Below, piece by piece: positions 1 through 64,000 of a DNA stretch of 64,000 nt; positions within the stretch are counted from its first letter, which is position 1; the number at the start of each line of letters is the position of its first letter. Below the pieces are notes generated by a model. The model was not told where the DNA came from, ran no database searches, and saw only the letters and a program-made list of their open reading frames with translations. A program made the position numbers and the translations under genes. This stretch comes from Candidatus Paceibacter sp. (GTDB lineage Bacteria > Patescibacteriota > Patescibacteriia > S139-126), in contig DYGA01000001.1 of the NCBI GenBank assembly GCA_020724865.1, forward strand, positions 196,624 to 260,623. The letters run 5' to 3'.

Positions 1-2
1 AT

Positions 3-668
3 GTTTTTATGCTGTTATGGTTATTGGTAAATTTAAGTTTGATGATATTACCATTTCCATTTAGTAGTCGTTATACCCAAGGCCTGCACATAATTTTAGT
101 TTATTTCACTGTTGATGCTTTGTTATATATAAATTATTATCTAAAATTAAATTTCAGTAATATTTATAAAAAAATAATTAACGGCAATACCTTACTTTTT
201 AGTATAATATTTGTTTTATTTTTTTCTTTGAGTAATATTTTTCAATTGGTAAGAGATATTTATTATTTTACAGCTAAACCCAATCAGACCGGACAAATAT
301 TTTATTTAGAACAAGGTTTGATAAGTGCTTACAGTTGGCTTGAACAACAAGCAAAAAAAAAGGTAGTTTTGGCAGCAGATATTCCAGCAAAATTCACACC
401 AAGTTACTCTGGTCAGATTGCTTATGTCGCGCATGCCCACGAAACAATTTTTTATTACGCTAAAGCAGCTTATTTAAATTGGTTTTTTGCTGATAACAAT
501 AAAGAAAACGATGACAAAAAACACGCTTGGTTACAGCGTGAAGGTATTGATTATATTTTATATTCTCCGTATGAAAAAGAATTAGGTGATTTTCAACCGC
601 AAGAAAAAAATTATTTAAAACCAGTTTTTTCCAGTGGACAAACAACAGTTTATGAAGTTTTGCCTTAA
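3..668 (+). CDS. C-terminal part of a membrane protein; the gene continues upstream of the window. Function unknown, possibly the periplasmic C-terminal domain of a GT-C-type glycosyltransferase.
   Basis: The open frame runs from the window edge. A hydrophobic N-terminal segment is followed by a soluble C-terminal region. Its stop overlaps the convergent downstream gene through a TTAA palindrome. Confidence 0.4.
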   Translation, partial: VFMLLWLLVNLSLMILPFPFSSRYTQGLHIILVYFTVDALLYINYYLKLNFSNIYKKIINGNTLLFSIIFVLFFSLSNIFQLVRDIYYFTAKPNQTGQIFYLEQGLISAYSWLEQQAKKKVVLAADIPAKFTPSYSGQIAYVAHAHETIFYYAKAAYLNWFFADNNKENDDKKHAWLQREGIDYILYSPYEKELGDFQPQEKNYLKPVFSSGQTTVYEVLP

Positions 669-2488
669 GGTAAATTTATAGTTTCACTGATTGGAGTAGT
701 TTTTAACTCGGGACTAGTTCCTCGCCAACCGTCTATAGCAATATAGCCATCAATCTCTACAATTTTTAGAGATATTTTTTCATCAGGCATTATCGGCAGT
801 AAAGTGTTATAAAATTTTTCAGTTTCCCAAGTGCTAGTTGGATAAAAATACATTAAAGGCCTAAGATATGATTTTTTATGGTTGGTGGTAATTTGCAGAA
901 AATAATCAGCTGACACTTTTTCCTTTATTTGCCAAGTTAGTTTTATTAAATTGTTTTCCGTTTTGGTATTTAGAGAAAAGTTTCCTAAATCAATTTTATT
1001 GCCAGTAGTCACAGTATAATTATAAACTGATTCAAAATTTGAAGGTTGTTCGCTTATTTGCCAAAGCATTAAACTATGATTGAAATATTTTAATTCATAA
1101 TCAGCAAGCAATTTTCTGATGTTTCCAAATCCAGCGGGATAATACTGGTGATAAGATTTTGATTGGGGAAACTGTAGGGCATAATAAATCATGTCATCAG
1201 GATCTAGTACCAGATAATCAGGTTTTTGGTATTCGTATTTTTCTTGAGAAAATTGTTGGTGACCAGTAAAAATATAATGCAGGGAGTATAAATTTTGCCG
1301 GTTGGAAAGAGGTGTTAAGTATTTATAACCAGCCGCTACTTTAGCTTCGGAAGGAATAGTAGTTAATATTTTTTGTGGCCATAGTTTTTCAGGATTTAAA
1401 TTTCTTATTACTCCCCAAGCCGGACCCAAAAATAACAGTAAATAAATCAGCGTCACCACCACAATCAATTTTGTTAAGTTAATATCAAACCATAAAAATT
1501 TGTGCAGTTTATTGTTTTGGGTTTGGATATTTTTTAGTCCCCAAATAGAGCTAACAATTAAAGCCGGAATAAAAAGTGAGGCATAATGAGTATCAACTAT
1601 AATATTACTTCCCCCTGGTTCACCTAATATAAATTGAAATAGCGGACCAAAGGCTAAAATTAAATAATTTCCTGCCAGTAGTGGTAAAAATAAAAAAGCT
1701 AACAGTAGCCCCAATATCATTTCTATATTGCCGAGAGAAAAAAAATGCAAAATAAATTGCCATAAATTGGTATTAAGTAGCCATTCGTAATATACCTGAA
1801 AACGTGAACCCCCAGTTTGGAAATGACTTATTATTATATTAGCTACGACAAAATAACCCAAACTCATAAACAGCGGTGTCAAATACCACCGCAGCGATTT
1901 TTTTTCTATCAAACCCAGTAAAAAAAATCCGCCAACTGCTATAGCTACATCTTCTCTAACCAGTAGCGCCAGGATTAGAAAAATAAAATAATATTTATAA
2001 TTGTTTTTTAAATAAAAATAATAAGCACCAAGCAACAAGGGTATAGCCAAAGGCAACAGGTGCCATTCGTGGAGATTTATATTCCAAGCCAGGGAATTTA
2101 TCAACCAAGCCAAAGCCAAAACTACAGCCAGTTTTTGATTGATAATATTTTTGGCAATCAGATAAATCGGTATGGTGACGCTAGCTATGATAATACTTTG
2201 CCAGAGTAGTAAGTTGAGTGGGGAGGGCCAGAGCCAATAAAAGGGTAAAAGTATATAAAGTAGCGGTTCAAAATGATCAGCAAAATAGTTATGACCTTGG
2301 ATACTAGACCACCAGCCATTACCGGTCGCAGCATTGTAAAAAACATTATTATAAATAGCCAAATCCAAAGCATTGTAACCCAAGAGGTAATATTTATACC
2401 AGCCAATAGTTGTTAGTACTACTACATAGGCAAACATTCCCCAATGTAAGATATATTTTTTTTCTAAAATTTGGCTAAGTTTATTCAT
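665..2488 (-). CDS. Large polytopic membrane protein, DUF2079-like / GT-C-fold glycosyltransferase-like, 607 aa.
   Basis: It has 10 or more predicted TM helices in the N-terminal half. The motif LGYNALDLAIYNNVFYN is reminiscent of the D-x-[AG]-I-[FY]-[DN] signature of DUF2079/ArnT-like membrane glycosyltransferases. A large soluble C-terminal domain follows. Confidence 0.5.
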   Translation of the reverse strand: MNKLSQILEKKYILHWGMFAYVVVLTTIGWYKYYLLGYNALDLAIYNNVFYNAATGNGWWSSIQGHNYFADHFEPLLYILLPFYWLWPSPLNLLLWQSIIIASVTIPIYLIAKNIINQKLAVVLALAWLINSLAWNINLHEWHLLPLAIPLLLGAYYFYLKNNYKYYFIFLILALLVREDVAIAVGGFFLLGLIEKKSLRWYLTPLFMSLGYFVVANIIISHFQTGGSRFQVYYEWLLNTNLWQFILHFFSLGNIEMILGLLLAFLFLPLLAGNYLILAFGPLFQFILGEPGGSNIIVDTHYASLFIPALIVSSIWGLKNIQTQNNKLHKFLWFDINLTKLIVVVTLIYLLLFLGPAWGVIRNLNPEKLWPQKILTTIPSEAKVAAGYKYLTPLSNRQNLYSLHYIFTGHQQFSQEKYEYQKPDYLVLDPDDMIYYALQFPQSKSYHQYYPAGFGNIRKLLADYELKYFNHSLMLWQISEQPSNFESVYNYTVTTGNKIDLGNFSLNTKTENNLIKLTWQIKEKVSADYFLQITTNHKKSYLRPLMYFYPTSTWETEKFYNTLLPIMPDEKISLKIVEIDGYIAIDGWRGTSPELKTTPISETINLP

Positions 2489-2603
2489 AACCTAATCATA
2501 CTGACAAATTAAATCATTGACAAATGTAAAAAAATAAATTACATTAATATGATTTATAAAAGTAAATTAATAATCAAATAATAAAAATAAAACGGAGTGA
2601 GTC

Positions 2604-2990
2604 ATGAAAAAAATATTTATTTTGGTTGTTGCTTTATTGACAGTTGTTTTGTTGGTTGGTTGTGGTTCAACTGTTGAATATACACTCAAAACTTCCAACG
2701 GGGAAGTTAAAGGAAATTTAACAGCTTATAATGTTGAGGAACTTAATGCCACTACCAAGCAAGTTGGTACATTGATTACTATAACTGATTCAAGTTTGTC
2801 TTCATCTGACCGTGCTTTACAGCTTATGTATATTACATCAATGAAGGACAGAGAAGTCCAAATTATAGTTCCTTACGGAAATTATGGTGGCTATTATGGC
2901 TACCAGGGTTCAAGGCAACAAACTAAAGATATGGAAATCAATGCGCTGGTCAGATATCAGCAGTACAAACAAAAGCAAATGCAAAAATAA
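2604..2990 (+). CDS. Small lipoprotein (signal peptide with lipobox LVGC).
   Basis: The N-terminus MKKIFILVVALLTVVLLVGCGS is a classic type II signal peptidase lipobox. A GGAG ribosome-binding site precedes the ATG. Confidence 0.55.
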   Translation: MKKIFILVVALLTVVLLVGCGSTVEYTLKTSNGEVKGNLTAYNVEELNATTKQVGTLITITDSSLSSSDRALQLMYITSMKDREVQIIVPYGNYGGYYGYQGSRQQTKDMEINALVRYQQYKQKQMQK

Positions 2991-3001
2991 TTTTTCAAAA
3001 C

Positions 3002-3038
3002 AAAAAAGCGGAAAATTTTTTCCGCTTTTTATTTTTTT
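3002..3038. terminator. Bidirectional Rho-independent terminator between the convergent lipoprotein gene and the pilin array.
   Basis: The stem GCGGAAAA pairs with TTTTCCGC around a short loop. It is flanked by an A-run upstream and a T-run downstream. Confidence 0.6.
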
Positions 3039-3052
3039 ATAAACAAATAAAA

Positions 3053-3469
3053 TTAGTAAGGTTGATAAGTGGCATAGAGGATTGCTCTAAATATCCAAGT
3101 CGATAAAGCATAAGCTAGAATCACAATCAAAAGACCAATTGTGGCTTGGGTTAATATTTTTCTAGCTTTTTCAATTTGTTGATCATTGCCAGCTGCAGTC
3201 ATCCACAAAAACCCGCCATAGATAATTAGGATGGTAAATAAAATACCCAAAAAACCAAGTAAGGCATTGATAATCAAGGCTATCACCTCTCTAATGTCAG
3301 TATCAGCATTACCCAGTTCGGCAGCTGTCCCAGTGTCAATAATGCCTTGTTTGATTTTGGTACCAGCATTTTGTCCAGTAGTGGTAGCAAGTGTAGGTAA
3401 AGCCGTTGGTAGCATTAGTAATCCCAAAACAAATGTAGAAATTATAATTGTTAATATATTTTTTTTCAT
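3053..3469 (-). CDS. VirB2/TrbC-like pilin family protein, paralog 1 of 6.
   Basis: A signal peptide is followed by two TM helices flanking the conserved motif IIYGGFLWMTAAGNDQQIEKARKIL. Its size and topology are typical of T4SS (conjugative-type) pilins. Confidence 0.6.
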   Translation of the reverse strand: MKKNILTIIISTFVLGLLMLPTALPTLATTTGQNAGTKIKQGIIDTGTAAELGNADTDIREVIALIINALLGFLGILFTILIIYGGFLWMTAAGNDQQIEKARKILTQATIGLLIVILAYALSTWIFRAILYATYQPY

Positions 3470-3478
3470 ATTTTTAAC

Positions 3479-3856
3479 TTATCCCGTAGCAGAAAGTATT
3501 ACGTCAATTATAAATAAAGATAGGGCATAGGCCAGAATAACTATCAAAAGTCCCACTGTAGAGCTGGTCAAAATTTTTCTAGCTTTTTCAATTTGTTGAT
3601 CATTGCCAGCTGCAGTCATCCATAAAAAGCCGCCGTAGATAATCAAAACCAAAAAAATAGTTCCTATAAAACCTAGAGCATATTTGATAATTTCTCCAAC
3701 CAAAAAAGCGGGATTATCAGCTTCGGCTAGTTTAGCTTTTTGGTTGGTAGCTTGGGCAGTAGTTAGGGCATCTTGCAGTACAGAAGCTTTGACTAAACTG
3801 GGCCAAGTAAATATTAGACTAATAAAAAAATAAAATTTTACTTTTAGTTTATGCAT
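3479..3856 (-). CDS. VirB2/TrbC-like pilin family protein, paralog 2. The likely start is the internal Met MHKLKV; the ORF-track start at 3874 would overlap the upstream gene.
   Basis: Its motif IIYGGFLWMTAAGNDQQIEKARKIL is identical to paralog 1, while the N-terminal mature region differs. Confidence 0.55.
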   Translation of the reverse strand: MHKLKVKFYFFISLIFTWPSLVKASVLQDALTTAQATNQKAKLAEADNPAFLVGEIIKYALGFIGTIFLVLIIYGGFLWMTAAGNDQQIEKARKILTSSTVGLLIVILAYALSLFIIDVILSATG

Positions 3857-3857
3857 A

Positions 3858-4187
3858 TTATAAACCAGCATCAATCAAAGTTCTAAAAACAAATTGAGTA
3901 ATGGCAAAAGCCAAGACCACTACCAATAGCCCAATCGTTGATGAGCGAATTATTTTTTGGGCCTTTTGTACTTTTTCTTCATTACCCGCAGCCGTCATCC
4001 AAGTAAAGCCCGCATAAATAATCAACACCAAAAAAACTGTTCCCAAAATTCCCAACACAGAATTGATAATACCACCTACCACATCTGGTAGCGAGGGATT
4101 GGTGAGACCCGTTGCCTGTTGTGCGTCAGAAAGTTGTTGATCCATAGAGGGAATTTGGGCATATACTTGTTTAATAAATTTGATCAT
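3858..4187 (-). CDS. VirB2/TrbC-like pilin family protein, paralog 3. The likely start is the internal Met MIKFIKQ.
   Basis: It carries the motif IIYAGFTWMTAAGNEEKVQKAQKII and two TM helices. Confidence 0.55.
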   Translation of the reverse strand: MIKFIKQVYAQIPSMDQQLSDAQQATGLTNPSLPDVVGGIINSVLGILGTVFLVLIIYAGFTWMTAAGNEEKVQKAQKIIRSSTIGLLVVVLAFAITQFVFRTLIDAGL

Positions 4188-4189
4188 AA

Positions 4190-4819
4190 TTAATTGCAAT
4201 TATAAACACTGCCACAAAGTTCAGCGCAAGTAGCATTGGGTCTAAATAAATTTGGCGAAATACAACTGCTGCTAGTTTGACCATCGGTGCAATTATAGCT
4301 ATTTCCAACTGGTTGCAAACAAGCGCCGGTGGTAGTCGTATTTCCACCGCCAGAACTAGACGAAGATTTTTTATAAGCTTCAATAAAAAAGTTTGTTAAG
4401 GCGAAGGAGAGAAATACTAAAATAAACCCGACCACCGCACTACCTAATATTTTTGTGGCTTGTCTGACTTTTTCTTCATTGCCTCCAGCGGTCATCCAGG
4501 TGAACCCACCATAAATAAATAACACCAACATCACCACGCCAATAATACTTAAAATACCTCTTATTATAGTGCCAATTCTAGTTCCCAAAGAAACATCGGA
4601 TTTTATACCACCAATACCAGCGGCTTTGTCTAAATTGGACAGAGAATCTGCTTTGGCTAAAGTATAAAAAGTCGGAGAATTTGACTCAATAGCAGAAGCA
4701 CCAGTTACTTCAGCTGCTAAGGCAAATTGTCCACCAATAATCACGGCGGCTACCAAAATGATAGCCACCGTGATGTGGAATGTATAATCTTTTATTTTTT
4801 TATAAAAATAAAAATTCAT
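4190..4819 (-). CDS. VirB2/TrbC-like pilin family protein, paralog 4, with a Ser/Thr-rich linker and a Cys-rich C-terminal extension. The likely start is the internal Met MNFYFYKK.
   Basis: The core motif is FIYGGFTWMTAGGNEEKVRQATKIL. The C-terminal tail reads SSSSSGGGNTTTTGACLQPVGNSYNCTDGQTSSSCISPNLFRPNATCAELCGSVYNCN, with 7 Cys and several N-x-S/T sequons. Confidence 0.55.
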   Translation of the reverse strand: MNFYFYKKIKDYTFHITVAIILVAAVIIGGQFALAAEVTGASAIESNSPTFYTLAKADSLSNLDKAAGIGGIKSDVSLGTRIGTIIRGILSIIGVVMLVLFIYGGFTWMTAGGNEEKVRQATKILGSAVVGFILVFLSFALTNFFIEAYKKSSSSSGGGNTTTTGACLQPVGNSYNCTDGQTSSSCISPNLFRPNATCAELCGSVYNCN

Positions 4820-4827
4820 TACTGTAA

Positions 4828-5181
4828 TTATTGAGTAGCACCGATGATTACGCTGAAGATCCAAGTTGATAAGGCGTAAGCAATAATGATAATAAGCAAA
4901 CCAATAACGCCGGCGCTAATAATTTTCTTAGCTTGAGCAACTGCTTCTTCGTTGCCACCTGCAGTCATCCAACGGAAGCCACCTGCGATAATAATCAAAG
5001 TCACTACGATACCCAAAATTCCTAAAACTACATTGATAATACGAGCAATAGTTTCTCTGACGTCTTGTGTACCAAGACCAATTAAACTACCGTATCCTGT
5101 TCCAAATGGGTCAGTAGCCATTGCTGCAACTGGAGCTAATAAAAGTGACAAAAGACCAAAGGCTAATAGTTGTTTTTTCAT
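4828..5181 (-). CDS. VirB2/TrbC-like pilin family protein, paralog 5. It has its own strong RBS and a 117-nt upstream spacer, so it may be the major subunit.
   Basis: The motif is IIAGGFRWMTAGGNEEAVAQAKKII, with a signal peptide ending LLAPVAAMA. The sequence GAAAGGAGGTG lies immediately upstream of the ATG on the minus strand. Confidence 0.6.
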   Translation of the reverse strand: MKKQLLAFGLLSLLLAPVAAMATDPFGTGYGSLIGLGTQDVRETIARIINVVLGILGIVVTLIIIAGGFRWMTAGGNEEAVAQAKKIISAGVIGLLIIIIAYALSTWIFSVIIGATQ

Positions 5182-5298
5182 AATGTCACCTCCTTTCTAA
5201 AATTATATTTTTAAATCATACCTTTTACACTTTACACTAATTAGTGTCTAAGGTGATTTTATTATAACAGATATTATTTATTTTGTAAAGTTGATTTA

Positions 5299-5943
5299 TT
5301 AAGGTGAAGTGCGGCAACATTGAACAGTGGACCCGCCATTACATAAATTTGGCGTGCAAGTTCCATTACAACTTGTTGTGCAGTTTTCTAAACAGATACC
5401 AGCGTAATTGTAAGCGCAGACAGTATTGATAAGCGTATTATTTTCACCATTTTGACAAATATTATTGATACAAACATACACATTACCATCTGGTCCAGAA
5501 CAATTTGCACCATCAGGTTTACCTAAGCATTCCGAAGAAGTAGTATTGGAACTATTTGGATTTAGTTGGTATTGGCCTTTGACACCAATAAGTTTTTGTA
5601 AGTTAGATACAATTACATAGCTACCCAAAACAATTGCCAAACCAATCACAGTACCGACTAAGATATTGCGAGCGCGAGTAATTCGTTCTTGATTGCCACC
5701 GGAAGTAATAAACATCACCCCGCCAATGACCATTAACAGCAGTCCTGCTGCACCAAGATATTTAACTAAAAATAAATAAAAATTGGCAAACATTTGCACT
5801 AAATCAACCAAGTCGCATTTTTCTGCATTTCCTACCAAGCAATCATTCGGAATAATAGGTGAAGTTTGGGCAAAAGCTAAGCTAGGCAGAAAACCTAAGG
5901 CCAAAAACAGAAAAATAAAGAAAATATTTTTTTTAGTTTGCAT
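5299..5943 (-). CDS. VirB2/TrbC-like pilin family protein, paralog 6, with a long Cys-rich, sequon-rich C-terminal knob.
   Basis: The core is ITSGGNQERITRARNIL, with a TM helix on each side. The C-terminal ~85 aa contain about 16 Cys and the sequons NSSNTT, NCSG, NNTL, NCTT and NGTC. Its start overlaps the stop of the upstream SBP gene by 11 nt. Confidence 0.55.
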   Translation of the reverse strand: MQTKKNIFFIFLFLALGFLPSLAFAQTSPIIPNDCLVGNAEKCDLVDLVQMFANFYLFLVKYLGAAGLLLMVIGGVMFITSGGNQERITRARNILVGTVIGLAIVLGSYVIVSNLQKLIGVKGQYQLNPNSSNTTSSECLGKPDGANCSGPDGNVYVCINNICQNGENNTLINTVCAYNYAGICLENCTTSCNGTCTPNLCNGGSTVQCCRTSP

Positions 5944-7339
5944 AAGTTGGTTTAATATAAGTTTGTTTTAGTTGTTCGACGGTATTGCGCATTAGCATAT
6001 TAAGATCAGAAAAATTACCTTGGTTCACTGTGGCTATAAGTTGTTTAATAATTTCTTCAGCTGCAATTGGATTGTAACCCCGATACCAACTTTCCGCAGT
6101 TAATGCTTGTTGGGTAAAGACCGAAGAGTTTGGTTCCGCTTGCTGTTTGGCGATTAGTTCTTTTAATGCGGGAGCTTTGCCGGATTTGGTCAAATAAGTT
6201 TCATTGTATTCTGGTTTAGTGGTGGCAAATAAGATAAAATCCCAAGCCGTATCTTTGATTTGCTGCTCACCACGGGGAGATACTCCCAACAACCAGTAGT
6301 TAGCAAAATTATATTTTTTAGCCAAAGGATCAATTTGTGGCAAGGGGGCAATGCCAAAATCTATTTTTGGTCCGCGGGCTCTGATTAAGGGAGCGTGGTA
6401 AGAATAGCCAAACATCATTGCGGTTCGCCCTTGAGCAAATGCATCCAGTGAATTGGGAAAGGTTTGATTCCAGGTATAAACTTCTTTGATGGGATTGGCA
6501 AAATCCGTATAAAAAATTAGAGCTTGTTGGCCGGGATTGTAGTCTTGACTGCCGCCGGGTGGAATTTTGTCAAAAGCCGGCATGTTGTCCGCACCAATCA
6601 TCTGTGCGCCATTTTGCATCATCAGTACCGACAAAATATCTGTGCCCCGTTCCACATTATCAGCTCTGCCCATAGCCACTGCGCTCCTGACTATTTTATT
6701 ATCCGTATCCAGTCGAGTGAGTGAAAGTACATCTTGTTTAAATTCTGCCCAGGTAGAAGGTGGAGTAGCAATATTAGCATCACTGAATAAAGTTTTATTG
6801 TAGTAAAGCGCCAAGGTATCTAGACCCAAAGGTAAGGCATAAATTTTATTATCTCGAATGACATCGTCTTTGACAACTTTGACAAATTTTTCATCCACTT
6901 GAACTGGGGTGAGAGTGGGAAAATCTTTTAGTTCCCAAATAACCTCTTTCTTGAATGTTCCTTTTGTAGTTTGGATTGGTAAAGCTATGGTTTGTGGTAA
7001 AGGTTCTAATTTTGTTTGGTAAGCTGTCACCCAAGTATTATGTAACATAAAAATATCTGGACCTCTATTTTCTGCCCAAGCTTCCAGCAATGCTCGTTCG
7101 TACTCTTCAATGCGTAGTTTTCGATATTCAAAATTGACATTGGGTCGAGTTTTTTTATACTCGGTAAAAATATCTTGCAACAAATCTTGCTCATCCCATA
7201 CCCCCCAAATTTTTAAAGTGATAGGTTTAGCTGCTTTTTGCGCTTCGGGATCACCGCCTTTGCAACCCACTCCCAACAGCGGTAAAGATAACATAATTAT
7301 CGTCAGTCCAAAAAATTTTATTTTAGTTAAACTTTTCAT
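5933..7339 (-). CDS. ABC-transporter-type extracellular solute-binding lipoprotein (family 1, sugar-type). It is an orphan, with no permease or ATPase adjacent.
   Basis: There is a lipobox LLGVGCKGG. The overall length and the aromatic- and Gly-rich pattern fit family 1 substrate-binding proteins. It is translationally coupled to pilin paralog 6. Confidence 0.55.
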   Translation of the reverse strand: MKSLTKIKFFGLTIIMLSLPLLGVGCKGGDPEAQKAAKPITLKIWGVWDEQDLLQDIFTEYKKTRPNVNFEYRKLRIEEYERALLEAWAENRGPDIFMLHNTWVTAYQTKLEPLPQTIALPIQTTKGTFKKEVIWELKDFPTLTPVQVDEKFVKVVKDDVIRDNKIYALPLGLDTLALYYNKTLFSDANIATPPSTWAEFKQDVLSLTRLDTDNKIVRSAVAMGRADNVERGTDILSVLMMQNGAQMIGADNMPAFDKIPPGGSQDYNPGQQALIFYTDFANPIKEVYTWNQTFPNSLDAFAQGRTAMMFGYSYHAPLIRARGPKIDFGIAPLPQIDPLAKKYNFANYWLLGVSPRGEQQIKDTAWDFILFATTKPEYNETYLTKSGKAPALKELIAKQQAEPNSSVFTQQALTAESWYRGYNPIAAEEIIKQLIATVNQGNFSDLNMLMRNTVEQLKQTYIKPTYAN

Positions 7340-7349
7340 AAAACTACAT

Positions 7350-8234
7350 TTAGATTAATTTTTTTAGATAGGCTTTTAGATCTTTGCTTATCTCCTTATC
7401 TTTTAGTCCATAAGCAATATTGGCTTTCAACCAAGTCAGTTTGTTACCGGTATCATAGTATATGCCGTCAACAATTTTGGAATAAATTGGACGAGTTTTT
7501 CCCAAAGCATCCACAGCATCAACTAGCCACAGTTCATTGCCTTTGCCTAGTTTGGTTTTTTCTAAAATCGGGAAAATATCAGGAGTCAAAATATAACCGC
7601 CCAAATTAGCAATCAATGAAGGAGTTTTTTCTGGCCCTGGTTTTTCAATAATTTTTTCTATCTGATAAACCGTTGGTTCAACTTTTACGCCTTTGAGCAT
7701 GCCGTATTTGGCAGCATCGGCTCTAGGCACTTGGTAACCAGTTGTTACCGGATCGCCATATTTTTGAAAAACTTCAATTAGTTGCAATAACCTTGGTTTA
7801 TCAGGACAATCAAAAACTTCATCTCCCCATAACATAGCAAACGGTTCATTGCCTACAATCGGTTTGGCATTCAAGATTGGCGTTCCATTGCCATAAGGGC
7901 CTTTTTGTCTGATATAAATAAAATTCGCAAGACGCGAAATATTTTTTATTTTTTCATACAGATCTTTTTTAGCTGGACTGCTTTTTAAAATTTCTTCCAG
8001 TTCGGGTGAGCGGTCAAAGTGATCTTCACAGGCGCGTTTAGTATAAGAAGTAACAAAAATAATATCAGTAATACCTGAGGCAACCGCTTCTTCAACCACG
8101 TATTGCAAAATTGGTTTGTCCAATATTGGCAACATTTCTTTGGGAATGGCCTTGGTAGCTGGTAAAAATCTAGTTCCCAGTCCCGCAACAGGAATTACTA
8201 CTTTTCGGATTGGATGAGTAAATTTTTTGGTCAT
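7350..8234 (-). CDS. galU: UTP--glucose-1-phosphate uridylyltransferase.
   Basis: The N-terminal motif VIPVAGLGTRFLPATKAIPKEMLPILDKP and the downstream VDAV..LG pattern are hallmarks of the GalU family. Confidence 0.85.
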   Translation of the reverse strand: MTKKFTHPIRKVVIPVAGLGTRFLPATKAIPKEMLPILDKPILQYVVEEAVASGITDIIFVTSYTKRACEDHFDRSPELEEILKSSPAKKDLYEKIKNISRLANFIYIRQKGPYGNGTPILNAKPIVGNEPFAMLWGDEVFDCPDKPRLLQLIEVFQKYGDPVTTGYQVPRADAAKYGMLKGVKVEPTVYQIEKIIEKPGPEKTPSLIANLGGYILTPDIFPILEKTKLGKGNELWLVDAVDALGKTRPIYSKIVDGIYYDTGNKLTWLKANIAYGLKDKEISKDLKAYLKKLI

Positions 8235-8789
8235 GACAAACTATTAGTTTAATTTATTATAACAAAAATTACCAGTTTTATCCAAATTAAATAAAAAAAT
8301 AAAAAGATACTGTAATTCAAAAGTAACAGTATTTTTTAATATAGAAATTAGTTTAGTGTAAAATCTTGATAAAATACAATGAATTGCAAATGATACTTGT
8401 ACGTCTTTTTTATTTAGTTACAAACATAAAATCAAAAATTTTTTTTACAATTCCTTATTCAAACAGAAATCACTTTGCAAATTGGTGTAAAATTGAAAAA
8501 TAGTTTTGATTTAATCCTATTGTTTTGTTATTTAAAAAAACTTATATTTATTTTTATTATTGTTCAAATATTTAATTTATTCTTGTTTTTTATTCACGTT
8601 GATGCAAAATCATTCATTTTAACTTTACGCTTACTTTTTACAATTACCTTGTATTGGTCTTTTGTATTTGCTCTCATGATATCTTTCGGCATTTGTTTCG
8701 TTTTCCCTACATTATTTATTTTGTGATAACTATAAAAAAACAAATTTAACTAATGTAAAGATAAATTTTTACTTTTTTGTTTATTCAAT

Positions 8790-9637
8790 TTAGGGATTAC
8801 AATATTCACAGTATTTAGGATCAGCAATTTTATCATAGTTGTTGTTATGTCTTTTTTCTTCGTAATTACATACAGAACATTTATATAGGTCATAAATAGG
8901 TAATTCTGTTGGTGAATTACACTATGAACATCTTAGTCCTTTTTTAAAATCGACAACAATAAAACCAGGAGCTTTGCACCGTGGGCATAAAGATTTAATG
9001 TTTTTTATTAAATCTTCAGTTGCTTTTTTTATTGCTTTCATGCGTGTAGGGTTTCTATGCGCTCGCATGTCGGACTCAATAAAAATTCTATTTGTAAAAA
9101 AATTATTTAATAATTTTTTAACTGTTTTTATTAGGTCTTTTTCTGTTGCAATATCCTTATAAATTCCAAAATGTCCATTTTTACTTTTTCTTACAATTAC
9201 ACCATGTTCAGGAAAGCCAATTTTTTTAGCAAAATCTAGTGCTTCCTCTACGGTTGTAACATATTGACCGTCTATGTTTGTTTCTGGAGTTCTGTGATGT
9301 CCCAGAATTTCAAACCCGTTTTTCTTGTCAATAAACAATAATAATTCTAAATTACCTTGAACAAAGGGGATTGATGGATGAGGACTAAAACTACCTTCAC
9401 TTGAAATACCTAAATCAACATTCTCAATTTTCATAGCCGCATGCAATTTTCTCGCGCGGCTTCTAATTGATTGCCAGCTCTTTTTATATCTCTAGTAAAA
9501 GTACCAAACTTATCAGAGTTAAATTGTTTGGGAACTACAATTTCAACATCAAAATGTTTTTTAATTAAAGGAGCAATCACTTGTTCTTTTTTATACATTG
9601 TGGCTATAACAATTTTTCTGCCTTTAAGTATATACAT
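8790..9637 (-). pseudogene. Disrupted gene of unknown function, carrying one frameshift in an A4 homopolymer and one in-frame TAG followed by a continuing zinc-ribbon-like coding sequence.
   Basis: ORFs 9431..9637 and 8922..9446 abut in different frames. Adding one A to the run GAGAAAATTG fuses them into a continuous ...QLEAAREKLHAAMKIENV... protein. After the TAG at 8922 the same frame continues without a stop as CNSPTELPIYDLYKCSVCNYEEKRHNNNYDKIADPKYCEYCNP, which supplies further CxxC pairs to partner the CPRC motif just upstream of the stop. Confidence 0.5.
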
Positions 9638-9918
9638 TATGTTTATTTTAAAATTATATTTAAATTTATTTCAGGCACTTTGACTTCCTTTTTACATTTT
9701 TTGTTGTTTTGATTTGTCTATTTATTGACACATTATCAATTTAAATCCAATTAATAATAGATGTTATATGTAATATATTTATATTTTTTGTGCTTATATT
9801 TTAAAGTAGAAAAAAATGTATTCATCAATTTTATACAGTTGATTTATAATTAAGATTTATCTAGTAACAAGGCGCTTTGCGCCGAGGTAACATCTTTCAA
9901 TTTCGTTAAATTTTAAAT

Positions 9919-10008
9919 TGGCGGAGAGGGTGGGATTTGAACCCACGAAGGATTTTCATCCTTACCGCATTTCGAGTGCGGCGCTTTCAACCACTCAGCC
10001 ACCTCTCC
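9919..10008 (-). tRNA. tRNA-Ser (anticodon CGA), type II with a long variable arm and encoded CCA.
   Basis: Hand-folded cloverleaf. The acceptor GGAGAGG pairs with CCTCTCC. The anticodon stem CCGCA/TGCGG carries the loop CTCGAAA. The variable arm is GGATGAAAATCC, and the T-loop is GGTTCAAATCC. Confidence 0.85.
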
Positions 10009-10099
10009 GGGTTATTATTAAGTATTTAAGTATTAAGGAACAGGTATATAAGTTATCAGTAATGTATATTATAACTTTTAAATTATATTAAGACAAAGA

Positions 10100-10127
10100 T
10101 TGACAAAATCCCAAAAAATGCTATTAT
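10100..10127 (+). promoter_or_regulatory. Candidate sigma70-type promoter (TTGACA, 16-nt spacer, TATTAT) for the 10186 gene.
   Basis: TTGACA lies at 10100-10105 and TATTAT at 10122-10127, about 58 nt upstream of the ATG. An AGGAGA ribosome-binding site is present. Confidence 0.4.
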
Positions 10128-10185
10128 TATTGGTCACTTAGTTGTTTAAAAAAATATTTTATTCATAAAAATAGGAGAGACAACA

Positions 10186-10671
10186 ATGTTCGATAAATCA
10201 ATTTTTGAAAAATTACCACTAAGAGTAGTGGTATTTGAGGACAATACAGCTGAGCAAATAGCTGCTGGTATAGCACTCACAAAGGTGGGCTTAAAATGTG
10301 AAATCATTGATCACTTTGATCTCAATGCTATCAGTGATGATAGTTCAGTGATCGGTGTGCTCACTGATGTATTTTTAACTACTGAACCCGAAGGATTTGG
10401 GATTGCTGCTTTTTGTTCTCAACACAGTATACCGTGTTGTATAGTAACCCAACAAGTTAACCATAATTTTTCTGGCTGGAAGGGCGCTATTTTGGAAATA
10501 TGGGATAAACTTGATATTAAAGTTTTCTTATCAACCACTTCTCCTAAAAATTGGGAAAGTGCCGCACTTTATTTTGCGCAAAGAATCCATACCGAACTAT
10601 TGAAAGCTCCCACCCCGCTTGGTAAAAGTTACCAACGTTATTTTTATCATCTTAACCAACAAGATGAATAA
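10186..10671 (+). CDS. Hypothetical protein, 161 aa, with a possible highly divergent receiver-like fold.
   Basis: The evidence is a clean ORF with an RBS. Weak similarity to the response-regulator pattern (RVVVFEDN ... VIGVLTDVFL) is speculative. Confidence 0.35.
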   Translation: MFDKSIFEKLPLRVVVFEDNTAEQIAAGIALTKVGLKCEIIDHFDLNAISDDSSVIGVLTDVFLTTEPEGFGIAAFCSQHSIPCCIVTQQVNHNFSGWKGAILEIWDKLDIKVFLSTTSPKNWESAALYFAQRIHTELLKAPTPLGKSYQRYFYHLNQQDE

Positions 10672-10680
10672 AAAGAATAA

Positions 10681-10709
10681 GGACTCGAAATCTCGAGTCC
10701 TTTTATTTT
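10681..10709. terminator. Bidirectional Rho-independent terminator shared by the convergent genes on either side.
   Basis: A perfect 8-bp stem GGACTCGA/TCGAGTCC with loop AATC is followed by TTTTATTTT and preceded by an A-run. Confidence 0.7.
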
Positions 10710-10714
10710 GGCGC

Positions 10715-10969
10715 TTACCAGTTGTTTAGTTTGGTAGCGTTAAATGTTCCGCCTAATTTTGCTAAGTTATTATCATTGTTGTGCCCCGGTACACCACCGA
10801 TGCCATAGGTTGGTAAAGTGGTTTGACCCACAAAGGGTACGTGAATTTTGTCATGGCCAAAGCCAAGGTCAGCGTGTACGCCATTGTTTAGTGAAAAGTG
10901 GACAGGTGATAACGGCTTATCATTGATGATAGGCGGATTGAATTTATCCATGTGGTTCATGGTTTTCAC
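10715..10969 (-). CDS. Small Gly/Asn/His-rich hypothetical protein, 84 aa.
   Basis: It is an ORF with the RBS GGAGG upstream (AAGGAGGTGAAAACCATG on the minus strand). Its low-complexity composition is GGVPGHNNDNN. Confidence 0.35.
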   Translation of the reverse strand: MKTMNHMDKFNPPIINDKPLSPVHFSLNNGVHADLGFGHDKIHVPFVGQTTLPTYGIGGVPGHNNDNNLAKLGGTFNATKLNNW

Positions 10970-11122
10970 CTCCTTAAAGTAGTTTAAATGAACGAAATAT
11001 ATTGATTTGGAATTTTATAAATTGGTGAGAAATATTGTAGCAAAAAGCCGGTTTTTGGTCAATGGTTAGATTGTCGAAAAACTCGCCAAGTGTCATACTA
11101 AAAATATAATTATAAAAAATTT

Positions 11123-11518
11123 ATGAACTCCTATAATTGGTATCAAACTCTAATTAAACCCGCTTGGGCGCCGCCAACTTTTTTGTTTGGACCAGTCTGG
11201 ACCGCACTTTATACTATAATAGCCATATCTTTTGGTACTGTTTTTTACAAAATTTTCACCAAACAACTTCCCACCACACTGGCCTGGCCCTTTGTTTTGA
11301 ATTTAGTTTTCAATTTTGCTTTCACCCCTTTGCAGTTTGGTTTGAAAAACAATCTGCTGGCAGCTATAGATATTTTACTGGTACTAGCTACTTTAGTCTG
11401 GGCACTGGTGGCTATTTATCCGCATCTCAAATGGGTGACTTTGGTTAATATCCCTTATTTACTCTGGGTGTGTTTTGCCACAGTATTGCAAATAACCATC
11501 ACTTATTTAAATAGATAA
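11123..11518 (+). CDS. tspO: TspO/MBR family tryptophan-rich sensory protein.
   Basis: The motif LIKPAWAPPTFLFGPVWTALYTIIAISF matches the TspO signature (KP.W.PP...F..VWT.LY). Five TM segments are predicted in about 130 aa. Confidence 0.75.
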   Translation: MNSYNWYQTLIKPAWAPPTFLFGPVWTALYTIIAISFGTVFYKIFTKQLPTTLAWPFVLNLVFNFAFTPLQFGLKNNLLAAIDILLVLATLVWALVAIYPHLKWVTLVNIPYLLWVCFATVLQITITYLNR

Positions 11519-11562
11519 CTTACAAGTGCTATAATGTAAATATTAAGTATTAATATTTTTAT

Positions 11563-11817
11563 ATGAAATTCAAAAAGAACGAAGGCACAATTGATCGTAT
11601 TATTCGGGTAGTTGTTGGGTTGGTTTTGATTTTTTTGGGCATGCAATATACCGCTTGGTTATGGATTTTAGGATTGGTGGTACTGGCCACTGGTGTAATT
11701 GGTTGGTGTGGTCTTTATCAGGTGCTTGGTATTTCCACCTGCAAAGTAAAACCAGCTGAAACAAAAGACCAAACTCCACCTACTACTCCTCCAACAGATA
11801 CGCCATCGGTGATGTAA
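11563..11817 (+). CDS. DUF2892-like (YgaP-type) small membrane protein.
   Basis: The pattern DRIIRVVVGLVLIFLG ... TGVIGWCGLYQVLGIST matches the R..G..L..G ... G.CP.Y..LGi.T pattern of the DUF2892 TM domain. Confidence 0.55.
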   Translation: MKFKKNEGTIDRIIRVVVGLVLIFLGMQYTAWLWILGLVVLATGVIGWCGLYQVLGISTCKVKPAETKDQTPPTTPPTDTPSVM

Positions 11818-11900
11818 AATAGAAAATTAAAAGGACTCATGAAGATGAGTTCTTTTAATTTTCTAGAAAAATTTTTTCATGAAATAACAAAATAAATTTT

Positions 11901-12806
11901 ATGAAATATAACCAATTAACCTCAGAAGAAAAAAGAATCATCGAAGATAAAGGTACAGAAATGCCAGGCAGTGGTGAGTATGATGATTTTTTTGAGAGTG
12001 GAATCTATACTTGCCGAAGATGCAATGCCTGGCTCTACCGCTCAGCAGATAAATTTTCCGCTCACTGCGGTTGGCCCAGTTTTGATCAAGAAATTGCTGG
12101 AGCAGTTATTAGACAAACAGATGCTGACGGACAGCGTACTGAAATTTTGTGTGCACGCTGTGGTGGACATTTGGGGCATGTATTTATCGGAGAAAAATTT
12201 ACGGCGCGTGATACCCGTCACTGTGTTAATTCTTTGTCTTTGCGTTTTATCCCTGAATCTGAATTAAAAGAAAAAATTCAAACTATAGTTTTGGGTGGTG
12301 GGTGTTTTTGGTGTTTGGAAGCATATTTTTCGCAAGTGCAAGGAATCACCTTAGTTATATCTGGTTATGCGGGCGGTGATATAGAAAATCCTACCTATGA
12401 GCAGGTTTGCAGTGGCAAGACTGGTCATGCTGAAGTAGTGAAAATAGAATTTGACCAAACCCAAATTGCTCTGGAAATGATTTTACAAATATTTTTTACA
12501 TTGCATGATCCTACTACCCGCAATCGTCAAGGCGCTGATGTTGGTAGTCAGTACCGCTCAATCATTTTGACTAAAGATGATGAACAAAAAGATATTGTAG
12601 AAAATTTTGTCAGTAAGTTAATTGAAAGTAAATTATTTTTTAAACCCATTGTCACAGAAGTAAAACTTTTGGATAAGTTTTATCAAGCCGAAGATTATCA
12701 CCAGGAATATTTTAAAAATCATCCCGAAGCCGCTTACTGCCAGGCCGTGATTTCCCCTAAACTTGCCAAATTGCGTCAGCATTTTTCTTTACTTTTGAAA
12801 CCCTAA
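11901..12806 (+). CDS. msrAB: Bifunctional peptide-methionine sulfoxide reductase MsrB-MsrA, with the B domain N-terminal.
   Basis: The N-terminal half carries the MsrB zinc and catalytic motifs CRRC ... HCGWPSF ... CARCGGHLGHVF. The C-terminal half carries the MsrA active site GGGCFWC and the GHAEVV motif. Confidence 0.85.
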   Translation: MKYNQLTSEEKRIIEDKGTEMPGSGEYDDFFESGIYTCRRCNAWLYRSADKFSAHCGWPSFDQEIAGAVIRQTDADGQRTEILCARCGGHLGHVFIGEKFTARDTRHCVNSLSLRFIPESELKEKIQTIVLGGGCFWCLEAYFSQVQGITLVISGYAGGDIENPTYEQVCSGKTGHAEVVKIEFDQTQIALEMILQIFFTLHDPTTRNRQGADVGSQYRSIILTKDDEQKDIVENFVSKLIESKLFFKPIVTEVKLLDKFYQAEDYHQEYFKNHPEAAYCQAVISPKLAKLRQHFSLLLKP

Positions 12807-12884
12807 AACTGCCCCAAATAAGGGCATTTTTGGTTGATTTTTATAGTCAAAAATGATGAAATAAAAACAAGTAGATAATTATTA

Positions 12885-12958
12885 GTTACTAATTATTAAT
12901 TAATAATCAATTGATTAATTTTTAATTATTTAATTAGTAATTTCTAATCTCTAATCCA
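12885..12958. repeat. Copy 1 of a ~75-bp AT-rich repeated element (the partner is at 26225-26300), lying just upstream of the 12975 gene.
   Basis: The two copies share TTAATTAATA(A/G)TCAATTG(A)TTAA ... AATTATT(T)AATTAGTAATTT. By manual alignment they are roughly 80 percent identical, including an exact 13-mer TAATTAGTAATTT. Confidence 0.5.
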
Positions 12959-12974
12959 AATTTTATTTTAAACC

Positions 12975-13418
12975 ATGATATTTAAAACCGATATAATTTT
13001 AAATTGGCCCATCGAGAACACTTTTGCTGCGCTGAAGAGTCCAGCGATGATGAAAAAAGTTGCTTGGCCTTTGGTGATATTTAAACCAGTGAATCCAGAA
13101 GTGTTTCCTGAGAGCTGGCAGGACGGGCAAACTTATAAAATGAATATGTACTTACTTGGTTTTTTACCGATGGGTTGGCAGGAGTTGAAAATTTCTGGTC
13201 AGCAAGATGCAGATAAATATATACTCAAAGATGTTGGTCCGGGTTGGGCAGTAAAATGGTGGGACCATCAAGTGATCCTGACAAAAACATCAGAAAACAA
13301 AACCCATTACAAAGAAGAACTTATTTTATCTACTGGTTTTTTGAAACCGATTATTTGGTTGGGCATGACAACACTTTTTTGGTGGCGAAAATATAGATGG
13401 TTAAAGTTAACTAAATAA
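12975..13418 (+). CDS. Hypothetical protein, 147 aa.
   Basis: The only evidence is the ORF, which is preceded by the repeated AT-rich element. Confidence 0.4.
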   Translation: MIFKTDIILNWPIENTFAALKSPAMMKKVAWPLVIFKPVNPEVFPESWQDGQTYKMNMYLLGFLPMGWQELKISGQQDADKYILKDVGPGWAVKWWDHQVILTKTSENKTHYKEELILSTGFLKPIIWLGMTTLFWWRKYRWLKLTK

Positions 13419-13442
13419 AAGATTTCTATCAGTTAATAAAGT

Positions 13443-13931
13443 ATGAAAAAATTTATTGAATTTATAATAAAAATGTTGGAATTATTGTTTGGTTTTACAA
13501 AAACAAAAACCAACACCAACGCGATGAGATATTTGCTAAAAGAGAAGACTATGAATAGTTCTGAACAAGCATTATATATAAATTTACAAAAAATGTTAGG
13601 CGATAAATATATTGTGCTTTCCAAAGTCCGACTTGAAGATTTTATAGAAGTTGATACTAGAGGTTTATCGCGTAATGAGTGGTGGGGTTTGAGAGGAAAA
13701 ATTAAATCCAGACATGTTGATTTTTTGATTTGTGATTTAAATACAACAAAACCGATTTTGGCTATTGAACTTGATGGTAATTCTCACCAAACACACAAAA
13801 GGATAGAACGAGATAATTTTATAGATGAATTGTATTCTTCTGTTCAATTGAGAATAGAACACATTAGAGTAGGTAGTGATTTTAAACAAAAAGTAGAAAA
13901 AATCAGCACTTTACTTACTGACAATAAATAA
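13443..13931 (+). CDS. DUF2726-family nuclease-related protein.
   Basis: The core HVDFLICDLNTTKPILAIELDGNSHQTHKRIERDNFIDELYSSVQLRIEHIRV fits the DUF2726 / PD-(D/E)xK-like pattern (vDFvl ... IElDg.sH ... D ... G). Confidence 0.6.
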   Translation: MKKFIEFIIKMLELLFGFTKTKTNTNAMRYLLKEKTMNSSEQALYINLQKMLGDKYIVLSKVRLEDFIEVDTRGLSRNEWWGLRGKIKSRHVDFLICDLNTTKPILAIELDGNSHQTHKRIERDNFIDELYSSVQLRIEHIRVGSDFKQKVEKISTLLTDNK

Positions 13932-13980
13932 TATCAAATTAATTTTTTATTATAGATTCTTAATTCTAATTTATATTTAC

Positions 13981-15069
13981 ATGGCTAAAGTATATGGACA
14001 AATAGGCTCATTTTTAAGACTTTGTGATAGTTTGAAAATAAAAAATGTAAATGTTTTTGAATCTTTTGAGGAAATTAGAAAATTAGTTGATAATTATAAG
14101 GAAGCCCCAGAAAAAATAAAAAATAAAAAAATTGAAGAATTGAAAAATGAAATTGATGAAATAAGAAATAAAATTGAGAAACTAAAGTTTGAATATGATA
14201 AGGAAATAACAGAGAGAAAGGAAAAATTATTGAAAGAAAAAAAAGAGTTGGATTGGTTTATAGAAGTTTATTCCAGGGATGTAAATAATATATTTAAAAA
14301 AATAATAAATTATTATAAAAAGAGAAAATTTATTGAGAGAAAAGAATGGATTGAAAAGTTTTTTGATTATGAACTTAACCGACCTTTCAAAAGTATTATA
14401 GATGAAATAAAATCTTGGCAATCTGATTTAGATTATCGACAAGATAATTTTGATAAAATAGTTGAAGAAAAATATAACGAAGAAGTCAACTTTTTGAATT
14501 TAGTTTATAACACTATCAAAAGTAACAAAGAGTTTTATTATGGAGCAATTGGTGAACAAATGGTGCTTGATAAATTGAAAAGTTTACCTGATGAATATAC
14601 TATTATAAATAATTTTCAACATAAATTTAGCAGACCAGTGCCTGACAGAAAAAATAATGATTTTATTTATTCAGTGCAAATTGATCATATATTAGTTGGT
14701 CCCACTGGTTTGTATTTGATTGAGACAAAAAATTGGAGTAAAAATAGTATGGATGATTTAGATCTTTATTCTCCAATCAAACAAATAAAACGTTCTTCGT
14801 TAGCACTATTTGCTTTATTGAATCAAGCCATACGTCAGGGTTATTTATCTAGATTTTTGGATCCATGGGGAGAAGAACAAATTTCACCTAAAAAAATATT
14901 GGTTGTTATAAATCATAAACCAGAACAAGAATATCAGTTTGTTAAAATATTAACTCCTGGTGAATTGGAAAAATATATATTAAATGAAAAGGTTTTTTTT
15001 ACAAAAGAACAAGTAGAAAATTTAGTAACTTATTTAAAATCAGAAAAAAACTATTTTCATGCATATTGA
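13981..15069 (+). CDS. NERD (nuclease-related domain) protein with a long N-terminal coiled-coil region.
   Basis: The C-terminal half contains ...IDHILVGPTGLYLIETKNWSK..., matching the NERD signature. The first ~200 aa are K/E-rich heptad-like coiled coil. Confidence 0.6.
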   Translation: MAKVYGQIGSFLRLCDSLKIKNVNVFESFEEIRKLVDNYKEAPEKIKNKKIEELKNEIDEIRNKIEKLKFEYDKEITERKEKLLKEKKELDWFIEVYSRDVNNIFKKIINYYKKRKFIERKEWIEKFFDYELNRPFKSIIDEIKSWQSDLDYRQDNFDKIVEEKYNEEVNFLNLVYNTIKSNKEFYYGAIGEQMVLDKLKSLPDEYTIINNFQHKFSRPVPDRKNNDFIYSVQIDHILVGPTGLYLIETKNWSKNSMDDLDLYSPIKQIKRSSLALFALLNQAIRQGYLSRFLDPWGEEQISPKKILVVINHKPEQEYQFVKILTPGELEKYILNEKVFFTKEQVENLVTYLKSEKNYFHAY

Positions 15070-15100
15070 GGAAGAGACACAAAGTGGAAATAAATAATTT

Positions 15101-15364
15101 ATGACAAGAAAAGATTATTCAAAATTATCCAAAGAAGAACTGATCCAGCTGGTAGAGAAATTAGAATCCCGCAAAAAATACGGGCTGGTGTGGGATGAGG
15201 AGCGAACAAAAGAAAAATTTGAAAAGGAATCAGAAAACGCCTTGCCGGTTTTGAAAGAAGTCAAAAGTAAAGAGATTAAAACTGATCCAACCAAGCCGAC
15301 CAATATCTTGATTGAAGGCGATAATTATCACGCTCTTTCTGTTTTGAACTACACCCACCAATGA
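15101..15364 (+). pseudogene. N-terminal relic of a Type III / Type IIG-like adenine-specific DNA methyltransferase (Mod-like); the rest of the gene is deleted.
   Basis: The sequence LSKEELIQLVEKLESRKKYGLVWDEERTKE ... NILIEGDNYHALSVLNYTHQ matches the characteristic N-terminus of Mod-type methylases (nlLIeGDNlhaLk.L). It stops just before the expected catalytic DPPY region, and no methylase body follows in any frame. Confidence 0.5.
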
Positions 15365-15552
15365 ACTTAGCGAGATTACTACTCAAAGCAAAGAAGCTCA
15401 CATGAGATTTTTCCTGTTTACTAAAGAAGAATTGCAAAACAAAACTGTATATCCAGAAAAAATGAAACAAGGGGTGATTGATTGGCTAAAAACAGGAAAA
15501 AGTTTTTGGGTATATTAAAAATAAATTTTATATTTTTAATTTTGAATTTTAT

Positions 15553-15960
15553 ATGACTATTAAGAAAAATTTTTATTTTAAAGTTATCGGAGTGTGGTTT
15601 TTACTGGCGGTGCTGGCGAATATCAACGGTTTAATCAGAAATTTTGTTTATGGCCCCTATTTAAGTGAGCTGACTGCTCACCAAATAAGTGCCGTGCTTT
15701 TTATCATAATTTTATTGATAGTGAGCTATTTATTTTTTGGAAAAAAAGAATATAGTAATAAAGAATTGTGGTTAGTGGGCAGTCTTTGGTTAGTATTAAC
15801 AATTGCTTTTGAATTTTTGTTTGGTCATTTTGTAATTGGGCACAGTTGGGGAAAATTGTTGGCTGATTATAATCTTTTGGCGGGACGTTTGTGGAGTTTG
15901 GTATTGTTAATCACTTTTCTGGCTCCTTGGATGACAAAAAAAATTTTTAATTATTTATAA
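15553..15960 (+). CDS. Hypothetical integral membrane protein (4 TM), 135 aa.
   Basis: The evidence is the ORF and its hydrophobicity pattern. Confidence 0.4.
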   Translation: MTIKKNFYFKVIGVWFLLAVLANINGLIRNFVYGPYLSELTAHQISAVLFIIILLIVSYLFFGKKEYSNKELWLVGSLWLVLTIAFEFLFGHFVIGHSWGKLLADYNLLAGRLWSLVLLITFLAPWMTKKIFNYL

Positions 15961-16229
15961 CTACTTTTTTGATAAAAAAATAGCCATTGTCTACCAACGA
16001 CAGGTTATAATTTTTGTTTTATAAAAAATTTATGCTAAATGATTAGTTGTTATTAGAAATTTAAAAGGTGACCTTGTGGTCACCTAGAGGGCATTTATGA
16101 AAGGAGGTTCATTTTAAGTCTATACGTTGGTAGGTTTTTTAAAAAAGCAATTATGATTAAATTATAAGTATAATTTAGATATTTGTCTAGATTTGAAACA
16201 AAACAGCTAATTTATTGTAGTATTTATCA

Positions 16230-16790
16230 ATGATGGAATCAATTGCCAGTAGTGATGAGGATATAGTCCGTGAAGTTCAAACTGGAGCCACCGAGGCATT
16301 TGGCGTTCTAGTTGAGCGTTATGAGGACAAAATGAAGCGTTATGCGCGTCGCTTTTTGTTTGGTTATGAAGAAGCCGAAGATATTGTTCAGGAAGTTTTT
16401 ATAAAGGCTTATATAAATATCCATTCGTTTGATGCAAGACGCAAATTTTCTTCCTGGCTTTACCGTATTGCCCACAATGAATTCATTAATGCTATCAAGA
16501 AAAAAGGTAAAGAACCGGTGCCATTTTTTGATCCTGACAGTTTATTTCCTCACCCCATTGCCAAGGAAGAAACCGACAGTGAAATTAATCGTCAAGAAGT
16601 AGTGAAACAGTTAGAACAGTGTCTAGATAAAGTTGATGCTAAATATCGAGAAGTGATGGTATTATATTATTTTGAAGATCTAGATTATCAGCAGATCGCT
16701 GATATTTTACAAATTCCGATAGCAACTGTAGGCGTGAGATTAAAGCGGGGGCGGGAAAAAATTAAAAAATTATTAGACCAAAAAATATAA
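16230..16790 (+). CDS. RNA polymerase sigma-70 factor, ECF subfamily.
   Basis: Region 2 (YARRFL ... EDIVQEVFIKAY ... SWLYRIAHNEFINA) and region 4 (YREVMVLYYFEDLDYQQIADILQIPIATVGVRLKRGREKIKK) are both recognisable. Confidence 0.85.
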   Translation: MMESIASSDEDIVREVQTGATEAFGVLVERYEDKMKRYARRFLFGYEEAEDIVQEVFIKAYINIHSFDARRKFSSWLYRIAHNEFINAIKKKGKEPVPFFDPDSLFPHPIAKEETDSEINRQEVVKQLEQCLDKVDAKYREVMVLYYFEDLDYQQIADILQIPIATVGVRLKRGREKIKKLLDQKI

Positions 16791-16792
16791 TT

Positions 16793-17551
16793 ATGGAAAG
16801 TGAAAAAACACCAAAGCTGAAAGAACAAATTTTAAGCAAAATAAAATCAGGCAGTATTAAAGCTAAGCCCAAATTTCATTTTGTCTTGCGGACTTTGTTA
16901 CTAATTAGCGGTTTAGTAGCGGCGGGATTGTTGTTATTGTATTTGATTAGTTTTGTAATTTTTTTATTACGCGTCAATGGTTTATGGCAAGCTCCGACTT
17001 TTGGTTTTAGGGGTTGGGGTATGCTGTTTACATCTTTACCCTGGATGTTACTGATATTGATTGGTTTTTTTGTTTTGGTGATGGAAATTTTAGTTAAACA
17101 TTTTTCTTTTGCTTACCGTAGACCGTTGCTTTATTCGGTATTGGGGATATTAGTATTTCTGGGTGTAAGTGGTTTTGTGGTAGCTCAAACACCTTTTCAC
17201 CAAAATTTATGGGATTTGTCAGAAACAGATTCTGGGTTACCAGTGGCAGGTTCATTATATAGCTTTTTACGTAAAGGTGATCCCGATGATTGGCATCGTG
17301 GTATGGTAATTTCTACAACAGAAGAAGGTTTTCTAATGGAAAATTTAGCCGCCGAAATTTTATCAGTAAAAATTGATGAACAAACGAAAATACCTTTTGC
17401 CCTTGATTTGTTGCCAGGCGATATGGTGATGGTGGCGGGGGAACGTATTGGCGATGAGATTAAAGCTTTTGGTATAAGGGAATTTTCTAAACCAGTGTTT
17501 AGACCAAGGCACATGAAAAAAATGCCTCCTGGTAAAAGTTTAAATCGTTGA
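16793..17551 (+). CDS. Putative membrane-anchored anti-sigma factor, partner of the ECF sigma.
   Basis: It starts 3 nt after the sigma-factor stop. It has a short cytoplasmic N-terminus, TM helices and an extracytoplasmic C-terminal domain, which is the typical ECF anti-sigma arrangement. Confidence 0.5.
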   Translation: MESEKTPKLKEQILSKIKSGSIKAKPKFHFVLRTLLLISGLVAAGLLLLYLISFVIFLLRVNGLWQAPTFGFRGWGMLFTSLPWMLLILIGFFVLVMEILVKHFSFAYRRPLLYSVLGILVFLGVSGFVVAQTPFHQNLWDLSETDSGLPVAGSLYSFLRKGDPDDWHRGMVISTTEEGFLMENLAAEILSVKIDEQTKIPFALDLLPGDMVMVAGERIGDEIKAFGIREFSKPVFRPRHMKKMPPGKSLNR

Positions 17552-17677
17552 TAAAATCCCTCAATTTGGGGGATTTTTAAATATGAAATATTATTTAAAT
17601 TTAGTTGTAGTAATAAGTGCTAGCAAATAGAATAAGTTAACTTATAGATATTTATAGCTAATTATTAATTTACGAAC

Positions 17678-18157
17678 ATGAAAATTTTTAAGAAAAAATA
17701 TTTATTTTATGGCATTATCCCAGTGTTATTGGGATTAGGGGGTTTATCTGCAGCTTCAGCTCACGGAATATTTGGTTGGCGCGGACAAGCTGATCCGGCC
17801 AGTATGGCGACCGAACAAGCTCAGAGATTTGAACAACTAGCCGAAGTTTTGGGTATCAGTGTTGACCAGGTTAAGGATTATTGGGCCCAAGGTAAAACCC
17901 CTAGAGATATGATCGATGAGTTAGGTTTAGATGAAACTGAAATTCAAGATCGTATGCGTGAGATTCGTCAAGAACACTTAAAAGAGCAATTACAAATATT
18001 GGTAGATCAGGGAGTTATTACTCAAGCTCAAGCTGATGCTAGACTTCAATTTATGGCCAGTCATCAGGCAAATTTAGGCCAAGGCAAAGGAATGTTCGGA
18101 CAGATGCGAGCCAGCCGTGGTGGTAACAAAGGTATGGGTTTCCATTTTGCTCAGTAG
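17678..18157 (+). CDS. Secreted helical protein of unknown function, downstream of the ECF sigma / anti-sigma pair.
   Basis: It has a signal peptide ending AASAHG. The mature part is charged and helical, with a Gly/Lys/Met-rich C-terminus. Confidence 0.45.
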   Translation: MKIFKKKYLFYGIIPVLLGLGGLSAASAHGIFGWRGQADPASMATEQAQRFEQLAEVLGISVDQVKDYWAQGKTPRDMIDELGLDETEIQDRMREIRQEHLKEQLQILVDQGVITQAQADARLQFMASHQANLGQGKGMFGQMRASRGGNKGMGFHFAQ

Positions 18158-18177
18158 GCAAAATGAAATAAATAAAA

Positions 18178-18210
18178 GCAGCTCCTAGTCGGAAGACGGG
18201 GCTGTTTTTT
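18178..18210 (+). terminator. Rho-independent terminator after the secreted-protein gene.
   Basis: A CAGCTCC ... GGGGCTG stem with an inner GTC/GAC stem is followed by TTTTTTT. Confidence 0.55.
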
Positions 18211-18306
18211 TATTATTCACAGTTTATTTAACTATTGTTTTTTTTGTTTTAGGTATATAATTAATTTTGTCATTTTTCAATGACAGATTAATTATTAAAA
18301 TAAATT

Positions 18307-18810
18307 ATGCACAAAAATAAATTTTTAATTTTATCAATAATTTTGGTAGCCATAGGATTTTTATTTTCTGGTTGTACAAAGAAAGTTGCGGAAAAAACAA
18401 CTGAAAAAATAATAGAAAAAAATGTTGGCTCTGAAGCTAATGTAGATTTAAATAATGATCAACTTACTATTGAAACTGAACAGGGTGTTTATCAAGCTGG
18501 AGAACAAGTGTCACTGCCCGATGGATTTCCTGATGACGTTTACGTAATTGATGGCAATATTGTAGCAGCCATGGCTATGACTGAAGAGCAGGGTTATTCA
18601 GTGTCGGTAGTAACTAATAAATCTGTAAGTGAAGTCAAATCAGAGTACGAAGAAAAATTAAAAGCTGCTGATTGGAATATCAATTTGCGAATGGACTATG
18701 GCGAATCGGCCACTTTATCTGCTACCAAAGCTAATCGCACGGTTAGTGTATCGGCCACTGCTAGTAGTGACGGTACGACTGTTACCATTGTGACAGGTAA
18801 TAATTTATAA
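18307..18810 (+). CDS. Lipoprotein (lipobox FSGC), 167 aa.
   Basis: It has the signal/lipobox sequence [14 protein letters not shown]. The downstream pdaD starts 6 nt after its stop. Confidence 0.5.
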
Positions 18811-18815
18811 ACAAA

Positions 18816-19358
18816 ATGGTACCAAAAAAAATATTTTTTACCAAAGGTTTAGGTATACACAAAGATCGGTTGGCATCCTTTGAATTGGCTTTGCGTGATG
18901 CTGGGATTGAAAAGTGTAATTTGGTTACGGTATCAAGTATTTTTCCGCCCCAAGCAAAAATAATATCTAAAGAAGAAGGTTTAAAACTCTTGCAACCGGG
19001 CCAGATTACTTTTTGTGTTATGGCTAGAAATGATACCAATGAACCCAACCGTTTAATTTCCGCTGCCGTGGGTATTGCTATTCCTAAAGATACTAATAAC
19101 TATGGTTATCTATCAGAACATCACAGTTATGGAGAGGTGGCTAAAAAATCAGGTGAATATGCTGAAGATTTAGCGGCCACAATGCTGGCAACAACTTTGG
19201 GGATTGAATTTGATCCGGATAAAAGTTGGGATGAACGCGAACAGATTTATAAAGCCAGTGGACATATTTTTAAAACCAATCATATTTGCCAATCAGCTGA
19301 AGGTAATAAAGATGGCCTGTGGACCAGCGTGATTTCCGCTGCTGTTTTTGCTGAATAA
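18816..19358 (+). CDS. pdaD: Pyruvoyl-dependent arginine decarboxylase.
   Basis: [11 protein letters not shown] matches the self-cleavage serine motif of PdaD (NLIRISSIMPP in archaeal PdaD). [12 protein letters not shown] matches ISAAISVAIPKD. Confidence 0.8.
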
Positions 19359-19380
19359 CTGAAAAAAATTATTTAATACA

Positions 19381-19416
19381 AAAACCCACCTCCAGTAGAG
19401 GTGGGTTTTGCTTTTC
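19381..19416 (+). terminator. Rho-independent terminator after pdaD.
   Basis: A 9-bp stem ACCCACCTC/GAGGTGGGT with loop CAGTAG is followed by TTTTGCTTTT. Confidence 0.7.
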
Positions 19417-19482
19417 CCCATGCCGAATATGCCTAATTCGGCAATGCTAGAAGTCAACTATCTAGCTGCTAGCATTGCCGTA

Positions 19483-20211
19483 TTAGTAAGGTTTATATGG
19501 ATCAACGCGAGTAAGCCAGAACCAAGCGCCTTTTTTTTCTAAATAAACATTAATTCCGTTAATTTGGAGTTCATATTTATGATCATATACTCGATCAGCA
19601 GCTCCTCGTCCGTCCAGGTAAAATTCAAAAGTCGCAATTTCCCCAGGACCAACTTGTTGTTCACTCATCTGAGTAATGTTTGTAGGACTAAGCCAAGTTT
19701 GATCACGAAAATGACTTAAATTTCCTTGGTGATCAGTACTTATTAGCAAAGTATTTTCTTTTTTCCAAGTTTGGTTGGTTAAGTTTTGTATTTTAAAATA
19801 TGTTTTTGGTCGCCAAACATTTAAAATGGCGATGGGTAAGTTATGTTCAACTAGTAAAGCTTCAATAGTTTGGTTAGTTTCTTCCTGGGTGGGTTCTTGC
19901 AATTGAGCAATTTTCTTTTCAATATTTTCTTGTAAATATATTGGGGCGGTGGAAGTCGGGATATAAAAAAATCTAGTACTGGTGGATGGTAGTAGAATTT
20001 CAAATTCTTTGCCCGGCAACCAGTTAATTATGCCAAATTGTTGTTGTATATCATTTTTGGTGATAGGGGTTGTAGTTTTTTTTAGATAAACCTGAGTAAA
20101 ATATTTATCTAAAAAATTGTTGGCTAGGGAAATTTTGGTTACAAAAAAAGCACCGATGCATATCGCTGCAGTAAATATAAAAATATTTAAATATTTGGCA
20201 CAGGGTTTCAT
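19483..20211 (-). CDS. Hypothetical exported or membrane-anchored protein, last gene of the flippase / ligase operon.
   Basis: An N-terminal TM/signal segment is followed by a soluble domain. Confidence 0.4.
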   Translation of the reverse strand: MKPCAKYLNIFIFTAAICIGAFFVTKISLANNFLDKYFTQVYLKKTTTPITKNDIQQQFGIINWLPGKEFEILLPSTSTRFFYIPTSTAPIYLQENIEKKIAQLQEPTQEETNQTIEALLVEHNLPIAILNVWRPKTYFKIQNLTNQTWKKENTLLISTDHQGNLSHFRDQTWLSPTNITQMSEQQVGPGEIATFEFYLDGRGAADRVYDHKYELQINGINVYLEKKGAWFWLTRVDPYKPY

Positions 20212-20287
20212 TTTTTTGTTTTTGTTTTTCCTCTAATTTTGGAGGTTTTTTATTGCCTATATATAAATTATAGCATTTTTTTTGATT

Positions 20288-21571
20288 TTAGTCAATAGAT
20301 TTAGTTCTAAAATATAATAATATTGCGGGTAAAAATAAAATAAAGTAAAACAGAATAGATAAATCGTTTTTAAAATACGGCGTATCTAAAAGACCGTGTG
20401 TCAAAGTAGCGATTAGAGCTGACAGACTTCCAGCTAAATACCACCAATCCAGTGAATCAAGATTTTGATGTAAAAGTTTGTAAACAGTTTTTCCGTAAAT
20501 AAATATCAAATAGCTAAATGCTAACAGTCCTAGCAGTCCTACTTCCAACCAAATATTTAAAAATAAGTTATGGGCTTTAACCACTTCCCATTCTAGAGGA
20601 GGTTGAAACATGGCAAAAGCCTGCGCGCGATAAGGTTGATAAAAATTTCCCAGTCCCACGCCTAGAATTGGTTTTTGTTTTAGTAACTCAAGAGAGATTT
20701 CCCAGATTTGTAAGCGGGTGGTAAGGGAGTTGCGCTCAGTTAAATTGATAATTTTTTGGAATTTGGATTGACCAGCAATGATTAGACTGCCAGCTAAACA
20801 TAAAAATAAAAAAATAATAGTAGCAATTTTTTTTATTTTTTTATCACTAATAAAAACAAGAAGAATTATAATTCCCGCCACTAGCCCTAAAAATCCACCG
20901 TATGATTTGGTATACCATAAAGCAACCAACTGCAGACTAATAAGAAAGCTGATTAGAATTCGTCTGCGCAGAGTAAAACTGTTTTTTAATTCTCCCCAGC
21001 CCAAAAAAATTATCGGTACTACCAGCATGGCTACATAGTTAGCTGGTTTGTATACAGAATTAAGTAGTCCGTCAGCCTGCATACCAAAATTAAAAATATA
21101 TTCCAATAAACCCCAGATCGCCACCAATGCCCCACTGCCTAGCAGACCGGTGATTACATACTTAAGGTCAGATTTATTTTTTATCAAAATTAAACTAACC
21201 AGTAAAAATAAAATTGGATCAAACCACCAACCCTTGAGTACCCCAGCTGATAATCGTAAATCTGGAGAAATAATTGTCGCAATGGTGGCGGCTAAAAACC
21301 AAAATAATACTGCCCACCACAGCGGTTTATAATTGCGCCATATCAATAATAAAGTGTTTTTCAGTTGAGCTGATCTGACTAAAGAAATAAAAGTAATGAG
21401 TGCTAAAATATAAATAGCCAATTCCAGCCAAGTGGTAGGAATAAACCAAATTTGGGTTCGTAGTAGATAAGTGGGCAATAACATCAATAGTAACCAGCCA
21501 GCTAGACGGATATTTAAAAAAGCGATTAAAGCAAAGAAAAACAGGCTTAAGTAAAAAATGGCAATCATCAT
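20288..21571 (-). CDS. O-antigen ligase family (Wzy_C domain) membrane protein. It could be a WaaL-type ligase, a Wzy polymerase or a PglL/PilO-type O-oligosaccharyltransferase.
   Basis: It is polytopic, with about 10-12 TM helices and a periplasmic loop. The motif HNLFLNIWLEVGLLGLLAF fits the Wzy_C H..yL ... E.G..G signature. Confidence 0.6.
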   Translation of the reverse strand: MMIAIFYLSLFFFALIAFLNIRLAGWLLLMLLPTYLLRTQIWFIPTTWLELAIYILALITFISLVRSAQLKNTLLLIWRNYKPLWWAVLFWFLAATIATIISPDLRLSAGVLKGWWFDPILFLLVSLILIKNKSDLKYVITGLLGSGALVAIWGLLEYIFNFGMQADGLLNSVYKPANYVAMLVVPIIFLGWGELKNSFTLRRRILISFLISLQLVALWYTKSYGGFLGLVAGIIILLVFISDKKIKKIATIIFLFLCLAGSLIIAGQSKFQKIINLTERNSLTTRLQIWEISLELLKQKPILGVGLGNFYQPYRAQAFAMFQPPLEWEVVKAHNLFLNIWLEVGLLGLLAFSYLIFIYGKTVYKLLHQNLDSLDWWYLAGSLSALIATLTHGLLDTPYFKNDLSILFYFILFLPAILLYFRTKSID

Positions 21572-22989
21572 GTTTTTACCATAGCTCTAATTTTACTAAA
21601 AGAAAATACTTTACTGTATTTAAGTCCAAATAAATACACCAGTGTGCTTAAAATTATATTAATTATTACTGGCCAGTCGCGGATTATAAAAGTAATCGAA
21701 CCCATCAATAAACTGATTAAAAATATTTTATAAAAATTGATAAATGACAATTTTAGTAAAGTGTATTTTTTGGTTAAATATAAATAACTTATCATCACTA
21801 AGCCTTCTATAACCAATGTAGTCAAAGCCGCAGCCCCAGCGCCTCCAGACGGGATGAAGACAAAGTACAGCGCTAAAGCCAGTAGGGAAGCCGTTACGGC
21901 AATGGGGAGAATATTTTTTTGTTTGCCGATGGCGACGATAATATAAGTGAAAAGTTGAGTATAAAAAATACAAGCCGTAGCTAGCAGTAATATTTGTAAC
22001 AAATAATCAGCTTCAGAAAATTCTTTACCCGCCAGCAAAGTAATTAATGGTCTGGCTAAAATAATTCCACCAACTAGCAGCGGGATTAAAAAAGCATGAA
22101 AGACATCCAAACCCAATTTAATCTGTTGCCAGAAAAGTTCTTTGTTGGTTTGGTAGTATTTGGTGAGTTGGGGTAGTAGTAGTCCTAAAAATATTGGAGG
22201 CAAAGAGATAAGTACTTCTAAAATACGGTAAGGCGCCGCATATAGCCCCACGGTGCTAGCCGGATGAAAAATAGATAAGATAATAGTATCGGTTTTAAAA
22301 TAAAATAGATTGAATATGGTTGCTAGCGCCAGCGGCCAAGCTAAAATAATAATTTTCTTTTGGTAATTTGTATCAAAATAAAGTTTGATTCTAATTAATT
22401 TTTTACTTAATTGCCAAATTACCACAGTACCAATAATATTGGCCAAAGTAATCAAGGCGGCAACTGATAAAATACCCCAGTTTTGCCATACCGCAATCAA
22501 CAATAAAATCATGGTCAATAATTTGCTGATAATTTCTACCCAAGCGCCCCTAGCCATTGCCAGATGTTTCTGAAAAATTGCAGTCAGAATTTGATTGATA
22601 AGCTGACATAAAAATGATCCAGCCAAAAAAGTTATTACCAATTTAGTCAAAGTGTCATAAGGCATTAACCAACCTAAGGCGATGCTGATTAGCAGTAATG
22701 ACCCACCGGAAATAATCCGCAGCGACATTATATTGCCAGTAATTTTTTGCTGTTCGCTCGGGTCATCAGTTTTTCCTAGTTCTGACAAAAGTACCAAGTA
22801 CAAACCAAAATCAACCAGAATGCCAAAAAATTGCAACCAAGCTAAAGCCGTGGCATAAGTACCAAATCCCGCGGTACCTAAATAACGAGTCATAATTGCA
22901 ATGGTGATAATACCTATGATTATTCCCAAAACCTTGGCGCCTAAATGCCAGGCAGAGTTTTTGGCGATTAATTCGGTAGCAGTGGTCAT
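21568..22989 (-). CDS. Polysaccharide / oligosaccharide flippase (Wzx / MOP-superfamily polysaccharide biosynthesis protein).
   Basis: It has 12-14 TM helices across 473 aa and a 4-nt overlap with the downstream ligase gene. The size and topology are typical of Wzx. Confidence 0.55.
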   Translation of the reverse strand: MTTATELIAKNSAWHLGAKVLGIIIGIITIAIMTRYLGTAGFGTYATALAWLQFFGILVDFGLYLVLLSELGKTDDPSEQQKITGNIMSLRIISGGSLLLISIALGWLMPYDTLTKLVITFLAGSFLCQLINQILTAIFQKHLAMARGAWVEIISKLLTMILLLIAVWQNWGILSVAALITLANIIGTVVIWQLSKKLIRIKLYFDTNYQKKIIILAWPLALATIFNLFYFKTDTIILSIFHPASTVGLYAAPYRILEVLISLPPIFLGLLLPQLTKYYQTNKELFWQQIKLGLDVFHAFLIPLLVGGIILARPLITLLAGKEFSEADYLLQILLLATACIFYTQLFTYIIVAIGKQKNILPIAVTASLLALALYFVFIPSGGAGAAALTTLVIEGLVMISYLYLTKKYTLLKLSFINFYKIFLISLLMGSITFIIRDWPVIINIILSTLVYLFGLKYSKVFSFSKIRAMVKT

Positions 22990-23469
22990 AATAGGTTGAA
23001 ATAGTTTAATGTCTGGATTGATTATGAATTATAATTGCACAATTTTAGTGTTCCCTTTAAGTTATAAATAAGAGGGATAATAAAATTATAGCAATGCACC
23101 CAGTATCAGACAAATTACGTCACTAAATTATATTAGTATATAAATTAGTATATACAAACAAAGTTAAAGCAAAATATATTTATTATTTTTTTTAAAAATA
23201 TTTAATTATAAATTATGGAAATTACTTTGTGGAAGTATAAATTTTGTCATATACCAGAGATTAAGCAAAAATTATAATAATTAAATCTTTTTTCCACTAA
23301 AAGTTAATAGTTCGTAATATAATAAAAAAATAAAAATATTTTAATTGACAAAAGTTAAAAAATATGCTAAAATATAAATATACGAGATTATAAAGTAGAT
23401 TGTAGATTTTAGTAAAAATGAGTCCAAAAAATGGACTAAAAAAAAATAAAAATAAAAACCAAAATAAAA

Positions 23470-24735
23470 ATGAATTTAGATGATCGACAATCAAAATCTG
23501 TTTTAGTTGTTAATGACAAGCTAACTACAAGTAATAATTTGTTTGTGAGCGCGGGCTTGTCTTTTTTTGTAGCTGTGGTAATTATTAGTTTTTCAGCTGG
23601 AGTAATGCGTTTGGCTAGTGAATATTTGCAAGGTCATAAGATTTTTAATTTTTCAGTAAAACAACAAGTATTTATTGATGAATCACCTGATTTTACAATT
23701 TATTTTCCGGATGAAGAAAAAAACGTTAGGGTAATACCGAAAGTAGTTGAACAGGAAAACAAAGCTGGCCCACCAGTAAGTAAAGTAGAAAATTGGTTTG
23801 CCGACTGGATACCTGTCCTAGTAGCTCAAGCAGCTACAAATCCAGAGATATTAACAACAGACACAATAAATTTAACCTCACCGCCAATTCGGGTGGGGTT
23901 ATTTTGGACTAAAAGAGTGGAAAAATTCAGTAGTTTAGGAGGTTTTCAATTATTTGCCGGTGAGGAGTTGGTATTATCAAGCAACGGGCAAGAGCCAATA
24001 CTTATGTGGTATGATAGTAAAGAAAAAAAATATTTTTTTACTCATCAGAATATAACCAAAGATTATGAACAACCCTTAAGACTTCAAGGTTTAAATCAGG
24101 CAATTTTACAAATTGATTCTTATGCCAATCCACCCAGTTGGAATCAAACTTTATCGGATAACCAATTTAGGGGTAGTTTGGAAATATATCATGCTACCGG
24201 CACCGATCAAACTTGGATAATAAACGAGTTACCTTTGGAAGATTATTTAAAGGGTTTAGGTGAAACTAGATCAACCGATCATATTGAATATTTAAAAACC
24301 ATGACCGTAGTGGGCAGAACTTATGCTTATTGGCACAAGTTGGATAATTTTAAACACGGTCATCAGGGTTTTCATATAGATGCTTTTTATGATCAGGTTT
24401 ATCGTGGTTATGCTAATGAATTAAGACACCCTGAATTGGTCAAAGCGGTAGAGGAAACGCACGGTGAGGTAGTTACTTATCAGGGTGAGGTAGCAATTAC
24501 TCCTTATTTTGCCCGGAGTAATGGTCGGACAAAAAATTGGTCAGAAGTTTGGTATCAAGATCCGTATCCTTGGATTAAATCGGTAGTGGTTCCAGAAGAA
24601 AAAGGTTTTAGTCAATTGGGGCACGGAGTTGGTTTGTCTGGAGTTGGAGCCATGATCAAGGCCAAGAACGGTGAAACCTACCAAGACATAATCAAATATT
24701 TTTATCATGATGTAGAAATAAAATCTGTTTATTGA
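23470..24735 (+). CDS. SpoIID/LytB-domain protein (peptidoglycan lytic transglycosylase / amidase-enhancer family).
   Basis: An N-terminal TM anchor is present. The C-terminal region ...AITPYFARSNGRTKNWSEVW... resembles the SpoIID signature Y.SSSGG.TE...VW. Confidence 0.55.
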   Translation: MNLDDRQSKSVLVVNDKLTTSNNLFVSAGLSFFVAVVIISFSAGVMRLASEYLQGHKIFNFSVKQQVFIDESPDFTIYFPDEEKNVRVIPKVVEQENKAGPPVSKVENWFADWIPVLVAQAATNPEILTTDTINLTSPPIRVGLFWTKRVEKFSSLGGFQLFAGEELVLSSNGQEPILMWYDSKEKKYFFTHQNITKDYEQPLRLQGLNQAILQIDSYANPPSWNQTLSDNQFRGSLEIYHATGTDQTWIINELPLEDYLKGLGETRSTDHIEYLKTMTVVGRTYAYWHKLDNFKHGHQGFHIDAFYDQVYRGYANELRHPELVKAVEETHGEVVTYQGEVAITPYFARSNGRTKNWSEVWYQDPYPWIKSVVVPEEKGFSQLGHGVGLSGVGAMIKAKNGETYQDIIKYFYHDVEIKSVY

Positions 24736-24753
24736 ATTTTTATTCTATACAAA

Positions 24754-24791
24754 AACCCGCTGTGATGAACAGTCGTTAGCGGGTTTTTTGT
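24754..24791. terminator. Bidirectional terminator between the convergent SpoIID-like gene and rpsA.
   Basis: The stem AACCCGCTGT ... ACAG..AGCGGGTT is flanked by an A-run and TTTTTTG. Confidence 0.6.
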
Positions 24792-24800
24792 TGGTAGATT

Positions 24801-26063
24801 TTATTTTTTTAGAACAGTTTTGGTTTTCTTTTCTTTTTTTTCTTTATCTTTTTTTTCTACTTTTTCAACTTTAGTTGCAGTAGTGGGCTTGGTTTTGGTT
24901 GATTCTACTGGAGTGACATTTTTTTCTTTGTCTCCAGTTGGTGTGGAATTATTTTTTTGTTTTAAAGCTTTTAAAGATAACCCTAGACGGTGTTCTTGAG
25001 GTTCAATAGAAACAATTTTAAAATCATAATTTTCTCCAATTTTTAAAACTTCGCCAGCATTTTTTATTGGATAATCAGCTAGCTCGCTAATATGTGCTAA
25101 TCCGTGAATATCGCGGTCTAGTTCAACAAAAGCACCAAAGTCATTGGTTTTTAAAACTTTACCGTTGACAGTTTGGCCAATTTTATATTTTTTTTCTACA
25201 TCTTTCCAAGGATCTTCATGCAAAGCCTTGATGGATAGAGATATTTTTGAACCATCTATTTCAATTATTTTTGCTTCAACTTCTTCTCCAACTTTTATAT
25301 AGTCTCTGGGATTGTCAATTCTTTGCCAGGCAATCTCTGAAATATGGACTAAGCCTTCCATATTATCGCCAAACTCAACAAAAGCACCAAAATCAACCAC
25401 GCCGGTGATTTTGCCTTTAACTACTTGACCGACTTGGAATTTACTAATTGTATCTTTTTGCTGTTCTTCCCAGGCGGCTCGTTCGGAAACAATTAGTTTA
25501 TTTTCTTTTTCATCAACATCAATAATTTTAGCTTCAAAATCTTGATTGATATAACTTTTTAGAATTTCTAAAATTTTATTTTTATCACCACCTTCTACGC
25601 GTGGATAATGTTCGGTAGTGAGTTGGGAAACAGGCATAAAACCCATAACTCCACCAACTTTACACATCAACCCGCCTTTATTGGCATCAATAATTTTAGT
25701 GGTAATAATCGTGCCTTTTTGTTTAATTTCTTCCAAATTTTCCCAAGCTTTTTGGTGTCCAGCTTGGCGAAAAGAAAGTTCCAAGATACCACGTTCATTT
25801 TCTTCTTCTAAAACAGTGGCATAAACTTCGTCGCCGATTTTGAGAGTGGTGTGGTCTCCTGATTCGTCTTCTAATTCTTTGCCTCGCACTAAGCCAGTAG
25901 TGAGACCGTTGATGTCAAGTAATACTTCATTTTTACCGATGTTAATAACGGTTCCTTTGACCAGTTCTCCAATTTTAGGAAATTTTTGATTTTTGATTTC
26001 TTCCATCAGTTCAGCCATTTTGCCTGAAGTGGGGATGGAATCGTTGGTAATTTTTTTTGTCAT
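24801..26063 (-). CDS. rpsA: 30S ribosomal protein S1 with a Lys-rich C-terminal tail.
   Basis: Four S1 domains are present, with repeated G..V.G.V..i.dfGaFV.l..g.eGL.HiSe patterns. The tail reads KKDKEKKEKKTKTVLKK. Confidence 0.85.
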   Translation of the reverse strand: MTKKITNDSIPTSGKMAELMEEIKNQKFPKIGELVKGTVINIGKNEVLLDINGLTTGLVRGKELEDESGDHTTLKIGDEVYATVLEEENERGILELSFRQAGHQKAWENLEEIKQKGTIITTKIIDANKGGLMCKVGGVMGFMPVSQLTTEHYPRVEGGDKNKILEILKSYINQDFEAKIIDVDEKENKLIVSERAAWEEQQKDTISKFQVGQVVKGKITGVVDFGAFVEFGDNMEGLVHISEIAWQRIDNPRDYIKVGEEVEAKIIEIDGSKISLSIKALHEDPWKDVEKKYKIGQTVNGKVLKTNDFGAFVELDRDIHGLAHISELADYPIKNAGEVLKIGENYDFKIVSIEPQEHRLGLSLKALKQKNNSTPTGDKEKNVTPVESTKTKPTTATKVEKVEKKDKEKKEKKTKTVLKK

Positions 26064-26224
26064 TTAATTATTAAATTAACCTTTTTTGACTCAAAGGTCC
26101 TGCCTACCACAGGTTTTATTAAATAGTAGGATTAACCCTATTACTTTATAGGAAAGTTTATATTTTGGCAAGACTAAGCCTTTTTGGGTTATAATGTAGA
26201 TAGTTTAATAATAATTAATGACAA

Positions 26225-26300
26225 ATTGTTAATTAATAGTCAATTGTTAAATCTAATAATTATTAATTAGTAATTTATTAGTCATTAGAAATTAATAATT
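26225..26300. repeat. Copy 2 of the ~75-bp AT-rich repeated element (the partner is at 12885-12958), in the divergent region between rpsA and the 26322 gene.
   Basis: See copy 1. The shared blocks are TTAATTAATAGTCAATTGTTAA and AATTATTAATTAGTAATTT. Confidence 0.5.
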
Positions 26301-26321
26301 AGTTATTAATCATCATCTCCC

Positions 26322-26969
26322 ATGGGTTGGTATTCTGGAAAAAAACCTATTTATAAATTAAATCAACTGCGGCTTGGTAAAACGCAACAGGAAGAGTTTT
26401 TGCATTCGCATTTAAAAATGAATACTCGTCAGATTAAAGAATTAAAAGAAAAGCTGGGCGGCAAAGCTTTGTCGGAAGGTAAACTTTTGACCGCTAGTCA
26501 ATGGCAAAAAATAATGCAAGAACACGAACCGAACATTAAGGAAAAATGGCACGAATTTGTTAAACAAAAGGAAAAAGAATACCAAAATTATGTGGCAGAG
26601 GTAAAAAAAGAAAATATTAAAAAGGTTAGGGAAATGGAAAGAAAGCAAGAAGCAGCTGATAAAATGGTAAAAAAATTAACTGGCAGAGAAAAGCCCGGAT
26701 CTTGGCGGGAAAAAATAAAAAAATCTATTGTTGCCGATAGAATTGATGTAAAAAATAGTGATTTGACTCCAGCCGCGCAAAGAGTTTTGCGTAAAAAAGA
26801 AGAATTAATCAATCGAAAAAAAACCGAATGGGTTCACGCTGATACGGGTAAGGCCACTACTGTCCATGAGTGGGAAGAAAAAAAGAAAAACGATAATACA
26901 GATAAAATTGAGACAGATATTGACCAAGTCAAAGAAGAGGCTAAGAAACTCCCTGATATGCAGATTTAA
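26322..26969 (+). CDS. Highly charged K/E-rich hypothetical protein; the true start may be the internal Met MNTRQIKEL.
   Basis: The evidence is the ORF, which is predicted helical/coiled and preceded by the repeated element. Confidence 0.4.
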   Translation: MGWYSGKKPIYKLNQLRLGKTQQEEFLHSHLKMNTRQIKELKEKLGGKALSEGKLLTASQWQKIMQEHEPNIKEKWHEFVKQKEKEYQNYVAEVKKENIKKVREMERKQEAADKMVKKLTGREKPGSWREKIKKSIVADRIDVKNSDLTPAAQRVLRKKEELINRKKTEWVHADTGKATTVHEWEEKKKNDNTDKIETDIDQVKEEAKKLPDMQI

Positions 26970-27057
26970 TTAGGAAACAAAGGCCTAATTTAAGATTGAT
27001 TTTATTGGTAAAAAATGATAAAATTTTATTTGTGGATATAGGTTAAATAAATAAAAT

Positions 27058-27699
27058 ATGCAAGCAGAATGGTTCGGACAAACGTTTATTAGAATGCAAT
27101 TAAAATCACCACAAAATGGTGATTCTAATTTGCTTATTGATCCCTATCAGACAAAAAGTTTAGGTATGCGTCAGCCAAAAATGGAGGCTGATGTGATTTT
27201 GTCAAATAGCGGTAAATTAGATAGTAAATTGGTCATCCCTCAGGGCTCATTTGTAATTACTGCTCCAGGCGAATATGAAATAAAGCAAATATTTATTTAT
27301 GGTCTGCCAGAATACGATCCTGACGGGTTAGCAACTGGTAAAATAATGTATGTGATTGAAGGAGAAAATATGACCATGGCTCATTTAGGCAGAATAACTC
27401 AAGAAAATTTATTTGAGTCACAGTTGGAATATTTGGAAAATGTTGATATTTTATTTATTCCTGTTGGAGGTGGTGATGGTTTGACGCCTAAACAGGCCGC
27501 TAAGATTTGTCAGCAAATTGATCCTCGAGTTGTAGTGCCTATAAATTATGCTTTTGGTAATAATAAGATGCCTTTGGCACAAGTTGATGAATTTGTAAAA
27601 GCTAGTGGTTTAACTAAACCAGAAAAAGTAGAAAAGTTGCGCATAACAAAAAAAGATTTACCCAGTGAAGATACTAGGCTAGTTATTATTGAGATATAA
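27058..27699 (+). CDS. MBL-fold (UPF0173-like metal-dependent hydrolase family) protein with a degenerate metal-binding motif; probably a pseudo-enzyme.
   Basis: The overall pattern (FGQTFIRMQL ... LLIDPY ... DVIL ... ILFIPVGGGDGLTPKQAAKI ... VVVPINY) matches UPF0173/MBL hydrolases. The H-x-H-x-D-H position instead reads SNSGKLDS. Confidence 0.45.
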   Translation: MQAEWFGQTFIRMQLKSPQNGDSNLLIDPYQTKSLGMRQPKMEADVILSNSGKLDSKLVIPQGSFVITAPGEYEIKQIFIYGLPEYDPDGLATGKIMYVIEGENMTMAHLGRITQENLFESQLEYLENVDILFIPVGGGDGLTPKQAAKICQQIDPRVVVPINYAFGNNKMPLAQVDEFVKASGLTKPEKVEKLRITKKDLPSEDTRLVIIEI

Positions 27700-27705
27700 T
27701 GTTTT

Positions 27706-28095
27706 ATGTTGTTTTTTCCTCAATTAACACCAGAAAAGAAAAAACAATTAAGTTTTTTGTTGTTAATTAGCATTGGGTTGATTATATTGATCTGGGCGCT
27801 ATGGTTGACAAAATTTGGTTATAGCCGAAAAGAAAAAAATAGCAGTGAATTTTTTAATTTTTTTCAGCTAAGTGGTCAGGAAACAATAGATCAGTACAAT
27901 CAATTCAAAGACCAACTTCAGGCTACTTGGCAACAGGTGGAAAGTACTGTAAATCAAACTCAGAAGCAAGAGAAAATTATTGATCAAATGAAACAGCGAT
28001 TAGCAACTGCTACCACTACCAGTTCTACTACTTCCTCAACTCAAATACAAGTAGATCAAAGCCCAGTAGAATCAATCAATCAATCAGAAGAATAA
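27706..28095 (+). CDS. Hypothetical membrane-anchored protein with a Ser/Thr-rich stretch.
   Basis: The evidence is the ORF, one TM helix, and the low-complexity segment ATATTTSSTTSSTQ. Confidence 0.4.
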   Translation: MLFFPQLTPEKKKQLSFLLLISIGLIILIWALWLTKFGYSRKEKNSSEFFNFFQLSGQETIDQYNQFKDQLQATWQQVESTVNQTQKQEKIIDQMKQRLATATTTSSTTSSTQIQVDQSPVESINQSEE

Positions 28096-28104
28096 ATTTA
28101 TTTT

Positions 28105-30585
28105 ATGAGTGCTAAAAAAGATATTTTATCAGCCAAAAATTCAATTGAGCAAAGGATAGAGTTACGGCCATTGGTTCAAGAAATGGAGCAGTCTTATTTG
28201 GATTATGCTATGAGCGTGATTGTCGCTCGGGCTCTGCCTGATGTTCGTGATGGAATGAAGCCAGTCCATCGCAGGATATTATATGCAATGTGGGATATTG
28301 GTTTGCGTAGTAATGCTAAATATCGAAAATCTGCCACTGTAGTTGGTGAAGTATTAGGCAAATATCATCCGCATGGTGATGCGGCTGTTTATGATAGCAT
28401 GGTTCGAATGGCTCAAGATTTTGCCATGCGTTATCCTTTGGTCAATGGTCAAGGTAACTTTGGCTCGGTGGACGGAGATAGTGCAGCAGCTATGCGTTAC
28501 ACTGAAGCCAAGTTGATGCCTATTGCTGAGGAGATGTTGTATGATTTGGATAAAAATACTGTGAATTTTATACCTAATTATGATGGTAGTCACAAAGAAC
28601 CTCAAGTTTTGCCAGCAAAATTACCCAATTTATTGCTCAATGGTGCCATGGGTATTGCGGTCGGGATGGCAACATCTATTCCCACCCATAACTTATCAGA
28701 AGTAATTGATGCCACCGTACATTTAATTGACAACCCCGATGCAGATGTCGATGATTTATTGACCTTTATTAAAGGACCAGATTTTCCTACGGGTGGAATT
28801 ATATTTAACAAGGAAGACATTAAAACTGCTTACGCTACCGGTAAAGGAAGAATTGTGATTAGAGCCAAAACTGATATTGTCGAAGAAAAATCTGGGCAGT
28901 GGCAAATTATAGTTACAGAACTACCTTATCAAGTTAATAAAGCTATCCTTTTAGAAAAGATTGCTGAATTGGTACGTGATAAAAAAATTGAAGGTATTAA
29001 AGATTTACGTGATGAATCAGATAAAGAAGGTATCAGAGTGGTGATTGAACTCAAAAAAGATGCCTATCCTAAAAAAGTATTAAATCAACTTTTTAAACAT
29101 ACGGAACTACAATCTGCTTTTCACGTTAATTTATTGGCTTTGGTAGATGGCATTCAACCTCGGGTGCTGACTTTGAAAGATATTTTATTTGAGTTTATTA
29201 AACATCGTAAAGAAGTAATAGTTAGACGAACACAGTTTGATTTGGATAAGGCTAAAGATCGTGCTCATATTTTAGAAGGTTTGGTAATGGCTTTGGAGGA
29301 CATTGATAAAATTATCAATACTATTAAAAAATCTAAAGATAAAGATGACGCTAAATTAAATTTAATAAAAAAATTCAAATTATCCGAACGTCAAGCCGTG
29401 GCTATTTTGGAAATGAAATTACAACAATTGGCTAATCTAGAAAGATTGAAAGTTGAAGAAGAATTAAAAGAAAAAAAGAAATTAATCAGAGATTTGACCG
29501 AATTATTGAAAAGTGACAAAAAGATTTTGGGAGTTATCCGACAAGAACTTTTGGACTTAAAAGAAAAATATGGTGATGAACGGAGAACAAAAGTAGTTCC
29601 TCATGCGATCGACAAGTTTTCGCAAGAGGATCTGATACCAAACGAGTCGACAGTGGTAGTCATTACTAAAGATGGTTATATCAAGCGATTGTCCCCTGAT
29701 ACTTTTAAGACGCAAAGCCGTGGTGGTAAAGGAGTAATTGGATTGGTAACTAAAGAAGAAGATGTAGTAGAACATTTGTTTACAACTATGACTCATGCAG
29801 ATTTATTGTTTTTTACTACGCGCGGTCGAGTGTTTCAATTGAAAGCTTATGATGTGCCAACTGGTAGCAGAACCAGTAAGGGGCAGGCAATTGTCAACTT
29901 TTTGCAGTTATCACCTGAAGAAAAAATATCCGCTGCTTTAGCGTTGTCTGAAGTTAGGGATGATAATAAATTTTTGGTAATGGTGACTAAGAAAGGTATT
30001 ATTAAAAAAGTAAAATTTGAAGAATTTGATAATGTTCGTCGTTCAGGACTAATTGCTATTAAATTGAAAGCTGATGATAATTTAGAATGGGTTAAACCAT
30101 CAAGTGGTAAAGATGATATTATATTGGTAACAGCTCAAGGTCAGGCTATCAGGTTCAAAGAAACTGGTGTTAGAGCAATGGGTCGATCAGCTGCTGGCGT
30201 AAGAGCAATTCGGTTGAAAAAAGGTGATTGGGTGGTCGGAATTGATATAATTTTTGAAGGCAAACCAACTAAAGAAGAGCAGTTATTAGTAGTGATGGAT
30301 AATGGTTTTGCTAAACGCACAAAGGTAACTGAATTTAAAACCCAAGGACGAGGCGGCAGTGGTGTAAAGGCGGCTAAAGTGACCAGTAAAACAGGAAAAG
30401 CCGTGGCCGCATTTGTGGTAAATGCGAAATTGGCTGAAGAGGATTTGATTGTCATGAGTGAAAAAGGTCAAGTTATACGTTTACCTTTAAAATCTGTATC
30501 AGTTTTAGGTAGGGCTACACAAGGTGTGCGAGTGATGCGTTTTAAAGTTAGTAATGATACGGTTGCCAGTGTAACTTTTGTCTAA
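28105..30585 (+). CDS. gyrA: DNA gyrase subunit A.
   Basis: The sequences [28 protein letters not shown] and YHPHGD (catalytic Tyr region and QRDR) are present. The C-terminal beta-pinwheel repeats are recognisable. No gyrB is adjacent. Confidence 0.9.
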
Positions 30586-30645
30586 AAAAATTAAACTTTA
30601 TCAAAAGGCTCTCAATATATGAGAGCCTTTTGATAATTGTATTTA

Positions 30646-33387
30646 TTAAACCTCTTTCATCTCTAGCCAGTTATTTCCAGATTTAATATCAACCACCAAT
30701 GGAACTTTAAGTGTAGCAACTGATTCCATAGTATTTTTTATTTGTTGGGCAACTTTATTAATTTGATTTACAGGTATTTCAAATACTAATTCATCATGGA
30801 CCTGTAGGAGCATTTTTATTTCCGGATTTTTTTGACAAATCTGTTTATAAACAGCTATCATGGCCAGTTTCATAATATCAGCACTAGTACCTTGGACAGG
30901 TAAGTTGATGGCAGCTCGTTCAGCAGCATTTCTAACCTGGGTAATATTTGAATTTATTTCTGGTAAGTAACGTTTACGGCCAAACATAGTAGTAACATAG
31001 CCTTGTTCTCTGGCTTGTTGAATTATTTCAGTAGTAAATTGTTTCATTCTTGGAAAGCGGTAAAAATATTTATCAATAAATTGTTTAGCTTGGGATCTGG
31101 ATATGCCTGTTCTTTCTGCTAAGCCAAATGGTCCCATGCCATACAGTACACCAAAATTTACTTCTTTGGCTTGACGTCGCATATCATTATCAACTTTAGC
31201 AAAAGGCACATCAAAAATAAAAGCTGCTGTGGTCCGATGAATATCTTGACCTTCTTGAAAAGCTTTAATTAGATTTTGATCTCCCGAAAGATGGGCTACT
31301 ACCCTGAGTTCTATTTGTGAATAATCAGCTGACAGTAAGACATGGTCTTTTTCGGCAATGAAAGAACCGCGAATTTTTTTGCCCAAAGGAGTACGAATAG
31401 GAATATTTTGTAAATTAGGATCAGATGAAGATAATCTACCAGTAGCGGTAATAGTTTGATTGTAACTGGTATGAACTCGGCCGGTTTTAGGATTGATCAG
31501 TTTAGGCAATGCTTCAATATATGTAGAACGAAGTTTGGTTAATTCACGATAATCTGAGATCATATCAATAACTGGATGCAGTCCCCGCATTTTTTCCAAT
31601 TCGCCCGCCGCAGTTGATATGCCAGTTTTGATTTTTTTTAGACCTTGAGTTGGAATATCCAATTTTTCAAACAGAATTTTTTTTAATTGTAAAGGTGAAG
31701 CAATATTGAATTTTTCCCCGACCTGATTGTATATATTTGTTTCCAGCTTACTGATTTGTTGGGTAACTTTTTTATTTAATTGGTTTAAATATTTACTATC
31801 AATTTTAATGCCGTTTTTTTCCATAGCAGTCAAAATAGCGACCAGAGGCATTTCAATTTGTTGAAAAAGTTTTTCTAAATCATTTTTTTTTAATTCAATT
31901 TGTAAATTTTTATAAAGCCTATAAGTAAAATCGGCATCTTCACAAGCATAATTACAAATTTGTTGCGCAGTTAGATCAGACATAGTCAGTTGATTTTTGC
32001 CTTTTTTGCCCAGCAACGATTCAATCGGAATCATGTCATGGCCAAATTCAGAAAAAACTATATTGTCCAACTTCAATCTTCTTTCGCCCGGTCTTAATAA
32101 ATAAGCAGCAATCATTGTATCAAAATATATCTTGTGTATGTTTATGTCTGCTTGGGACAGAGCGATTAGATCAAATTTTATATTATGGCCTATAATTTTA
32201 GTTTGATTGGATAATATTTTTACCAATTTTTTAAAAGTAGTTGTGTTTTTTAAAGCTTGGTAATCAAGATAATAGGCCTCACCTTCCTGCCAAGCCAGGC
32301 TGATGCCTACCAGTTCGGCTTGCATAGCATTGGCGCTACTGGTTTCGGTGTCAAGAGTCAATATTTTTACAGATTTTAATTTAGTTATTAGAGTTTTTAA
32401 ATCTTTTTCGTTGGCAATTAAATGATATTTTTGGGTAGTTTTTTTATTGTTCTGGTTGGGGTTTATTTGTAGGCTGACTTGGGTTAAATTTAATTTTTGT
32501 TCCAATTCAGGAATTTTTCCCAGTAATGATTTGAATTCTAGTTCCTGAAATAGTTTAATTAGTCTGTCTTTATTAGGACTGCGTAATTTACATTTTTCTA
32601 AAGTAAATTTAATTGGCACATCAGTTTTAATAGTGCCTAATTGTTTTGACAAATAAGCATCGGCTTCATAGGTAGCCAATAATTCTTTGATCCGCGGTTT
32701 TATTTTTTTACTAAACTTATATTGTTGATATAAATTTTCTAAAGTTTTAAATTCCGATAAAAGTTCAATAGCAGTTTTTTCACCTATACCCTTCACTCCA
32801 GGGATGTTATCTGATGGGTCTCCGCGCAAAGCTTTAAAATCTATTAGTTGGTTGGGTTTAAGTCCATGGTATTTAGTTATCACTTCTTTAGTGTCATAAA
32901 TAATTGTGTCAGCTAGACTGCGTCGCAAAGTATATACTTTGGTGTTATCATCAACCAATTGTAAAGTGTCATAATCACCAGTAACAATATAGGTTTCAAT
33001 ATTTTTATTCTTTTCAAGGTTGCGACTAATTGTACCGATGATATCGTCGGCTTCGTAACCTTCTTTTTCAAAAATTGTAATATTAAAGGCCTCAACAATT
33101 TGTCTAATTATAGGTATTTGTGCATAAAGTTCATCTGGTTGTTTTTGTCTAGTGGCTTTATAATCAGCAAAAGCTTGATGCCTAAAGGTAGGTGTTTTTA
33201 AATCAAAAGTAACGGCCGCATAACTTGGTTTAATATCTTTTAAAACTCGCAGTAAAATTGTGACAAAACCATACACTGCATTAACCACCAGGCCAGATTT
33301 AGTCGTCAAAGGAGGGATAGCGTGAAAAGCGCGGTGAAGCAGCGCATTACCGTCAATTATTATAAATTTTTCCTTTTTTTGGGGCAT
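30646..33387 (-). CDS. polA: DNA polymerase I.
   Basis: The 5'-3' exonuclease N-terminus (IIDGNALLHRAFHA) is present. Polymerase motif A (DYSQIELR), motif B (RRQAKEVNFGVLYGM) and motif C (QVHDELVFE) are all present. Confidence 0.9.
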   Translation of the reverse strand: MPQKKEKFIIIDGNALLHRAFHAIPPLTTKSGLVVNAVYGFVTILLRVLKDIKPSYAAVTFDLKTPTFRHQAFADYKATRQKQPDELYAQIPIIRQIVEAFNITIFEKEGYEADDIIGTISRNLEKNKNIETYIVTGDYDTLQLVDDNTKVYTLRRSLADTIIYDTKEVITKYHGLKPNQLIDFKALRGDPSDNIPGVKGIGEKTAIELLSEFKTLENLYQQYKFSKKIKPRIKELLATYEADAYLSKQLGTIKTDVPIKFTLEKCKLRSPNKDRLIKLFQELEFKSLLGKIPELEQKLNLTQVSLQINPNQNNKKTTQKYHLIANEKDLKTLITKLKSVKILTLDTETSSANAMQAELVGISLAWQEGEAYYLDYQALKNTTTFKKLVKILSNQTKIIGHNIKFDLIALSQADINIHKIYFDTMIAAYLLRPGERRLKLDNIVFSEFGHDMIPIESLLGKKGKNQLTMSDLTAQQICNYACEDADFTYRLYKNLQIELKKNDLEKLFQQIEMPLVAILTAMEKNGIKIDSKYLNQLNKKVTQQISKLETNIYNQVGEKFNIASPLQLKKILFEKLDIPTQGLKKIKTGISTAAGELEKMRGLHPVIDMISDYRELTKLRSTYIEALPKLINPKTGRVHTSYNQTITATGRLSSSDPNLQNIPIRTPLGKKIRGSFIAEKDHVLLSADYSQIELRVVAHLSGDQNLIKAFQEGQDIHRTTAAFIFDVPFAKVDNDMRRQAKEVNFGVLYGMGPFGLAERTGISRSQAKQFIDKYFYRFPRMKQFTTEIIQQAREQGYVTTMFGRKRYLPEINSNITQVRNAAERAAINLPVQGTSADIMKLAMIAVYKQICQKNPEIKMLLQVHDELVFEIPVNQINKVAQQIKNTMESVATLKVPLVVDIKSGNNWLEMKEV

Positions 33388-33510
33388 ACAAATTTGTAAT
33401 TTAATTCACAAGTTTGGCAATATTAATATTATATTGTTTTTAAAAGAAAATATTAATACAAAAAATGCTAAGATTATCTTAGCATTTTTATATATTTATT
33501 GATAGAAAAA

Positions 33511-34707
33511 TCAAAGTTTTTTTAAAGCCATTTGAGCTATAGTTTCACCAATTGCTAATGAAGCGGTAGCGGCTGGCGATGGGGTATTTAAGACATTTAT
33601 AATTTTATCGTCATCATATATTAAAAAGTCATCTATCAATTTGCCATTTCGGTCGCAAGCTTGAGCTCTGACCCCAGCCCCTCCAGGAATTAAATCATTT
33701 TTGTTAATATTTGGCAGTAAACGTTGCAAGGCTTTGGTAAAGGCAGATTTGTTGTAACTGCGATAAAATTCACCAAAACCCATTGGCCAGTATTTGAACA
33801 TAACTTTTAAAAAACCCGGCCATAGTAAAGTGGAGAAAAGTTCTTTCAAGTGAATATCTGTTTTTTTATAACCTTCTTTACGAAAAGCAAGTACGGCATT
33901 TGGACCAGCTTCAACTGTTCCATTTATTCTCCGAGTAAAATGAACCCCCAAAAAAGGAAAGGTAGGATCAGGCACTGGATAAATAAGATTTCTTACTAAA
34001 TGACGTTTTTTTTCGGCAATTTCATAATACTCGCCACGAAAAGGAATTATTTTTACATCTATTTTTTGGTTTAATTTGGCCAGTTCATCTGATTGCAACC
34101 CCGCAGTATTGATCGCCAGTTTTGTTTTGACATTACCTTGATTGGTGATTAGTTTTATAAAATCTGGTTGTTTTTTAATATTAGTTACTTTGGTGTTTAG
34201 TTTTATTTCCCCTGAGTATTTAGTAGTAAAAATTTCTGCATACTTTTTGCTAACCTCAGTGTAATCAACAATACCGGTGTATGGCACCCATAGCGCAGCT
34301 ACTCCGCTAGCATAAGGTTCATAATTTTTTATTTCCTGAGCTGATATTTTTTTTATATTAACTAAACCGTTTTGTATACCTTTTTGGTAAAGTTCTTCCA
34401 ATCTTGGCAGTTCAGCAGGTTTGGTAGCAATAATTAATTTTCCGCATAATTCGTATTTGATATTATGGGCAGAGCAAAAATCAAGCAGCAGTTGATAACC
34501 GCGCCGACAATTTTTTGCCTTCAAACTACCTGGTTTGTAATAAATACCTGAGTGAATAACCCCGCTATTGTTGCCAGTTTGATGTTGAGCAATTTTTGTT
34601 TCTTTTTCCAATAAGACAACTTTTAAATCAGGATTAATTTTTTTTAGTTGTAAGGCAGTGGCTAGTCCTACAATTCCGCCACCAATAATTGCCAGATCAT
34701 AAATCAT
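33511..34707 (-). CDS. lhgO: L-2-hydroxyglutarate oxidase / dehydrogenase (FAD-dependent).
   Basis: The FAD-binding fold starts DLAIIGGGIVGLATA, followed by QTGNNSGVIHSGIYYKPGSLKA. The C-terminal segments PFRGEYY, GVRAQA and NTPSPAATAS align closely with E. coli LhgO/YgaF. Confidence 0.75.
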   Translation of the reverse strand: MIYDLAIIGGGIVGLATALQLKKINPDLKVVLLEKETKIAQHQTGNNSGVIHSGIYYKPGSLKAKNCRRGYQLLLDFCSAHNIKYELCGKLIIATKPAELPRLEELYQKGIQNGLVNIKKISAQEIKNYEPYASGVAALWVPYTGIVDYTEVSKKYAEIFTTKYSGEIKLNTKVTNIKKQPDFIKLITNQGNVKTKLAINTAGLQSDELAKLNQKIDVKIIPFRGEYYEIAEKKRHLVRNLIYPVPDPTFPFLGVHFTRRINGTVEAGPNAVLAFRKEGYKKTDIHLKELFSTLLWPGFLKVMFKYWPMGFGEFYRSYNKSAFTKALQRLLPNINKNDLIPGGAGVRAQACDRNGKLIDDFLIYDDDKIINVLNTPSPAATASLAIGETIAQMALKKL

Positions 34708-34767
34708 AAAAATATAAAAATGCTACTATATAATAGTAGCATTTTTAATTAGATTTTGATAATTATA

Positions 34768-35271
34768 TTAGGCAGCTTTTTCGGCTGATTCTGGTTTGTT
34801 TTTCTTTGGCACCATTTTTTTGCGCTGTTTGACATAAAGTTCAGCAATTTCGGCGTTAATGTTGTTTAGTCTGTTTTTTCTTTCTGTTTGGCTTAATTTT
34901 TGCCATTCATTTTTGGGCAAAGAATATTTTTGAATAATTTTTTTTACTTCCATGGGCAGATGAGTTGTAGCTGGAGCTTTGATTTCAGTAAGCTCTTCCT
35001 CTGTTTCGTCTTTGGTTGAATTGTCTATTTTTTCTAAAATATAATTTTCTAAATTAAAATCATCTGGAATATTTTCAATAGGAATAAATTTTTTCTCTGG
35101 ATCATTTTTGTTTAAACGTTCTTCCTCTTCAATTATTTCTGGTTGATATATGTCGGTATCTAAATTTTTAGTTGGGTTATTTTTTCTGTCAATTTCTTCA
35201 TGAATAGGAATATTTTCTTGCTCTATTTTTTTATCCGTTTTTTTAGGTGACTCCCAATTAAATAATTTCAT
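34768..35271 (-). CDS. Acidic hypothetical protein, 167 aa.
   Basis: The evidence is the ORF, which is E/D-rich and has a basic C-terminal tail. Confidence 0.35.
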   Translation of the reverse strand: MKLFNWESPKKTDKKIEQENIPIHEEIDRKNNPTKNLDTDIYQPEIIEEEERLNKNDPEKKFIPIENIPDDFNLENYILEKIDNSTKDETEEELTEIKAPATTHLPMEVKKIIQKYSLPKNEWQKLSQTERKNRLNNINAEIAELYVKQRKKMVPKKNKPESAEKAA

Positions 35272-35290
35272 AATTTTTTATTAATATTAA

Positions 35291-35365
35291 TGGAGGCCTG
35301 GACGGGAGTTGAACCCGTGTATAGCGGTTTTGCAGACCGCTGCCTTACCACTTGGCTACCAGGCC
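35291..35365 (-). tRNA. tRNA-Cys (anticodon GCA), with encoded CCA.
   Basis: The acceptor GGCCTGG pairs with CCAGGCC. The anticodon stem GCGGT/ACCGC carries the loop CTGCAAA. The T-loop is GGTTCAACTCC. Confidence 0.85.
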
Positions 35366-35493
35366 GAAGCTAGTATTAAGTATTATATAGTATTAAGTAG
35401 CAAGTATAAAGAATATTAATTAACATTGATAGATTAACAAAATTTAATTTTTAAATCAATCAAAAAATCCCGCATTGGTAACGGGATTTTTTG

Positions 35494-36006
35494 TTAATTT
35501 AATATTTCTACGGTTAAATATCGACGACCGAACTGTTTAGCATCAGGGATTGATTCCATTAGTACATCCAGCCGTTCATTGTAGCGTTGATTCATGCGAT
35601 CTCTGACTTCAAAGATAGTATCACCAAAATATTCAGGAATACGCACTTTTGTGCCAAAAGGCAACCAATTGGCAGCTACCACTTTAATATTTTTGTTTTG
35701 ACAAATATTTGTACCATCAGCTGTGATACACGGCGTGCTGTCAGTTTGTTCGGGTACAGCGTTGTAAGCCGTGATTGTGACTTTTTTGGTCCGTACCACT
35801 TTAATTTCATTAACTGGTAATTGATAGTTAATTATTTCTGTTGCTTGGGCAGCTGGTTGTAGGTTGATGTTACTCTCCTCAGTCGGTAAGGCTAAAGCTG
35901 GAGCAGCTAATATTTCTGCCTGGGGTAATAAAAAAGTAAAAATTGAGGCAATAAATATAACTACTAGCAGCATTTGCCGTCCATATCTACGAACAAATAA
36001 ATTCAT
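35494..36006 (-). CDS. 3D-domain (RlpA/MltA-like double-psi beta-barrel) cell-wall protein.
   Basis: A signal/TM N-terminus is present. The C-terminal region reads VTITAYNAVPEQTDSTPCITADGT ... AANWLPFGTKVRIPEYFGDTIFEVRDR, with conserved Asp residues, as in 3D domains. Confidence 0.65.
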   Translation of the reverse strand: MNLFVRRYGRQMLLVVIFIASIFTFLLPQAEILAAPALALPTEESNINLQPAAQATEIINYQLPVNEIKVVRTKKVTITAYNAVPEQTDSTPCITADGTNICQNKNIKVVAANWLPFGTKVRIPEYFGDTIFEVRDRMNQRYNERLDVLMESIPDAKQFGRRYLTVEILN

Positions 36007-36161
36007 ACGGTTACTTAATACTTAAATTTGTAAAAAACCAATAAAAAACACCCTGTTTTAGGGATTTTAGGATTTTAGCAAAATAAGTAAAAAATGTCAA
36101 TCGTATAATTAGCTATTAGCTTTTAGCTTAAGCTGTTAAATCAATTAACCAGAGATAGTTA

Positions 36162-36476
36162 TTATGGTTGGTAAAGATATTTTTTTAGGTCAATATAGTA
36201 ATTGTTGCCAATTATTTTAATTTGAACACCTTCTTTATTCAGTAGTTGGGCTTGAATTTTTTTTGTAATTTGAGGGTTGATTATACTTATTAGACCGCGA
36301 CTATTGATGACTCGGTGCCAAGGTATGTCTTGATAATTTATACTTGCCCGCAAAGCAAAACCAACCGTTCGGGCGGCTCGTGGAGTTGAAATAAGTCCAG
36401 CAATTTGTCCGTAAGTCATTACTTTACCAGCTGGTATAGTTTTTACAATTTTATATACTTGTTTATAGAAATTCAT
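36162..36476 (-). CDS. atl: Alkyltransferase-like (ATL) protein: an MGMT-family DNA-binding domain lacking the catalytic cysteine.
   Basis: The helix-turn-helix VMTYGQIAGLISTPRAARTVGFALRA is followed by IPWHRVINSRG. PWHRV replaces the PCHRV active site of O6-alkylguanine transferases, which is the defining feature of ATL proteins. At 104 aa it is a single domain. Confidence 0.7.
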   Translation of the reverse strand: MNFYKQVYKIVKTIPAGKVMTYGQIAGLISTPRAARTVGFALRASINYQDIPWHRVINSRGLISIINPQITKKIQAQLLNKEGVQIKIIGNNYYIDLKKYLYQP

Positions 36477-36629
36477 AAGGTTAGTTTAATATAAAGTTGT
36501 GTTCAAAGCTACACTTATTCGCCTTGTATGATGTTTAGTGATTCATTTTGCTTATATTTTAATGCCACTCGATCGCTGGCGGTAGGAGGTTTAATTAATT
36601 TTTTCATACCATTATTAAATACCACTATT

Positions 36630-36668
36630 AAGATAAAAACTCTGGCTTTATGTCAGAGTTTTTATCTT
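36630..36668 (-). terminator. Perfect 15-bp palindromic hairpin abutting the 3' end of tRNA-Gly; it is a probable terminator or processing structure for the four-tRNA transcript.
   Basis: The stem AAGATAAAAACTCTG pairs with CAGAGTTTTTATCTT around the loop GCTTTATGT, and the 3' arm is U-rich. Confidence 0.5.
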
Positions 36669-36742
36669 GGAGCGGGTAGGGGGAATCGAACCCCCATCTT
36701 CAGCTTGGAAAGCTGTAATAATAGCCATTATACGATACCCGC
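36668..36742 (-). tRNA. tRNA-Gly (anticodon TCC), with encoded CCA.
   Basis: The acceptor GCGGGTA pairs with TACCCGC. The anticodon loop is TTTCCAA, and the T-arm is GGGGGTTCGATTCCCCC. Confidence 0.8.
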
Positions 36743-36805
36743 AATTTTACCTAACACGTAATACGGAACATTTTTGTTTGTTATATGTTATGTGTTACAT
36801 GTCAT

Positions 36806-36882
36806 TGGTCGGGGTGAGAGGGCTCGAACCTCCGACCTCCTGCTCCCAAAGCAGGCGCGCTAGCCAACTGCGCTACACCCCG
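36806..36882 (-). tRNA. tRNA-Pro (anticodon TGG), with encoded CCA.
   Basis: The acceptor CGGGGTG pairs with CACCCCG. The anticodon stem CCTGC/GCAGG carries the loop TTTGGGA. Confidence 0.85.
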
Positions 36883-37007
36883 TTAATTTAGATTATAAAT
36901 TATTAATTATAAATTTAAAAATATCTAGCTGATAATCGTGAAGTTAAAATAAATCCTAAATTCCAAAATCCAATAGATTTTAGTTTTTAGAATTTAGGAT
37001 TTATTAG

Positions 37008-37082
37008 TGGTGCCGAGGGGCAGAATTGAACTGCCGACGCAAGGATTTTCAGTCCTTCGCTCTACCACTGAGCTACCTCGGC
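37008..37082 (-). tRNA. tRNA-Phe (anticodon GAA), with encoded CCA.
   Basis: The acceptor GCCGAGG pairs with CCTCGGC. The D-arm is TAGCTCAGTGGTAGAGC. The anticodon stem AAGGA/TCCTT carries the loop CTGAAAA. Confidence 0.85.
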
Positions 37083-37100
37083 TTAATTTATTTTAATAAA

Positions 37101-37177
37101 TGGTGGGCATGCCTGGAGTTGAACCAGGGACCTCGTCATTATCAGTGACGCGCTCTAACCAACTGAGCTACATGCCC
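37101..37177 (-). tRNA. tRNA-Ile (anticodon GAT), with encoded CCA.
   Basis: The acceptor GGGCATG pairs with CATGCCC. The anticodon stem CGTCA/TGACG carries the loop CTGATAA. Confidence 0.85.
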
Positions 37178-37320
37178 CAAAAATAATTATTATTAAAATT
37201 CAGAGTATAAAATACCAAATTATATAATTTTTGACAAGCCAAAAAGTTTTATAAATTGTTTATAAATATATTAGCCAAATAATAAAAATTTTGATAATTT
37301 AGTAAAAGAAAGGTAAATTT

Positions 37321-38283
37321 ATGATTATATTTATTTATGGCACTGATAGTTGGCGCGCTCATCATAAAGTCATTGAATTGAAAAATAAATTTAAACAAAA
37401 AATTGATAGTAGTGGTTCAAGTATCGTGATGATTAACGGTGAAGATTTTGATATTGCTTCTTTTCGACAAAATCTATTATCCCAATCTTTATTTAGTAAG
37501 GGACGTATGATATTAATTCGTGATTTGTTAATCAAAAATCCCAAAAAAAAATTACAAGAGGAAATTATCGAAGTTTTAAAAAAGTCAGACAATCATACCA
37601 TATTATGGTGGGAATATATAACTTCTCCTGATATTTTCAAGAAAGTTAAAACTAGTTTATTATTTAAATATCTAAAGCAGCAAAAATTTGTTCAAGAGTA
37701 TAATAATTTAAAAGCTATACAATTGGAAAAATGGGTGCAAAGTAGGGTAAATGAACTAGAAGGAAAAATTGGCAATGTGGCTGTCAAAACTTTGTTGGCA
37801 CAAGTGGGTGACAATTTATGGCAACTAGATAATGAAATACAAAAATTAGTCTTATATTGTGGCGGTAGGGAAATTACCGTCAAAGATATAATTGAAATGG
37901 TGGAAACAAAGGTGGGTGGCGATGGTTGGGAATTTCTCTATTATTTGTCACAAAATAATAAAGCCAAAGCGCTGGAAATTTTAGAAGAACAGTTACTTTT
38001 AGGCACTGAAGCTTTAGAAATTTTTGGTCGAATTGTTTGGCAGTTCCGTATTTTGTTATTAGTCAAAGATACCTTAGAAGAAAAAACTTTTACCAGCAAT
38101 GAAATAGCCAATAAATTACAGTTACATCCCTATGTTGTACAGAAAACTTTACCAGTAATAAAAAACTTTTCTTTATCTAGGCTTAAAGAAATCTATAGTC
38201 AATTGTCAGAAATAGATTACAAAATAAAAACCGGAGCTTTAGATCCAGTGGTAATGTTAAATATGTTTATTATTGATTTGTAA
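37321..38283 (+). CDS. holA: DNA polymerase III delta subunit.
   Basis: The N-terminus IIFIYGTDSWRAHHKVIELKNKF resembles the delta pattern (iyllyGee.fl.ee). The length and the C-terminal helical domain (LDNEIQKL) also fit. Confidence 0.6.
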   Translation: MIIFIYGTDSWRAHHKVIELKNKFKQKIDSSGSSIVMINGEDFDIASFRQNLLSQSLFSKGRMILIRDLLIKNPKKKLQEEIIEVLKKSDNHTILWWEYITSPDIFKKVKTSLLFKYLKQQKFVQEYNNLKAIQLEKWVQSRVNELEGKIGNVAVKTLLAQVGDNLWQLDNEIQKLVLYCGGREITVKDIIEMVETKVGGDGWEFLYYLSQNNKAKALEILEEQLLLGTEALEIFGRIVWQFRILLLVKDTLEEKTFTSNEIANKLQLHPYVVQKTLPVIKNFSLSRLKEIYSQLSEIDYKIKTGALDPVVMLNMFIIDL

Positions 38284-38295
38284 AATATTTAAGTT

Positions 38296-38325
38296 AAAAA
38301 TCCGCCGTAACGGCGGATTTTTTTA
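38296..38325. terminator. Bidirectional terminator between holA and rpsT.
   Basis: The stem ATCCGCCG/CGGCGGAT with loop TAA is flanked by A5 and T7. Confidence 0.7.
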
Positions 38326-38592
38326 GACTTTATTTTGTTTATTTATTTTTTTTAGCAAGCGAGATTTTTTTCTGGCAGCATTATTTTTTTTAATAATTTT
38401 ATTTTTAGCTGCTTTATCAATTAGAGATTGGGCATTTTTTACCAGTTCTTCAAGTTTTGTTTTATCATTTGCGGTGATTGCTTTATCAATTTTTTTCAGT
38501 AATGATTTAATATTACTTTTAACCCGATTATTTCTTTGGGCGTTTTTTTTAGATTTCCGTAAATCTTTAGCAGCTGATTTTGTATTGGGCAT
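38323..38592 (-). CDS. rpsT: 30S ribosomal protein S20.
   Basis: The N-terminus MPNTKSAAKDLRKSKKNAQRNNRVKSNIKS is the typical S20 N-terminus. It is 89 aa, basic and helical. Confidence 0.85.
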   Translation of the reverse strand: MPNTKSAAKDLRKSKKNAQRNNRVKSNIKSLLKKIDKAITANDKTKLEELVKNAQSLIDKAAKNKIIKKNNAARKKSRLLKKINKQNKV

Positions 38593-38663
38593 AGTGATAG
38601 AAAATTAATAACTGATTAAGTAGACGTATCATAACAATTTAGACAAAATAAATCAAGCCTGAA

Positions 38664-39827
38664 TTATAATAATTTATTCATATCTGCTTTAACAAAAAAT
38701 TGGTTAATTTTTGATAAAAGTTTAGCCGTCGGTATAAAATAATTTTGTGTAAAAAAATTTTTGGATAAAGAGCCAAGATCAACTGCTGCATTTAGATCAA
38801 AATCACCAATGGCTGTCCGAGTTAAATTGGTCATAATAGCGCCAGTATCAAGTTTTTTCCCTATATCATGGATTAAACTTCGGACATATGTTCCTGAGCT
38901 ACAGGAAATTTGCAATTTTAATTTAGGCCATGAGTATGAAATTATTTGTAATTGATGAATATATATATTTTGTTCAGTCAACTGTACATTTAATTTTTTT
39001 CTCGCCAGTTCATAAGCTTTTTGACCATTTATTTTTTTAGCAGAAAAAATAGGTGGGATTTGTTTTTGCTGGCCAATAAATTCTGCTAAAGTTTTTTTGA
39101 TTGTAGGTAAGTAAATTTTTTTTGTGGGGATGTTGGTAATAGCGCCTTCAAAATCATAAGTGTCAGAAATTTTACCAAATTCCATTTCTGCCAAATAGGT
39201 TTTGGGGAAATAGCGCCACCAACTAAGTAATTTTGTGGCAGCGTTTATGCCTACTACCAATAGACCAGTGGCTAACGGATCGAGTGTACCGGCATGTCCA
39301 ACTTTTTTGGTTTGAGCAATGTTGCGTATTTTATTAACTACATCATGAGAAGTTATGCCTTTGGGTTTATTGATCAACAAAAAACCAGTTTGTTGATTTT
39401 CTAAAGCCGGTCGAATTTTGGAAGATTTAAAAAAATCTGCCTGCCAGGGCTTTGCCCTTAAGATTGTAGGCTTTAGATTTATTTTTTTCAGCTCTTGCGG
39501 CAGTTTCTCAGTAAATATTTTCTGATCGTAACCCAATAGAATTACATCTGGCTTAATGTTAGTAAAAATTTTGTAAGGATTATCAAGATTTCCTAGTATA
39601 ACTCTGTCTATTTCCGAGTATAATCGTAAATGTTTTACTCGTTCTTTTTCTCCAAAGAATGGCTTTTGACCTTTGTATTTTTTTATTGTTTTATCTCTGG
39701 CTACTACAGCTGTTACTTTTCCCAAAGCAGCTGCTTGTTTGAATAAAAAAATATGTCCGGGATGAATAATATCAAAAGCGCCAAAAATTATTACGGAAGT
39801 TGATTGTTTGTTTTCTAGTTTGTTCAT
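38664..39827 (-). CDS. truB: Fusion protein: an N-terminal HIGH-motif cytidylyltransferase-like nucleotidyltransferase domain (FMN adenylyltransferase / RibL-like) joined to a C-terminal tRNA pseudouridine-55 synthase TruB.
   Basis: Residues ~10-130 read VIIFGAFDIIHPGHIFLFKQAAALG ... and carry the HxGH nucleotidyltransferase signature. Residues ~150-387 read GFLLINKPKGITSHDVVNKIRNI ... VGHAGTLDPLATGLLVVGINAATK, which is the TruB catalytic-Asp motif. Confidence 0.75.
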   Translation of the reverse strand: MNKLENKQSTSVIIFGAFDIIHPGHIFLFKQAAALGKVTAVVARDKTIKKYKGQKPFFGEKERVKHLRLYSEIDRVILGNLDNPYKIFTNIKPDVILLGYDQKIFTEKLPQELKKINLKPTILRAKPWQADFFKSSKIRPALENQQTGFLLINKPKGITSHDVVNKIRNIAQTKKVGHAGTLDPLATGLLVVGINAATKLLSWWRYFPKTYLAEMEFGKISDTYDFEGAITNIPTKKIYLPTIKKTLAEFIGQQKQIPPIFSAKKINGQKAYELARKKLNVQLTEQNIYIHQLQIISYSWPKLKLQISCSSGTYVRSLIHDIGKKLDTGAIMTNLTRTAIGDFDLNAAVDLGSLSKNFFTQNYFIPTAKLLSKINQFFVKADMNKLL

Positions 39828-39914
39828 AAATAATACTGTAGTTGCACAGTCAATCAGGCTTGCTTATAATAGAGAAGTGTTAGCTAATTAATATAGTACT
39901 AAGGAGACAATCTT

Positions 39915-40772
39915 ATGTCCAATTCAATTCTAGTTGATGGTAAAAAAATTGCCGCTCGATTGCAAAATGATTTAAAAAATAATTTGCTTGAGTTAAATTT
40001 TTCCGAACCAATAAAATTGGCAGTTATTTTGGTAGGTGATGACCCAGCGTCTCAAATTTATGCCAATAAAAAGAAAATTATTGCCAAAGATTTAGGTATT
40101 ATTTGTGATGTTTATGAGTTATCAAAAGATTCTACAGCCAAAGAGGTGATAGATAAGATAAATTTTTTACAACAAGATAAAAATTTATATGGTTTGATTG
40201 TTCAACTGCCATTGCCAGACAATTTGTGGTCACAAACCCGTTTAATAACTGATCATATTCGTCCAGAACTTGATGTGGACTGTTTATCACATTTTTCTTT
40301 GGGTAAAATTTTGATGAATGAATTATATTTTGTGCCGCCGATTATAGGTGCAGTTAGAGAAATTTTAAATGAATATAAAATTGAATTAGAAGGCAAACAT
40401 GTTTGTTTAGTTGGGCGAGGTGAATTAATTGGTCGGCCGTTAGCTGCTTATTTTTTAAATTTACCCGTAACTTTAAGCGTTTGCGGCAAAAGCACAAAAA
40501 AATTGTCTGATATTACAAAACAAGCTGATATATTGATTTCAGGCGTGGGTAAACCAAATTTAATTAATGCCGATATGGTTAAATCTGGGGCAGTAGTAAT
40601 TGATTTGGCGACTACTTATAATCAAGGTAAAGTTCAGGGAGATATTGATTTTAATTCGGTTAAAACCAAAGCTTCACTGTTGACTCCCGTACCCGGCGGG
40701 ATAGGGCCAATTACAGTCATAAAATTGATGGAAAATATAGTATTTGCAGTAAGAAATAAAAAAAGTACTTAA
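39915..40772 (+). CDS. folD: Bifunctional methylenetetrahydrofolate dehydrogenase / methenyl-THF cyclohydrolase.
   Basis: The N-terminus ILVDGKKIAARLQNDLK, the NAD(P) site VCLVGRGELIGRPLA and the sequence TPVPGGIGPITV are all present. Confidence 0.85.
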   Translation: MSNSILVDGKKIAARLQNDLKNNLLELNFSEPIKLAVILVGDDPASQIYANKKKIIAKDLGIICDVYELSKDSTAKEVIDKINFLQQDKNLYGLIVQLPLPDNLWSQTRLITDHIRPELDVDCLSHFSLGKILMNELYFVPPIIGAVREILNEYKIELEGKHVCLVGRGELIGRPLAAYFLNLPVTLSVCGKSTKKLSDITKQADILISGVGKPNLINADMVKSGAVVIDLATTYNQGKVQGDIDFNSVKTKASLLTPVPGGIGPITVIKLMENIVFAVRNKKST

Positions 40773-42757
40773 AGTACTTTTTTTAGTTTTTTAATGTTTT
40801 TGATTTCTTCGATTTGGTCTCGATATTTAGCCGCTTTTTCAAATTCTAAATTTTGGGCGGCTAAATTCATTTGCTCTTCCAATTGAGAAAGTAAATATTT
40901 TATTTCTTCTTTGGGTAGTTTTGTAAAATCTATTTTTGGCACAGTGCTATCTTGATGGTTTAGACCAGCTAACATTGTTTGTTTTATTTTCTTTTGAATT
41001 GATTGTGGAGTGATGTGATGTTTTTTGTTGTAAGCTTGTTGAATTTGACGGCGACGGGTTGTTTCTTCAATTGCTGTTTGCATAGATTTAGTGATTTTGT
41101 CAGCGTACATAATAACTTGACCGTCAATATGTCTAGCCGCTCTGCCTATAGTTTGAATTAAAGTAACGTCACTGCGTAAAAATCCTTCTTTATCAGCATC
41201 TAAAATGGCAACTAGTGATACTTCTGGTAAATCCAAGCCTTCTCGCAATAAATTAATGCCCACTAAAACATCTACCTCGCCTCGCCGGAGAGATTGTAAT
41301 ATCTCTATTCTTTCCAAAGTATCTACTTCAGAGTGGATATATTTGGTTTTGATATTCATTTCCAATAAATGTTCAGCCAATTCTTCAGCTAATCGTTTAG
41401 TCAACGTTGTTACTAAAACCCTTTGTTTTTTCTTAATTCTTATTTTTATTTGTTTTATTAGATCAGTGATTTGATCCTTAGTTGGTTTAATGAAAATTTC
41501 GGGATCAAGTAAACCAGTTGGTCTAATTAATTGTTCAACAACTTGTTGGGAGTTATTGAGTTCATATTGATTAGGCGTAGCAGACACATAAATAATTTGA
41601 TTTATTTTTTTGGTAAATTCAGCAAATTTTAATGGTCGATTATCAAAAGCTGCCGGCAATCTAAAACCAAACTCTACCAATGTTTGTTTACGTGATTTAT
41701 CGCCTTCATACATACTTCTAATTTGGGGGATAGTTATGTGCGATTCATCAATAAATAATAGATAGTCTTTGGGGAAATAGTCGATTAGTGTATAAGGCGG
41801 TTGTCCGGGTAAACGACCGTCGAAATAGCGAGAATAATTTTCAATGCCATTACAATAACCAACTGTTTCCATCATTTCTAAATCAAAACTAACTCTTTGT
41901 TCTAGTCTTTGTCCTTCCAGAAGTTTATTTTGTTTTTTAAAAATTTGTAATTGTTTGGTTAAATCTTGACGAATTTGACTGGTTACCTTTTTCATTTTTT
42001 CTGGCGGTGCTACATAATGGGTGGCGGGATAAATTTCAATACTAGAAAAGTTGTTTAATGTTTTTTTTGTCAGCCAATCAATTTCTTCAATTTTTTCTAG
42101 TGTGTTGCCAAAAAATTTAAGTCTAAAAAATTTATCTAAAGCAAAAGAAGGATAAATCTCAATTATTTCTCCTCTAACTGTATAACTATTTCTTTTAAGT
42201 TCTTGGTCATTGCGCGTATAACGCATGTCATGCAGAGACTGTAAAATTTCTTTGCGTTTGTAATTTTTTTTAATTTCCAGTGGCAGTTTAATTTCTGCAT
42301 ATTCCCTAGGATTGCCAAGGCCATAAATACAACTTACCGAAGCAACAATAATGACATCACGACGCATCATAAGAGCAGTGGTAGAAGCATGTCGTAGTCT
42401 GTCTATTTCTTCATTTATTTGAGTTTCTTTTTCAATATATGTATCAGATCGGGGGATATATGCTTCCGGTTGGTAATAGTCATAATAAGATACAAAGTAA
42501 TGAACAGCATTATGAGGAAAAAAATCTTGGAATTCACTGGCCAGTTGGGCAGCCAGAGTTTTGTTGTGAGAGATTATTAAGGTTGGTCTATTGCTCTGAG
42601 CAATAACATTAGCCATGGTAAAAGTTTTACCCGAACCGGTTACTCCTAATAAAGTTTGAGCAGAATATTTTTTATGCAAACCGTCAAGTAATTGTTTGAT
42701 TGCCTTGGGCTGATCGCCAGTTGGTTTGAATTTTGCTGTTAATTTAAATTTATTCAT
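40769..42757 (-). CDS. uvrB: Excinuclease ABC subunit B.
   Basis: The Walker A sequence LLGVTGSGKTFTMANVI, helicase motifs and a C-terminal UVR domain (EEQMNLAAQNLEFEKAAKYRDQIEEIK) are present. Confidence 0.9.
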   Translation of the reverse strand: MNKFKLTAKFKPTGDQPKAIKQLLDGLHKKYSAQTLLGVTGSGKTFTMANVIAQSNRPTLIISHNKTLAAQLASEFQDFFPHNAVHYFVSYYDYYQPEAYIPRSDTYIEKETQINEEIDRLRHASTTALMMRRDVIIVASVSCIYGLGNPREYAEIKLPLEIKKNYKRKEILQSLHDMRYTRNDQELKRNSYTVRGEIIEIYPSFALDKFFRLKFFGNTLEKIEEIDWLTKKTLNNFSSIEIYPATHYVAPPEKMKKVTSQIRQDLTKQLQIFKKQNKLLEGQRLEQRVSFDLEMMETVGYCNGIENYSRYFDGRLPGQPPYTLIDYFPKDYLLFIDESHITIPQIRSMYEGDKSRKQTLVEFGFRLPAAFDNRPLKFAEFTKKINQIIYVSATPNQYELNNSQQVVEQLIRPTGLLDPEIFIKPTKDQITDLIKQIKIRIKKKQRVLVTTLTKRLAEELAEHLLEMNIKTKYIHSEVDTLERIEILQSLRRGEVDVLVGINLLREGLDLPEVSLVAILDADKEGFLRSDVTLIQTIGRAARHIDGQVIMYADKITKSMQTAIEETTRRRQIQQAYNKKHHITPQSIQKKIKQTMLAGLNHQDSTVPKIDFTKLPKEEIKYLLSQLEEQMNLAAQNLEFEKAAKYRDQIEEIKNIKKLKKVL

Positions 42758-42941
42758 TTAATTTATTGTCTTATTTAAACAGTATAATAATCTTTTGTAA
42801 AATAAAAAAGACTTGAAAAAATTGCCATATTTATCAAGGTGAAATAACTGTCAAAATATTATATACTTAATAATAGCTAAATAATTCTGCTTAATTTTAT
42901 ATAATTAACTAGTTAATTGAACAAATACTTAAAATGAATAT

Positions 42942-43502
42942 ATGATTTCTTATTTACAGGGGAAAGTCAAAAGAATAGGCGAAAGGACTTTAACTGTTTT
43001 GGTGGGCGGTGTTGGTTATGAAGTTTATGTTACCAATGATATTTTGACCAAAACAAATATTGGTTCAGAAATTGAATTATTTGTATATACTGCAATTCGC
43101 GAAGATGCTATGGATTTGTTTGGTTTTCAGGATGAAAGTAAATATTATTTTTTTAAATTACTTATAACAATTTCCGGTATTGGGCCAAAATCAGCTTTAA
43201 ATATTTTGGAAACGGCTGGTCCTGATGATATTAGACAGGCGGTATTAAATGATGATCCTGGATTTTTACAAAAGGTAAATGGTATTGGTAAGAAAACCGC
43301 AGAAAGAATTGTTGTGGAATTGAAATCAAAAATCGGAGCAGGAATAATTAGCAGTGAGCGTGGTGCTAGTAATGAAGTGATTGAAGCTTTAGAAAGTTTA
43401 GGTTATAGAGCTAGTGAAATTAGGCAAGCTTTAAAAAATGTTGATGCTGATTTAAGTACGGAACAAAAAGTTTCACAAATTCTTAAATTACTTGGTAAAT
43501 AA
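42942..43502 (+). CDS. ruvA: Holliday junction branch migration protein RuvA.
   Basis: The N-terminus MISYLQGKV is followed by an OB fold, two HhH motifs (ISGIGPKSALNIL, VNGIGKKTAERIV) and a C-terminal domain III. No ruvB follows. Confidence 0.85.
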   Translation: MISYLQGKVKRIGERTLTVLVGGVGYEVYVTNDILTKTNIGSEIELFVYTAIREDAMDLFGFQDESKYYFFKLLITISGIGPKSALNILETAGPDDIRQAVLNDDPGFLQKVNGIGKKTAERIVVELKSKIGAGIISSERGASNEVIEALESLGYRASEIRQALKNVDADLSTEQKVSQILKLLGK

Positions 43503-44564
43503 ATGGAAGTTAGAGAAATTAATTCACCAGCTGAACTGAATAATTTTATAGCCGCCAATTGGGGTGGTCAATTTTTACAAAGTTGGGATTGGGGAGATTT
43601 TCAAATTAGTCAAAATCATCAAGTTTGGCGTCTTGGTATTTACGAACAAAATGATTTGTTGGCTAGTGCTCAGGTTATTTTACATCCTTTACCTTTTAGC
43701 CATGCTTACTTATATATTCCCCACGGTCCAGTTTTTAAAAACAATTTATCTTTTTTGCAAAAAGAAAAAATTGTAAAGTTGTTTTTATCTAAAGCTCGTG
43801 ATATTACTATTGCCACCAATAAAAAATCGGAAATTTTTTTACGTTTGGAGCCAAGATTATCTGCAGTTGAATTGGGGAATTTTTTTTTCAATTTAGGTTT
43901 AAAAAAAACTTCAGCTGTTCAGCCTCAAGATACACAAATAATTGATTTAACTAAAACTTCAGAAGAAATTTTAGCCCAAATGCATCCCAAAACTAGGTAT
44001 AATATCAGATTGGCAAAAAAACACGGAGTAATAGTTAAAGACGCGGAAACAAAGAAAGATTTTGTAAATTTTATAAATTTACTTAGAGAAACCGCTAGGC
44101 GTGATGGCTTTAAAATTCATTCGGATAAATATTATCAAACTATGTGGGAAATGTTTCATAATACTGATATAGCTGATCAAAACAGCTTAACAATAAAATT
44201 ATTTTTAGCTGAATATAATCAGCAGGTTTTGGCTGGCGGTTTATTTTCATTTTTTGGTGATCGAGTAGTTTATTTGCATGGAGCTTCAACCACGTTACAC
44301 AAAGAAGTGATGGCTCCTTATTTATTACATTGGGAGTTGATGGAACTGGCAAAAAAATATGGTTACTACCAGTATGATTTATATGGGGTAAAACCCACGC
44401 AAAGAATTATCAATAAAAACGATCGGGAAAACAATTGGGATGGTATAACTAGATTTAAGAAAGGTTTTGGTGGTAAAGAGGTAAATTATCTTGGGGCGTG
44501 GGATTGGATTTATGATAAAATATGGTACGGAGTTTATAAACTAGCAAAAAGTTTTTATGATTAA
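43503..44564 (+). CDS. FemAB-family aminoacyl-tRNA-dependent peptidoglycan bridge-forming transferase (FemX/MurM-like).
   Basis: The segments FLQSWDWGDFQ, KTRYNIRLAKKHGVIVK and GGLFSFFGDRVVYLHGAST fit the FemAB pattern. It is 353 aa. Confidence 0.6.
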   Translation: MEVREINSPAELNNFIAANWGGQFLQSWDWGDFQISQNHQVWRLGIYEQNDLLASAQVILHPLPFSHAYLYIPHGPVFKNNLSFLQKEKIVKLFLSKARDITIATNKKSEIFLRLEPRLSAVELGNFFFNLGLKKTSAVQPQDTQIIDLTKTSEEILAQMHPKTRYNIRLAKKHGVIVKDAETKKDFVNFINLLRETARRDGFKIHSDKYYQTMWEMFHNTDIADQNSLTIKLFLAEYNQQVLAGGLFSFFGDRVVYLHGASTTLHKEVMAPYLLHWELMELAKKYGYYQYDLYGVKPTQRIINKNDRENNWDGITRFKKGFGGKEVNYLGAWDWIYDKIWYGVYKLAKSFYD

Positions 44565-45315
44565 AAAGGTGGTTATTTTTGCGGCTGGTCGTGGTACTAG
44601 AATGAAAGATTTAGCCAGAACTCGCCCTAAACATTTGATTGAAGTTTTTGGCAAACCATTTTTGTTTTATTTGTTAACAAATTTAAAAGCAGTTGGTTTT
44701 CAGGAAGTAATAATGGTAACCGGTCATTTGTCACATCAGTTTGACGAATTTTTTTCAGTTTACCATGAGGAATTTCCAATTTTTTGTACTGTTAATCAAT
44801 TTGCCATTATGGGTGAAGAAAAATATGGCACCCTAATACCTTTACAGGCAGTTAAAAGTATAGTAGATAATGAACCATTTGTGGTGGTGATGGGGGATAA
44901 TTTATATTCTTTAGAGGATTTACAAGCTTTTGCTAATAGTGAAGATAATTATAATTATATTGGCGGTTTAAAAGTTGCTGATTCAAAAAATTATGGCACT
45001 TTGGTAGCTGGTTCAGATAATTTTTTGATAAGAATAGATGAAAAAGTGGCTAATCCTATATCTGATATTATTAATGCTGGGATATATAAGTTTAATCCGG
45101 ATATTTATTCTGTTGTTGAAAAAATTACTCCTACCCAAAATGGCGAATATCAAATTACAGATGCCATTTCATTATTAGCTCAAGAAAACAGTGTAAAAAT
45201 AAAATTATTACAAAATTATTGGCTTGATTTTGGCAGACCTGAAGATATAAAAAAAGTTGAAAAATTTATTCAAAGCAACAATTTATTTGCAACTTATGGA
45301 TTGGATGTTAATTAA
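44557..45315 (+). CDS. Sugar-phosphate nucleotidyltransferase (NTP_transferase family).
   Basis: The N-terminal motif KKVVIFAAGRGTRMKDL is the G-x-G-T-R signature of glucose-1-P nucleotidyltransferases. There is an 8-nt overlap with the FemAB-like gene. Confidence 0.65.
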   Translation: MIKKVVIFAAGRGTRMKDLARTRPKHLIEVFGKPFLFYLLTNLKAVGFQEVIMVTGHLSHQFDEFFSVYHEEFPIFCTVNQFAIMGEEKYGTLIPLQAVKSIVDNEPFVVVMGDNLYSLEDLQAFANSEDNYNYIGGLKVADSKNYGTLVAGSDNFLIRIDEKVANPISDIINAGIYKFNPDIYSVVEKITPTQNGEYQITDAISLLAQENSVKIKLLQNYWLDFGRPEDIKKVEKFIQSNNLFATYGLDVN

Positions 45316-45353
45316 TTTTGTTTACAGATTTTAAGTTGATTTTGTTGTTAATT

Positions 45354-45428
45354 GTCCCCGTAGTTCAATGGATAGAATGCGAGCTTCCGGAGCTCGAGAT
45401 ATGGGTTCGATTCCTATCGGGGACACCA
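45354..45428 (+). tRNA. tRNA-Arg (anticodon CCG), with encoded CCA.
   Basis: The acceptor GTCCCCG pairs with CGGGGAC. The anticodon stem CGAGC/GCTCG carries the loop TTCCGGA. The T-arm is GGGTTCGATTCC. Confidence 0.8.
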
Positions 45429-45495
45429 ATTGCATTAGAAAAAATATGACATTCAAAGAATAATAATCAATATAATAATAAATCGTAATAATATA

Positions 45496-46749
45496 ATGTT
45501 TAAGAAAAAATTGAAAAAAATTTTACCACCTCAGTTAATTAGTTATTATCATAAATTATTGGCGATATTAGCAAATATTATATATTTTTTTCCTTCGCGA
45601 AAAATGGTAGTAATTGGTGTAACCGGCACTAAAGGTAAATCCACTACTGCCAATATGATTTGGCAAATTTTAAATCAAGCCGGTTTTAAAACTGGTTTAA
45701 TCACCACTGCTAATTTTCGTATTAATGATAAAGAGTGGATTAATAATACAAAGATGACTATGCCAGGCAGATTGCAGTTGCAAAAATTATTAAAACGGAT
45801 GGTAAAAGCTGGCTGTCAATATGCAATCGTAGAAACATCGTCTGAAGGTATAAAGCAATTTCGCCACTGGGGCATAAAATATCAAATTGCTGTTTTTACT
45901 AATTTAAGTCCAGAACATATTGAAGCTCATGGCAGTTTTGAAAATTATCGAGCGGCCAAAGGCGAGCTATTTAAAAGTTTACGCGGGCTTCGTATTAGCA
46001 TATTAAATAAAGACGATGCCAATTTTTCTTATTATAAAAATATTCCTGCCAGTTTGTATATTTATTATGGCCTGCAAGAAGAGGCTGACTATTTTCCTAC
46101 AAATTTACAACCCACTGCAGAGGGTTTTCAGTTTGCAGTAAAAGGGCATCTCTTTAATTTAAATTTGCCAGGCATTTTTAATGTTTATAATGCTATGGCG
46201 GCAATAGCTACTGCCAAAGCTTTGCAAATTAAATGGCAAGATATCATTAAGGGGTTGCAGGACTTTAAATATATGCCTGGTCGAATGGAAAAAATAATTT
46301 CACGTAAAGGTTTTGTGGTATATGTCGACTATGCCCACACGCCAGAAAGTTTGGAATTAGTTTATAAAACTTTGCAACCCAAAGCCAAAAGGTTGATAGC
46401 GGTATTGGGTTCTTGCGGTGGTGGTAGAGATAAAGCTAAACGACCAATCTTAGGTAAATTGGCCGCCAGTTATGCTCAAGTAGTTATTATTACCAATGAA
46501 GATCCTTACGATGAGGATCCTAAAGCTATAATTGAAGATGTTTTTGCAGGCACCATGAGTTTCCCCAGTGTTGAAGTTTATAAAATTGAAGATCGTAGGC
46601 AGGCAATAAAACAAGCTGTGCGAATTGCTGAAGTTGGTGATATTGTAGTTATAACTGGTAAAGGTAGTGAACAGGCAATAGTAACAAAAAATGGTAAAAT
46701 ACCTTGGGATGATAGAACTGTAGTTAGAGAATGTTTAGAAGAATTATAG
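45496..46749 (+). CDS. murE: Mur ligase family protein, MurE-like (UDP-MurNAc-tripeptide synthetase), with a very short N-terminal domain.
   Basis: The P-loop VVIGVTGTKGKSTTANMI, the motif VDYAHTPESLE and the C-terminal motifs ITNEDPYDEDP and VVITGKGSEQ are present. Only about 35 aa precede the P-loop. Confidence 0.65.
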   Translation: MFKKKLKKILPPQLISYYHKLLAILANIIYFFPSRKMVVIGVTGTKGKSTTANMIWQILNQAGFKTGLITTANFRINDKEWINNTKMTMPGRLQLQKLLKRMVKAGCQYAIVETSSEGIKQFRHWGIKYQIAVFTNLSPEHIEAHGSFENYRAAKGELFKSLRGLRISILNKDDANFSYYKNIPASLYIYYGLQEEADYFPTNLQPTAEGFQFAVKGHLFNLNLPGIFNVYNAMAAIATAKALQIKWQDIIKGLQDFKYMPGRMEKIISRKGFVVYVDYAHTPESLELVYKTLQPKAKRLIAVLGSCGGGRDKAKRPILGKLAASYAQVVIITNEDPYDEDPKAIIEDVFAGTMSFPSVEVYKIEDRRQAIKQAVRIAEVGDIVVITGKGSEQAIVTKNGKIPWDDRTVVRECLEEL

Positions 46750-47011
46750 TGTGGAAAAGTTGTTGGTATATATTTTTTGATAAAAGTAATAAATTTGTTT
46801 TTTTAGCTAAAAATAAAGAAAAATTTACAAATATTGACTTAATTCTAATTTTAGTATCAAAAGCTTGACTAAAAACATATTTTTTGTTAAAGTTATCACA
46901 TCGTGTTATTGTTGGTAAATATTTTAGCTAACCTTACACAAATTGTGTTGATTTATCTAGCTTAAATTAAATATTAAAAAACTCTTTTCTCTTTGGAAAG
47001 GAGTCATTTTT

Positions 47012-50000
47012 ATGTCTGTAAAAACTCCATTATTAAAAGAAAGAAAATATTTTACTAAATATAAACAGGTATTAAAACTCCCTGATTTAATTGAAGTGCA
47101 GAAACAATCATACCGTTGGTTTTTTGATGAAGGTTTAAAAGAGCTTTTTTCTGAAATTAATCCAATTAAAGATTTTATCGGTAGAGATTTGGAACTTTAT
47201 TTTACAGATTATTATTTAGATGATCCTAAGTTTGACGAGCAAACTGCCAAGGAAAAAAATGTAACTTATGAATCTCCTCTTCGAACCCAAGTGCGATTAG
47301 TCAATAAAAGAACTGGTGAAACCAAGGAACAGGAAATATATCTTGGTGATTTCCCTTTGATGACTGATCGTGGAACTTTTATTATTAATGGCATTGAAAG
47401 AGTAGTTGTTTCCCAACTGATTAGAAGTGCTGGTGTTTTTTTTACAACTAATGTGATACGTAGTCGCAAATATTATGGAGCAAAAATTATTCCTAATCGC
47501 GGGGCTTGGTTGGAAATTGAAACAGATATTAACGATGTTTTATATGTTAAGATTGATCGCAAAAGAAAAGTGCCAATCACTGCGCTGCTTCGAGCTTTTG
47601 GTTTTGGTACAGACGAAGAAATTATCAATTTATTTAAAGATGTAGATAATGACCCTCATCATCAGTTTATTAAATCTACTTTAGAGAAAGATATAACCAA
47701 AAATGAAGATGAAGGTTTAATCGAAGTTTATAAACGCATTCGTCCCGGTGATTTGGCGACCGCTGAAAATGCCAAAAGTTTGATTCATGCTATGTTTTTT
47801 AGATTTGATCGTTATGACTTTGGTCGAGTTGGTAGATATAAGTTGAATCAACGTTTCAATATGCAGGTTGATAATACTCCTGAAAATCGTGTTTTAAGAC
47901 GCGAAGATTTGATCATGATTATTAAAGAAATAATTAGATTAAATATTTTACAAGAGCCGGCTGATGATATTGATCATTTGGGTAATCGTCGGGTTAGAGC
48001 TGTTGGTGAATTGATACAAAATAAATTTAGGGTTGGCATGACTCGTATGGAACGTATTGTTAGAGATAGAATGTCAACTTTGGATATCAATACTTTAACA
48101 CCAAATCAGTTAATAAATGCTCGACCTTTAATTGGCGCGATTAAAGAATTTTTCATGTCTTCTCAATTATCTCAGTTTATGGATCAGACAAATCCATTAG
48201 CTGAATTGGAACATAAAAGACGTTTGTCTGCTATGGGTCCAGGTGGACTTTCTCGAGAAAGAGCTGGTTTTGAAGTTAGAGATGTTCATCAAACTCATTA
48301 TGGTAGAATTTGTCCAATTGCTACTCCTGAAGGTCCAAACATTGGTTTAGTTGGTCACTTAGCAAGTTATGCTCGAGTAAATGAATTTGGCTTTATTGAA
48401 ACACCTTATCGTAAGATTATAAAAGAGGTAATTAATGATCCTAAATATACGATTAATGAAATTGTGAGAGAGGATATTGTTGATCCAAAAACCAATAAAG
48501 TTATTTTGAAAAAAGGAGATAAAATTACCAAAGAGTCAGCTCAAATTTTAGCTAAAAGTGGAGTTAAAAAAGTATTGATTAAACCCAGGGTAACTGATGA
48601 AATTGAATATTTTGATGCTTTTTCTGAGGATCGTATAACTACAGTTCCGGCAACTGTTAAAACGGATAGTAATGGATATTTTATTGATCAATGGGTTGAG
48701 GCCAGAGTTGGTCAAAAACCGACTATAGTTGAAGCAGATGCCGTTGATTATATGGATGTATCCCCCAAACAAATTTTATCAGTATCTACTTCTCTTATTC
48801 CTTTTGTTGAGCATGATGATGCGGTTAGAGCATTGATGGGTACAAATATGCAACGGCAAGCCGTTTCAGTTGTCAAACCAGAAGCGCCAATAGTAGGCAC
48901 CGGCGTTGAGCGTCGTGCCGCCAATGATTCAGGTCATACTATTATTTCCGAAGAAGATGGAGAAGTAGTTGAAGTTGATGCTCAGCACATTGTGGTAAAA
49001 AATAAATCGGGTAAAAATAAAGAGTATCGCTTGGGTAAGTTTTTACGCTCCAATGCTTCAACTTGTATGAATCAAATAGTTACCGTTGATTTAGGACAAA
49101 AGGTGAAAGCCGGCGACGTTTTAGCCGATGGACCGGCAACCCAAGGTGGCGAATTAGCATTAGGACAAAATATGCTGGTGGCTTTTATGACTTGGGAAGG
49201 CGGTAACTATGAAGATGCTGTATTAATTTCAGAAAAAGTAGTACGAGATGATCGTTACAGTTCAATTCATATTACTGATTATACAATTGATGTCCGTGAT
49301 ACCAAATTAGGTCCTGAAGTTATTACTCGTGACATACCAAATGTTGGTGATGAAAAATTAAAAGATCTTGATGAGGATGGTATTATCCGTATTGGTGCCG
49401 AGGTGTCCTCGGGTGATATATTAGTTGGAAAAATTACCCCTAAAGGTGAAACAGAACTTTCTGCTGAAGAGAAATTATTGCGAGCAATTTTTGGTGAGAA
49501 AGCCAAAGATGTTAGAGATTCTTCTTTATATTTAGAGCATGGTGAACATGGTAAAGTTGTTGATATTAAAGTATTTTCTCGAGAGAATGGAGATAAATTA
49601 CCTGCTGGTGTTATTAAAACTATTCAGGTTTCAGTCGCTTCGTTACGTAAAGTACAAGTTGGCGATAAAATGGCTGGACGGCATGGAAACAAGGGCGTGA
49701 TTTCTCGCATTGTTCCGGTAGAGGATATGCCATTTTTACCGGATGGTACCCCGATAGATATTATGTTGAATCCTTTAGGTATTGTGTCTCGTATGAATTT
49801 AGGACAATTACTTGAAGTTCATCTTGGTTATGCTGCTTATAAGTTGGGTTATAATGTTGCTTCGCCTTCATTGGACGGTGTAACTATTGAAGAAATTAAA
49901 TCTGAGTTAGCCAAAGCCGGTTTACCTGAAGACGGAAAGATTCAGTTATATGATGGACGTACTGGTCGACCATTTCAGAATAAAACTACTGTGGGCATAA

Positions 50001-50395
50001 TGTATATGTTAAAACTAAACCATTTGGTTGAAGATAAAATTCATCAACGTTCAATTGGCCCTTATTCATTGGTTACCCAGCAACCTTTGGGCGGCAAGGC
50101 TCAATTTGGTGGACAACGTTTTGGTGAAATGGAGGTTTGGGCTTTGGAAGCTTATGGCGCTGCTTACAGTTTACAAGAAATGTTAACTATAAAATCTGAT
50201 GATGTGCCGGGTAGAAGCAAGGCTTATGAGTCAATTATTAAGGGAGAGCCAATTGAAAAATTAAATATACCAGAATCATTTAATGTATTAGTCAGAGAAC
50301 TGAAAGGTTTAGGTTTGGAAGTTGAATTGTTGAAAGATGGCCGAGTAGTTCAAACTAACAGTGAAACCGAAGATAAAAAGGTTAGAAAAAAGTAA
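47012..50395 (+). CDS. rpoB: DNA-directed RNA polymerase beta subunit.
   Basis: It is 1127 aa and contains conserved blocks such as [17 protein letters not shown]-like and [13 protein letters not shown]. Confidence 0.95.
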
Positions 50396-50413
50396 AGTTA
50401 CTAAAAAATATTT

Positions 50414-53400
50414 ATGTCACATCCCTCAACAACTAAAACAATTTCAACTCTTTTTCATGAAGGTGGCAAGGAATTGGAATTCAATGCTATAAGGCTGAAG
50501 CTAGCTTCGCCCGATGATATACATCGTTGGTCAAAAGGAGAAGTTACTAAACCGGAGACAATTAATTATCGTACACAAAAGCCAGAAAAAGATGGTTTAT
50601 TTTGTGAAAGAATTTTTGGTCCCACTAAAGATTGGGAATGTTATTGTGGTAAATACAAAAAAATTAGATATAAAGGAATAGTTTGTGATAAGTGTGGCGT
50701 GGAAGTTACTAGAAGTTTTGTTCGTCGAGAAAGAATGGGGCATATTGATTTAGCAGCGCCAGTAGCGCATATCTGGTTTTTACGGGGCATTCCTTCCCGA
50801 ATTGGTTTGATGCTTGATATGTCAGCTCAAGAGTTGGAAAAAGTAGTTTACTTTGCCAATTTTATTATTACTGATGTTGATGAATCTCAAAAATCCCAGT
50901 TATTGGAACAAATTGGTAATGAATTAAAAGGTAAACAAAAGAGTATTGAAGCTGAAACTAGGCAGGCTCTTGAAAATTTAAATAAGGAAAAAGCCAAAGC
51001 TTTTGCGGATATAAATAAAGAAACTATTAAATATAAAAAATTAGTAGAAGATTTTTCCAACAGAGAAGCTTTGATTTTGGAAAATAAAAATAAAAAATTA
51101 AAAGAGTTGGAAAAAGCTGTTAAAATTGCCCGTCGGGAATTAGAAGAACTAACAGTGAAAAAGGTGATATCCGAGCATACTTATCAAGATTTGTCTTTAA
51201 AGTACGGTCATATTTTTGAAGCTTATATTGGTGCTGAAGCGATACGTAAAATTTTAAGCACCATTGATTTGTCCGCAATGGCTAAACAGTTGGAAACTGA
51301 AGTTATTGAAGCTCATGGGGCAAAAAGAAAAAAAATTTATCGCCGCTTACAATTGGTTAAAAGTTTAATCCGTAATAATATTCGTCCGGAAGATATGATA
51401 TTGACCGTTATTCCGGTAATTCCTCCTGATCTTAGGCCAATGGTACCTTTGGACGGCGGACGTTTTGCTACTTCTGATTTAAATGATTTATATCGTCGGG
51501 TAATTAATCGTAACAACCGGTTAAAAAGATTGATTGATTTGAATGCTCCAGAAGTAATTCAAAGAAATGAAAAAAGAATGTTACAGGAAGCTGTTGATGC
51601 TTTGATTGATAATTCCGCTAGACACGGTAAAACTGTCACCGCTTCTACTGGGCAAAAACGTCAGTTAAAATCCATCGCTGATATGTTAAAGGGTAAGCAA
51701 GGACGTTTCCGTCAAAATTTACTTGGTAAAAGAGTTGATTATTCCGGTCGTAGCGTAATTGTGGCTGGCCCTCATTTAAAGATGCATCAATGCGGTATTC
51801 CTAAAATGATGGCTTTGGAATTATTTAAACCTTTTGTCATATCTAAATTAATTCAAGCTGAATATGTCCATAATGTACGGAGTGCCAATAGATATATTGA
51901 AGCTGGGCATCCCGAAGTTTGGGATATATTAGAAAATATTACTAACAACAGTCACGTAATGTTGAATCGTGCGCCTACTTTACATCGGTTAGGTATTCAA
52001 GCTTTCCAACCAGTTTTAATTGAAGGTAAAGCCATACAACTTCATCCTTTAGTTTGCACAGCGTTCAATGCTGACTTTGACGGCGATCAAATGGCTGTGC
52101 ATGTGCCTTTGACGGAAGAGGCAAAACAAGAAGCCGCTGAAATTATGTTGTCAGCGAAGAATTTATTAAAACCAGCGACCGGTGACCCAGTAGTTACCCC
52201 TAATCAAGATATTGTTTGGGGTGCATATTATATGACTTATATAAACCCTTATGAGGATGAGAAAAAAATAAAATATTATGCCTCTTTTACTGAAGCGAAA
52301 ATGGCTTATGATTCTGATAAAATAAATTTACGCGATGCTATAAAAGTTAAGATTGATAATAAATTTGTTATCACTTCGGTTGGCAGAATTTTGTTTAATG
52401 AAGTAATGCCCGAAGGATTTACTTTTATTAATCAGTTGGTTGATAAAAAAGTTATTCGAGGTATTGTTAGTGATATTATTGATAATTATGGTTTTACAGT
52501 AGCGGCTAAGACTTTTGATGATATTAAAGATTTAGCATTCAATTATATTACTCAATCCGGTTGGTCTTGGGGAATGGATGATTTACAAGTATCTGAAGAA
52601 AAAAATAAAATAATAACTGAAGCTGAAGAAAAAGTTAAACAAATTTTTTCTCAATATGAGCAAGGTTTATTGACTAATGAGGAACGTAGACAAAAAGTTA
52701 TTGATGTTTGGACAGATGTAAAAAATAAAGTTACTGCTGAAGGGAAAAAGGTGATTGATAAAAATGGCCCAGTAAGTTCTATGATTGAATCAGGCGCTCG
52801 AGGTTCCTGGGGGCAGTTAACGCAAATTATTGGTATGAAAGGTTTAGTTATCAATCCGGCCGGTGATATTATTGAATTGCCAGTTAAATCAAACTTCAAA
52901 GAAGGTTTTGATGTTTTGGAATATTTTATTTCTACGCATGGCGCTCGCAAAGGATTATCTGATACTGCTTTAAGAACAGCTAATGCTGGTTATTTAACTA
53001 GAAGATTGATTGATGTTGCTCAAGATATTGTTGTTCAAGAAGAAGATTGTGGTGATGAAGAAGGGACTTTGCTTACCAAGGCTGATTCGGAAAATATGGG
53101 TGAAAATATTGCCAATCGTTTATTTGGCAGAGTCGTTTTAGAAAATATTAAAGATAAAGACGGTAAGATAATAGTTAAAAAAGGAGAAGCGGTTGGTAAA
53201 GCTCAGGTGAAAAAAATTCTCGATTTAAATCTTGAACAAATTAAAATCAGATCAGTTTATAGTTGTCGTTCTTTACATGGTATTTGTGCTAAATGTTATG
53301 GGTTTGACTTGGCTTATAATGAACCAGTTAAAATCGGAACTGCCGTAGGTATTATGGCTGCTCAATCAATTGGTGAGCCTGGTACGCAGCTTACTATGCG

Positions 53401-54328
53401 CACTTTTCATACCGGTGGTGTAGCTGGCGAATCTGATGTAACTCAAGGATTGCCCAGAGTCGAAGAAATTTTTGAAGCCAGAAGCCCTAAAAAGAAAGCT
53501 TTCATGTGCGATGTTAGGGGTAAGGTTTCGATAGAAAGGCAACCCAAACAAAAAATAGTTAGAGTTTCTTTTGATGAGCCGCAAGTTATTACCTATAAAC
53601 TGGATGATTTTCAGAATATTAAATTGCGAGTAAAAGATAAAGATGAGGTAGCAGCTGGTGATACTATTTTAGTGAGTAGTGACCGTAAAATAAAAGCAGA
53701 TTTTTCCGGTCATGTTAAAGTTACCAAAGATGAAGTTATTTTAGTTGGTGATAAGGGCAGTGTTAAAGAATGGATTATACCAAACGCTTATAATTTGGTA
53801 ATTGAAGATGGTCAGTTGATAAATGTTGGCGATCCTATCACTGAAGGATCACTTGATTTACATGATTTGTATCGTTTAAAAGGAAAAGAAGCTGTGCAAA
53901 AATATATTTTAAAAGAAATACAATTTATTTATACTTCTCAAGGGCAGAATTTGAATGATAAACATATTGAAATAATTATTCGTCAGATGTTTTCTCGAAT
54001 TATGGTTAAAGATCCCGGTGATACCAATTTATTAACAGGTGAAATAGTTGAAAGTTGGGTGTTTAGACAAGCCAATGAAAGTTTGAAAAAAGGAAAAACT
54101 CCAGCTAAAGGTGAAGAACTATTGCTTGGTATTACAAAATCCTCATTGACGGTTGAATCTTGGTTATCAGCTGCTTCTTTTCAAGAAACTGCCAGAGTAT
54201 TGATTAATGCAGCTGTTACTGGACAAGTTGATTATTTGCGAGGACTTAAAGAAAATGTGATTATTGGTCGCTTGATTCCAGCTGGGACTGGTTTTGGTAA
54301 ATATCAAAAACCCAAGCGTATAGAGTAA
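50414..54328 (+). CDS. rpoC: DNA-directed RNA polymerase beta-prime subunit.
   Basis: It is 1304 aa. The zinc finger CYCGKYKKIRYKGIVCDKCGV, the catalytic NADFDGDQMAVH and the trigger-loop and bridge-helix regions are present. Confidence 0.95.
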   Translation: MSHPSTTKTISTLFHEGGKELEFNAIRLKLASPDDIHRWSKGEVTKPETINYRTQKPEKDGLFCERIFGPTKDWECYCGKYKKIRYKGIVCDKCGVEVTRSFVRRERMGHIDLAAPVAHIWFLRGIPSRIGLMLDMSAQELEKVVYFANFIITDVDESQKSQLLEQIGNELKGKQKSIEAETRQALENLNKEKAKAFADINKETIKYKKLVEDFSNREALILENKNKKLKELEKAVKIARRELEELTVKKVISEHTYQDLSLKYGHIFEAYIGAEAIRKILSTIDLSAMAKQLETEVIEAHGAKRKKIYRRLQLVKSLIRNNIRPEDMILTVIPVIPPDLRPMVPLDGGRFATSDLNDLYRRVINRNNRLKRLIDLNAPEVIQRNEKRMLQEAVDALIDNSARHGKTVTASTGQKRQLKSIADMLKGKQGRFRQNLLGKRVDYSGRSVIVAGPHLKMHQCGIPKMMALELFKPFVISKLIQAEYVHNVRSANRYIEAGHPEVWDILENITNNSHVMLNRAPTLHRLGIQAFQPVLIEGKAIQLHPLVCTAFNADFDGDQMAVHVPLTEEAKQEAAEIMLSAKNLLKPATGDPVVTPNQDIVWGAYYMTYINPYEDEKKIKYYASFTEAKMAYDSDKINLRDAIKVKIDNKFVITSVGRILFNEVMPEGFTFINQLVDKKVIRGIVSDIIDNYGFTVAAKTFDDIKDLAFNYITQSGWSWGMDDLQVSEEKNKIITEAEEKVKQIFSQYEQGLLTNEERRQKVIDVWTDVKNKVTAEGKKVIDKNGPVSSMIESGARGSWGQLTQIIGMKGLVINPAGDIIELPVKSNFKEGFDVLEYFISTHGARKGLSDTALRTANAGYLTRRLIDVAQDIVVQEEDCGDEEGTLLTKADSENMGENIANRLFGRVVLENIKDKDGKIIVKKGEAVGKAQVKKILDLNLEQIKIRSVYSCRSLHGICAKCYGFDLAYNEPVKIGTAVGIMAAQSIGEPGTQLTMRTFHTGGVAGESDVTQGLPRVEEIFEARSPKKKAFMCDVRGKVSIERQPKQKIVRVSFDEPQVITYKLDDFQNIKLRVKDKDEVAAGDTILVSSDRKIKADFSGHVKVTKDEVILVGDKGSVKEWIIPNAYNLVIEDGQLINVGDPITEGSLDLHDLYRLKGKEAVQKYILKEIQFIYTSQGQNLNDKHIEIIIRQMFSRIMVKDPGDTNLLTGEIVESWVFRQANESLKKGKTPAKGEELLLGITKSSLTVESWLSAASFQETARVLINAAVTGQVDYLRGLKENVIIGRLIPAGTGFGKYQKPKRIE

Positions 54329-54352
54329 TTTTGATTTTGATCTTTTTAGATA

Positions 54353-54392
54353 TAAAAAATAATCCCGCCCAAAATGGCGGGATTATTTTTAT
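54353..54392. terminator. Bidirectional terminator between rpoC and trpS.
   Basis: A 9-bp stem AATCCCGCC/GGCGGGATT with loop CAAAAT is flanked by A-runs and T-runs. Confidence 0.7.
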
Positions 54393-54403
54393 ATAAATAA
54401 ATT

Positions 54404-55384
54404 TTATATGAAACCAACCAATTTTTTAATTTCTATTAAATTTTTACTAGCAATTTCTCTAGCTTTTTCGGCACCGATTTTTAAAATTGTTTTAACGGCT
54501 TGGTCAGAAATATTGTTATAATTATTTTGTATTGGTTTGAGAGTTTGGTTGATGGCATCACTTACAGCTGTTTTTAAATCAGAATATTTTAATTTTCCTT
54601 GTTTATATTCTTTTTGTAAATTTTGGTAGGTTTCTTTTTGTTCCAAGTAATCCAATAGATCAAAAAGATTTTTTACGCCGGGTGACATCTTATTTTCTTG
54701 CGGGCCCATATCGGTTACTGCCCGCGCAACCTTTTTTATCACTATATTAGGTTCGTCTAGTAGGGAAATATAATTTGCCTCCCCTAGCTCTTTACTCATC
54801 TTTTTATCTGGGTTTTGTAAGGACATTATTTTTTTAGCGGGAGTAATTAGAGCTTGTGGCTCAATAAAAAATTGCCCGTAGCGTTGATTAAATTTTCTAG
54901 CAATCAACCTTGTAAGTTCTAAATGTTGTAATTGATCTTCTCCAACTGGGACTGCTTGCGCTTGATACAGTAATATATCGGCCGCCATTAGAGCTGGGTA
55001 ATCAAACAAACCCATATTTACATTTTGTTTGTGTGTTTTAGCTTTATCTTTATATTGAGTCATGCGTTCCATTTCTGCCACTGGTACAAGACAATTAAAA
55101 ATCCATGCCAGCTCGGTGTGTTCTGGCACCTGCGATTGAACAAATAGCGTTGCTATATCTGGATTTATTCCTAAGGCCAATAATATTTTAGCTGTAATAA
55201 TAGTATTTTGTTTTAAGATTTTTGGCTCAATAGCAATGGTAATAGCATGGTAGTCAACTACCGAATAAATTCCTTGATAGCTGGTTTGTAGTTCTACCCA
55301 ATTTTTTAATGCCCCCAAGTAATTACCCAGATGAGGAATGCCGGTTGGTTTAATGCCGGAAAAGAGTGTTTTTGTTTGTTTCAT
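54404..55384 (-). CDS. trpS: Tryptophan--tRNA ligase.
   Basis: The HIGH-type motif GIKPTGIPHLGNYLGA and the KMSKS-type motif KMSKELG are present. It is 326 aa. Confidence 0.85.
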   Translation of the reverse strand: MKQTKTLFSGIKPTGIPHLGNYLGALKNWVELQTSYQGIYSVVDYHAITIAIEPKILKQNTIITAKILLALGINPDIATLFVQSQVPEHTELAWIFNCLVPVAEMERMTQYKDKAKTHKQNVNMGLFDYPALMAADILLYQAQAVPVGEDQLQHLELTRLIARKFNQRYGQFFIEPQALITPAKKIMSLQNPDKKMSKELGEANYISLLDEPNIVIKKVARAVTDMGPQENKMSPGVKNLFDLLDYLEQKETYQNLQKEYKQGKLKYSDLKTAVSDAINQTLKPIQNNYNNISDQAVKTILKIGAEKAREIASKNLIEIKKLVGFI

Positions 55385-55457
55385 AAAGACAACTTAACAT
55401 TTTTTATAATTTTTTTCAAACAAAAAATAACTCGATATAGTCGAGTTATTTTTCTAT

Positions 55458-57314
55458 TTAAACCTCAATGATGACTGGCAAAATTAGAGGTCTTCTTTCA
55501 GTTTTTTGGAATAAGAATTTACCCAAATCATTTCTTAGTTTTTCTTTGAGGAAGCTTTGATTGGCACTGGTTCGGGGGTCTTTGTCTTTTAAAATTTCTT
55601 TGGCTTTTTTGCGGGTGTCTTCAACCAATTTTTTATTTTCTTTCATATAGATAAAACCTCTAGAAATAATGTCGGGATTGCCAATTAGTCCACCAGTTTT
55701 ACTATCAACCGTAGCAATTATTACCAGCATACCTTCGCCGGCCATTACTTGACGGTCTCTAAGAACTACATTGGAAATATCGCCAACTCCTAGTCCGTCT
55801 ACAAATACATAATCTGTATTGATAGTGCCATGAATAATATTTGGTTTATTATTGTAAAGTTCAAAAATTGAACCATTATCAAGGACAAAAACTTTATTTT
55901 GAGCAAAACCTTCTTGATATGCCAATTTAGCCGCTTCTTTTAAAAAGTAATGATTAGCATAAACTGGTAAAAAGTAATCAGGTTTTATTTCCCGGAGCAT
56001 TTCTTTGATATCTGGTATGGAACTATGTCCAGAGGAGTGAACATCCATAATATCAGAGTGGATTACATTGTCACTTAAACGATATAGGTTGTCTTTTAAT
56101 CTTTGGATTGATCTTTCGTTGCCAGGAATAACTGATGAAGAGAAAACTATGGTATCTGTTTTTTGGATTTTAATATATTTATGTGAGCCTTGGATAATAC
56201 GATGTAAAACAGCTTGGCTTTCGCCTTGAGCCCCAGTACAAATAACAACAATTTTTTTATCCGGATAATCAGCTATACGATCTATTGTTATCAGTGTATC
56301 TTTTTTGATTTTTATATAACCCAATTCTTTGGCAACTTCAACATTTAAACGCATACTATAACCATCCAGAGCAACTTTTTTCCCAATTTTTTCTGCATAT
56401 TCCAAAATTTCTTTAATGCGTTGAATTTGTGAGGAAAAAGTAGCAATAATTGTTCTACCCTTAGCTTCGGAAATTATTTTTTGTAGGTTTTCATGCATTA
56501 ATTTTTCTGAAATTCTTTGTTTTTGCGTAGTGGAACCTAAGCTTTCTAACATCAGAATTGATGGCCTTTTTACTTTAGCCAGATGATGATAGGTAATTGG
56601 TTGACCGCGCATCGGATCTTTTTCCAAAGCCCAATCGCCAGGATGAATCACAGTGCCTTGAGGCGTTTCTAAAGTTATTCCCATAGCGTCCATAATAGAA
56701 TGTTCCACTTGAAAAAAACCGACACGAAAACCGCCTAAAGTAATTTTTTGTTCAAGATTTTTTATGGCTAATGTTTTTAGTTTTTGAGAGGAACCTTTTT
56801 TATAATCTTCTTGTCTATGTTTAACTAGAGCCAAGGTCAAATCCCGACCAATAATTAAAGGATTACCCAGTTTTTCTAATAAAATTGGGGCTGCACCAAT
56901 ATGATCTAAATGTCCATGACTAAATATTACTGCTCGAATATTTTTTTCTTTGCCTTTTAAATAAGAAATGTTGGGAATAATATAATCAATCCCTGGCATG
57001 TCTTCTTCTGGAAATTGTAATCCCATATCCAAAATAACAATATCTTGACCATATTCAAATACAGTCATATTTCGGCCCACTTCTTCTTGACCGCCCAAAG
57101 GTATAATACGTAATTTTTTTTCTGATTTAACAAGCTTAGTATCAAGAATTTTAGTTGGTTTTTTGCTGGCGGCAGCAGTCAATGGTTTGTCATAATGTTT
57201 ATGACGGTTAAATGATTTTCGCTTGGTTCGATTTTGGTTGTTTTGTTTTTTTTGTTTTTTAGCCGAACTGGCAAGTAAATTGCTAGTGGTATCAGCTAGT
57301 GCATTCGCATTCAT
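55458..57314 (-). CDS. rnj: Ribonuclease J with a ~70-aa basic N-terminal extension.
   Basis: The core starts LRIIPLGGQEEVGRNMTVFEY. The MBL motif HGHLDHIGA and beta-CASP and C-terminal domains are present. The N-terminus is K/R-rich low complexity. Confidence 0.85.
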   Translation of the reverse strand: MNANALADTTSNLLASSAKKQKKQNNQNRTKRKSFNRHKHYDKPLTAAASKKPTKILDTKLVKSEKKLRIIPLGGQEEVGRNMTVFEYGQDIVILDMGLQFPEEDMPGIDYIIPNISYLKGKEKNIRAVIFSHGHLDHIGAAPILLEKLGNPLIIGRDLTLALVKHRQEDYKKGSSQKLKTLAIKNLEQKITLGGFRVGFFQVEHSIMDAMGITLETPQGTVIHPGDWALEKDPMRGQPITYHHLAKVKRPSILMLESLGSTTQKQRISEKLMHENLQKIISEAKGRTIIATFSSQIQRIKEILEYAEKIGKKVALDGYSMRLNVEVAKELGYIKIKKDTLITIDRIADYPDKKIVVICTGAQGESQAVLHRIIQGSHKYIKIQKTDTIVFSSSVIPGNERSIQRLKDNLYRLSDNVIHSDIMDVHSSGHSSIPDIKEMLREIKPDYFLPVYANHYFLKEAAKLAYQEGFAQNKVFVLDNGSIFELYNNKPNIIHGTINTDYVFVDGLGVGDISNVVLRDRQVMAGEGMLVIIATVDSKTGGLIGNPDIISRGFIYMKENKKLVEDTRKKAKEILKDKDPRTSANQSFLKEKLRNDLGKFLFQKTERRPLILPVIIEV

Positions 57315-57402
57315 AAATTTTTTAATTTAAATTAATTATTATTAGTTAATTTTATTTATTTTTAAATAATTTAGTTTATTTAATATATTTAAAAATGATT
57401 AT

Positions 57403-57489
57403 TGGTGGGCACGAGAGGAGTCGAACCTCCAAGGGATTTCTCCCACTAGCTCCTGAAGCTAGCGTGTCTGCCAATTCCACCACGTGCCC
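57403..57489 (-). tRNA. tRNA-Leu (anticodon CAG), type II with a long variable arm and encoded CCA.
   Basis: The acceptor GGGCACG pairs with CGTGCCC. The anticodon stem CTAGC/GCTAG carries the loop TTCAGGA. The variable arm is GGGAGAAATCCC. Confidence 0.8.
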
Positions 57490-57512
57490 CTTAAATAAAT
57501 TAAATAAGTATT

Positions 57513-59360
57513 CTAATTTTCCGTCTTAAAACGTCTTTTGGTTTTGATGTACCAATTAGTCGAATCATTAAGACGGTCGCTAGGTATATTTATTCTCGTT
57601 GTTTTAAAGCCAAGTACTTTTTTATTCAACAAATATGAATAAGTTGGTTGAAATAAAAATATTGCTGGTTTGTATTCTAAAATAATATTTTCAAATTGAC
57701 TAAACAGTTCAGATTTTTTGTTTAAATCATTAGTCTCTCTGGCTTGTTCTAATAAAGCATCGGCTCTTTTATTATTAAAGCTGGTCAAATTAAATCCAGA
57801 ATCCTTTTGTTGCGAGGAATGCCAAAATGGATAAAAATCTGGGTCAGCTCCTAGTATTTCTCCGAACAATAATAGTTCATAATTTCGTGTTCTTATGGTC
57901 TCTCTTTGAATACTACTGGCAGGGACAATGTTTAGATTTGTTTTAATACCCACTTCTTGCCAAAAATCTCTTATCATATTGGCCATCTTTATATTGTCTG
58001 GATAGTCAACTGTAGTTAATGTTAATTCTAGTATTTTATTGTCTTTATAAAGGAACTGATCTTCATCTTTCTTTTGCCAATTTAGCTCGGTTAATATCTT
58101 AATTGCTTCTTCGGGATTATACGGATTGGTATTTAAATTTTGATTATAGCCTGGTAATCCTGGAAGTAGTGGACTGGCTAGAGCTAAAGCTTCACCGGCA
58201 AAAACATCATTTATTAATTTATTTTTATCAATAGTAAGTTCCAGTACATTTCTAATTTTTTGTTCTTTAAGAATGTCGTTTTTGTTTTCATTGATAAAGA
58301 TTCCAGTATATTGGGGCAATTGCAAGTTATAGATTTGCAATTGACGGTTGTTTTTTTCTAAGGATTGTTTTTTTTCTTTGGGTATAAAACTTATACCATC
58401 TACATTTTGTTCCAGAAGAGCTTGCCAAGCCAGATCGTAATTGGCATAAAATTTGAAATTTAAATTTTTTATGTAAGGTTTTTGTCCATAAAAATTTTCA
58501 AAAGGCTTTAAAGAATAGGATATTAAGTTGCCGTCTTTATTTTTTTTCAGACCGTCAAATTGCCAGGGCCCAGAACCAATTGGTTTTAAATTAAGTTCAG
58601 CCAGTTTGTAGCTTTGGGAAGATATGTTTTCCCAAGCATGAGCCGGTAAAATACCAACAGTTAAACTATGTAGAAAAGGTGCAAACGGTTTTTCTAAAAC
58701 AAATTGTATTTTACGATCATCTAGTTGATTTACTTTCACTCCTCGAAAAGATGGTTCTAAGGGGGAGTTATTTCTAATATCTTGAATCATGTTAATGGTG
58801 AAAGCTATGTCTTTTGTAGTCAACTCTTTATTATCATGCCAGCGAATATTTGGTTTGATTGTAAAGGTATAAGTTTTTCCGTCAGGAGAAATTTCGTAGC
58901 TTTCGGCTATATCATTTTCTAATTCAAGATTGTTGTTGTATTTAAGTAAACCAGAGTAAATTAATTTTATCAGGTCAGTGTCAACATCATTGGTTGATCC
59001 AAAAATTGGATTAATATATTGTGGCGTGCCAATTAAAGCTTCGGTGTAGCTTCCACCAGCTTTAGGGATTAAAATTGTGTGACGCCAGGTAAAACTAAAA
59101 ATAAATGATAGTAAAGAGATTGATCCAATTAAAATAAAAGATACTACTAACCTTTTTTCTTTTTTATTTAAAAAGCGAGGTAAGTATTTTAATTGTTTTA
59201 AATGGGGCAGTCGCTTAGGTGATAATTGAAGAATTAATTTTTCATCATATTCTTCTACTAAACGGACACCATTTTTTTTCTCAGCTTTAAACCAATAGGT
59301 GATTTTTTTGAACCAATATTGAATAAAGCTGGTAGTTTTATTTAACCACGATAAATTCAC
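57513..59360 (-). CDS. ABC-transporter-type solute-binding protein, family 5 (oligopeptide/nickel type), membrane-anchored. It is an orphan, with no transporter genes adjacent.
   Basis: There is an N-terminal TM anchor. At 615 aa, its size and its aromatic- and Pro-rich pattern are typical of family 5 substrate-binding proteins. Confidence 0.55.
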   Translation of the reverse strand: MNLSWLNKTTSFIQYWFKKITYWFKAEKKNGVRLVEEYDEKLILQLSPKRLPHLKQLKYLPRFLNKKEKRLVVSFILIGSISLLSFIFSFTWRHTILIPKAGGSYTEALIGTPQYINPIFGSTNDVDTDLIKLIYSGLLKYNNNLELENDIAESYEISPDGKTYTFTIKPNIRWHDNKELTTKDIAFTINMIQDIRNNSPLEPSFRGVKVNQLDDRKIQFVLEKPFAPFLHSLTVGILPAHAWENISSQSYKLAELNLKPIGSGPWQFDGLKKNKDGNLISYSLKPFENFYGQKPYIKNLNFKFYANYDLAWQALLEQNVDGISFIPKEKKQSLEKNNRQLQIYNLQLPQYTGIFINENKNDILKEQKIRNVLELTIDKNKLINDVFAGEALALASPLLPGLPGYNQNLNTNPYNPEEAIKILTELNWQKKDEDQFLYKDNKILELTLTTVDYPDNIKMANMIRDFWQEVGIKTNLNIVPASSIQRETIRTRNYELLLFGEILGADPDFYPFWHSSQQKDSGFNLTSFNNKRADALLEQARETNDLNKKSELFSQFENIILEYKPAIFLFQPTYSYLLNKKVLGFKTTRINIPSDRLNDSTNWYIKTKRRFKTEN

Positions 59361-59404
59361 AACTGATATAGTTTAATAAGTAGAGAAAATTATATTTTTT
59401 GAAG

Positions 59405-59629
59405 TTATTCACTAAGAAAAACAGCAATATAAAAACTTAAAGCAAAAAAAATAACCCCCAGAATAATAGTGATATAATATAATGTTTTTTCAGCGCCTCG
59501 CTTAGCTCGAAAGACTTGATTGCCACCGCCAAAAACGGCGCCTGTGCCACTACCTCTATTTTGTAGGGTAACAGCAAATATTAAAAGAAAAGCAACTACC
59601 ATCTGAATTATGAGTAAAGGTTTGTTCAT
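59405..59629 (-). CDS. secG: Preprotein translocase subunit SecG. The probable start is the internal Met MNKPLLII; the ORF-track start at 59689 adds 20 aa.
   Basis: It has two TM helices. The sequence LLIIQMVVAFLLIFAVTLQNRGSGTGAVFGGG matches the SecG signature. Confidence 0.65.
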   Translation of the reverse strand: MNKPLLIIQMVVAFLLIFAVTLQNRGSGTGAVFGGGNQVFRAKRGAEKTLYYITIILGVIFFALSFYIAVFLSE

Positions 59630-59715
59630 TGATTTGACTGAATATGACAATAAAAAAGAAGGTTTATTAACCTGAACAAAGTATAACAAATAATATTTGC
59701 TTTGTCAAGATTAAT

Positions 59716-61245
59716 TTATTTAAAAATTTGACGACTATGTCGTAAACGATAATAGCTTATCGCAAAGCGGTGAGCTTCATCTCTGATTCTTTGTAATAAT
59801 TTTAATTCCGGACTATCAGTTTTTAAATGCAAGGAGAGTTTTTTATCAGGAAAAAAAATTTCTTCATTTTTTTTAGCCAAAGCAATCATAGGTAAATTTA
59901 TTTTTAAATTCCGCATTGTTTTTTTGACACTAGAGAGTTGTCCTTTGCCGCCATCAATAATTATTAAATCAGGGTAAGACCAATTTTTATTTCCAGAAAA
60001 TCGCCGGGCAATTACCTCAGCTAGCATGGCAAAGTCATTAATGCCTTTGGTATATTTAATTTTAAATTTTCGGTATTGTGATTTATCTGGTTCGCCATTA
60101 GTAAAAACTACCATAGCACCAACGGCAAAGTTTCCTTGAATATTAGATATATCGTAACACTCAATTCTATTTGGTACTTTAGGAAGCGACAATTTATTAG
60201 TTAAATTTAAAATTGTTTGTAATTCATTTTTTTCAGTTTTATAAAATGAAGGTATTTTTTTTGCTAAGTATTCCTGAGCATTGAAATTGCCGAGTTCAAG
60301 TATTTTTTTTAATCGTCCGCTTTTTTTAAAACTAATTTTTATTTTTTTCTGTTTTATGGTCAGTTTGTTTTTGTTAAGTGGTATATCGCATATTATTTCA
60401 TTGGGCAGATCATTGGTTTGGGGATAATAATTTTGTATAAATTCCATGAGAATATGTTTTTTGTCGCTTATTTTTGAACCAATGATAAAGTTTAGTTTAT
60501 CAATAATTTTACCTTGTCTAATACGAAATAAATTAATAGCATGTTGCTGTCGCCAAGAAAATAGATTGATAACATCTTGATTGGTTAGTTTGGTACTGAC
60601 GATTTTTTGTTTTTGTGTAATTTTTTCGATAGCTAAAAGGCGATTACGATAAATTGCCGCTAGTTCATAGTTTTTTTTGTTAGCAGCCATCATCATTTTT
60701 TTCTTTAATTCCTGGATAACTATTTTAGTATTCCCTTGAAAAAATTTTTTTATTTGTTTGATAGTTGATAGATATTCTTTATCAGTGAAATTTTTTTTAA
60801 AAGCAGTTGGCCCTTTTTGCCAAAATAGAGCTAAAATTTTTCTGACCGCACTAGCTGATAGAAATGGTCCAAAATATGTTGCCCGATCTTTTTTTATTTG
60901 TCTTTCGATAGTTACATTGGGCGGATTGGTGTTTGATATTTTTACATAACAAAAATTTTTATCATCTTTGAGGTCAATATTGTATTTTGGTTGATGTTTT
61001 TTTATTAAATTTTTCTCTAACAGCATAGCTTCTATTTCATTGCTGACGATAATAGTTTCAATACTATCTATTTCTTGAAGCATAATTTTTTTGGCTGGAG
61101 AAAGCTCTGCATTTTTTGTAAAATAACTTTTAATTCTCAGGCGAAGATTTTTTGCTTTGCCAATATAGATTATCTGTTGTTGATTATTTTTAAACAGATA
61201 ACATCCTGGCTGATTGGGTAAATTGGTTAAATAATCTTTTTTCAT
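59716..61245 (-). CDS. uvrC: Excinuclease ABC subunit C, a short form lacking the C-terminal HhH region.
   Basis: The N-terminal GIY-YIG domain (LPNQPGCYLFKNNQQQIIYIGKAKNLRLRIKSYF) and the endonuclease V-like domain near the C-terminus (IIDGGKGQLS ... RIRDEAHRFAISYYR) are present. It is 509 aa. Confidence 0.8.
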   Translation of the reverse strand: MKKDYLTNLPNQPGCYLFKNNQQQIIYIGKAKNLRLRIKSYFTKNAELSPAKKIMLQEIDSIETIIVSNEIEAMLLEKNLIKKHQPKYNIDLKDDKNFCYVKISNTNPPNVTIERQIKKDRATYFGPFLSASAVRKILALFWQKGPTAFKKNFTDKEYLSTIKQIKKFFQGNTKIVIQELKKKMMMAANKKNYELAAIYRNRLLAIEKITQKQKIVSTKLTNQDVINLFSWRQQHAINLFRIRQGKIIDKLNFIIGSKISDKKHILMEFIQNYYPQTNDLPNEIICDIPLNKNKLTIKQKKIKISFKKSGRLKKILELGNFNAQEYLAKKIPSFYKTEKNELQTILNLTNKLSLPKVPNRIECYDISNIQGNFAVGAMVVFTNGEPDKSQYRKFKIKYTKGINDFAMLAEVIARRFSGNKNWSYPDLIIIDGGKGQLSSVKKTMRNLKINLPMIALAKKNEEIFFPDKKLSLHLKTDSPELKLLQRIRDEAHRFAISYYRLRHSRQIFK

Positions 61246-61341
61246 AATATAGTAAAACTTGACTAAATATAGGATATAGTATATTTTATACTATTATTAC
61301 TTTAACATAAACACAAATAATTTATTAAAAGGAGAGGAATT

Positions 61342-61557
61342 ATGATTAAAATAGTTTGTCCTTGGTGTCATTCGTCTAATGTAGAAAAAAAATTTTCTAA
61401 TGAAAATGAAATTGTTAAATATCAAGAATATGTTTGCCAAGATTGTAAAAAATCAAGTTGGCAACAAGCAGATTATGATATTAATCAATTATTATTTCTA
61501 GAAAAAAGAGAATTTTTCATGTTAGACCCAGATTCTTTTCCCTTTCTCGGTAGATAA
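61342..61557 (+). CDS. Small zinc-ribbon protein (CxxC ... CxxC), 71 aa.
   Basis: It reads MIKIVCPWCHSS ... YVCQDCKKS. A GGAG ribosome-binding site precedes it and a terminator follows. Confidence 0.5.
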   Translation: MIKIVCPWCHSSNVEKKFSNENEIVKYQEYVCQDCKKSSWQQADYDINQLLFLEKREFFMLDPDSFPFLGR

Positions 61558-61564
61558 TATTTTT

Positions 61565-61600
61565 GGGTTAAGCTCTAAGCTTGACCCTTTTTTATTTTTG
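61565..61600 (+). terminator. Rho-independent terminator after the zinc-ribbon gene.
   Basis: A 10-bp stem GGGTTAAGCT/AGCTTGACCC with one G-U pair is followed by TTTTTTTATTTTT. Confidence 0.65.
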
Positions 61601-61645
61601 ATATATACTAACTGCTGATTTTTTTACTTACTTTTATACCCCGTT

Positions 61646-64000
61646 ATGCCAACAAAAAATAATATAACCAAAGATAATCATAAAATAGTCATCCGTGGCG
61701 CTCGAGTGCATAATTTAAAAAATATAGATATTGATATACCCAGAGATAAATTGGTGGTTATAACCGGTTTATCTGGCAGCGGCAAATCATCTTTGGCCTT
61801 TGATACTATTTATGCTGAAGGACAAAGGCGTTATGTTGAAAGTTTGTCATCTTACGCCAGACAATTTTTAGGATTGATGGATAAACCAGATGTTGATGTT
61901 ATTGAAGGGCTATCGCCGGCTATTTCCATTGATCAGCGTTCAGTATCTCATAACCCCCGTTCGACCGTTGGAACTGTTACTGAGATTTATGATTATCTCA
62001 GATTGCTTTATGCTCGAATCGGAAAACCACATTGTCCAAACTGCGGACAATTGGTAGTTAAACAAACCAAGCAACAAATTTTTCAAAAAATAGTTACTTT
62101 ACCTGAAGGTACTCAACTTGTATTGTTGGCTCCGGTGGTAAGAGATAAAAAGGGTGAACACAAAGGAGTTTTGGAAAAAATACAAAAAGCTGGTTATGTT
62201 AGAGTTAGAATAGATAATGAGATTATGCCGATTGAGGAAGCTATGGATAAAAATATTGACAAGCAAAAAAGTCACAATATAGAAGTAATTATTGATCGTA
62301 TTTCAGTTAGCAACGATGTTGATGATAAACAGAGATTGTTAGAAAGCGTTGAGACCGCCCTTGATTTAGGCGACGGTTTTATTATGGTATCGCTTGAAGG
62401 TGGTAATGAGAACTTTATTTATAGCGAACATTTTGTCTGTCCCAAATGTAACACTAGTTTACTTCCTATTGAACCTAGAAATTTTTCCTTTAATTCTCCG
62501 CACGGCGCTTGTTTAGAGTGTAGTGGTTTGGGAACTAAATTGGAAATAGATCAGGAATTAGTAATACCCAATAAAAAATTGACCATAGCTCAAGGAGCAA
62601 TAAGGCCTTGGGCTAGAACCAGGGCAAATCAAAGTTGGTATGTTAGAATTTTGGAACAGGTAGGTAAAAAGCACGGATTTTCTGTTCATGAACCTTTGGA
62701 AAATTTCAACAAAAAACAGCTTAATATTTTACTTTTTGGCACTGGTGATAAAAAGTATACCATGGATATTGAGAGTATAAGTTTTTCTGGAGAATACGCG
62801 ACAAACTTTGAAGGGGTTATTCCTAATTTAGAAAGGCGTTATAAGGATACTGAATCAGATTATGTTCGGGGGGAGATTGAAAGATATATGCGAGTGCTTA
62901 AATGTCCTAAGTGTCAGGGGAAAAGATTAAATCCCCAATCTTTAGCTGTGAAGGTAGCAGAAAAAAATATCAATGAAGTAACAACTTTAACAGTCAGCGA
63001 AGCCATTCCTTTTTTTAAACAATTGGCCAGCCCCAATCACAATGAAAATTTAACCGAAAGGGAACAGAAAATTTCTAAACAAATATTAAAAGAGATAATC
63101 TCTCGTTTACAATTTTTACAAAACGTTGGTTTAGAATATTTAACTTTGGATCGGCCGGCCGCTACCTTATCCGGAGGAGAAGCTCAAAGAATTAGATTGG
63201 CCACACAAATTGGTTCGGCGTTAGTCGGTGTACTTTATATTTTAGATGAACCATCAATTGGATTACACCAAAAAGATAATCATAAATTGATAAAAACTTT
63301 ACAACAGCTAAGAGATTTGGGTAATACCGTTATTGTTGTCGAACATGACGAAGATACAATTTTAAGTGCTGATTATGTAATTGATATTGGTCCGGGCGCG
63401 GGTGAGCATGGCGGAGAAATTGTTGCTTGCGGGACACCTGAACAAATTAAAAAAAATAAAAATTCTTTAACCGGTAAATTTATTTCTGGGAAAGAAAAGA
63501 TTAATATTCCCGTAAAATATCGTGAAAGTAATGGTAAAAGTATAAAAATAATTGGTGCCACTGAACACAATTTAAAAAATATTGATGTAACCATACCTTT
63601 AGGTAAATTGGTGGCTATTACCGGTGTTTCAGGTAGTGGCAAATCAACTTTGATGACTGATATTTTAGCTAAAGCTTTAGCGCAGCATTTTTATCGAGCC
63701 AAGGATTTACCAGGCGCTCATAAAGCAATTAAAGGTTTAGAAAATTTAGATAAAGTTATCAATATTGATCAATCGCCAATTGGTCGCACTCCTAGATCAA
63801 ATCCAGCAACTTACACAGGTCTATTTACCCCGATTAGAGAACTTTATGCTGAGTTACCAGAATCTAAAATGCGCGGTTATAGTCCAGGAAGATTTTCTTT
63901 CAATGTTAAAGGTGGTCGTTGTGAAGCTTGCCAGGGGGATGGGTTGGTAAGGATAGAAATGAATTTTTTACCTGATGTTTATGTTGAATGTGAAGAGTGT
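61646..64000 (+). CDS. uvrA: Excinuclease ABC subunit A; the 5' ~785 codons are present and the gene continues past the window end.
   Basis: The N-terminus reads [55 protein letters not shown]. Zinc fingers (CPNCG, CPKCN ... CLEC, CPKCQG) and a second Walker A ([13 protein letters not shown]) are present. The frame stays open to position 64000. Confidence 0.9.

Follow-up and report, generated by a model that had tools for sequence, protein, structure and literature searches.

A tandem array of six pilin-like genes behind a solute-binding lipoprotein gene on a Patescibacteria chromosome

Background

Six consecutive minus-strand genes in a chromosomal stretch of 64,000 nucleotides (the window) had been proposed, in a sequence-only reading, to encode diverged pilins of the VirB2/TrbC type, and they raise the question of what such proteins form, and with which partners, at a locus where no T4SS machinery is found nearby. 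Tandem arrays of diverged VirB2-like genes, many of them away from virB4, are already described for Patescibacteria (PMC12102498, PMC10633639, PMC12857230). In 383 Patescibacteria assemblies, Quinonero-Coronel et al. (2025) counted 441 VirB2 arrays with 2-11 genes each; many of these do not adjoin virB4, their average identity is 25% (maximum 54%), and they are most frequent in Microgenomatia and Saccharimonadia (PMC12102498). Pilins and virB4 were close together in only 1135 of 1948 assemblies, and VirB4 was present in 2417 of 3035 Patescibacteria assemblies, about 80% (PMC12102498). Wang et al. (2023) found a pilin series to be essential in Southlakia epibionticum ML1 (PMC10633639), where the series lies inside a T4SS cluster (PMC10633639, PMC12857230).

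Organisation of the array

The six open reading frames were confirmed at 3053-5943. They follow an SBP lipoprotein gene and end at a terminator-like hairpin, and are given here in the direction of transcription:

5933-7339, minus strand: SBP_bac_1/SBP_bac_8 lipoprotein gene, 468 aa, leading the locus
5299-5943, minus strand: P6, pilin paralog, long (214 aa), PF18895 24.4 bits
5182-5298, minus strand: P6-P5 spacer with promoter-like site, 5'-UTR palindrome and SD
4828-5181, minus strand: P5, putative major pilin, 117 aa, PF18895 39.7 bits
4190-4864, minus strand: P4, pilin paralog, long, 224 aa from TTG (209 aa from the ATG at 4819), PF18895 37.1 bits
3858-4199, minus strand: P3, pilin paralog, short, 113 aa from TTG (109 aa from the ATG at 4187), PF18895 37.6 bits
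3479-3874, minus strand: P2, pilin paralog, short, 131 aa from TTG (125 aa from the ATG at 3856), PF18895 28.1 bits
3053-3469, minus strand: P1, pilin paralog, short (138 aa), last gene of the array, PF18895 34.1 bits
3003-3030, bidirectional: intrinsic-terminator-like hairpin with a 12-bp stem between A and T runs, closing the array

Pairwise identity among the six paralogs ranges from 23 to 50%, the alignment of P1 with P2 giving 50%, and the cores of these two genes have in common a near-identical DNA stretch of ~50 nt, which suggests gene conversion. Across the six aligned proteins the residues G..G....T..GN......A..I......G are invariant; the longer core motif quoted in the sequence-only reading recurs in P1-P4 and closely in P5 (IIAGGFRWMTAGGNEE), but is degenerate in P6 (VIGGVMFITSGGNQE). 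A signal peptide had been ascribed to all six products. Hydropathy analysis bore this out for P1, P4, P5 and P6 and gave a marginal, weak signal in P2, whereas comparison of the N-termini showed P3 to be shortened relative to its orthologues, with their hydrophobic signal-peptide region missing.

The window has ~33% GC and a housekeeping gene content, and among the genes scanned around the array housekeeping and envelope functions prevail; GT2 and GT-C glycosyltransferases recur as array neighbours. No match above gathering scores was returned by an Rfam scan of 2400-8700. An inverted-repeat scan found only AT-rich pairs of low identity and no repeats of the invertible-element type, so an invertible promoter is not indicated, and no recombinase gene is present among the ORFs scanned around the array.

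Family and fold of the encoded proteins

Five of the six proteins (P1-P5) pass the Pfam gathering score of PF18895 (T4SS_pilin, 26.6 bits), and P6 falls just under it, some P6 orthologues carrying a precomputed PF18895 match; that six neighbouring genes match one family is not a matter of chance. In NCBIfam, P1-P5 have their best match in NF045849, a model for pilin-like conjugal transfer proteins, with P3 scoring 45.1 bits against an equivalog cut-off of 40 and the other five paralogs remaining under it. With hhalign, the P5 family was aligned to six MPF-T VirB2/TrbC proteins over 55 columns (probability 64.7%, E = 6.2e-5), both helices being in register, including the common G(F/I)xWM motif. 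Matches to PF04956 (TrbC) are sub-threshold for P6 (weak, E = 0.13) and for a pilin encoded at a second locus on the same contig (E = 6.7e-4, 20.3 bits for a cut-off of 27.9), and many homologues also match this family. The proposed assignment to VirB2/TrbC-type pilins is upheld by these matches, which support the view that the PF18895 paralogs are probably remote homologues of VirB2/TrbC, the profile-profile match being not decisive. The family is large, with 25,433 cluster representatives matching P5 at E <= 1e-3.

The AF2 model of P5 (pLDDT 81.7) is a helical hairpin, with helices 41-73 and 78-116 separated by a 4-residue loop, in agreement with the topology that had been suggested. Along the array the signal peptide, weak in P2 and lacking in P3, precedes two hydrophobic helices that a short basic loop joins into a hairpin, and by computation each array product is a small two-TM helical hairpin. 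Foldseek comparison of the P5 model with the PDB gave no significant match and only weak generic hairpins, F0 subunit c among them; for so simple a fold as a helical hairpin this search is uninformative. Profile searching against solved structures returned chance matches only, with no sequence match to solved pilins. Holin, bacteriocin and immunity-protein identities were rejected on the family-level matches and the gene context.

Some of the subunits are modular. P6 combines the two-TM hairpin with a signal peptide, a pair of conserved N-terminal Cys, an S/T/N-rich linker and a C-terminal tail with 12 Cys, and its Cys framework is kept in 12 homologues; the AF2 model of P6, built from 13 sequences, reached a pLDDT of 56, too poor for reading the Cys-rich tail or for a fold search. 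P4 has a comparable layout (hairpin, poly-S/G/T linker and 6-Cys C-terminal tail) and is the fastest-evolving slot of the array, with a dN of 0.36 overall and 0.76 in the tail. Larger extensions exist in the family: in a protein of 3077 aa the N-terminal PF18895 domain precedes Ig, TIG, LamG and VWA domains, and the P5 matches also include giant proteins, 2-6 kaa long, whose N-terminal part is a pilin domain.

Conservation in related genomes

For comparison we collected 80 related species-level genomes, each represented by its locus with 10-kb flanks. The nearest named relatives are Magasanik-, Falkow-, Uhr-, Buchanan- and Komeilibacteria, which we take to correspond to GTDB class ABY1, and the patescibacterial origin of the DNA follows from the names of homologues and the record titles of the related loci. 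Pilin genes number a median of 8 and a maximum of 15 per related locus, and 72 of the 80 species loci have at least 5 pilin ORFs, so that an array of six is typical and lies below the median. With published arrays of 2-11 genes, the novelty that had been claimed for a six-gene array was overstated. The locus is an array as defined in PMC12102498, that is, at least two tandem or one-gene-spaced VirB2-like genes of low identity in Patescibacteria.

The slots of the array are collinear orthologues in four related loci (L009, L011, L013 and L014), and the six paralogs are ancient. Even in comparison with the closest orthologous array dS is saturated (~1-3); dN/dS was therefore dropped as a test of diversifying selection, and relative dN alone is reported. 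The exposed N-terminal regions and tails evolve several-fold faster than the core; this is what can be seen of the divergence noted in the sequence-only reading, and at a saturated dS it does not show the diversifying selection read from it.

P5 stands apart from the other slots. The 117-nt spacer that precedes it contains a sigma-70-like promoter with extended -10 (TTTACA-17-TGtTATAAT at 5289-5261), which with 11 of 12 positions is the best promoter-like match in a scan of 2500-8600, and a 5'-UTR palindrome, ACACTAATTAGTGT, read directly from the sequence; the strong RBS that had been noted for P5 is a consensus SD (AGGAGGTGA). L009, L011 and L016 likewise have the promoter, the SD and, at the corresponding position, a hairpin, and a strong SD precedes 26% of P5 orthologues, compared with 2% of other array genes. 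Against L009 orthologues the dN of P5 is 0.06 and that of the other five is 0.17-0.36, and in distant loci a clear orthologue exists for P5 alone. The promoter-like site, the SD and spacer statistics, the dN and the slot orthology all agree with the earlier suggestion of one major and several minor subunits, and P5 is the probable major subunit.

The SBP gene and the absence of T4SS genes

The protein encoded ahead of the array matches PF01547 (5.9e-23) and PF13416 (2.8e-22) and has a lipobox-like LLGVGC; the end of its gene overlaps the start of P6 by 11 nt, and P6 appears to be translationally coupled to it. An SBP_bac_1 orthologue lies immediately upstream of the array in 58 of the 69 related loci that could be judged, and when sampling was done from the SBP side a pilin gene came next in all three SBP homologues, with gaps of 5-19 nt. 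In related loci the pilin that comes first after the SBP has medians of 191 aa and 6 Cys, and many species keep the order of SBP, Cys-rich pilin, major pilin and further pilins. An SBP of an ABC importer would be encoded with a permease and an ATPase; here pilin genes follow SBP_bac_1, and no ABC permease or ATPase (BPD_transp, ABC_tran) is present among the scanned ORFs of the window or the recurrent neighbour families of the 80 loci. The SBP coupling, which the sequence-only reading had found unfamiliar, is thus a real and strongly conserved link, and neither this link nor the conserved Cys-rich tail of the SBP-adjacent pilin is described in the literature searched.

In the window we scanned all ORFs of at least 285 aa and six of the ORFs of 186-252 aa. 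No VirB4, VirD4, VirB6, VirB11 or relaxase was found among them or in the 10 kb beyond the near edge, outside the window start, in agreement with the lack of T4SS machinery nearby noted in the sequence-only reading; the stretch covered reaches ~58 kb on one side of the array and 13 kb on the other. The organisation of a T4SS gene cluster, in which pilins are encoded with VirB4 and mating-pair-formation genes, is not seen at this locus. A VirB4-like gene within 10 kb was found in 0 of 80 related loci, and in a set of 104 loci no ORF was VirB4-like, the Walker-A ORFs of at least 450 aa being SMC, FtsK and ComM. Neither this separation from VirB4 nor P5 as major subunit is described in the literature searched, and an array nearly always led by an SBP gene and remote from the secretion machinery is possibly a new point. 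A T2SSE ATPase adjoins the array in L013 and L014; it is a full-length match of the PilT/PilB type, is not a recurrent neighbour and was set aside as a candidate. The three ORFs after the pilin of the second locus (L005) have no Pfam assignment, and no phage or bacteriocin context was seen among the scanned genes.

Comparison with known systems

The array resembles the VirB2 arrays of Patescibacteria in its PF18895 domain, its diverged tandem paralogs, its chromosomal position, the absence of a relaxase and its monoderm CPR host, and the array of Southlakia also has six genes. The Southlakia array, however, lies inside a T4SS cluster, whereas no VirB4 is found within 10 kb here or in any of the 80 related loci; the SBP_bac_1 gene and the Cys-rich pilin that lead the array are absent from the published patescibacterial array descriptions searched; and in the published survey arrays reach their highest abundance in Microgenomatia and Saccharimonadia, the present one coming from a Magasanik-/Falkowbacteria-type lineage.

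With VirB2/TrbC/TraA (PF04956; the A. tumefaciens T-pilus and the F pilus) the paralogs share the signal peptide, the two-helix hairpin with short basic loop and, aligned in register, the G(F/I)xWM motif that closes helix 1; the short paralogs also share the mature length of roughly 70-100 aa. They differ in that the similarity is remote (hhalign 65%), the host is monoderm, there are six or more paralogs and not one, VirB1 and VirB3-B11 do not adjoin, and some paralogs have long Cys-rich C-terminal extensions; there is no sign of cyclisation or lipid-containing filaments. The Mbov_0395/MMCAP2_0565 proteins of Mycoplasma ICEs (NF045849) are likewise small two-TM proteins of MPF-FATA-type systems in wall-less or monoderm cells, but occur as a single copy in a mobile ICE with VirB4 and VirD4, where here we find a chromosomal multi-gene array with no ICE features. 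Type IV pili, as in the S. sanguinis PilB study (PMC8179133), offer a functional analogy only: one operon encodes an abundant conserved subunit and minor subunits, some with an extra, possibly adhesive, C-terminal module, but family, fold and assembly machinery are unrelated and the N-methylated class III signal peptide is absent here. The CPR pilus Pam (preprint 'A Novel Pilus System in CPR'), the only solved CPR pilus, has an Ig fold with donor-strand assembly and was dismissed as unrelated. No PF18895 filament is reported for any organism in the literature searched.

Interpretation of the locus

We consider it fairly probable that the locus is a chromosomal Patescibacteria operon for a P5-based pilus or conduit that acts via a T4SS encoded elsewhere, with minor subunits and an SBP partner. 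The pilins would be exported by Sec (or YidC) and their signal peptides cleaved, so that both termini would point out of the cell and the conserved short loop, TAxGN[DE][EQ]..K..K, would lie on the cytoplasmic side. From this membrane pool they would be extracted and polymerised by an MPF-FATA-like T4SS (VirB4/VirB6/VirB3), in most Patescibacteria chromosomes encoded elsewhere. A pilus or envelope-spanning conduit for host-cell contact would consist mainly of P5, with P1-P4 and P6 as minor or adaptor subunits; the Cys-rich tails of P4 and P6, as disulfide-rich modules, may be shown on the filament exterior as binding modules, and the co-transcribed sugar-type SBP could be a dedicated partner, for example in sensing or capturing host-derived glycan at the contact site. 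Since no T4SS component was found near the array, we infer T4SS dependence from homology and from the Saccharibacteria only.

Against a VirB4-dependent pilus stands the tight SBP coupling, which is without counterpart in known T4SS biology, and P3 is without a normal signal peptide. The products could instead form a T4SS-independent envelope complex linked to the SBP, for example a hetero-oligomeric channel or scaffold of the membrane that takes its ligand from the SBP, or else a layer on the cell surface or an anchor carrying adhesive modules. Such a complex would fit the position of the SBP gene (directly upstream in 58/69 loci, 3/3 from the SBP side, overlapping by 11 nt in the window), the lack of an ABC permease or ATPase near it, the 0/80 count for VirB4-like genes within 10 kb, and the fact that the best-conserved part is the predicted cytoplasmic short loop and not the exposed regions. 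We nevertheless hold it to be unlikely, as the family is homologous to VirB2/TrbC, equivalent arrays of Saccharibacteria are essential and lie inside a T4SS cluster, a transporter made of two-TM hairpins and dependent on an SBP is without precedent, and VirB4 occurs in about 80% of Patescibacteria assemblies, so that the partner machine is probably encoded elsewhere. A related and doubtful proposal is that PF18895 proteins of the Magasanik-/Falkow-/Uhrbacteria type have become uncoupled from the T4SS as a distinct, as yet undescribed surface system with a dedicated sugar-type SBP and, recurrently, GT2/GT-C neighbours; its parts may be the conserved P5-type major subunit, the SBP-coupled Cys-rich subunit and several minor subunits, and it might act as a VirB4-free pilus or envelope conduit, or as an SBP-fed device for host-glycan uptake or attachment.

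The paralogs could also be alternative major subunits, used singly or mixed for host matching or for evasion of host or phage, an idea offered for variant subunits in PMC12102498 and put forward for Bartonella and Anaplasma, which have several VirB2 copies. The several-fold faster evolution of exposed N-terminal regions and tails and the near-identical ~50 nt of P1 and P2 agree with it, but the collinear orthologous slots look like old, individually maintained genes and not turnover-prone cassettes, strong expression signals of its own are found at P5 only, neither invertible-element-type repeats nor a recombinase among the ORFs scanned around the array were seen, and nearly all members of the clade have arrays of about this size; we judge this repertoire improbable. 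That the products are not pilins at all, but unrelated two-TM proteins such as holins, bacteriocin immunity proteins or hairpins resembling ATP-synthase subunit c, is highly improbable: the weak, generic Foldseek matches (F0 subunit c included) and the lack of a significant match to solved pilins would allow it, and it conflicts with the specific family-level HMM matches and the profile-profile match to genuine VirB2, with the lack of phage or bacteriocin context among the scanned genes, and with signal peptides and extracellular Cys-rich tails that do not fit holins or immunity proteins.

Conclusions

Much of bacterial diversity belongs to the Patescibacteria, which live on the cells of hosts to which they attach, and a pilin series is essential in the one species tested. 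The locus adds no new kind of element, and its comparative leads are testable: the probable main building block is of the P5 type; some subunits are modular, with Cys-rich or giant adhesin-like extensions; and the arrays of one large lineage are systematically linked to the gene of an orphan sugar-binding lipoprotein and lie apart from the T4SS ATPase. Should the SBP link prove functional, it could join host-glycan recognition or nutrient capture to the pilin apparatus in these epibiotic bacteria.

Organisation of the array

The six consecutive minus-strand ORFs at 3053-5943 that the sequence-only reading had described as pilin-like paralogs were all confirmed. They follow directly on a gene encoding a solute-binding lipoprotein (SBP), with P6 at the 5' end of the array and P1 last:

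5933-7339, minus strand: SBP, SBP_bac_1 lipoprotein gene leading the array
5299-5943, minus strand: P6, pilin-like paralog
4828-5181, minus strand: P5, pilin-like paralog
4190-4819, minus strand: P4, pilin-like paralog
3858-4199, minus strand: P3, pilin-like paralog
3479-3856, minus strand: P2, pilin-like paralog
3053-3469, minus strand: P1, pilin-like paralog

A bidirectional terminator-like hairpin lies 3' of P1. The window is AT-rich (GC about 33%) and contains ordinary chromosomal genes (rpoB/rpoC, gyrA, polA, uvrB/uvrC, trpS or tyrS, RNase J and murein genes) together with eight tRNAs.

Alignment of the six proteins, whose pairwise identities are 23-50%, revealed a common core with the invariant pattern G..G....T..GN..A..I..G. 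According to hydropathy, each protein has two hydrophobic helices. P1, P4, P5 and P6 clearly start with a segment resembling a signal peptide, P2 has a weak one and P3 none. The hydrophobic core of such a signal peptide is present in the P3 orthologues at four related loci (L009, L011, L013 and L014), and a longer P3 N-terminus is blocked by an in-frame stop; P3 may be inserted independently of a signal peptide, or its gene may be decaying. About 50 nt of DNA are almost identical between P1 and P2 across the conserved loop region (3155-3235 and 3572-3652), in genes whose identity over 191 nt is just about 75%. This points to gene conversion between the two or to their origin in a later duplication.

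Several independent short-read assemblies (Logan; L002-L004 and L010), which represent this strain or near relatives of it, break within or at the edge of the array. This fits with the repeated core sequence misleading assemblers, and the sizes of pilin arrays are therefore likely to be undercounted in fragmented MAGs.

Family and fold

Using Pfam, five of the six array proteins exceed the gathering score of the T4SS_pilin family (PF18895), and P6, with 24.4 bits, falls just under it (26.6). The best NCBIfam model is NF045849, a "pilin-like conjugal transfer protein" of Mycoplasma ICEs, the cut-off of which is passed by P3. The AlphaFold2 model of P5, built with 69 homologues (pLDDT 81.7), consists of a signal-peptide helix and then a hairpin of two helices (41-73 and 78-116) separated by a four-residue loop; the P6 model was too poor in quality for interpretation. 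Searching solved structures by fold and by sequence yielded nothing informative, which is no surprise for a hairpin alone. Profile-profile comparison of the P5 family with six annotated VirB2/TrbC genes from MPF-T plasmids gave E = 6.2e-5 (probability 65%), the alignment placing both helices in register with a common G(F/I)xWM motif, and weak matches to TrbC/VirB2 (PF04956) were obtained for several homologues and for a second pilin on the window's contig. Taken together, these results establish that the array proteins belong to PF18895 by sequence, and they support, short of proof, both a remote homology to VirB2/TrbC and the earlier assignment to pilins of that type. A non-pilin identity is essentially excluded.

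P5 and its upstream spacer

Within the 117-nt spacer 5' of P5 (5182-5298, minus strand) are TTTACA-17-TGtTATAAT, which is the region's best match to a sigma-70 site, a palindrome and a AGGAGGTGA Shine-Dalgarno sequence, with which an ACCTT-containing stretch of the UTR is able to pair. The promoter, a 5'-UTR hairpin at the equal position and the Shine-Dalgarno sequence recur upstream of the P5 orthologues in the relatives L009, L011 and L016; the hairpin, directly after the -10 box, is conserved in position and differs in sequence between genomes. Folding z-scores range from -1.4 to -4.9. Such an element could stabilise the mRNA, act as an operator or control translation. A strong Shine-Dalgarno sequence precedes 26% of P5 orthologues versus 2% of other array genes, and the median upstream gap is 101 nt versus 14 nt. 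Against the closest orthologous array, where dS was saturated and substitution rates were compared as dN, P5 has a dN of 0.06; the SBP reaches 0.10 and the five remaining paralogs 0.17-0.36. In distant loci, P5 alone among the slots has a clear orthologue, and there it stands first in the main array.

Distribution and modular subunits

With P5 as the query, 25,433 representatives of 50%-identity clusters were matched (E <= 1e-3). A scan of species-representative genomes gave a set of 80 related loci, from Magasanik-, Falkow-, Uhr-, Buchanan-, Komeilibacteria and other Patescibacteria, genomes that we take to be the GTDB class ABY1. At least five pilin-like ORFs are found in 72 of these loci (median 8, maximum 15). 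A published survey counts 441 VirB2 arrays, each of 2-11 genes and with a mean identity of 25%, in 383 assemblies, and places pilins beside virB4 in only 1135 of 1948 assemblies (PMC12102498); the six-gene pilin series of Southlakia is essential (PMC10633639, PMC12857230). This makes the array of the window typical of a class already described, and the novelty first attributed to its six genes was overstated.

The first pilin after the SBP tends to be long and rich in Cys, with medians of 191 aa and 6 Cys in the related loci, and the 12-Cys framework of the P6 tail is conserved among P6 homologues. Related proteins have an N-terminal PF18895 domain fused to Ig, TIG, LamG and VWA modules, or reach 2-6 kaa; the one giant scanned (L095 7670-16903, 3077 aa) continues from the pilin domain into adhesin-type domains (Big_5, TIG, Laminin_G, VWA). 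Giant proteins of 2,000-6,060 aa that start with a PF18895 pilin domain (P0170, P0172, P0252, P0272; L095), and other matches with 8-11 pilin-domain repeats per predicted protein, may be genuinely fused, or the gene caller may have read through an array.

Secretion genes

All window ORFs of at least 285 aa and six of the 186-252 aa ORFs were scanned; these had an unrelated Pfam assignment or none, and no VirB4, VirD4, VirB6, VirB11, relaxase, ABC permease or ABC ATPase was found among them. The 10 kb outside the window start encode two 9-TM proteins without assignment, GT2, H+-PPase, NusA and ValRS, so that no complete T4SS adjoins the window on that side, and the earlier remark that T4SS machinery is absent nearby agrees with the ORFs scanned. 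The window is part of the 346-kb JGI contig Ga0246236_1000010. Two further PF18895 genes lie on this contig, about 190 kb from the array, with no T4SS genes and no VirB4 nearby:

L005 10001-10357: solitary 118-aa PF18895 pilin, beside a patatin-like phospholipase gene
L005 14990-15370: 126-aa PF18895 pilin, also matching TrbC PF04956 (E = 6.7e-4)

Behind the 126-aa pilin come three ORFs lacking Pfam matches, encoding a soluble protein of 233 aa, a protein of 439 aa with about six TM segments and a C-terminal domain, and a single-TM protein of 203 aa. A second solute-binding protein gene (SBP_bac_5, 615 aa; window 57513-59360) is situated between tRNA-Leu and uvrC, with no ABC permease or ATPase gene near.

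The link to the solute-binding lipoprotein

The gene 5' of P6 codes for a protein of the SBP_bac_1/SBP_bac_8 type, in which LLGVGC resembles a lipobox; the last 11 nt of this gene overlap the start of P6. In 60 of the 80 loci, or 58 of the 69 with enough upstream sequence, an orthologue in the same orientation immediately precedes the array, at a median gap of 10 nt. Starting from the SBP side, three homologues with 45-49% identity were sampled on long contigs; all three have a PF18895 gene 5-19 nt behind them, and the six-gene main array of the same loci comes 2-6 kb further on. We found no mention of this link in the literature searched, in agreement with the impression of the sequence-only reading that the coupling was unfamiliar. 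The conserved link of the array to an orphan SBP lipoprotein is apparently unreported and of modest interest.

Genes with a glycan connection are found repeatedly near the arrays (window 665-2488 and 7350-8234, L001 11821-15836, L102-L104). Among them are a GalU-like NTP-transferase, which precedes the SBP in 47 of the 80 loci, DUF2079, GT2, a GT87/MptA-like GT-C and 9-TM proteins of about 540-560 aa without assignment. Seen alongside the S/T/N-rich linkers that P4 and P6 carry, they may hint at glycosylation of the pilins or of surface polymers nearby. Roughly 15 of the related loci have type IV pilin-like genes with an N_methyl motif some kb 5' of the SBP-pilin locus (L042 4230-4844; L082 1807-3606), and in L104 (6873-7895) such a gene is just upstream of the SBP; CarboxypepD_reg or Fib_succ_major domains are present in a part of them. 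This places two unrelated pilin types in one neighbourhood.

Proposed function

The best-supported reading is that of a Sec-exported set of VirB2-like hairpin subunits, for which we infer the topology, the dependence on VirB4, the formation of a filament and the role of the SBP. The main rival, that the SBP-pilin locus of this lineage works independently of a T4SS, appears improbable to us. In its favour, none of the 80 related loci has a VirB4-like ORF, their Walker-A ORFs of at least 450 aa being solely SMC, FtsK and ComM; against it, a T4SS of MPF-FATA-like type is encoded somewhere in the genome of about 80% of Patescibacteria assemblies (PMC12102498). A repertoire of antigenic or host-range variants seems quite improbable: the order P6-P5-P4-P3-P2-P1 is collinear in nearer relatives, which speaks for ancient subunits, each maintained in its own right, over a set of fast-turnover cassettes, and no invertible-element repeats are present at the array.

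In the best-supported reading, the hairpin subunits would be exported by Sec, with P5 as the putative major subunit, P6 and P4 as modular subunits with their disulfide-rich tails outward and P1-P3 as minor subunits. The pilins would be assembled by an MPF-FATA-like T4SS encoded elsewhere in the genome, and the assembled structure would serve host contact.

What the first reader, a model, noticed from the sequence alone, without database searches (positions are those of the whole stretch)
4190..5943. Two pilin paralogs carry Ser/Thr-rich linkers and cysteine-rich, sequon-rich C-terminal knobs, with glycan-handling genes elsewhere in the window
Paralog 4 ends with SSSSSGGGNTTTTG followed by a 45-aa module with 7 Cys. 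Paralog 6 ends with NPNSSNTTSSE followed by an ~80-aa module with about 16 Cys (CxxxxC, CC and CxxxC spacings) and at least 5 N-x-S/T sequons. Low-complexity Ser/Thr linkers ahead of a disulfide-rich knob are typical of O-glycosylated tip adhesins. Elsewhere in the window are a Wzy_C / O-antigen-ligase-family protein (20288-21571; this family includes the PglL/PilO pilin O-oligosaccharyltransferases), a Wzx-like flippase (21568-22989), GalU (7350-8234, immediately upstream of the array) and a sugar-1-P nucleotidyltransferase (44557-45315). The hypothesis is that these pilin-like proteins are glycosylated, disulfide-stabilised surface adhesins, possibly used by an episymbiont to attach to its host.
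Basis: inference. Interest (0 to 1): 0.6.

Follow-up and report, generated by a model that had tools for sequence, protein, structure and literature searches.

The report
Cysteine-knobbed VirB2-like pilins in Patescibacteria
Two genes in a six-gene array of conjugation-type (VirB2-like) pilins from an ultrasmall Patescibacteria genome carry small cysteine-rich domains on tails predicted to face outward; this decoration is widespread in such arrays and has not, as far as I could find, been described, while the proposed sugar coating has only neighbouring sugar genes in its favour.

Summary
All six tandem genes (3053-5943, minus strand) are VirB2/TrbC-like type IV secretion pilins (Pfam PF18895), not type IV pilus pilins. 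Paralog 4 has 6 Cys in a 44-aa knob, not 7. Paralog 6 has 12 Cys in 76 aa, not about 16. Other proteins in the window contain 0.46% Cys. Cys positions are conserved in orthologues down to 53-55% identity. A signal peptide plus two membrane helices places both termini outside the cell.

N-x-S/T sequons are not enriched beyond composition, and none fits the bacterial PglB sequon. The Wzy_C/Wzx pair lies 14 kb away in another gene context and has no PglL-specific signature.

The paralog-6 knob belongs to an unannotated 10-Cys domain ending NLCPGx5CC. It sits on the first pilin downstream of a dedicated SBP_bac_1 lipoprotein. In 47 of 47 metagenomic SBP clusters a VirB2-like pilin follows directly, and 32 of 47 arrays include Cys-rich pilins. 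GalU lies directly upstream in 29 of 46.

Best reading: these are modular, disulfide-stabilised recognition domains displayed on a VirB2-like pilin. Glycosylation remains untested.

The parts
5299..5943 (-). Paralog 6: VirB2-like pilin (214 aa) with a C-terminal 12-Cys knob. It is the first pilin after the SBP gene.
   Evidence: PF18895 scores 24.4 bits, just under the gathering cut-off of 26.6. Orthologues P0007, P0008, P0011 and P0013 carry PF18895. The core HMM built from A5 hits it. Fourteen homologues were found.
5869..5943 (-). Paralog 6 signal peptide (aa 1-25, ...SLAFA/QT)
   Evidence: Read directly from the sequence. The hydrophobic segment is aa 7-25.
5815..5841 (-). Paralog 6 N-terminal Cys pair (C35...C43), just before the first membrane helix
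   Evidence: Invariant in all 15 aligned sequences. An equivalent C-x5-7-C loop occurs in distant first pilins.
5596..5769 (-). Paralog 6 membrane-helix hairpin with the SGGNQERITRAR loop (aa 59-116)
   Evidence: Hydropathy peaks at aa 63-81 and 94-112. The PF18895 match covers aa 59-114.
5530..5562 (-). Paralog 6 Ser/Thr/Asn-rich linker NPNSSNTTSSE (aa 128-138)
   Evidence: The composition is conserved across orthologues but the sequence is not.
5302..5529 (-). Paralog 6 knob: 76 aa with 12 Cys, ending TPNLCNGGSTVQCCRTSP
   Evidence: The Cys pattern is conserved down to 55% identity. Nine Cys columns are invariant across 12 sequences that are 26-59% identical to the window's knob. The AF2 model has mean pLDDT 68.5 and is beta-rich. 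It has no PDB, Pfam or BFVD relative.
4190..4819 (-). Paralog 4: VirB2-like pilin (209 aa from M16; the longest ORF runs to 4864) with a C-terminal 6-Cys knob
   Evidence: PF18895 scores 37.1 bits. Gene callers give 209 aa. Twenty homologues were found.
4715..4819 (-). Paralog 4 signal peptide (aa 1-35, ...QFALA/AE)
   Evidence: Read directly from the sequence. The hydrophobic segment is aa 16-34.
4382..4579 (-). Paralog 4 membrane-helix hairpin with the TAGGNEEKVRQATK loop (aa 81-146)
   Evidence: Hydropathy. AF2 predicts helices 78-110 and 115-154 at pLDDT about 74.
4325..4372 (-). Paralog 4 Ser/Gly/Thr linker KKSSSSSGGGNTTTTG (aa 150-165)
   Evidence: AF2 pLDDT is below 50 over aa 149-161, consistent with a flexible segment.
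4193..4324 (-). Paralog 4 knob: 44 aa with 6 Cys
   Evidence: Five of the six Cys are invariant and the sixth is kept in all but the most divergent orthologue, down to 53% identity. AF2 pLDDT is 69-80, with a beta-hairpin and a short helix. It has no PDB or Pfam relative. This position carries no Cys knob in L010 and no tail in L011.
4828..5181 (-). Paralog 5: plain VirB2-like pilin (117 aa, no Cys). It is the most conserved member and a candidate major subunit.
   Evidence: PF18895 scores 39.7 bits. It is 91-99% identical in L007-L009.
3053..4199 (-). Paralogs 3, 2 and 1 (3858-4199, 3479-3874, 3053-3469): plain VirB2-like pilins with no Cys
   Evidence: PF18895 scores of 37.6, 28.1 and 34.1 bits. 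Cys counts.
5261..5289 (-). Promoter-like site TTTACA-17-TGnTATAAT between paralogs 6 and 5, followed by an AGGAGG ribosome-binding site before paralog 5
   Evidence: It shares the top score (11 of 12 matches) in the 2400-8800 scan and is the top-ranked site. Sequence. This is a consensus match only.
3003..3030 (.). Bidirectional terminator-like hairpin after paralog 1
   Evidence: A 12-bp stem followed by a T run on both strands.
5933..7339 (-). SBP_bac_1 lipoprotein (lipobox LGVGC) whose stop overlaps the paralog 6 start by 11 nt. It is a dedicated partner of the pilin arrays.
   Evidence: Pfam. In 47 of 47 metagenomic clusters of this SBP subfamily with enough downstream sequence, a VirB2-like pilin gene follows on the same strand.
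7350..8234 (-). GalU (UTP-glucose-1-phosphate uridylyltransferase), directly upstream of the SBP gene
   Evidence: TIGR01099 scores 294.6 bits, below the 326.8 cut-off. A GalU homologue lies directly upstream of the SBP gene in 29 of 46 clusters.
665..2488 (-). DUF2079 polytopic membrane protein downstream of the array. Beyond it lie two paralogous polytopic membrane proteins (window 1-668 is the C-terminal end of the first) and a GT2 glycosyltransferase. This set is conserved only within the window's own clade.
   Evidence: Pfam and NCBIfam. Synteny in L007-L010. Absent from the distant arrays L012-L015. Its link to the pilins is conjecture.

Best explanation
The two ORFs are VirB2/TrbC-like type IV secretion pilin paralogs from a Patescibacteria (CPR) chromosome. 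The six-gene array appears to be split into two transcription units: galU-SBP-paralog 6, and promoter-paralogs 5-4-3-2-1-terminator.

Each protein is exported by a Sec signal peptide and inserts as a two-helix hairpin. The short basic loop faces the cytoplasm and both termini face outward. This follows from the sequence and from established VirB2/TraA topology.

Paralogs 4 and 6 extend the outward-facing C-terminus with a short flexible Ser/Thr/Gly/Asn linker and a compact, beta-rich module. That module is held by 3 and 6 disulfides respectively (inferred from even, conserved Cys counts).

The paralog-6 module belongs to a widespread, previously unannotated 10-Cys domain with framework C-x7-9-C...C-x3-4-C-x3-C...C...C-x2-NLCPG-x5-CC. 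The domain always sits on the first pilin after a dedicated SBP_bac_1 lipoprotein. The paralog-4 module is a younger, lineage-restricted addition.

I infer that these knobs are displayed on the cell surface or on the outside of a VirB2-type filament, as minor, specificity-determining subunits alongside plain subunits such as paralog 5. They would act as modular, fast-evolving recognition or adhesion domains toward a host or partner cell.

Glycosylation of the linkers is possible but not indicated by any specific evidence.
For: Family membership:
- PF18895 hits all six paralogs.
- Relatives also hit TrbC PF04956.
- Source names of relatives read 'pilin [Patescibacteria group / Ca. Magasanikbacteria]'.

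Topology:
- Signal peptide plus two hydrophobic helices.
- AF2 predicts a helical hairpin, a disordered linker and a compact knob.
- Across 70 pilins from 9 loci, Cys density is 0.1% in the hairpin, 2.0% N-terminal to it and 9.6% C-terminal to it.
- Terminal Cys counts are even in about 36 of 39 cases.

The knobs are real domains:
- Cys columns are conserved down to 53-55% identity.
- Nine Cys are invariant across 12 knobs that are 26-59% identical to the window's knob.
- The knob HMM hits 16 of 1,973 ORFs, and all 16 are pilins.
- dN/dS for knob 6 against L007 is about 0.07.

Modularity:
- The paralog-6 tail has 12, 8 or 6 Cys in different relatives.
- The paralog-4 knob is absent in L010 and L011.
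- The paralog-4 knob has much higher dN than its hairpin.

Generality:
- In 47 of 47 SBP clusters a pilin follows.
- In 20 of 47 the first pilin has at least 4 Cys C-terminal to the hairpin.
- In 32 of 47 arrays at least one pilin is Cys-rich.

Literature:
- VirB2-like pilin arrays of 2-11 genes are known in Patescibacteria and are thought to aid adaptation to hosts (PMC12102498).
- The arrays are essential in Southlakia (PMC10633639; PMC12857230).
Against: - No VirB4, VirB6 or other T4SS machinery gene was recognised among the window's ORFs of at least 110 aa, or in the annotated neighbourhoods of up to 10 kb around the related arrays. Assembly into a pilus is therefore assumed, not shown.
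- Paralog 6 scores just under the Pfam gathering threshold.
- The AF2 models are only moderately confident (pLDDT 58-69) and rest on 13 aligned sequences. Disulfide connectivity could not be read out.
- No fold relative was found, so no binding function can be inferred from structure.
- No disulfide-forming enzyme (DsbA or VKOR) is recognisable in the window.
- A 5-8 kDa domain on every subunit might not fit a VirB2-type helical lattice. The 'minor subunit' idea is conjecture.
Confidence: 0.62

Rival explanations
1. The Ser/Thr linkers and sequons are glycosylated by the Wzy_C protein (20288-21571), which would act as a PglL/TfpO-type O-oligosaccharyltransferase. The Wzx flippase, GalU and the second nucleotidyltransferase would feed it, producing glycosylated tip adhesins.
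For: - Wzy_C and a MOP flippase are present and adjacent to each other.
- The organism is probably monoderm, so a lipid A-core ligase role is unlikely (inference from the Patescibacteria assignment).
- Ser/Thr/Pro/Gly-rich C-terminal tails are common on these pilins.
- GalU is a conserved neighbour.
Against: - Only the generic Wzy_C domain is detected. There is no PglL_A or Wzy_C_2 hit.
- The best NCBIfam hits (IctB 72.9 bits against a cut-off of 366; PEP_O_lig_1 47 against 188) fall far below threshold.
- The only PDB relative by sequence is WaaL 7tpg, at E = 4.5e-4.
- The gene lies 14.3 kb from the array, in a different gene context (SpoIID, arginine decarboxylase).
- It is absent from the annotated neighbourhoods (up to 10 kb to either side) of six related arrays.
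- Sequons are not enriched and none has the extended PglB form. No STT3-family protein was found in the window.
- The nucleotidyltransferase at 44557-45315 sits among FemAB and Mur ligase genes.
Confidence: 0.12
2. The pilins are glycosylated, or otherwise sugar-linked, by locus-encoded functions rather than by Wzy_C. GalU would supply UDP-glucose. A GT2 polyprenyl-phosphate-sugar-synthase-like enzyme, together with DUF2079 and the two paralogous polytopic membrane proteins (or a GT28/MGDG-synthase-like enzyme in distant arrays), would transfer hexose outside the membrane. This resembles the Streptococcus mutans Pgf system or actinobacterial PMT systems.
For: - GalU lies directly upstream of the SBP-pilin unit in 29 of 46 clusters, although the flanking genes otherwise differ.
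- A glycosyltransferase gene sits at the distal end of, or within, the arrays in L012-L015 (GT28 or GT2).
- The GT2 + two polytopic proteins + DUF2079 set is conserved in L007-L010.
- The GT2's best NCBIfam hits are polyprenyl-phosphate glycosyltransferases: AglJ, PpgS, DPM-type, ArnC and PgfS.
- Many pilins end in TP/ST-rich tails.
Against: - All NCBIfam hits are far below their cut-offs.
- The window's GT2 and the L015 GT2 share only 25% identity over 130 aa.
- DUF2079 and the polytopic paralogs are absent from the distant arrays.
- No sequence link was found between the polytopic proteins and DUF2079 or any solved GT-C enzyme.
- GalU plus a GT28 enzyme could equally make membrane glycolipid.
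- GalU is absent upstream in 17 of 46 clusters.
Confidence: 0.22
3. These proteins never polymerise. The VirB2-like hairpin serves only as a membrane anchor that presents small disulfide-rich ectodomains at the cell surface, possibly working together with the SBP lipoprotein, for example as a receptor or uptake module.
For: - No T4SS machinery gene was recognised in the window or in the related neighbourhoods of up to 10 kb.
- The SBP gene is universally and tightly coupled to the first pilin, often with overlapping stop and start codons.
- Bulky extensions of up to about 195 aa (L012, L013, L073, L076) look hard to fit on a filament subunit.
Against: - Plain paralogs in the same operon look like ordinary VirB2-type subunits.
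- In other Patescibacteria the pilin arrays sit inside T4SS clusters and are essential.
- VirB2-type pilins place their termini on the filament exterior (established knowledge), so decoration is geometrically conceivable.
Confidence: 0.2
4. The knobs are cargo, not decoration. They would be cleaved from the pilin, as the C-terminal peptide of TrbC/VirB2 is removed before cyclisation, and released as defensin- or knottin-like Cys-rich peptides acting on the host or on competitors.
For: - C-terminal processing of TrbC and VirB2 is established (own knowledge).
- Some six-Cys modules in distant arrays follow a C...C...C...C...CC spacing reminiscent of beta-defensins.
Against: - No conserved cleavage motif is visible at the linker.
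- The N-terminal Cys-rich modules found in other arrays would not be released in this way.
- The resemblance is in spacing pattern only. There is no Pfam, PDB or fold match.
Confidence: 0.05

Closest known systems
VirB2-like pilin arrays of Patescibacteria (Southlakia epibionticum SEML1_0006-0019 cluster; Nanosynbacter TM7x array; survey by Quinonero-Coronel et al. 2025, PMC12102498)
   Same: - Same Pfam family (PF18895/PF04956).
- Tandem arrays of 2-11 divergent paralogs.
- Sec signal peptides.
- Chromosomal location in ultrasmall monoderm bacteria.
- A proposed role in host interaction.
   Different: - The papers I read describe sequence-divergent but structurally conserved small pilins. They do not mention cysteine-rich modules, disulfides, SBP or galU (term searches).
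- Here the array is not next to virB4. It is coupled to galU and an SBP lipoprotein, and two of its six members carry disulfide-rich C-terminal domains.
Canonical T4SS pilins VirB2 (Agrobacterium T-pilus), TrbC (RP4) and TraA (F pilus)
   Same: Signal peptide, a two-helix hydrophobic hairpin with a short polar loop, and termini facing the periplasm or filament exterior (established knowledge). Rank 5 in the Foldseek search was an archaeal conjugation pilin (8dfu, TMt 0.63, E = 3.3, not significant).
   Different: - Canonical pilins are about 70 aa when mature and carry no extra domains.
- TrbC and VirB2 lose their C-terminal peptide and are cyclised.
- Adhesion is assigned to a separate protein, VirB5.
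- Here an adhesin-like module is fused to the pilin itself, in a probable monoderm.
O-glycosylated type IV pilins (Neisseria PilE/PglL; Pseudomonas 1244 PilA/TfpO)
   Same: Surface filament subunits with Ser/Thr-containing exposed segments, a C-terminal disulfide-bonded region, and a Wzy_C-family transferase encoded somewhere in the genome.
   Different: - Unrelated pilin fold and assembly system (PilA N-methyl class against the VirB2 class).
- The TfpO gene lies directly next to pilA, whereas here Wzy_C is 14 kb away.
- No PglL-specific domain is detected.
Streptococcus mutans Pgf system (PgfS GT2 plus PgfM1/PgfM2 membrane proteins modifying Thr-rich adhesins Cnm and WapA; own knowledge)
   Same: A GT2 of the polyprenyl-phosphate-sugar-synthase type and several polytopic membrane proteins are encoded beside genes for surface proteins with Ser/Thr-rich segments. 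PgfS is among the GT2's NCBIfam hits (46.7 bits).
   Different: The PgfS hit is far below its cut-off of 500. The polytopic proteins have no detectable similarity to any family. This gene set is conserved only within the window's clade.
Small disulfide-rich domains (beta-defensin-like and knottin-like)
   Same: They are 44-76 aa long with 6-12 Cys, are predicted to be beta-rich, and end in a CC doublet.
   Different: There is no sequence or fold match to any Pfam, PDB or BFVD entry. The resemblance is in Cys spacing only.

Membership tests
T4SS_pilin / VirB2-TrbC class (PF18895, PF04956) | Profile match above the curated threshold | tested here: met
   Paralogs 1-5 score 28.1-39.7 bits against a gathering cut-off of 26.6. 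Paralog 6 scores 24.4 bits, just below, but its orthologues carry PF18895 and the core HMM built from A5 hits it.
T4SS_pilin / VirB2-TrbC class (PF18895, PF04956) | Signal peptide followed by two hydrophobic helices joined by a short polar or basic loop, with both termini extracytoplasmic | tested here: met
   Hydropathy and sequence. AF2 helical hairpin. Cys-rich modules occur only outside the hairpin. The topology itself is inferred, not measured.
T4SS_pilin / VirB2-TrbC class (PF18895, PF04956) | Encoded with T4SS machinery (VirB4, VirB6, VirB3, VirB8) | tested here: not met
   None was recognised among the 51 window ORFs of at least 110 aa, although about 15 of these had no Pfam hit. None appears in the annotated neighbourhoods of up to 10 kb around L010-L015. 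Presence elsewhere in the genome could not be tested. In the published survey, about 40% of pilin-carrying assemblies have pilins away from virB4.
T4SS_pilin / VirB2-TrbC class (PF18895, PF04956) | Polymerises into an extracellular filament | not testable with these tools
   Needs microscopy or biochemistry.
PglL/TfpO pilin O-oligosaccharyltransferases (for ORF 20288-21571) | Wzy_C domain in a polytopic membrane protein | tested here: met
   PF04932 scores 74.6 bits. Hydropathy indicates roughly 10 or more hydrophobic segments.
PglL/TfpO pilin O-oligosaccharyltransferases (for ORF 20288-21571) | PglL-specific accessory signature (PglL_A PF15864 or Wzy_C_2 PF11846; family identities from my own knowledge) or a curated PglL model hit | tested here: not met
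   Only Wzy_C is found at E <= 1e-3 in Pfam. NCBIfam gives only IctB and PEP_O_lig_1, both far below cut-off.
PglL/TfpO pilin O-oligosaccharyltransferases (for ORF 20288-21571) | Genomic linkage to its pilin substrate (TfpO type) | tested here: not met
   It lies 14.3 kb from the array in a separate gene context. No Wzy_C gene appears in the annotated neighbourhoods (up to 10 kb to either side) of six related arrays.
PglL/TfpO pilin O-oligosaccharyltransferases (for ORF 20288-21571) | Phylogenetic grouping with PglL/TfpO rather than with WaaL or Wzy | not tested
The only PDB relative is WaaL 7tpg at E = 4.5e-4.
PglB-type bacterial N-glycosylation | Extended sequon D/E-x-N-x-S/T and an STT3-family transferase | tested here: not met
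   None of the 9 sequons has the extended form. No STT3 hit was found among the window ORFs.
Par6-type 10-Cys knob domain (defined here) | Cys framework C-x7-9-C...C-x3-4-C-x3-C...C...C-x2-NLCPG-x5-CC, C-terminal to a VirB2-like hairpin, on the first pilin after the SBP gene | tested here: met
   Nine invariant Cys columns plus an invariant Gly across 12 sequences. The knob HMM scores the window protein at 25 bits, E = 2e-6. All 16 of its hits are pilins, and those examined individually are the first pilin after the SBP gene. The window sequence was part of the training alignment.

The most novel reading that the evidence does not exclude
Patescibacteria carry a conserved cassette: (galU)-SBP lipoprotein-VirB2-like pilin array. 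In it, interchangeable disulfide-rich mini-domains are fused to either outward-facing end of the pilin subunits. The cassette would then be a combinatorial, fast-evolving display system for host recognition, built on a conjugation-type pilus in a monoderm. The dedicated SBP, and possibly UDP-glucose-derived sugar or glycolipid, would be integral parts of the machine. This would give the essential but functionally unexplained pilin arrays of episymbiotic bacteria a concrete, testable specificity determinant, and would define at least one new extracellular domain family.
Probability: 0.3. Interest if true: 0.78.

Novelty: new variant of a known kind. Interest (0 to 1): 0.58.

Why it matters
VirB2-like pilin arrays are among the few envelope systems shown to be essential for the epibiotic life of Patescibacteria, yet what they bind or do is unknown. 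If some array members carry conserved, disulfide-rich outward-facing domains, and the arrays are invariably coupled to a particular lipoprotein, that yields concrete handles:
- Domains can be expressed and used as baits to find host receptors.
- The pattern of domain gain, loss and swapping can be compared with host range.
- A new domain family and a new locus definition can be added to annotation pipelines.

It would also be, as far as I could find, the first example of a T4SS pilin fused to an adhesin-like module rather than relying on a separate tip protein.

Tried and rejected
- Sequence searches of the knobs. Pfam, PDB sequences and a 12-sequence knob profile against PDB all returned nothing.
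- phmmer of knob 6 against 1.84 billion representatives. Only its own family scored convincingly (P0006, 2e-16). The other seven hits below 1e-3 were weak; the three checked are beta-propeller or tandem-repeat proteins (two with NHL/Vgb_lyase repeats sharing a 'CSGPDGNvyv' motif), so I rejected them as spurious. Single-sequence search missed the distant knobs that synteny later revealed.
- First family survey with the core profile. It suggested Cys-rich pilins are rare (2 of 115 had at least 4 Cys). That sample was biased toward plain, paralog-5-like pilins, and array-level sampling overturned it.
- Linking the two polytopic proteins to DUF2079 or to GT-C enzymes. hhalign gave probability 0.5%, and the PDB profile searches and Pfam at E <= 10 gave nothing. 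My recollection that DUF2079 belongs to the Pfam GT-C clan could not be checked. A literature search for DUF2079 returned no papers.
- dN/dS. Synonymous sites are near saturation (dS about 1-2), so the ratios are only rough.
- Taxonomy from cluster names. No organism names were returned, and the window contains no rRNA gene.
- Metal-binding (metallothionein-like) reading. Rejected because of the extracytoplasmic location, the even conserved Cys counts and the predicted beta-rich fold.

Full report
**What is at the coordinates**

The region 3053-5943 holds six tandem minus-strand ORFs. All six match Pfam PF18895 T4SS_pilin, the VirB2/TrbC-like pilin family. Paralogs 1-5 score 28-40 bits against a gathering cut-off of 26.6. 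Paralog 6 scores 24.4 bits, but its orthologues carry PF18895 and a core profile hits it. These are therefore conjugation-type (type IV secretion) pilins, not type IV pilus pilins.

Relatives are named 'pilin [Patescibacteria group bacterium]' or 'Candidatus Magasanikbacteria' by their sources. Several features fit a Patescibacteria chromosome:
- The window has 28-39% GC across 2-kb windows.
- It carries FemAB and SpoIID genes.
- Orthologous MAG contigs of 0.56-0.72 Mb exist.

The exact sequence lies on a 346-kb JGI contig.

**Checking the observation**

Paralog 4 almost certainly starts at M16, giving 4190-4819 and 209 aa, as gene callers call it. The knob has 6 Cys in 44 aa.

Paralog 6 has 12 Cys in a 76-aa knob, plus an invariant Cys pair near the mature N-terminus.

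The other 49 large ORFs in the window contain 0.46% Cys. The enrichment is extreme, with binomial P of 2e-15 and 5e-8.

The sequon counts (6 and 3) do not exceed composition-matched shuffles (P = 0.05 and 0.30). No sequon has the bacterial extended form D/E-x-N-x-S/T. Only one sequon is conserved among orthologues.

**Are the tails real domains?**

Paralog 6 has 14 homologues, and the 12-Cys pattern is kept down to 55% identity. More distant orthologues have shorter tails with 8 or 6 Cys but keep the ending PNLCxGxxxxxCC.

Paralog 4 has 9 full-length orthologues. Five of its six Cys are invariant and the sixth is kept in all but the most divergent orthologue, down to 53% identity.

Knob 6 is under purifying selection against L007, with dN/dS about 0.07. 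Knob 4 changes much faster than its membrane hairpin. dS is near saturation, so these ratios are rough.

AF2 results:
- Knob 6 alone: mean pLDDT 68.5, several short strands.
- Full-length paralog 4: a helical hairpin at about 74, a linker below 50, and a compact knob at 69-80.

Neither knob has a relative in Pfam, in PDB sequences, or by Foldseek in PDB or BFVD.

**Topology**

Both proteins have a classical signal peptide followed by two hydrophobic helices joined by a short basic loop. This places both termini outside the membrane, as established for VirB2 and TraA (own knowledge).

An internal check agrees. In 70 VirB2-like pilins from nine loci, Cys density is 0.1% in the hairpin, 2.0% N-terminal to it and 9.6% C-terminal to it. 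Terminal Cys counts are even in about 36 of 39 cases. Extracytoplasmic disulfide-bonded modules would show exactly this pattern.

**Operon structure**

- The SBP_bac_1 lipoprotein gene (5933-7339) overlaps the paralog 6 start by 11 nt, and GalU (7350-8234) lies just upstream.
- The top-ranked promoter-like site in 2400-8800 (TTTACA-17-TGnTATAAT, 5289-5261) and a strong ribosome-binding site precede paralog 5.
- A bidirectional terminator (3003-3030) follows paralog 1.

Paralog 6 therefore appears to belong to a galU-SBP unit, and paralog 4 to the unit led by paralog 5. Paralog 5 is plain and the most conserved member (91-99% identity in relatives), which makes it the candidate major subunit. 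These are consensus matches, not proof of transcription units.

**Going beyond the window**

The order galU-SBP-six pilins-lipoprotein-DUF2079-two polytopic paralogs-GT2 is conserved in the closely related L007-L010.

In four much more distant genomes (SBP 35-37% identical and GalU about 60% where compared; L013's SBP gene is split), galU-SBP is again followed by 8-12 VirB2-like pilin genes, although the other flanking genes differ. One of these genomes is an NCBI Ca. Magasanikbacteria MAG. Several pilins per array carry Cys-rich modules at the C-terminus or the mature N-terminus, with up to 24 Cys.

I then scanned metagenomes using the SBP as the query, which is unbiased with respect to pilins. 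The results:
- 80 loci fell into 58 clusters at 90% identity.
- All 47 clusters with at least 900 bp downstream have a VirB2-like pilin gene starting within 900 bp on the same strand. The gap is usually between -37 and +150 nt, and the stop and start codons often overlap.
- In 20 of 47 the first pilin has at least 4 Cys C-terminal to the hairpin.
- In 32 of 47 arrays at least one pilin has at least 4 Cys at a terminus.
- GalU is directly upstream in 29 of 46.

**The paralog-6 knob is a domain family**

I aligned 12 first-pilin tails that are 26-59% identical to the window's knob. Nine Cys columns and one Gly are invariant. The framework is C-x7-9-(D)G-x2-C ... C-x3-4-C-x3-C ... C ... C-x2-NLCPG-x5-CC.

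An HMM built from this alignment hits 16 of 1,973 ORFs in the fetched loci. All 16 are pilins, and those examined individually are the first pilin after the SBP gene. The profile matches nothing in PDB or Pfam.

The paralog-4 knob is a different and younger module. It is present in L007-L009 and L016-L018, but this position has no knob in L010 or L011.

**Glycosylation**

The Wzy_C protein shows only the generic domain. It has no PglL_A or Wzy_C_2 hit, and its NCBIfam hits are far below cut-off. Its sole PDB relative is WaaL 7tpg at E = 4.5e-4. It pairs with a Wzx-type flippase 14 kb from the array. No Wzy_C gene appears in the annotated neighbourhoods, up to 10 kb to either side, of six related arrays. 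The simplest reading is a Wzx/Wzy-type surface polysaccharide pathway.

The nucleotidyltransferase at 44557-45315 overlaps a FemAB gene and neighbours a Mur ligase, which is a cell-wall context.

What does remain:
- GalU is a recurrent neighbour of the arrays.
- Glycosyltransferase genes sit at the array ends. In the window's clade this is a GT2 resembling polyprenyl-phosphate sugar synthases; in distant arrays it is a GT28/MGDG-synthase-like or GT2 enzyme.
- Many plain pilins end in short Ser/Thr/Pro-rich tails.

This is compatible with O-glycosylation. It is equally compatible with glycolipid synthesis or cell-wall roles. Nothing here tests it.

**Literature**

- Arrays of 2-11 VirB2-like pilins were reported in 383 Patescibacteria assemblies. 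Their variability was proposed to aid adaptation to hosts (PMC12102498).
- In Southlakia the pilins lie in an essential T4SS cluster (PMC10633639; review PMC12857230).
- Term searches of PMC12102498 found no mention of Cys-rich pilin modules, disulfides, an SBP partner or galU, and PMC10633639 does not mention glycosylation.
- A full-text search combining Patescibacteria, pilin, cysteine-rich, disulfide and glycosylated surfaced no paper mentioning Patescibacteria among the 15 top-ranked.

The library is incomplete, so prior description elsewhere cannot be excluded.

**Verdict**

- The 'glycosylated via Wzy_C' part is not supported.
- The adhesin role is plausible but untested.

Knob-bearing VirB2-like pilins, and a dedicated SBP partner, are a general and apparently undescribed feature of these arrays. 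I rate this a new variant of a known kind, of moderate to good interest.

Noticed in passing
window 5933-7339 (SBP) with 5299-5943; loci L016-L095: This SBP_bac_1 lipoprotein subfamily is always followed on the same strand by a VirB2-like pilin gene (47 of 47 clusters), often with overlapping stop and start codons. No ABC permease or ATPase was recognised within about 10 kb on the sides examined in the window and L001. It looks like a dedicated component of the pilin locus rather than a transporter subunit.
   Followed up: yes
window 7350-8234; L011-L015 and L016-L095: GalU lies directly upstream of the SBP-pilin unit in 29 of 46 clusters, even where the other flanking genes differ. The reason is unknown; glycosylation, glycolipid synthesis and cell-wall roles are all possible.
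   Followed up: partly
window 1-2488 and L001:13456-19291: Downstream of the array lie DUF2079, two paralogous polytopic membrane proteins of about 555 aa, and a 237-aa GT2 resembling polyprenyl-phosphate sugar synthases. The two paralogs are 30% identical, share an invariant PGD motif after the first helix, have a C-terminal soluble domain and match no Pfam family. The set is conserved in L007-L010 but not in distant arrays.
   Followed up: partly
P0042-P0047; L012:8606-9502: Some proteins contain two VirB2-like pilin hairpins fused in tandem (211-298 aa). Some of these have Cys-rich segments before the first hairpin or between the two.
   Followed up: no
L012:2376-6225, L013:2339-6122, L015:1814-5653: In distant arrays, three genes lie immediately upstream of galU. 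Two of them carry N_methyl (type IV pilin-like prepilin) signatures (about 600 aa and about 210 aa), and the third is about 460 aa. This hints at a link between type IV pilus-like and VirB2-like systems.
   Followed up: no
L007, L008, L009 (CAZINS010000009.1, CAZUKA010000001.1, CAZBLW010000001.1): The record titles call these MAGs 'uncultured Gammaproteobacteria bacterium'. Their gene content (VirB2-like pilin arrays whose named relatives are Patescibacteria, and synteny with the window) and contigs of 0.56-0.72 Mb point to Patescibacteria, so the label looks wrong.
   Followed up: partly
L009:9935-10501; L010:11130-11609; L011:3622-4050: Knobs are gained, lost and remodelled between close relatives. 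The paralog-6 tail has 12, 8 or 6 Cys. The paralog-4 position carries a 6-Cys knob, a Ser/Thr-rich tail only, or nothing.
   Followed up: yes
window 5485-5514 (paralog 6 aa 144-153, GANCSGPDGN...): The motif CSGPDGNVYV mimics a blade motif of NHL/Vgb_lyase beta-propellers. It produced spurious phmmer hits to large repeat proteins.
   Followed up: yes
window 43503-46749: The second sugar-1-phosphate nucleotidyltransferase (44557-45315) overlaps a FemAB-family gene by 8 nt. It is followed by tRNA-Arg and a Mur ligase. This is a peptidoglycan context, not a pilin-glycan one.
   Followed up: partly
L003:2696-4081 versus L001 and L002: One strain-level variant of the contig carries an extra radical-SAM gene inserted between the Msr and YgaP-like genes, about 6 kb from the array.
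   Followed up: no
window 11901-12806: The fused MsrB-MsrA (SelR+PMSR) protein has 10 Cys, the next highest Cys content in the window (3.3%). No DsbA- or VKOR-like thiol oxidase is recognisable in the 64 kb.
   Followed up: no

Follow-up and report, generated by a model that had tools for sequence, protein, structure and literature searches.

The window (the whole 64,000-nt stretch of DNA analysed here) lies on a small, low-GC bacterial chromosome. The region under study holds three adjacent plus-strand ORFs, confirmed at the positions given in an earlier note made from the sequence alone: a DUF2726 gene, a gene for a protein with a helical bundle and a NERD domain, and an 87-codon ORF related to the start of a DNA methyltransferase (mod) gene. 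Flanking genes and the features recognized between them are listed in Table 1. An ECF sigma/anti-sigma pair lies downstream of p135. Comparison with the close relative L109, by blastn and a base-by-base check, showed that homology stops on the left at 13420, 2 nt past the p147 stop codon.

Table 1. Genes, gene relics and boundaries at the locus, in window coordinates
Feature	Position	Strand	Basis or remark
p147 (faint DUF8410)	12975..13418	+	Last syntenic gene on the left; relatives of p147 found
Lineage-specific variable segment, 1,941 nt	13421..15361	+	Appears to fill the slot between p147 and Nudix-p135
DUF2726 protein, 162 aa, intact	13443..13931	+	Pfam
Helical-bundle + NERD protein, 362 aa, intact	13981..15069	+	Pfam, alignment, AlphaFold2
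Type III mod 5′ relic: ribosome-binding region and codons 1–87	15089..15361	+	PADLOC, DNA alignments
87-codon mod ORF as called, TGA stop included	15101–15364	+	ORF list
mod/Nudix recombination junction	15358..15362	+	Base-by-base three-way comparison, MAFFT
Nudix hydrolase gene 3′ relic: last 51 codons and stop	15362..15518	+	Identity to L109 and L102
p135, small membrane protein	15553..15960	+	First intact syntenic gene on the right

No integrase or transposase ORF was found within 12.9–16.3 kb in the ORF list or by Pfam, and no direct or inverted repeats were found flanking the variable segment. The nearest tRNA (Ser) is 3.4 kb upstream and not adjacent to it. An Rfam search returned tRNAs only, and a promoter scan gave a result no better than for shuffled sequence. 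An AT-rich palindromic motif at 12873–12946 was considered as an island boundary or MITE and ruled out: it is not placed at the edges of the segment, and copies occur in spacers elsewhere (window 26208–26318 and spacers of L102 and L109).

The first gene matched Pfam DUF2726 (PF10881) at E=3.7e-27; the score was 95 bits, where 24.7 is the cut-off. Two Vsr-like REase families, MTES_1575 and DUF559, also matched, though more weakly. The residues V92-D93-F94 and A107-I-E109-L-D111 were invariant in an alignment with homologues from L022 (67% identical by BLASTP) and L046, and the conservation of D93, E109 and D111 fits the PD-(D/E)xK-like core proposed earlier. DUF2726 has been described as a Vsr/DUF559-like PD-(D/E)XK family that occurs close to mobile elements and has no known function (PMC3424549), and has been found fused to AbiJ-NTD3 (PMC3710099). 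Relatives of the gene were carried by 104 plasmids (59 predicted to be conjugative), and the one plasmid example inspected adjoins relaxase/TraI genes; the window gene differs in being chromosomal with no conjugation gene nearby. It was also distantly related to DDP3 of plasmid R6K (NCBIfam NF041452), at 24 bits, far under the cut-off of 140. The protein had no match in PADLOC-DB v2 and one family of unknown function in PHROGs, and its single-sequence AlphaFold2 model was poor (pLDDT 55.7) and unusable for fold search.

The second gene matched Pfam NERD (PF08378; E=9.8e-15, 55.5 bits against a cut-off of 22.1) at residues 188–280. The NERD assignment made previously is correct. In the AlphaFold2 model of the protein (pLDDT 91.9), long helices at residues 42–200 are followed by an alpha/beta domain. 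The PD-(D/E)xK triad D235 ... E248-T-K250 was identified, with D235, E248 and K250 invariant in 43 homologues, and the window protein retained all invariant columns of that alignment. The best Foldseek matches of the C-terminal alpha/beta domain in the PDB were PD-(D/E)xK nucleases, but they were weak (Can2 at E=4.7e-3 and a TM of ~0.2 over the whole chain, then R2 endonuclease, Bax1, McrC and AF1548). PDB sequence searches with the 87-aa ORF, DUF2726 and the NERD family gave chance or coiled-coil matches only.

It was found that 337 homologues of the NERD protein exist, most of those listed being 330–390 aa and aligned over 90–100% of the query. The relatives sampled were solitary genes in unrelated contexts, mostly variable or mobile, and no plasmid homologue was found. 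Matches to PADLOC and NCBIfam profiles were weak and far below cut-offs: the helical N-terminal region matched PbeC and Ppl, and the NERD region reached 25 bits against MADS6, whose cut-off is 460. In PADLOC-DB v2 there was no significant match to a system component, the hits being confined to the helical region (PbeC at E=0.002, LeoBC at E=0.28). PHROGs gave a weak match of that region to an integrase family, and NCBIfam offered no usable names.

The NERD domain (PF08378) is credited to Grynberg & Godzik 2004, as cited in PMC3424549. NERD domains have been reported as enriched in defence islands (PMC9226505), and the NERD protein ZwsA is reported to be an RNA endonuclease that acts against RNA phages (bioRxiv 10.64898/2026.04.06.716636). 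The window protein resembles NERD-domain nucleases in its above-threshold domain, its D...ExK triad and its occurrence as a solitary gene. It differs from ZwsA in consisting of a ~190-residue N-terminal helical bundle plus NERD, without VHS, DUF647 or S4 domains, and from helicase-fused NERD proteins in lacking a helicase fusion. One rather speculative reading, which we hold to be doubtful, is that helical-bundle + NERD proteins form an uncatalogued, phylum-spanning family of ~350–370 aa that would act as stand-alone anti-phage or anti-plasmid nucleases, the helical bundle serving in sensing or oligomerization, and that the window member may act with the adjacent DUF2726 protein. Both the DUF2726 and the NERD gene were shown to be full length with intact predicted catalytic motifs, so that the earlier description of a decayed islet does not fit these two genes.

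The 87-codon ORF matched N-terminal positions 33–102 of the PADLOC MTase_III profile (E=4e-10). It was 60–89% identical to N-termini at 80 genomic loci, which agrees with its previous identification as the N-terminus of an adenine methyltransferase, and had no Pfam match, PF01555 included. It carries the family-specific N-terminal region ...KKYGLVWDEE...ILIEGDNYHALSVLNYTHQ. About 70 of the 80 loci continue as proteins of 540–640 aa through ...NYTHQ GKIDVIYIDPPYNTG; the window ORF ends right after NYTHQ, with its stop 9 codons upstream of DPPY. That it ends before DPPY had been stated in the earlier reading. DPPY (catalytic motif IV), the AdoMet-binding motif and the target-recognition domain are all absent. 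At the DNA level, the stump was 70–83% identical to mod genes from many phyla. These alignments began between 15088 and ~15170, those of the closest relatives at 15089–15100, and nearly all finished at 15357–15364. The start codon and the upstream ribosome-binding region are kept. Parts of intact mod or res genes had no match in any frame downstream of the stump, and no other mod or res remnant was found in the 64-kb window, including by tblastn with an intact Res. On sequence grounds, the 87-codon ORF corresponds exactly to the 5′ end of a Type III mod gene whose family has been widely transferred; it is predicted to be a pseudogene stump, not a system.

The assignment to a restriction-modification type rests on the intact relatives, in which a Mod of ~560 aa is followed by an overlapping ResIII gene of ~780 aa, the pairs being self-sufficient two-gene units. 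An overlapping ORF of 727–831 aa lay directly 3′ of mod in 25/25 of the well-flanked relatives listed; two of these ORFs were identified by Pfam as ResIII (PF04851), and the L018 Mod was identified as N6_N4_Mtase (E=2e-27). Because this overlapping ResIII-type gene follows mod in the relatives, the family is Type III and not IIG, which narrows the original Type III/IIG label. The likeness to a Type III system of EcoP15I-type organization (PF01555 Mod + PF04851 Res) lies in the N-terminus of the stump and the PADLOC Type III methyltransferase profiles. The difference is that only mod codons 1–87 are kept in the window and the whole res gene is gone; given the sizes of intact Mod and Res, ~3.8 kb would be missing. 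Because the methyltransferase body and res are missing, the restriction-modification system is non-functional at this locus.

The end point of the stump was resolved by comparing the window base by base with the L109 Nudix gene and five intact mod genes, and with MAFFT. Identity to mod runs to ...CACCAA (15361), and identity to Nudix takes over from TGAACTT (15362). Nothing but CCA(A) is common to both parents there, a microhomology of 3–4 nt, and the TGA stop of the mod ORF was created at the junction itself. The tail beyond it was 98% identical to residues 88–138 of the intact 138-aa L109 Nudix and 82% identical to the intact Nudix of the sister species L102, which matches PF00293 (E=1.3e-14). 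The tail lies in a different reading frame from the mod stump and lacks the Nudix box GX5EX7REUXEEXGU, which is present in the L102 and L109 orthologues. Both breakpoints are fixed with an uncertainty of no more than 2 nt, and the origin of each piece is established. The earlier statement that the downstream tail encodes no methylase body in any frame is correct, but the stretch taken as empty is a Nudix 3′ end that had been missed. An exhaustive HMMER search with the tail peptide returned only weak partial relatives and a 38-aa ORF called from the same relic. Separately, an origin of the tail as a mod or res 3′ end was rejected, as it resembles none of the 80 loci.

The sharp junction with so little shared sequence appears to mark illegitimate recombination. 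The window evidently comes from a metagenome-assembled genome, in which an abrupt junction could be a mis-join made in assembly, but the identical junction and gene order recur in at least 10 independently assembled contigs from different samples and sources (Logan, NCBI GCA_020725305.1); among them is a strain lineage whose flanks diverge by 1–2%. An assembly chimera is thus vanishingly improbable.

Short ORFs of 81–153 aa with this Mod N-terminus were common in metagenomes, some of them on long contigs, and could suggest that the 87-residue peptide has been kept as a functional small protein, for example a decoy or regulator of a related Type III Mod/Res. The retained start codon and ribosome-binding region would fit such a role, as would the sole difference between strain lineages in the stump, which is synonymous, and the lack of any deviation at the 36 columns that are ≥90% conserved in the 75 relatives reading through residue 87. 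However, the short ORFs differ in their causes and end points: that in L011 is due to an IS insertion (IS with 33-nt inverted repeats), that in L115 is a split gene, and many others are truncated at contig ends. None of the 80 genomic loci stops near residue 87, the stop codon in the window was made by the junction, and divergence is too low to measure selection. A functional peptide is therefore considered very improbable. The lack of any decay in the stump, seen in the 36 columns and the single synonymous strain difference, fits a recent event but would fit continued constraint on the fragment as well, and to that extent counts against the main reading given below. The first protein search for stump relatives listed only proteins of ≤153 aa, and a break hot spot at about Mod residue 87, suggested by many 81–91-aa versions on long contigs, was rejected as ascertainment bias.

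The earlier note had treated DUF2726, NERD and Mod as one decayed anti-phage locus with the two nuclease genes as its orphaned survivors. In keeping with this, all three genes have nuclease or restriction-modification associations, they lie side by side in the same orientation, and no terminator-like site is predicted on the plus strand between them. At the L022 mod locus, moreover, the 67%-identical DUF2726 gene is found 8.5 kb downstream, within a defence island that also has T5orf172, SIR2 and HerA genes. Across the 80 mod loci, however, a NERD relative was never found within 10 kb (0/80), and a DUF2726 gene was found at two, in neither case adjacent to mod. The neighbourhoods of four NERD-family genes contained neither DUF2726 nor a Type III mod. 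Homology to mod begins only past the NERD stop codon, at 15089–15100, and intact mod-res pairs need no further gene. Composition also separates the genes, with a GC3 of 0.16 for NERD and 0.23 for DUF2726 against 0.42 for the mod stump (flanks, 0.29–0.38); overall GC was 0.284 for DUF2726 and 0.245 for NERD. Because their families are normally solitary, their motifs are intact and their composition is unlike that of the mod stump, the DUF2726 and NERD genes are predicted not to be part of the restriction-modification cassette, and a single decayed locus is improbable. The description of a largely deleted restriction-modification remnant is accurate for the mod stump, the rest of which is gone from the window, but not for DUF2726 and NERD as leftovers.

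The position occupied by these genes is variable in relatives, although it is defined by only two informative ones, L109 and L102. In L109 the place is taken by a different 1,452-nt segment, which holds a TM-NERD gene (254 aa), an ORF of 49 aa and the 5′ portion of Nudix. In L102 synteny holds from p135 across the sigma and anti-sigma genes and further on, while Type I HsdS/HsdR, a DpnI-like gene and additional Nudix genes lie upstream of p135. Both relatives have an intact Nudix gene. The segment at 13421–15361 thus appears to fill a small variable cargo slot between p147 and Nudix-p135-sigma.

We consider it highly probable that the locus is a slot holding two independent, intact nuclease-fold cargoes beside a Type III mod-res that was lost by illegitimate deletion into Nudix. 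A horizontally acquired mod-res cassette would once have stood next to DUF2726 and NERD in the slot. Illegitimate recombination at CCA/CCAA would then have fused mod codon 87 to the resident Nudix gene at about its codon 88, removing the rest of mod (~1.4 kb), res (~2.3 kb), whatever separated res from Nudix, and ~260 nt at the 5′ end of Nudix. The outcome would be two dead stumps back to back, the 87-codon mod ORF and an out-of-frame 51-codon Nudix tail. By joining mod to Nudix, the deletion would also have destroyed a host gene. No contig with the order DUF2726-NERD-mod-res-...-intact Nudix was found, and the pre-deletion state is one that we infer rather than observe.

The same final structure is predicted by a one-step import, in which mod-res was never intact here. 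A donor fragment carrying p147-DUF2726-NERD-mod(5′) would have entered by a homologous crossover at its left end, within p147 or further upstream, and an illegitimate one on the right inside Nudix, that is, by homology-facilitated illegitimate recombination. Identity to L109 by blastn was 86.6% on the left (window 10000–13420, 3.4 kb) and 97.6% on the right (15358–16194, 0.84 kb), the pattern to be expected of a left flank and cargo derived from a donor lineage more distant than that of the right flank. In addition, DUF2726, NERD and the tail differed at 0/1,766 nt between strain lineages, compared with 1–2.4% in the flanks. However, divergence between the strains is patchy in any case, with TspO, PvlArgDC and the MsrAB-p147 spacer likewise identical, and the asymmetry of the flanks could equally be due to a right flank that was recently exchanged in L109. 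To the left, the contig of L109 stops after 3.4 kb, and no return to high identity is visible. An import of this kind is possible but unlikely, and deletion of a resident mod-res is the preferred reading.

Defence islands and other variable genomic slots are known for the rapid gain and loss of restriction-modification systems. The present slot resembles them in having differing defence-type cargo at or beside the same position in L109 and L102 and in the skewed composition of its cargo. It differs in being tiny (1.9 kb), in lacking an integrase, transposase, adjacent tRNA and flanking repeats, and in that one of its boundaries was formed by illegitimate joining within a host gene. The features of a classical integrative genomic island (integrase/transposase, tRNA-adjacent insertion and direct repeats) are likewise all absent.

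Overall, the locus is a case of ordinary defence-gene turnover in a small slot, and its biological importance is modest. The two nuclease-fold genes are presumably functional at present, most probably as stand-alone defence or mobile-element-derived DNases, and the conserved, uncharacterized helical-bundle + NERD family is worth including in experimental defence screens. For annotation, 'pseudogene fragment' is a better label than 'hypothetical protein' for both the 87-aa ORF and the 38–52-aa Nudix tail. The junction provides a base-pair-resolved example of how a restriction-modification system may be lost from a small genome, through a microhomology join in which a neighbouring host gene is sacrificed. 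It also suggests that a tiny chromosomal slot can act like a defence island without recognizable mobility genes.

The stretch between p147, the last gene syntenic with relatives on the left, and the pair formed by a Nudix remnant and the small membrane protein gene p135 is very probably a variable slot. This slot would take changing cargo, here two intact, independent nuclease-fold genes, and illegitimate recombination would have welded the stump of a Type III restriction-modification (mod-res) cassette onto that of the resident Nudix gene. ORF calling recovered all three plus-strand ORFs proposed in the earlier note, and profile searches supported each assignment, the third through PADLOC as it had no Pfam match. 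The surrounding window is chromosomal, encoding GyrA, PolA, UvrB, UvrC, RpoB, RpoC, RNase J and eight tRNAs at a GC content of ~33%. GC3 was 0.23 for DUF2726, 0.16 for NERD and 0.42 for the mod stump against 0.29-0.38 for the flanks, so that parts of the islet are set apart by composition as well.

Features of the islet and recurrent intergenic motif (L102, contig of a sister species; L109, contig of a close relative)
Feature	Window	L102	L109	Strand	Length	Profile match
DUF2726 ORF	13443-13931			+	162 aa	Pfam DUF2726, E=3.7e-27
NERD ORF	13981-15069			+	362 aa	Pfam NERD, E=9.8e-15, residues 188-280
mod stump ORF	15101-15364			+	87 aa	PADLOC Type III methyltransferase, E=4e-10
AT-rich palindromic motif	12873-12946, 26208-26318, 36890-36922	9898-9961, 11418-11484	3116-3192, 4726-4783			

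The 87-aa product aligned to the N-terminal part of the methyltransferase profile (positions 33-102 of 528). When 185,579 species-representative genomes were scanned, at least 475 relatives were confirmed among the first 600 hits to the search pattern. Protein identity was 60-89% for the best 80, which are spread over widely separated phyla (Patescibacteria, Omnitrophota, Bdellovibrionales, Bacteroidota, Planctomycetota, Gammaproteobacteria, Nitrosopumilaceae and other archaea). The reading frame stays open for 540-640 aa, past ...NYTHQ-GKIDVIYIDPPYNTG, in ~70 of these 80 loci, and one full-length relative run against Pfam was an N6_N4_Mtase. An overlapping ORF of 727-831 aa directly follows mod in 25/25 well-flanked loci; both of the two run against Pfam were ResIII. 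The long mod and its overlapping partner point to a two-gene Type III mod-res cassette of ~4 kb as the parent, not a Type IIG enzyme, so that the earlier reading as a Type III/IIG relic is narrowed to Type III. DNA identity between mod genes and the window was 70-83%, with alignments starting at 15089-15100 for the closest relatives and ending at 15357-15364 in nearly all; no further mod or res pieces were found across the whole 64 kb. In the 75 relatives that read through residue 87, 36 alignment columns are at least 90% conserved, and the stump agrees with every one of them, which indicates a surviving fragment without decay. A functional role for the 87-aa peptide is improbable, the lack of decay being the one positive point for it.

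Between bacteria of unrelated phyla and archaea (Moraniibacteriota, Gammaproteobacteria, Bacteroidales and Nitrosopumilaceae among them), mod genes share 75-83% DNA identity over their 5' 260 nt. This would imply that a single Type III cassette family, whose N-terminus is unusually conserved, has spread horizontally very widely and fairly recently. Two other relatives were interrupted. In L011 (6001-8944), an ISAzo13-family IS bounded by 33-nt inverted repeats (6244-6276 and 7529-7561) breaks mod near codon 82; just downstream come another Type III mod-res pair, unrelated to this one, and a DUF433/PIN toxin-antitoxin pair. In L115 (616-2369), mod is split into an 89-aa ORF and a 457-aa N6_N4_Mtase ORF 110 nt apart, possibly because of a frameshift or small insertion.

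The stop codon of the mod stump is followed by a 52-codon open stretch in a different frame. That this stretch encodes no methylase body was borne out, since it matched no mod-res locus, but it is not empty. A metagenome scan with p135 as query recovered L102, in which synteny with the window covers p135, the ECF sigma/anti-sigma pair and another six genes; its intact 138-aa Nudix-box protein (PF00293, E=1.3e-14) has a C-terminus 82% identical to the tail peptide. Synteny was likewise compared with the closer relative L109 (p147 93% identical), in which the order is TspO, YgaP, MsrB/A, p147, TM-NERD (254 aa), a 49-aa ORF, intact Nudix (138 aa) and p135; the tail is 98% identical to residues 88-138 of its Nudix protein. 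Upstream of p135, L102 carries a differing defence set (199-9133) of Type I R-M (HsdS, HsdR with an EcoEI_R_C domain and, spotted by eye only, an HsdM-like fragment), a methyl-directed endonuclease resembling DpnI, an Exo_endo_phos protein and a Nudix gene. Two additional Nudix paralogues are found just downstream of p135.

Alignment to L109 showed 86.6% identity on the left (window 10000-13420, ending 2 nt past the p147 stop codon) and 97.6% on the right (15358-16194, beginning at about Nudix codon 86), which delimits a lineage-specific segment of 13421-15361. Base by base, mod identity runs up to ...CACCAA (15361) and Nudix identity starts from TGAACTT (15362), the overlap common to both parents being CCA(A) only. 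The join itself supplies the TGA at the end of the 87-codon ORF, and the Nudix tail reads in a different frame. Together these features carry the signature expected of illegitimate, microhomology-mediated recombination. Compared with the intact genes, mod and res together lack at least ~3.8 kb and Nudix its first ~260 nt. At least 10 contigs from independent assemblies share the identical junction, which excludes an assembly artefact. Among them is a strain lineage with 1-2.4% divergence in the flanking genes, so the junction is real and predates the split of the two strain lineages.

The join may have arisen by in-situ deletion of mod-res and the Nudix 5' part or by one-sided import of an already truncated fragment. 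The unequal flank identity to L109 would imply recombination between diverged lineages on one side and hints at import, but divergence is patchy along these contigs. Between the window and three same-species contigs (L002, L005 and L010), DUF2726, NERD and the Nudix tail differed at 0 of 1,766 nt (window 13443-15552) and the mod stump by one synonymous change, amid flanking genes with 14 (MsrAB), 18 (anti-sigma) and 5 (p135) mismatches. This suggests that the islet recently spread or swept among strains, although TspO, PvlArgDC and one spacer are likewise identical.

Several other differences were seen nearby. A minus-strand radical SAM gene (458-461 aa) lies between the YgaP-like gene and MsrAB in one strain lineage (L002 1253-2638, L005 1253-2629) and is absent from the window at ~11820-11900, which makes it a second insertion that varies among strains, at 1.5 kb from the islet. 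MsrB and MsrA are overlapping separate ORFs in L109 (2138-3048; 122 and 189 aa) and a 301-aa fusion in the window (11901-12806). In L006 (2182-3501; GCA_020725305.1, DYFH01000050.1), ECF sigma and anti-sigma (window 16230-17551) are called as one fused ORF of 439 aa; the sigma stop codon may be read through there, or the sequencing may differ at that position. The palindromic motif of ~70 nt (TAATTA / TTACTAATTA-type repeats) recurs in intergenic spacers of the window and its relatives and may be a promoter/operator region or a small repeat element.

The earlier note had taken DUF2726, NERD and Mod for survivors of one decayed locus, which is poorly supported. Mod homology first appears downstream of the NERD stop codon, GC3 differs, and no NERD relative lay within 10 kb of mod in 80 loci. 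DUF2726 genes occurred in two of these loci, L022 (67% identical, 8.5 kb off, past Res, T5orf172, SIR2 and HerA genes) and L046 (31%, opposite strand). The two nuclease-fold genes thus do not appear to be leftovers of the R-M system. Nor do they look decayed: the DUF2726 protein, which also matched two Vsr-like restriction-endonuclease families in Pfam more weakly (MTES_1575 and DUF559), keeps its D93 / E109-L-D111 core, and the NERD protein is full-length with all invariant residues of its family, including the PD-(D/E)xK triad D235 / E248-T-K250.

By sequence, the family of the NERD protein is widespread (337 matches, most among those listed being 330-390 aa with 90-100% of the query aligned). 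A confident AF2 model of the protein (pLDDT 91.9, pTM 0.78) places a long helical bundle (helices 42-96, 104-126, 128-155, 157-181 and 183-200) before an alpha/beta domain; the best PDB fold matches were weak and all PD-(D/E)xK nucleases (Can2, R2 restriction-like endonuclease, Bax1, McrC and AF1548). Each of four sampled members was a solitary gene, and their settings were unrelated: one lay in a conjugative element, one in an island with MmeI and toxin-antitoxin genes, one among housekeeping genes and one in a mercury-resistance island. Relatives of DUF2726 occurred on 104 plasmids, 59 predicted conjugative, and the one inspected adjoins relaxase/TraI genes. Neither protein matched a catalogued defence system in PADLOC. 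DUF2726 has been placed with Vsr and DUF559 as a PD-(D/E)XK family whose function is unknown, with multiple transfers and closeness to mobile elements, and NERD as "unknown, nuclease-related" (PMC3424549). DUF2726 fusions to AbiJ N-terminal domains (PMC3710099) and enrichment of NERD in defence islands (PMC9226505) have been reported. ZwsA, a multidomain NERD protein, is reported to be an RNA endonuclease active against RNA phages (2026 preprint, bioRxiv 10.64898/2026.04.06.716636), but the NERD protein here differs from it in architecture.

That R-M systems are lost, that they leave pseudogene stumps and that defence genes turn over at variable sites is already well known; the islet adds a clean new case, its scar being unusually well resolved. 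The uncharacterised family combining a helical bundle with NERD is the sole element with some discovery potential.
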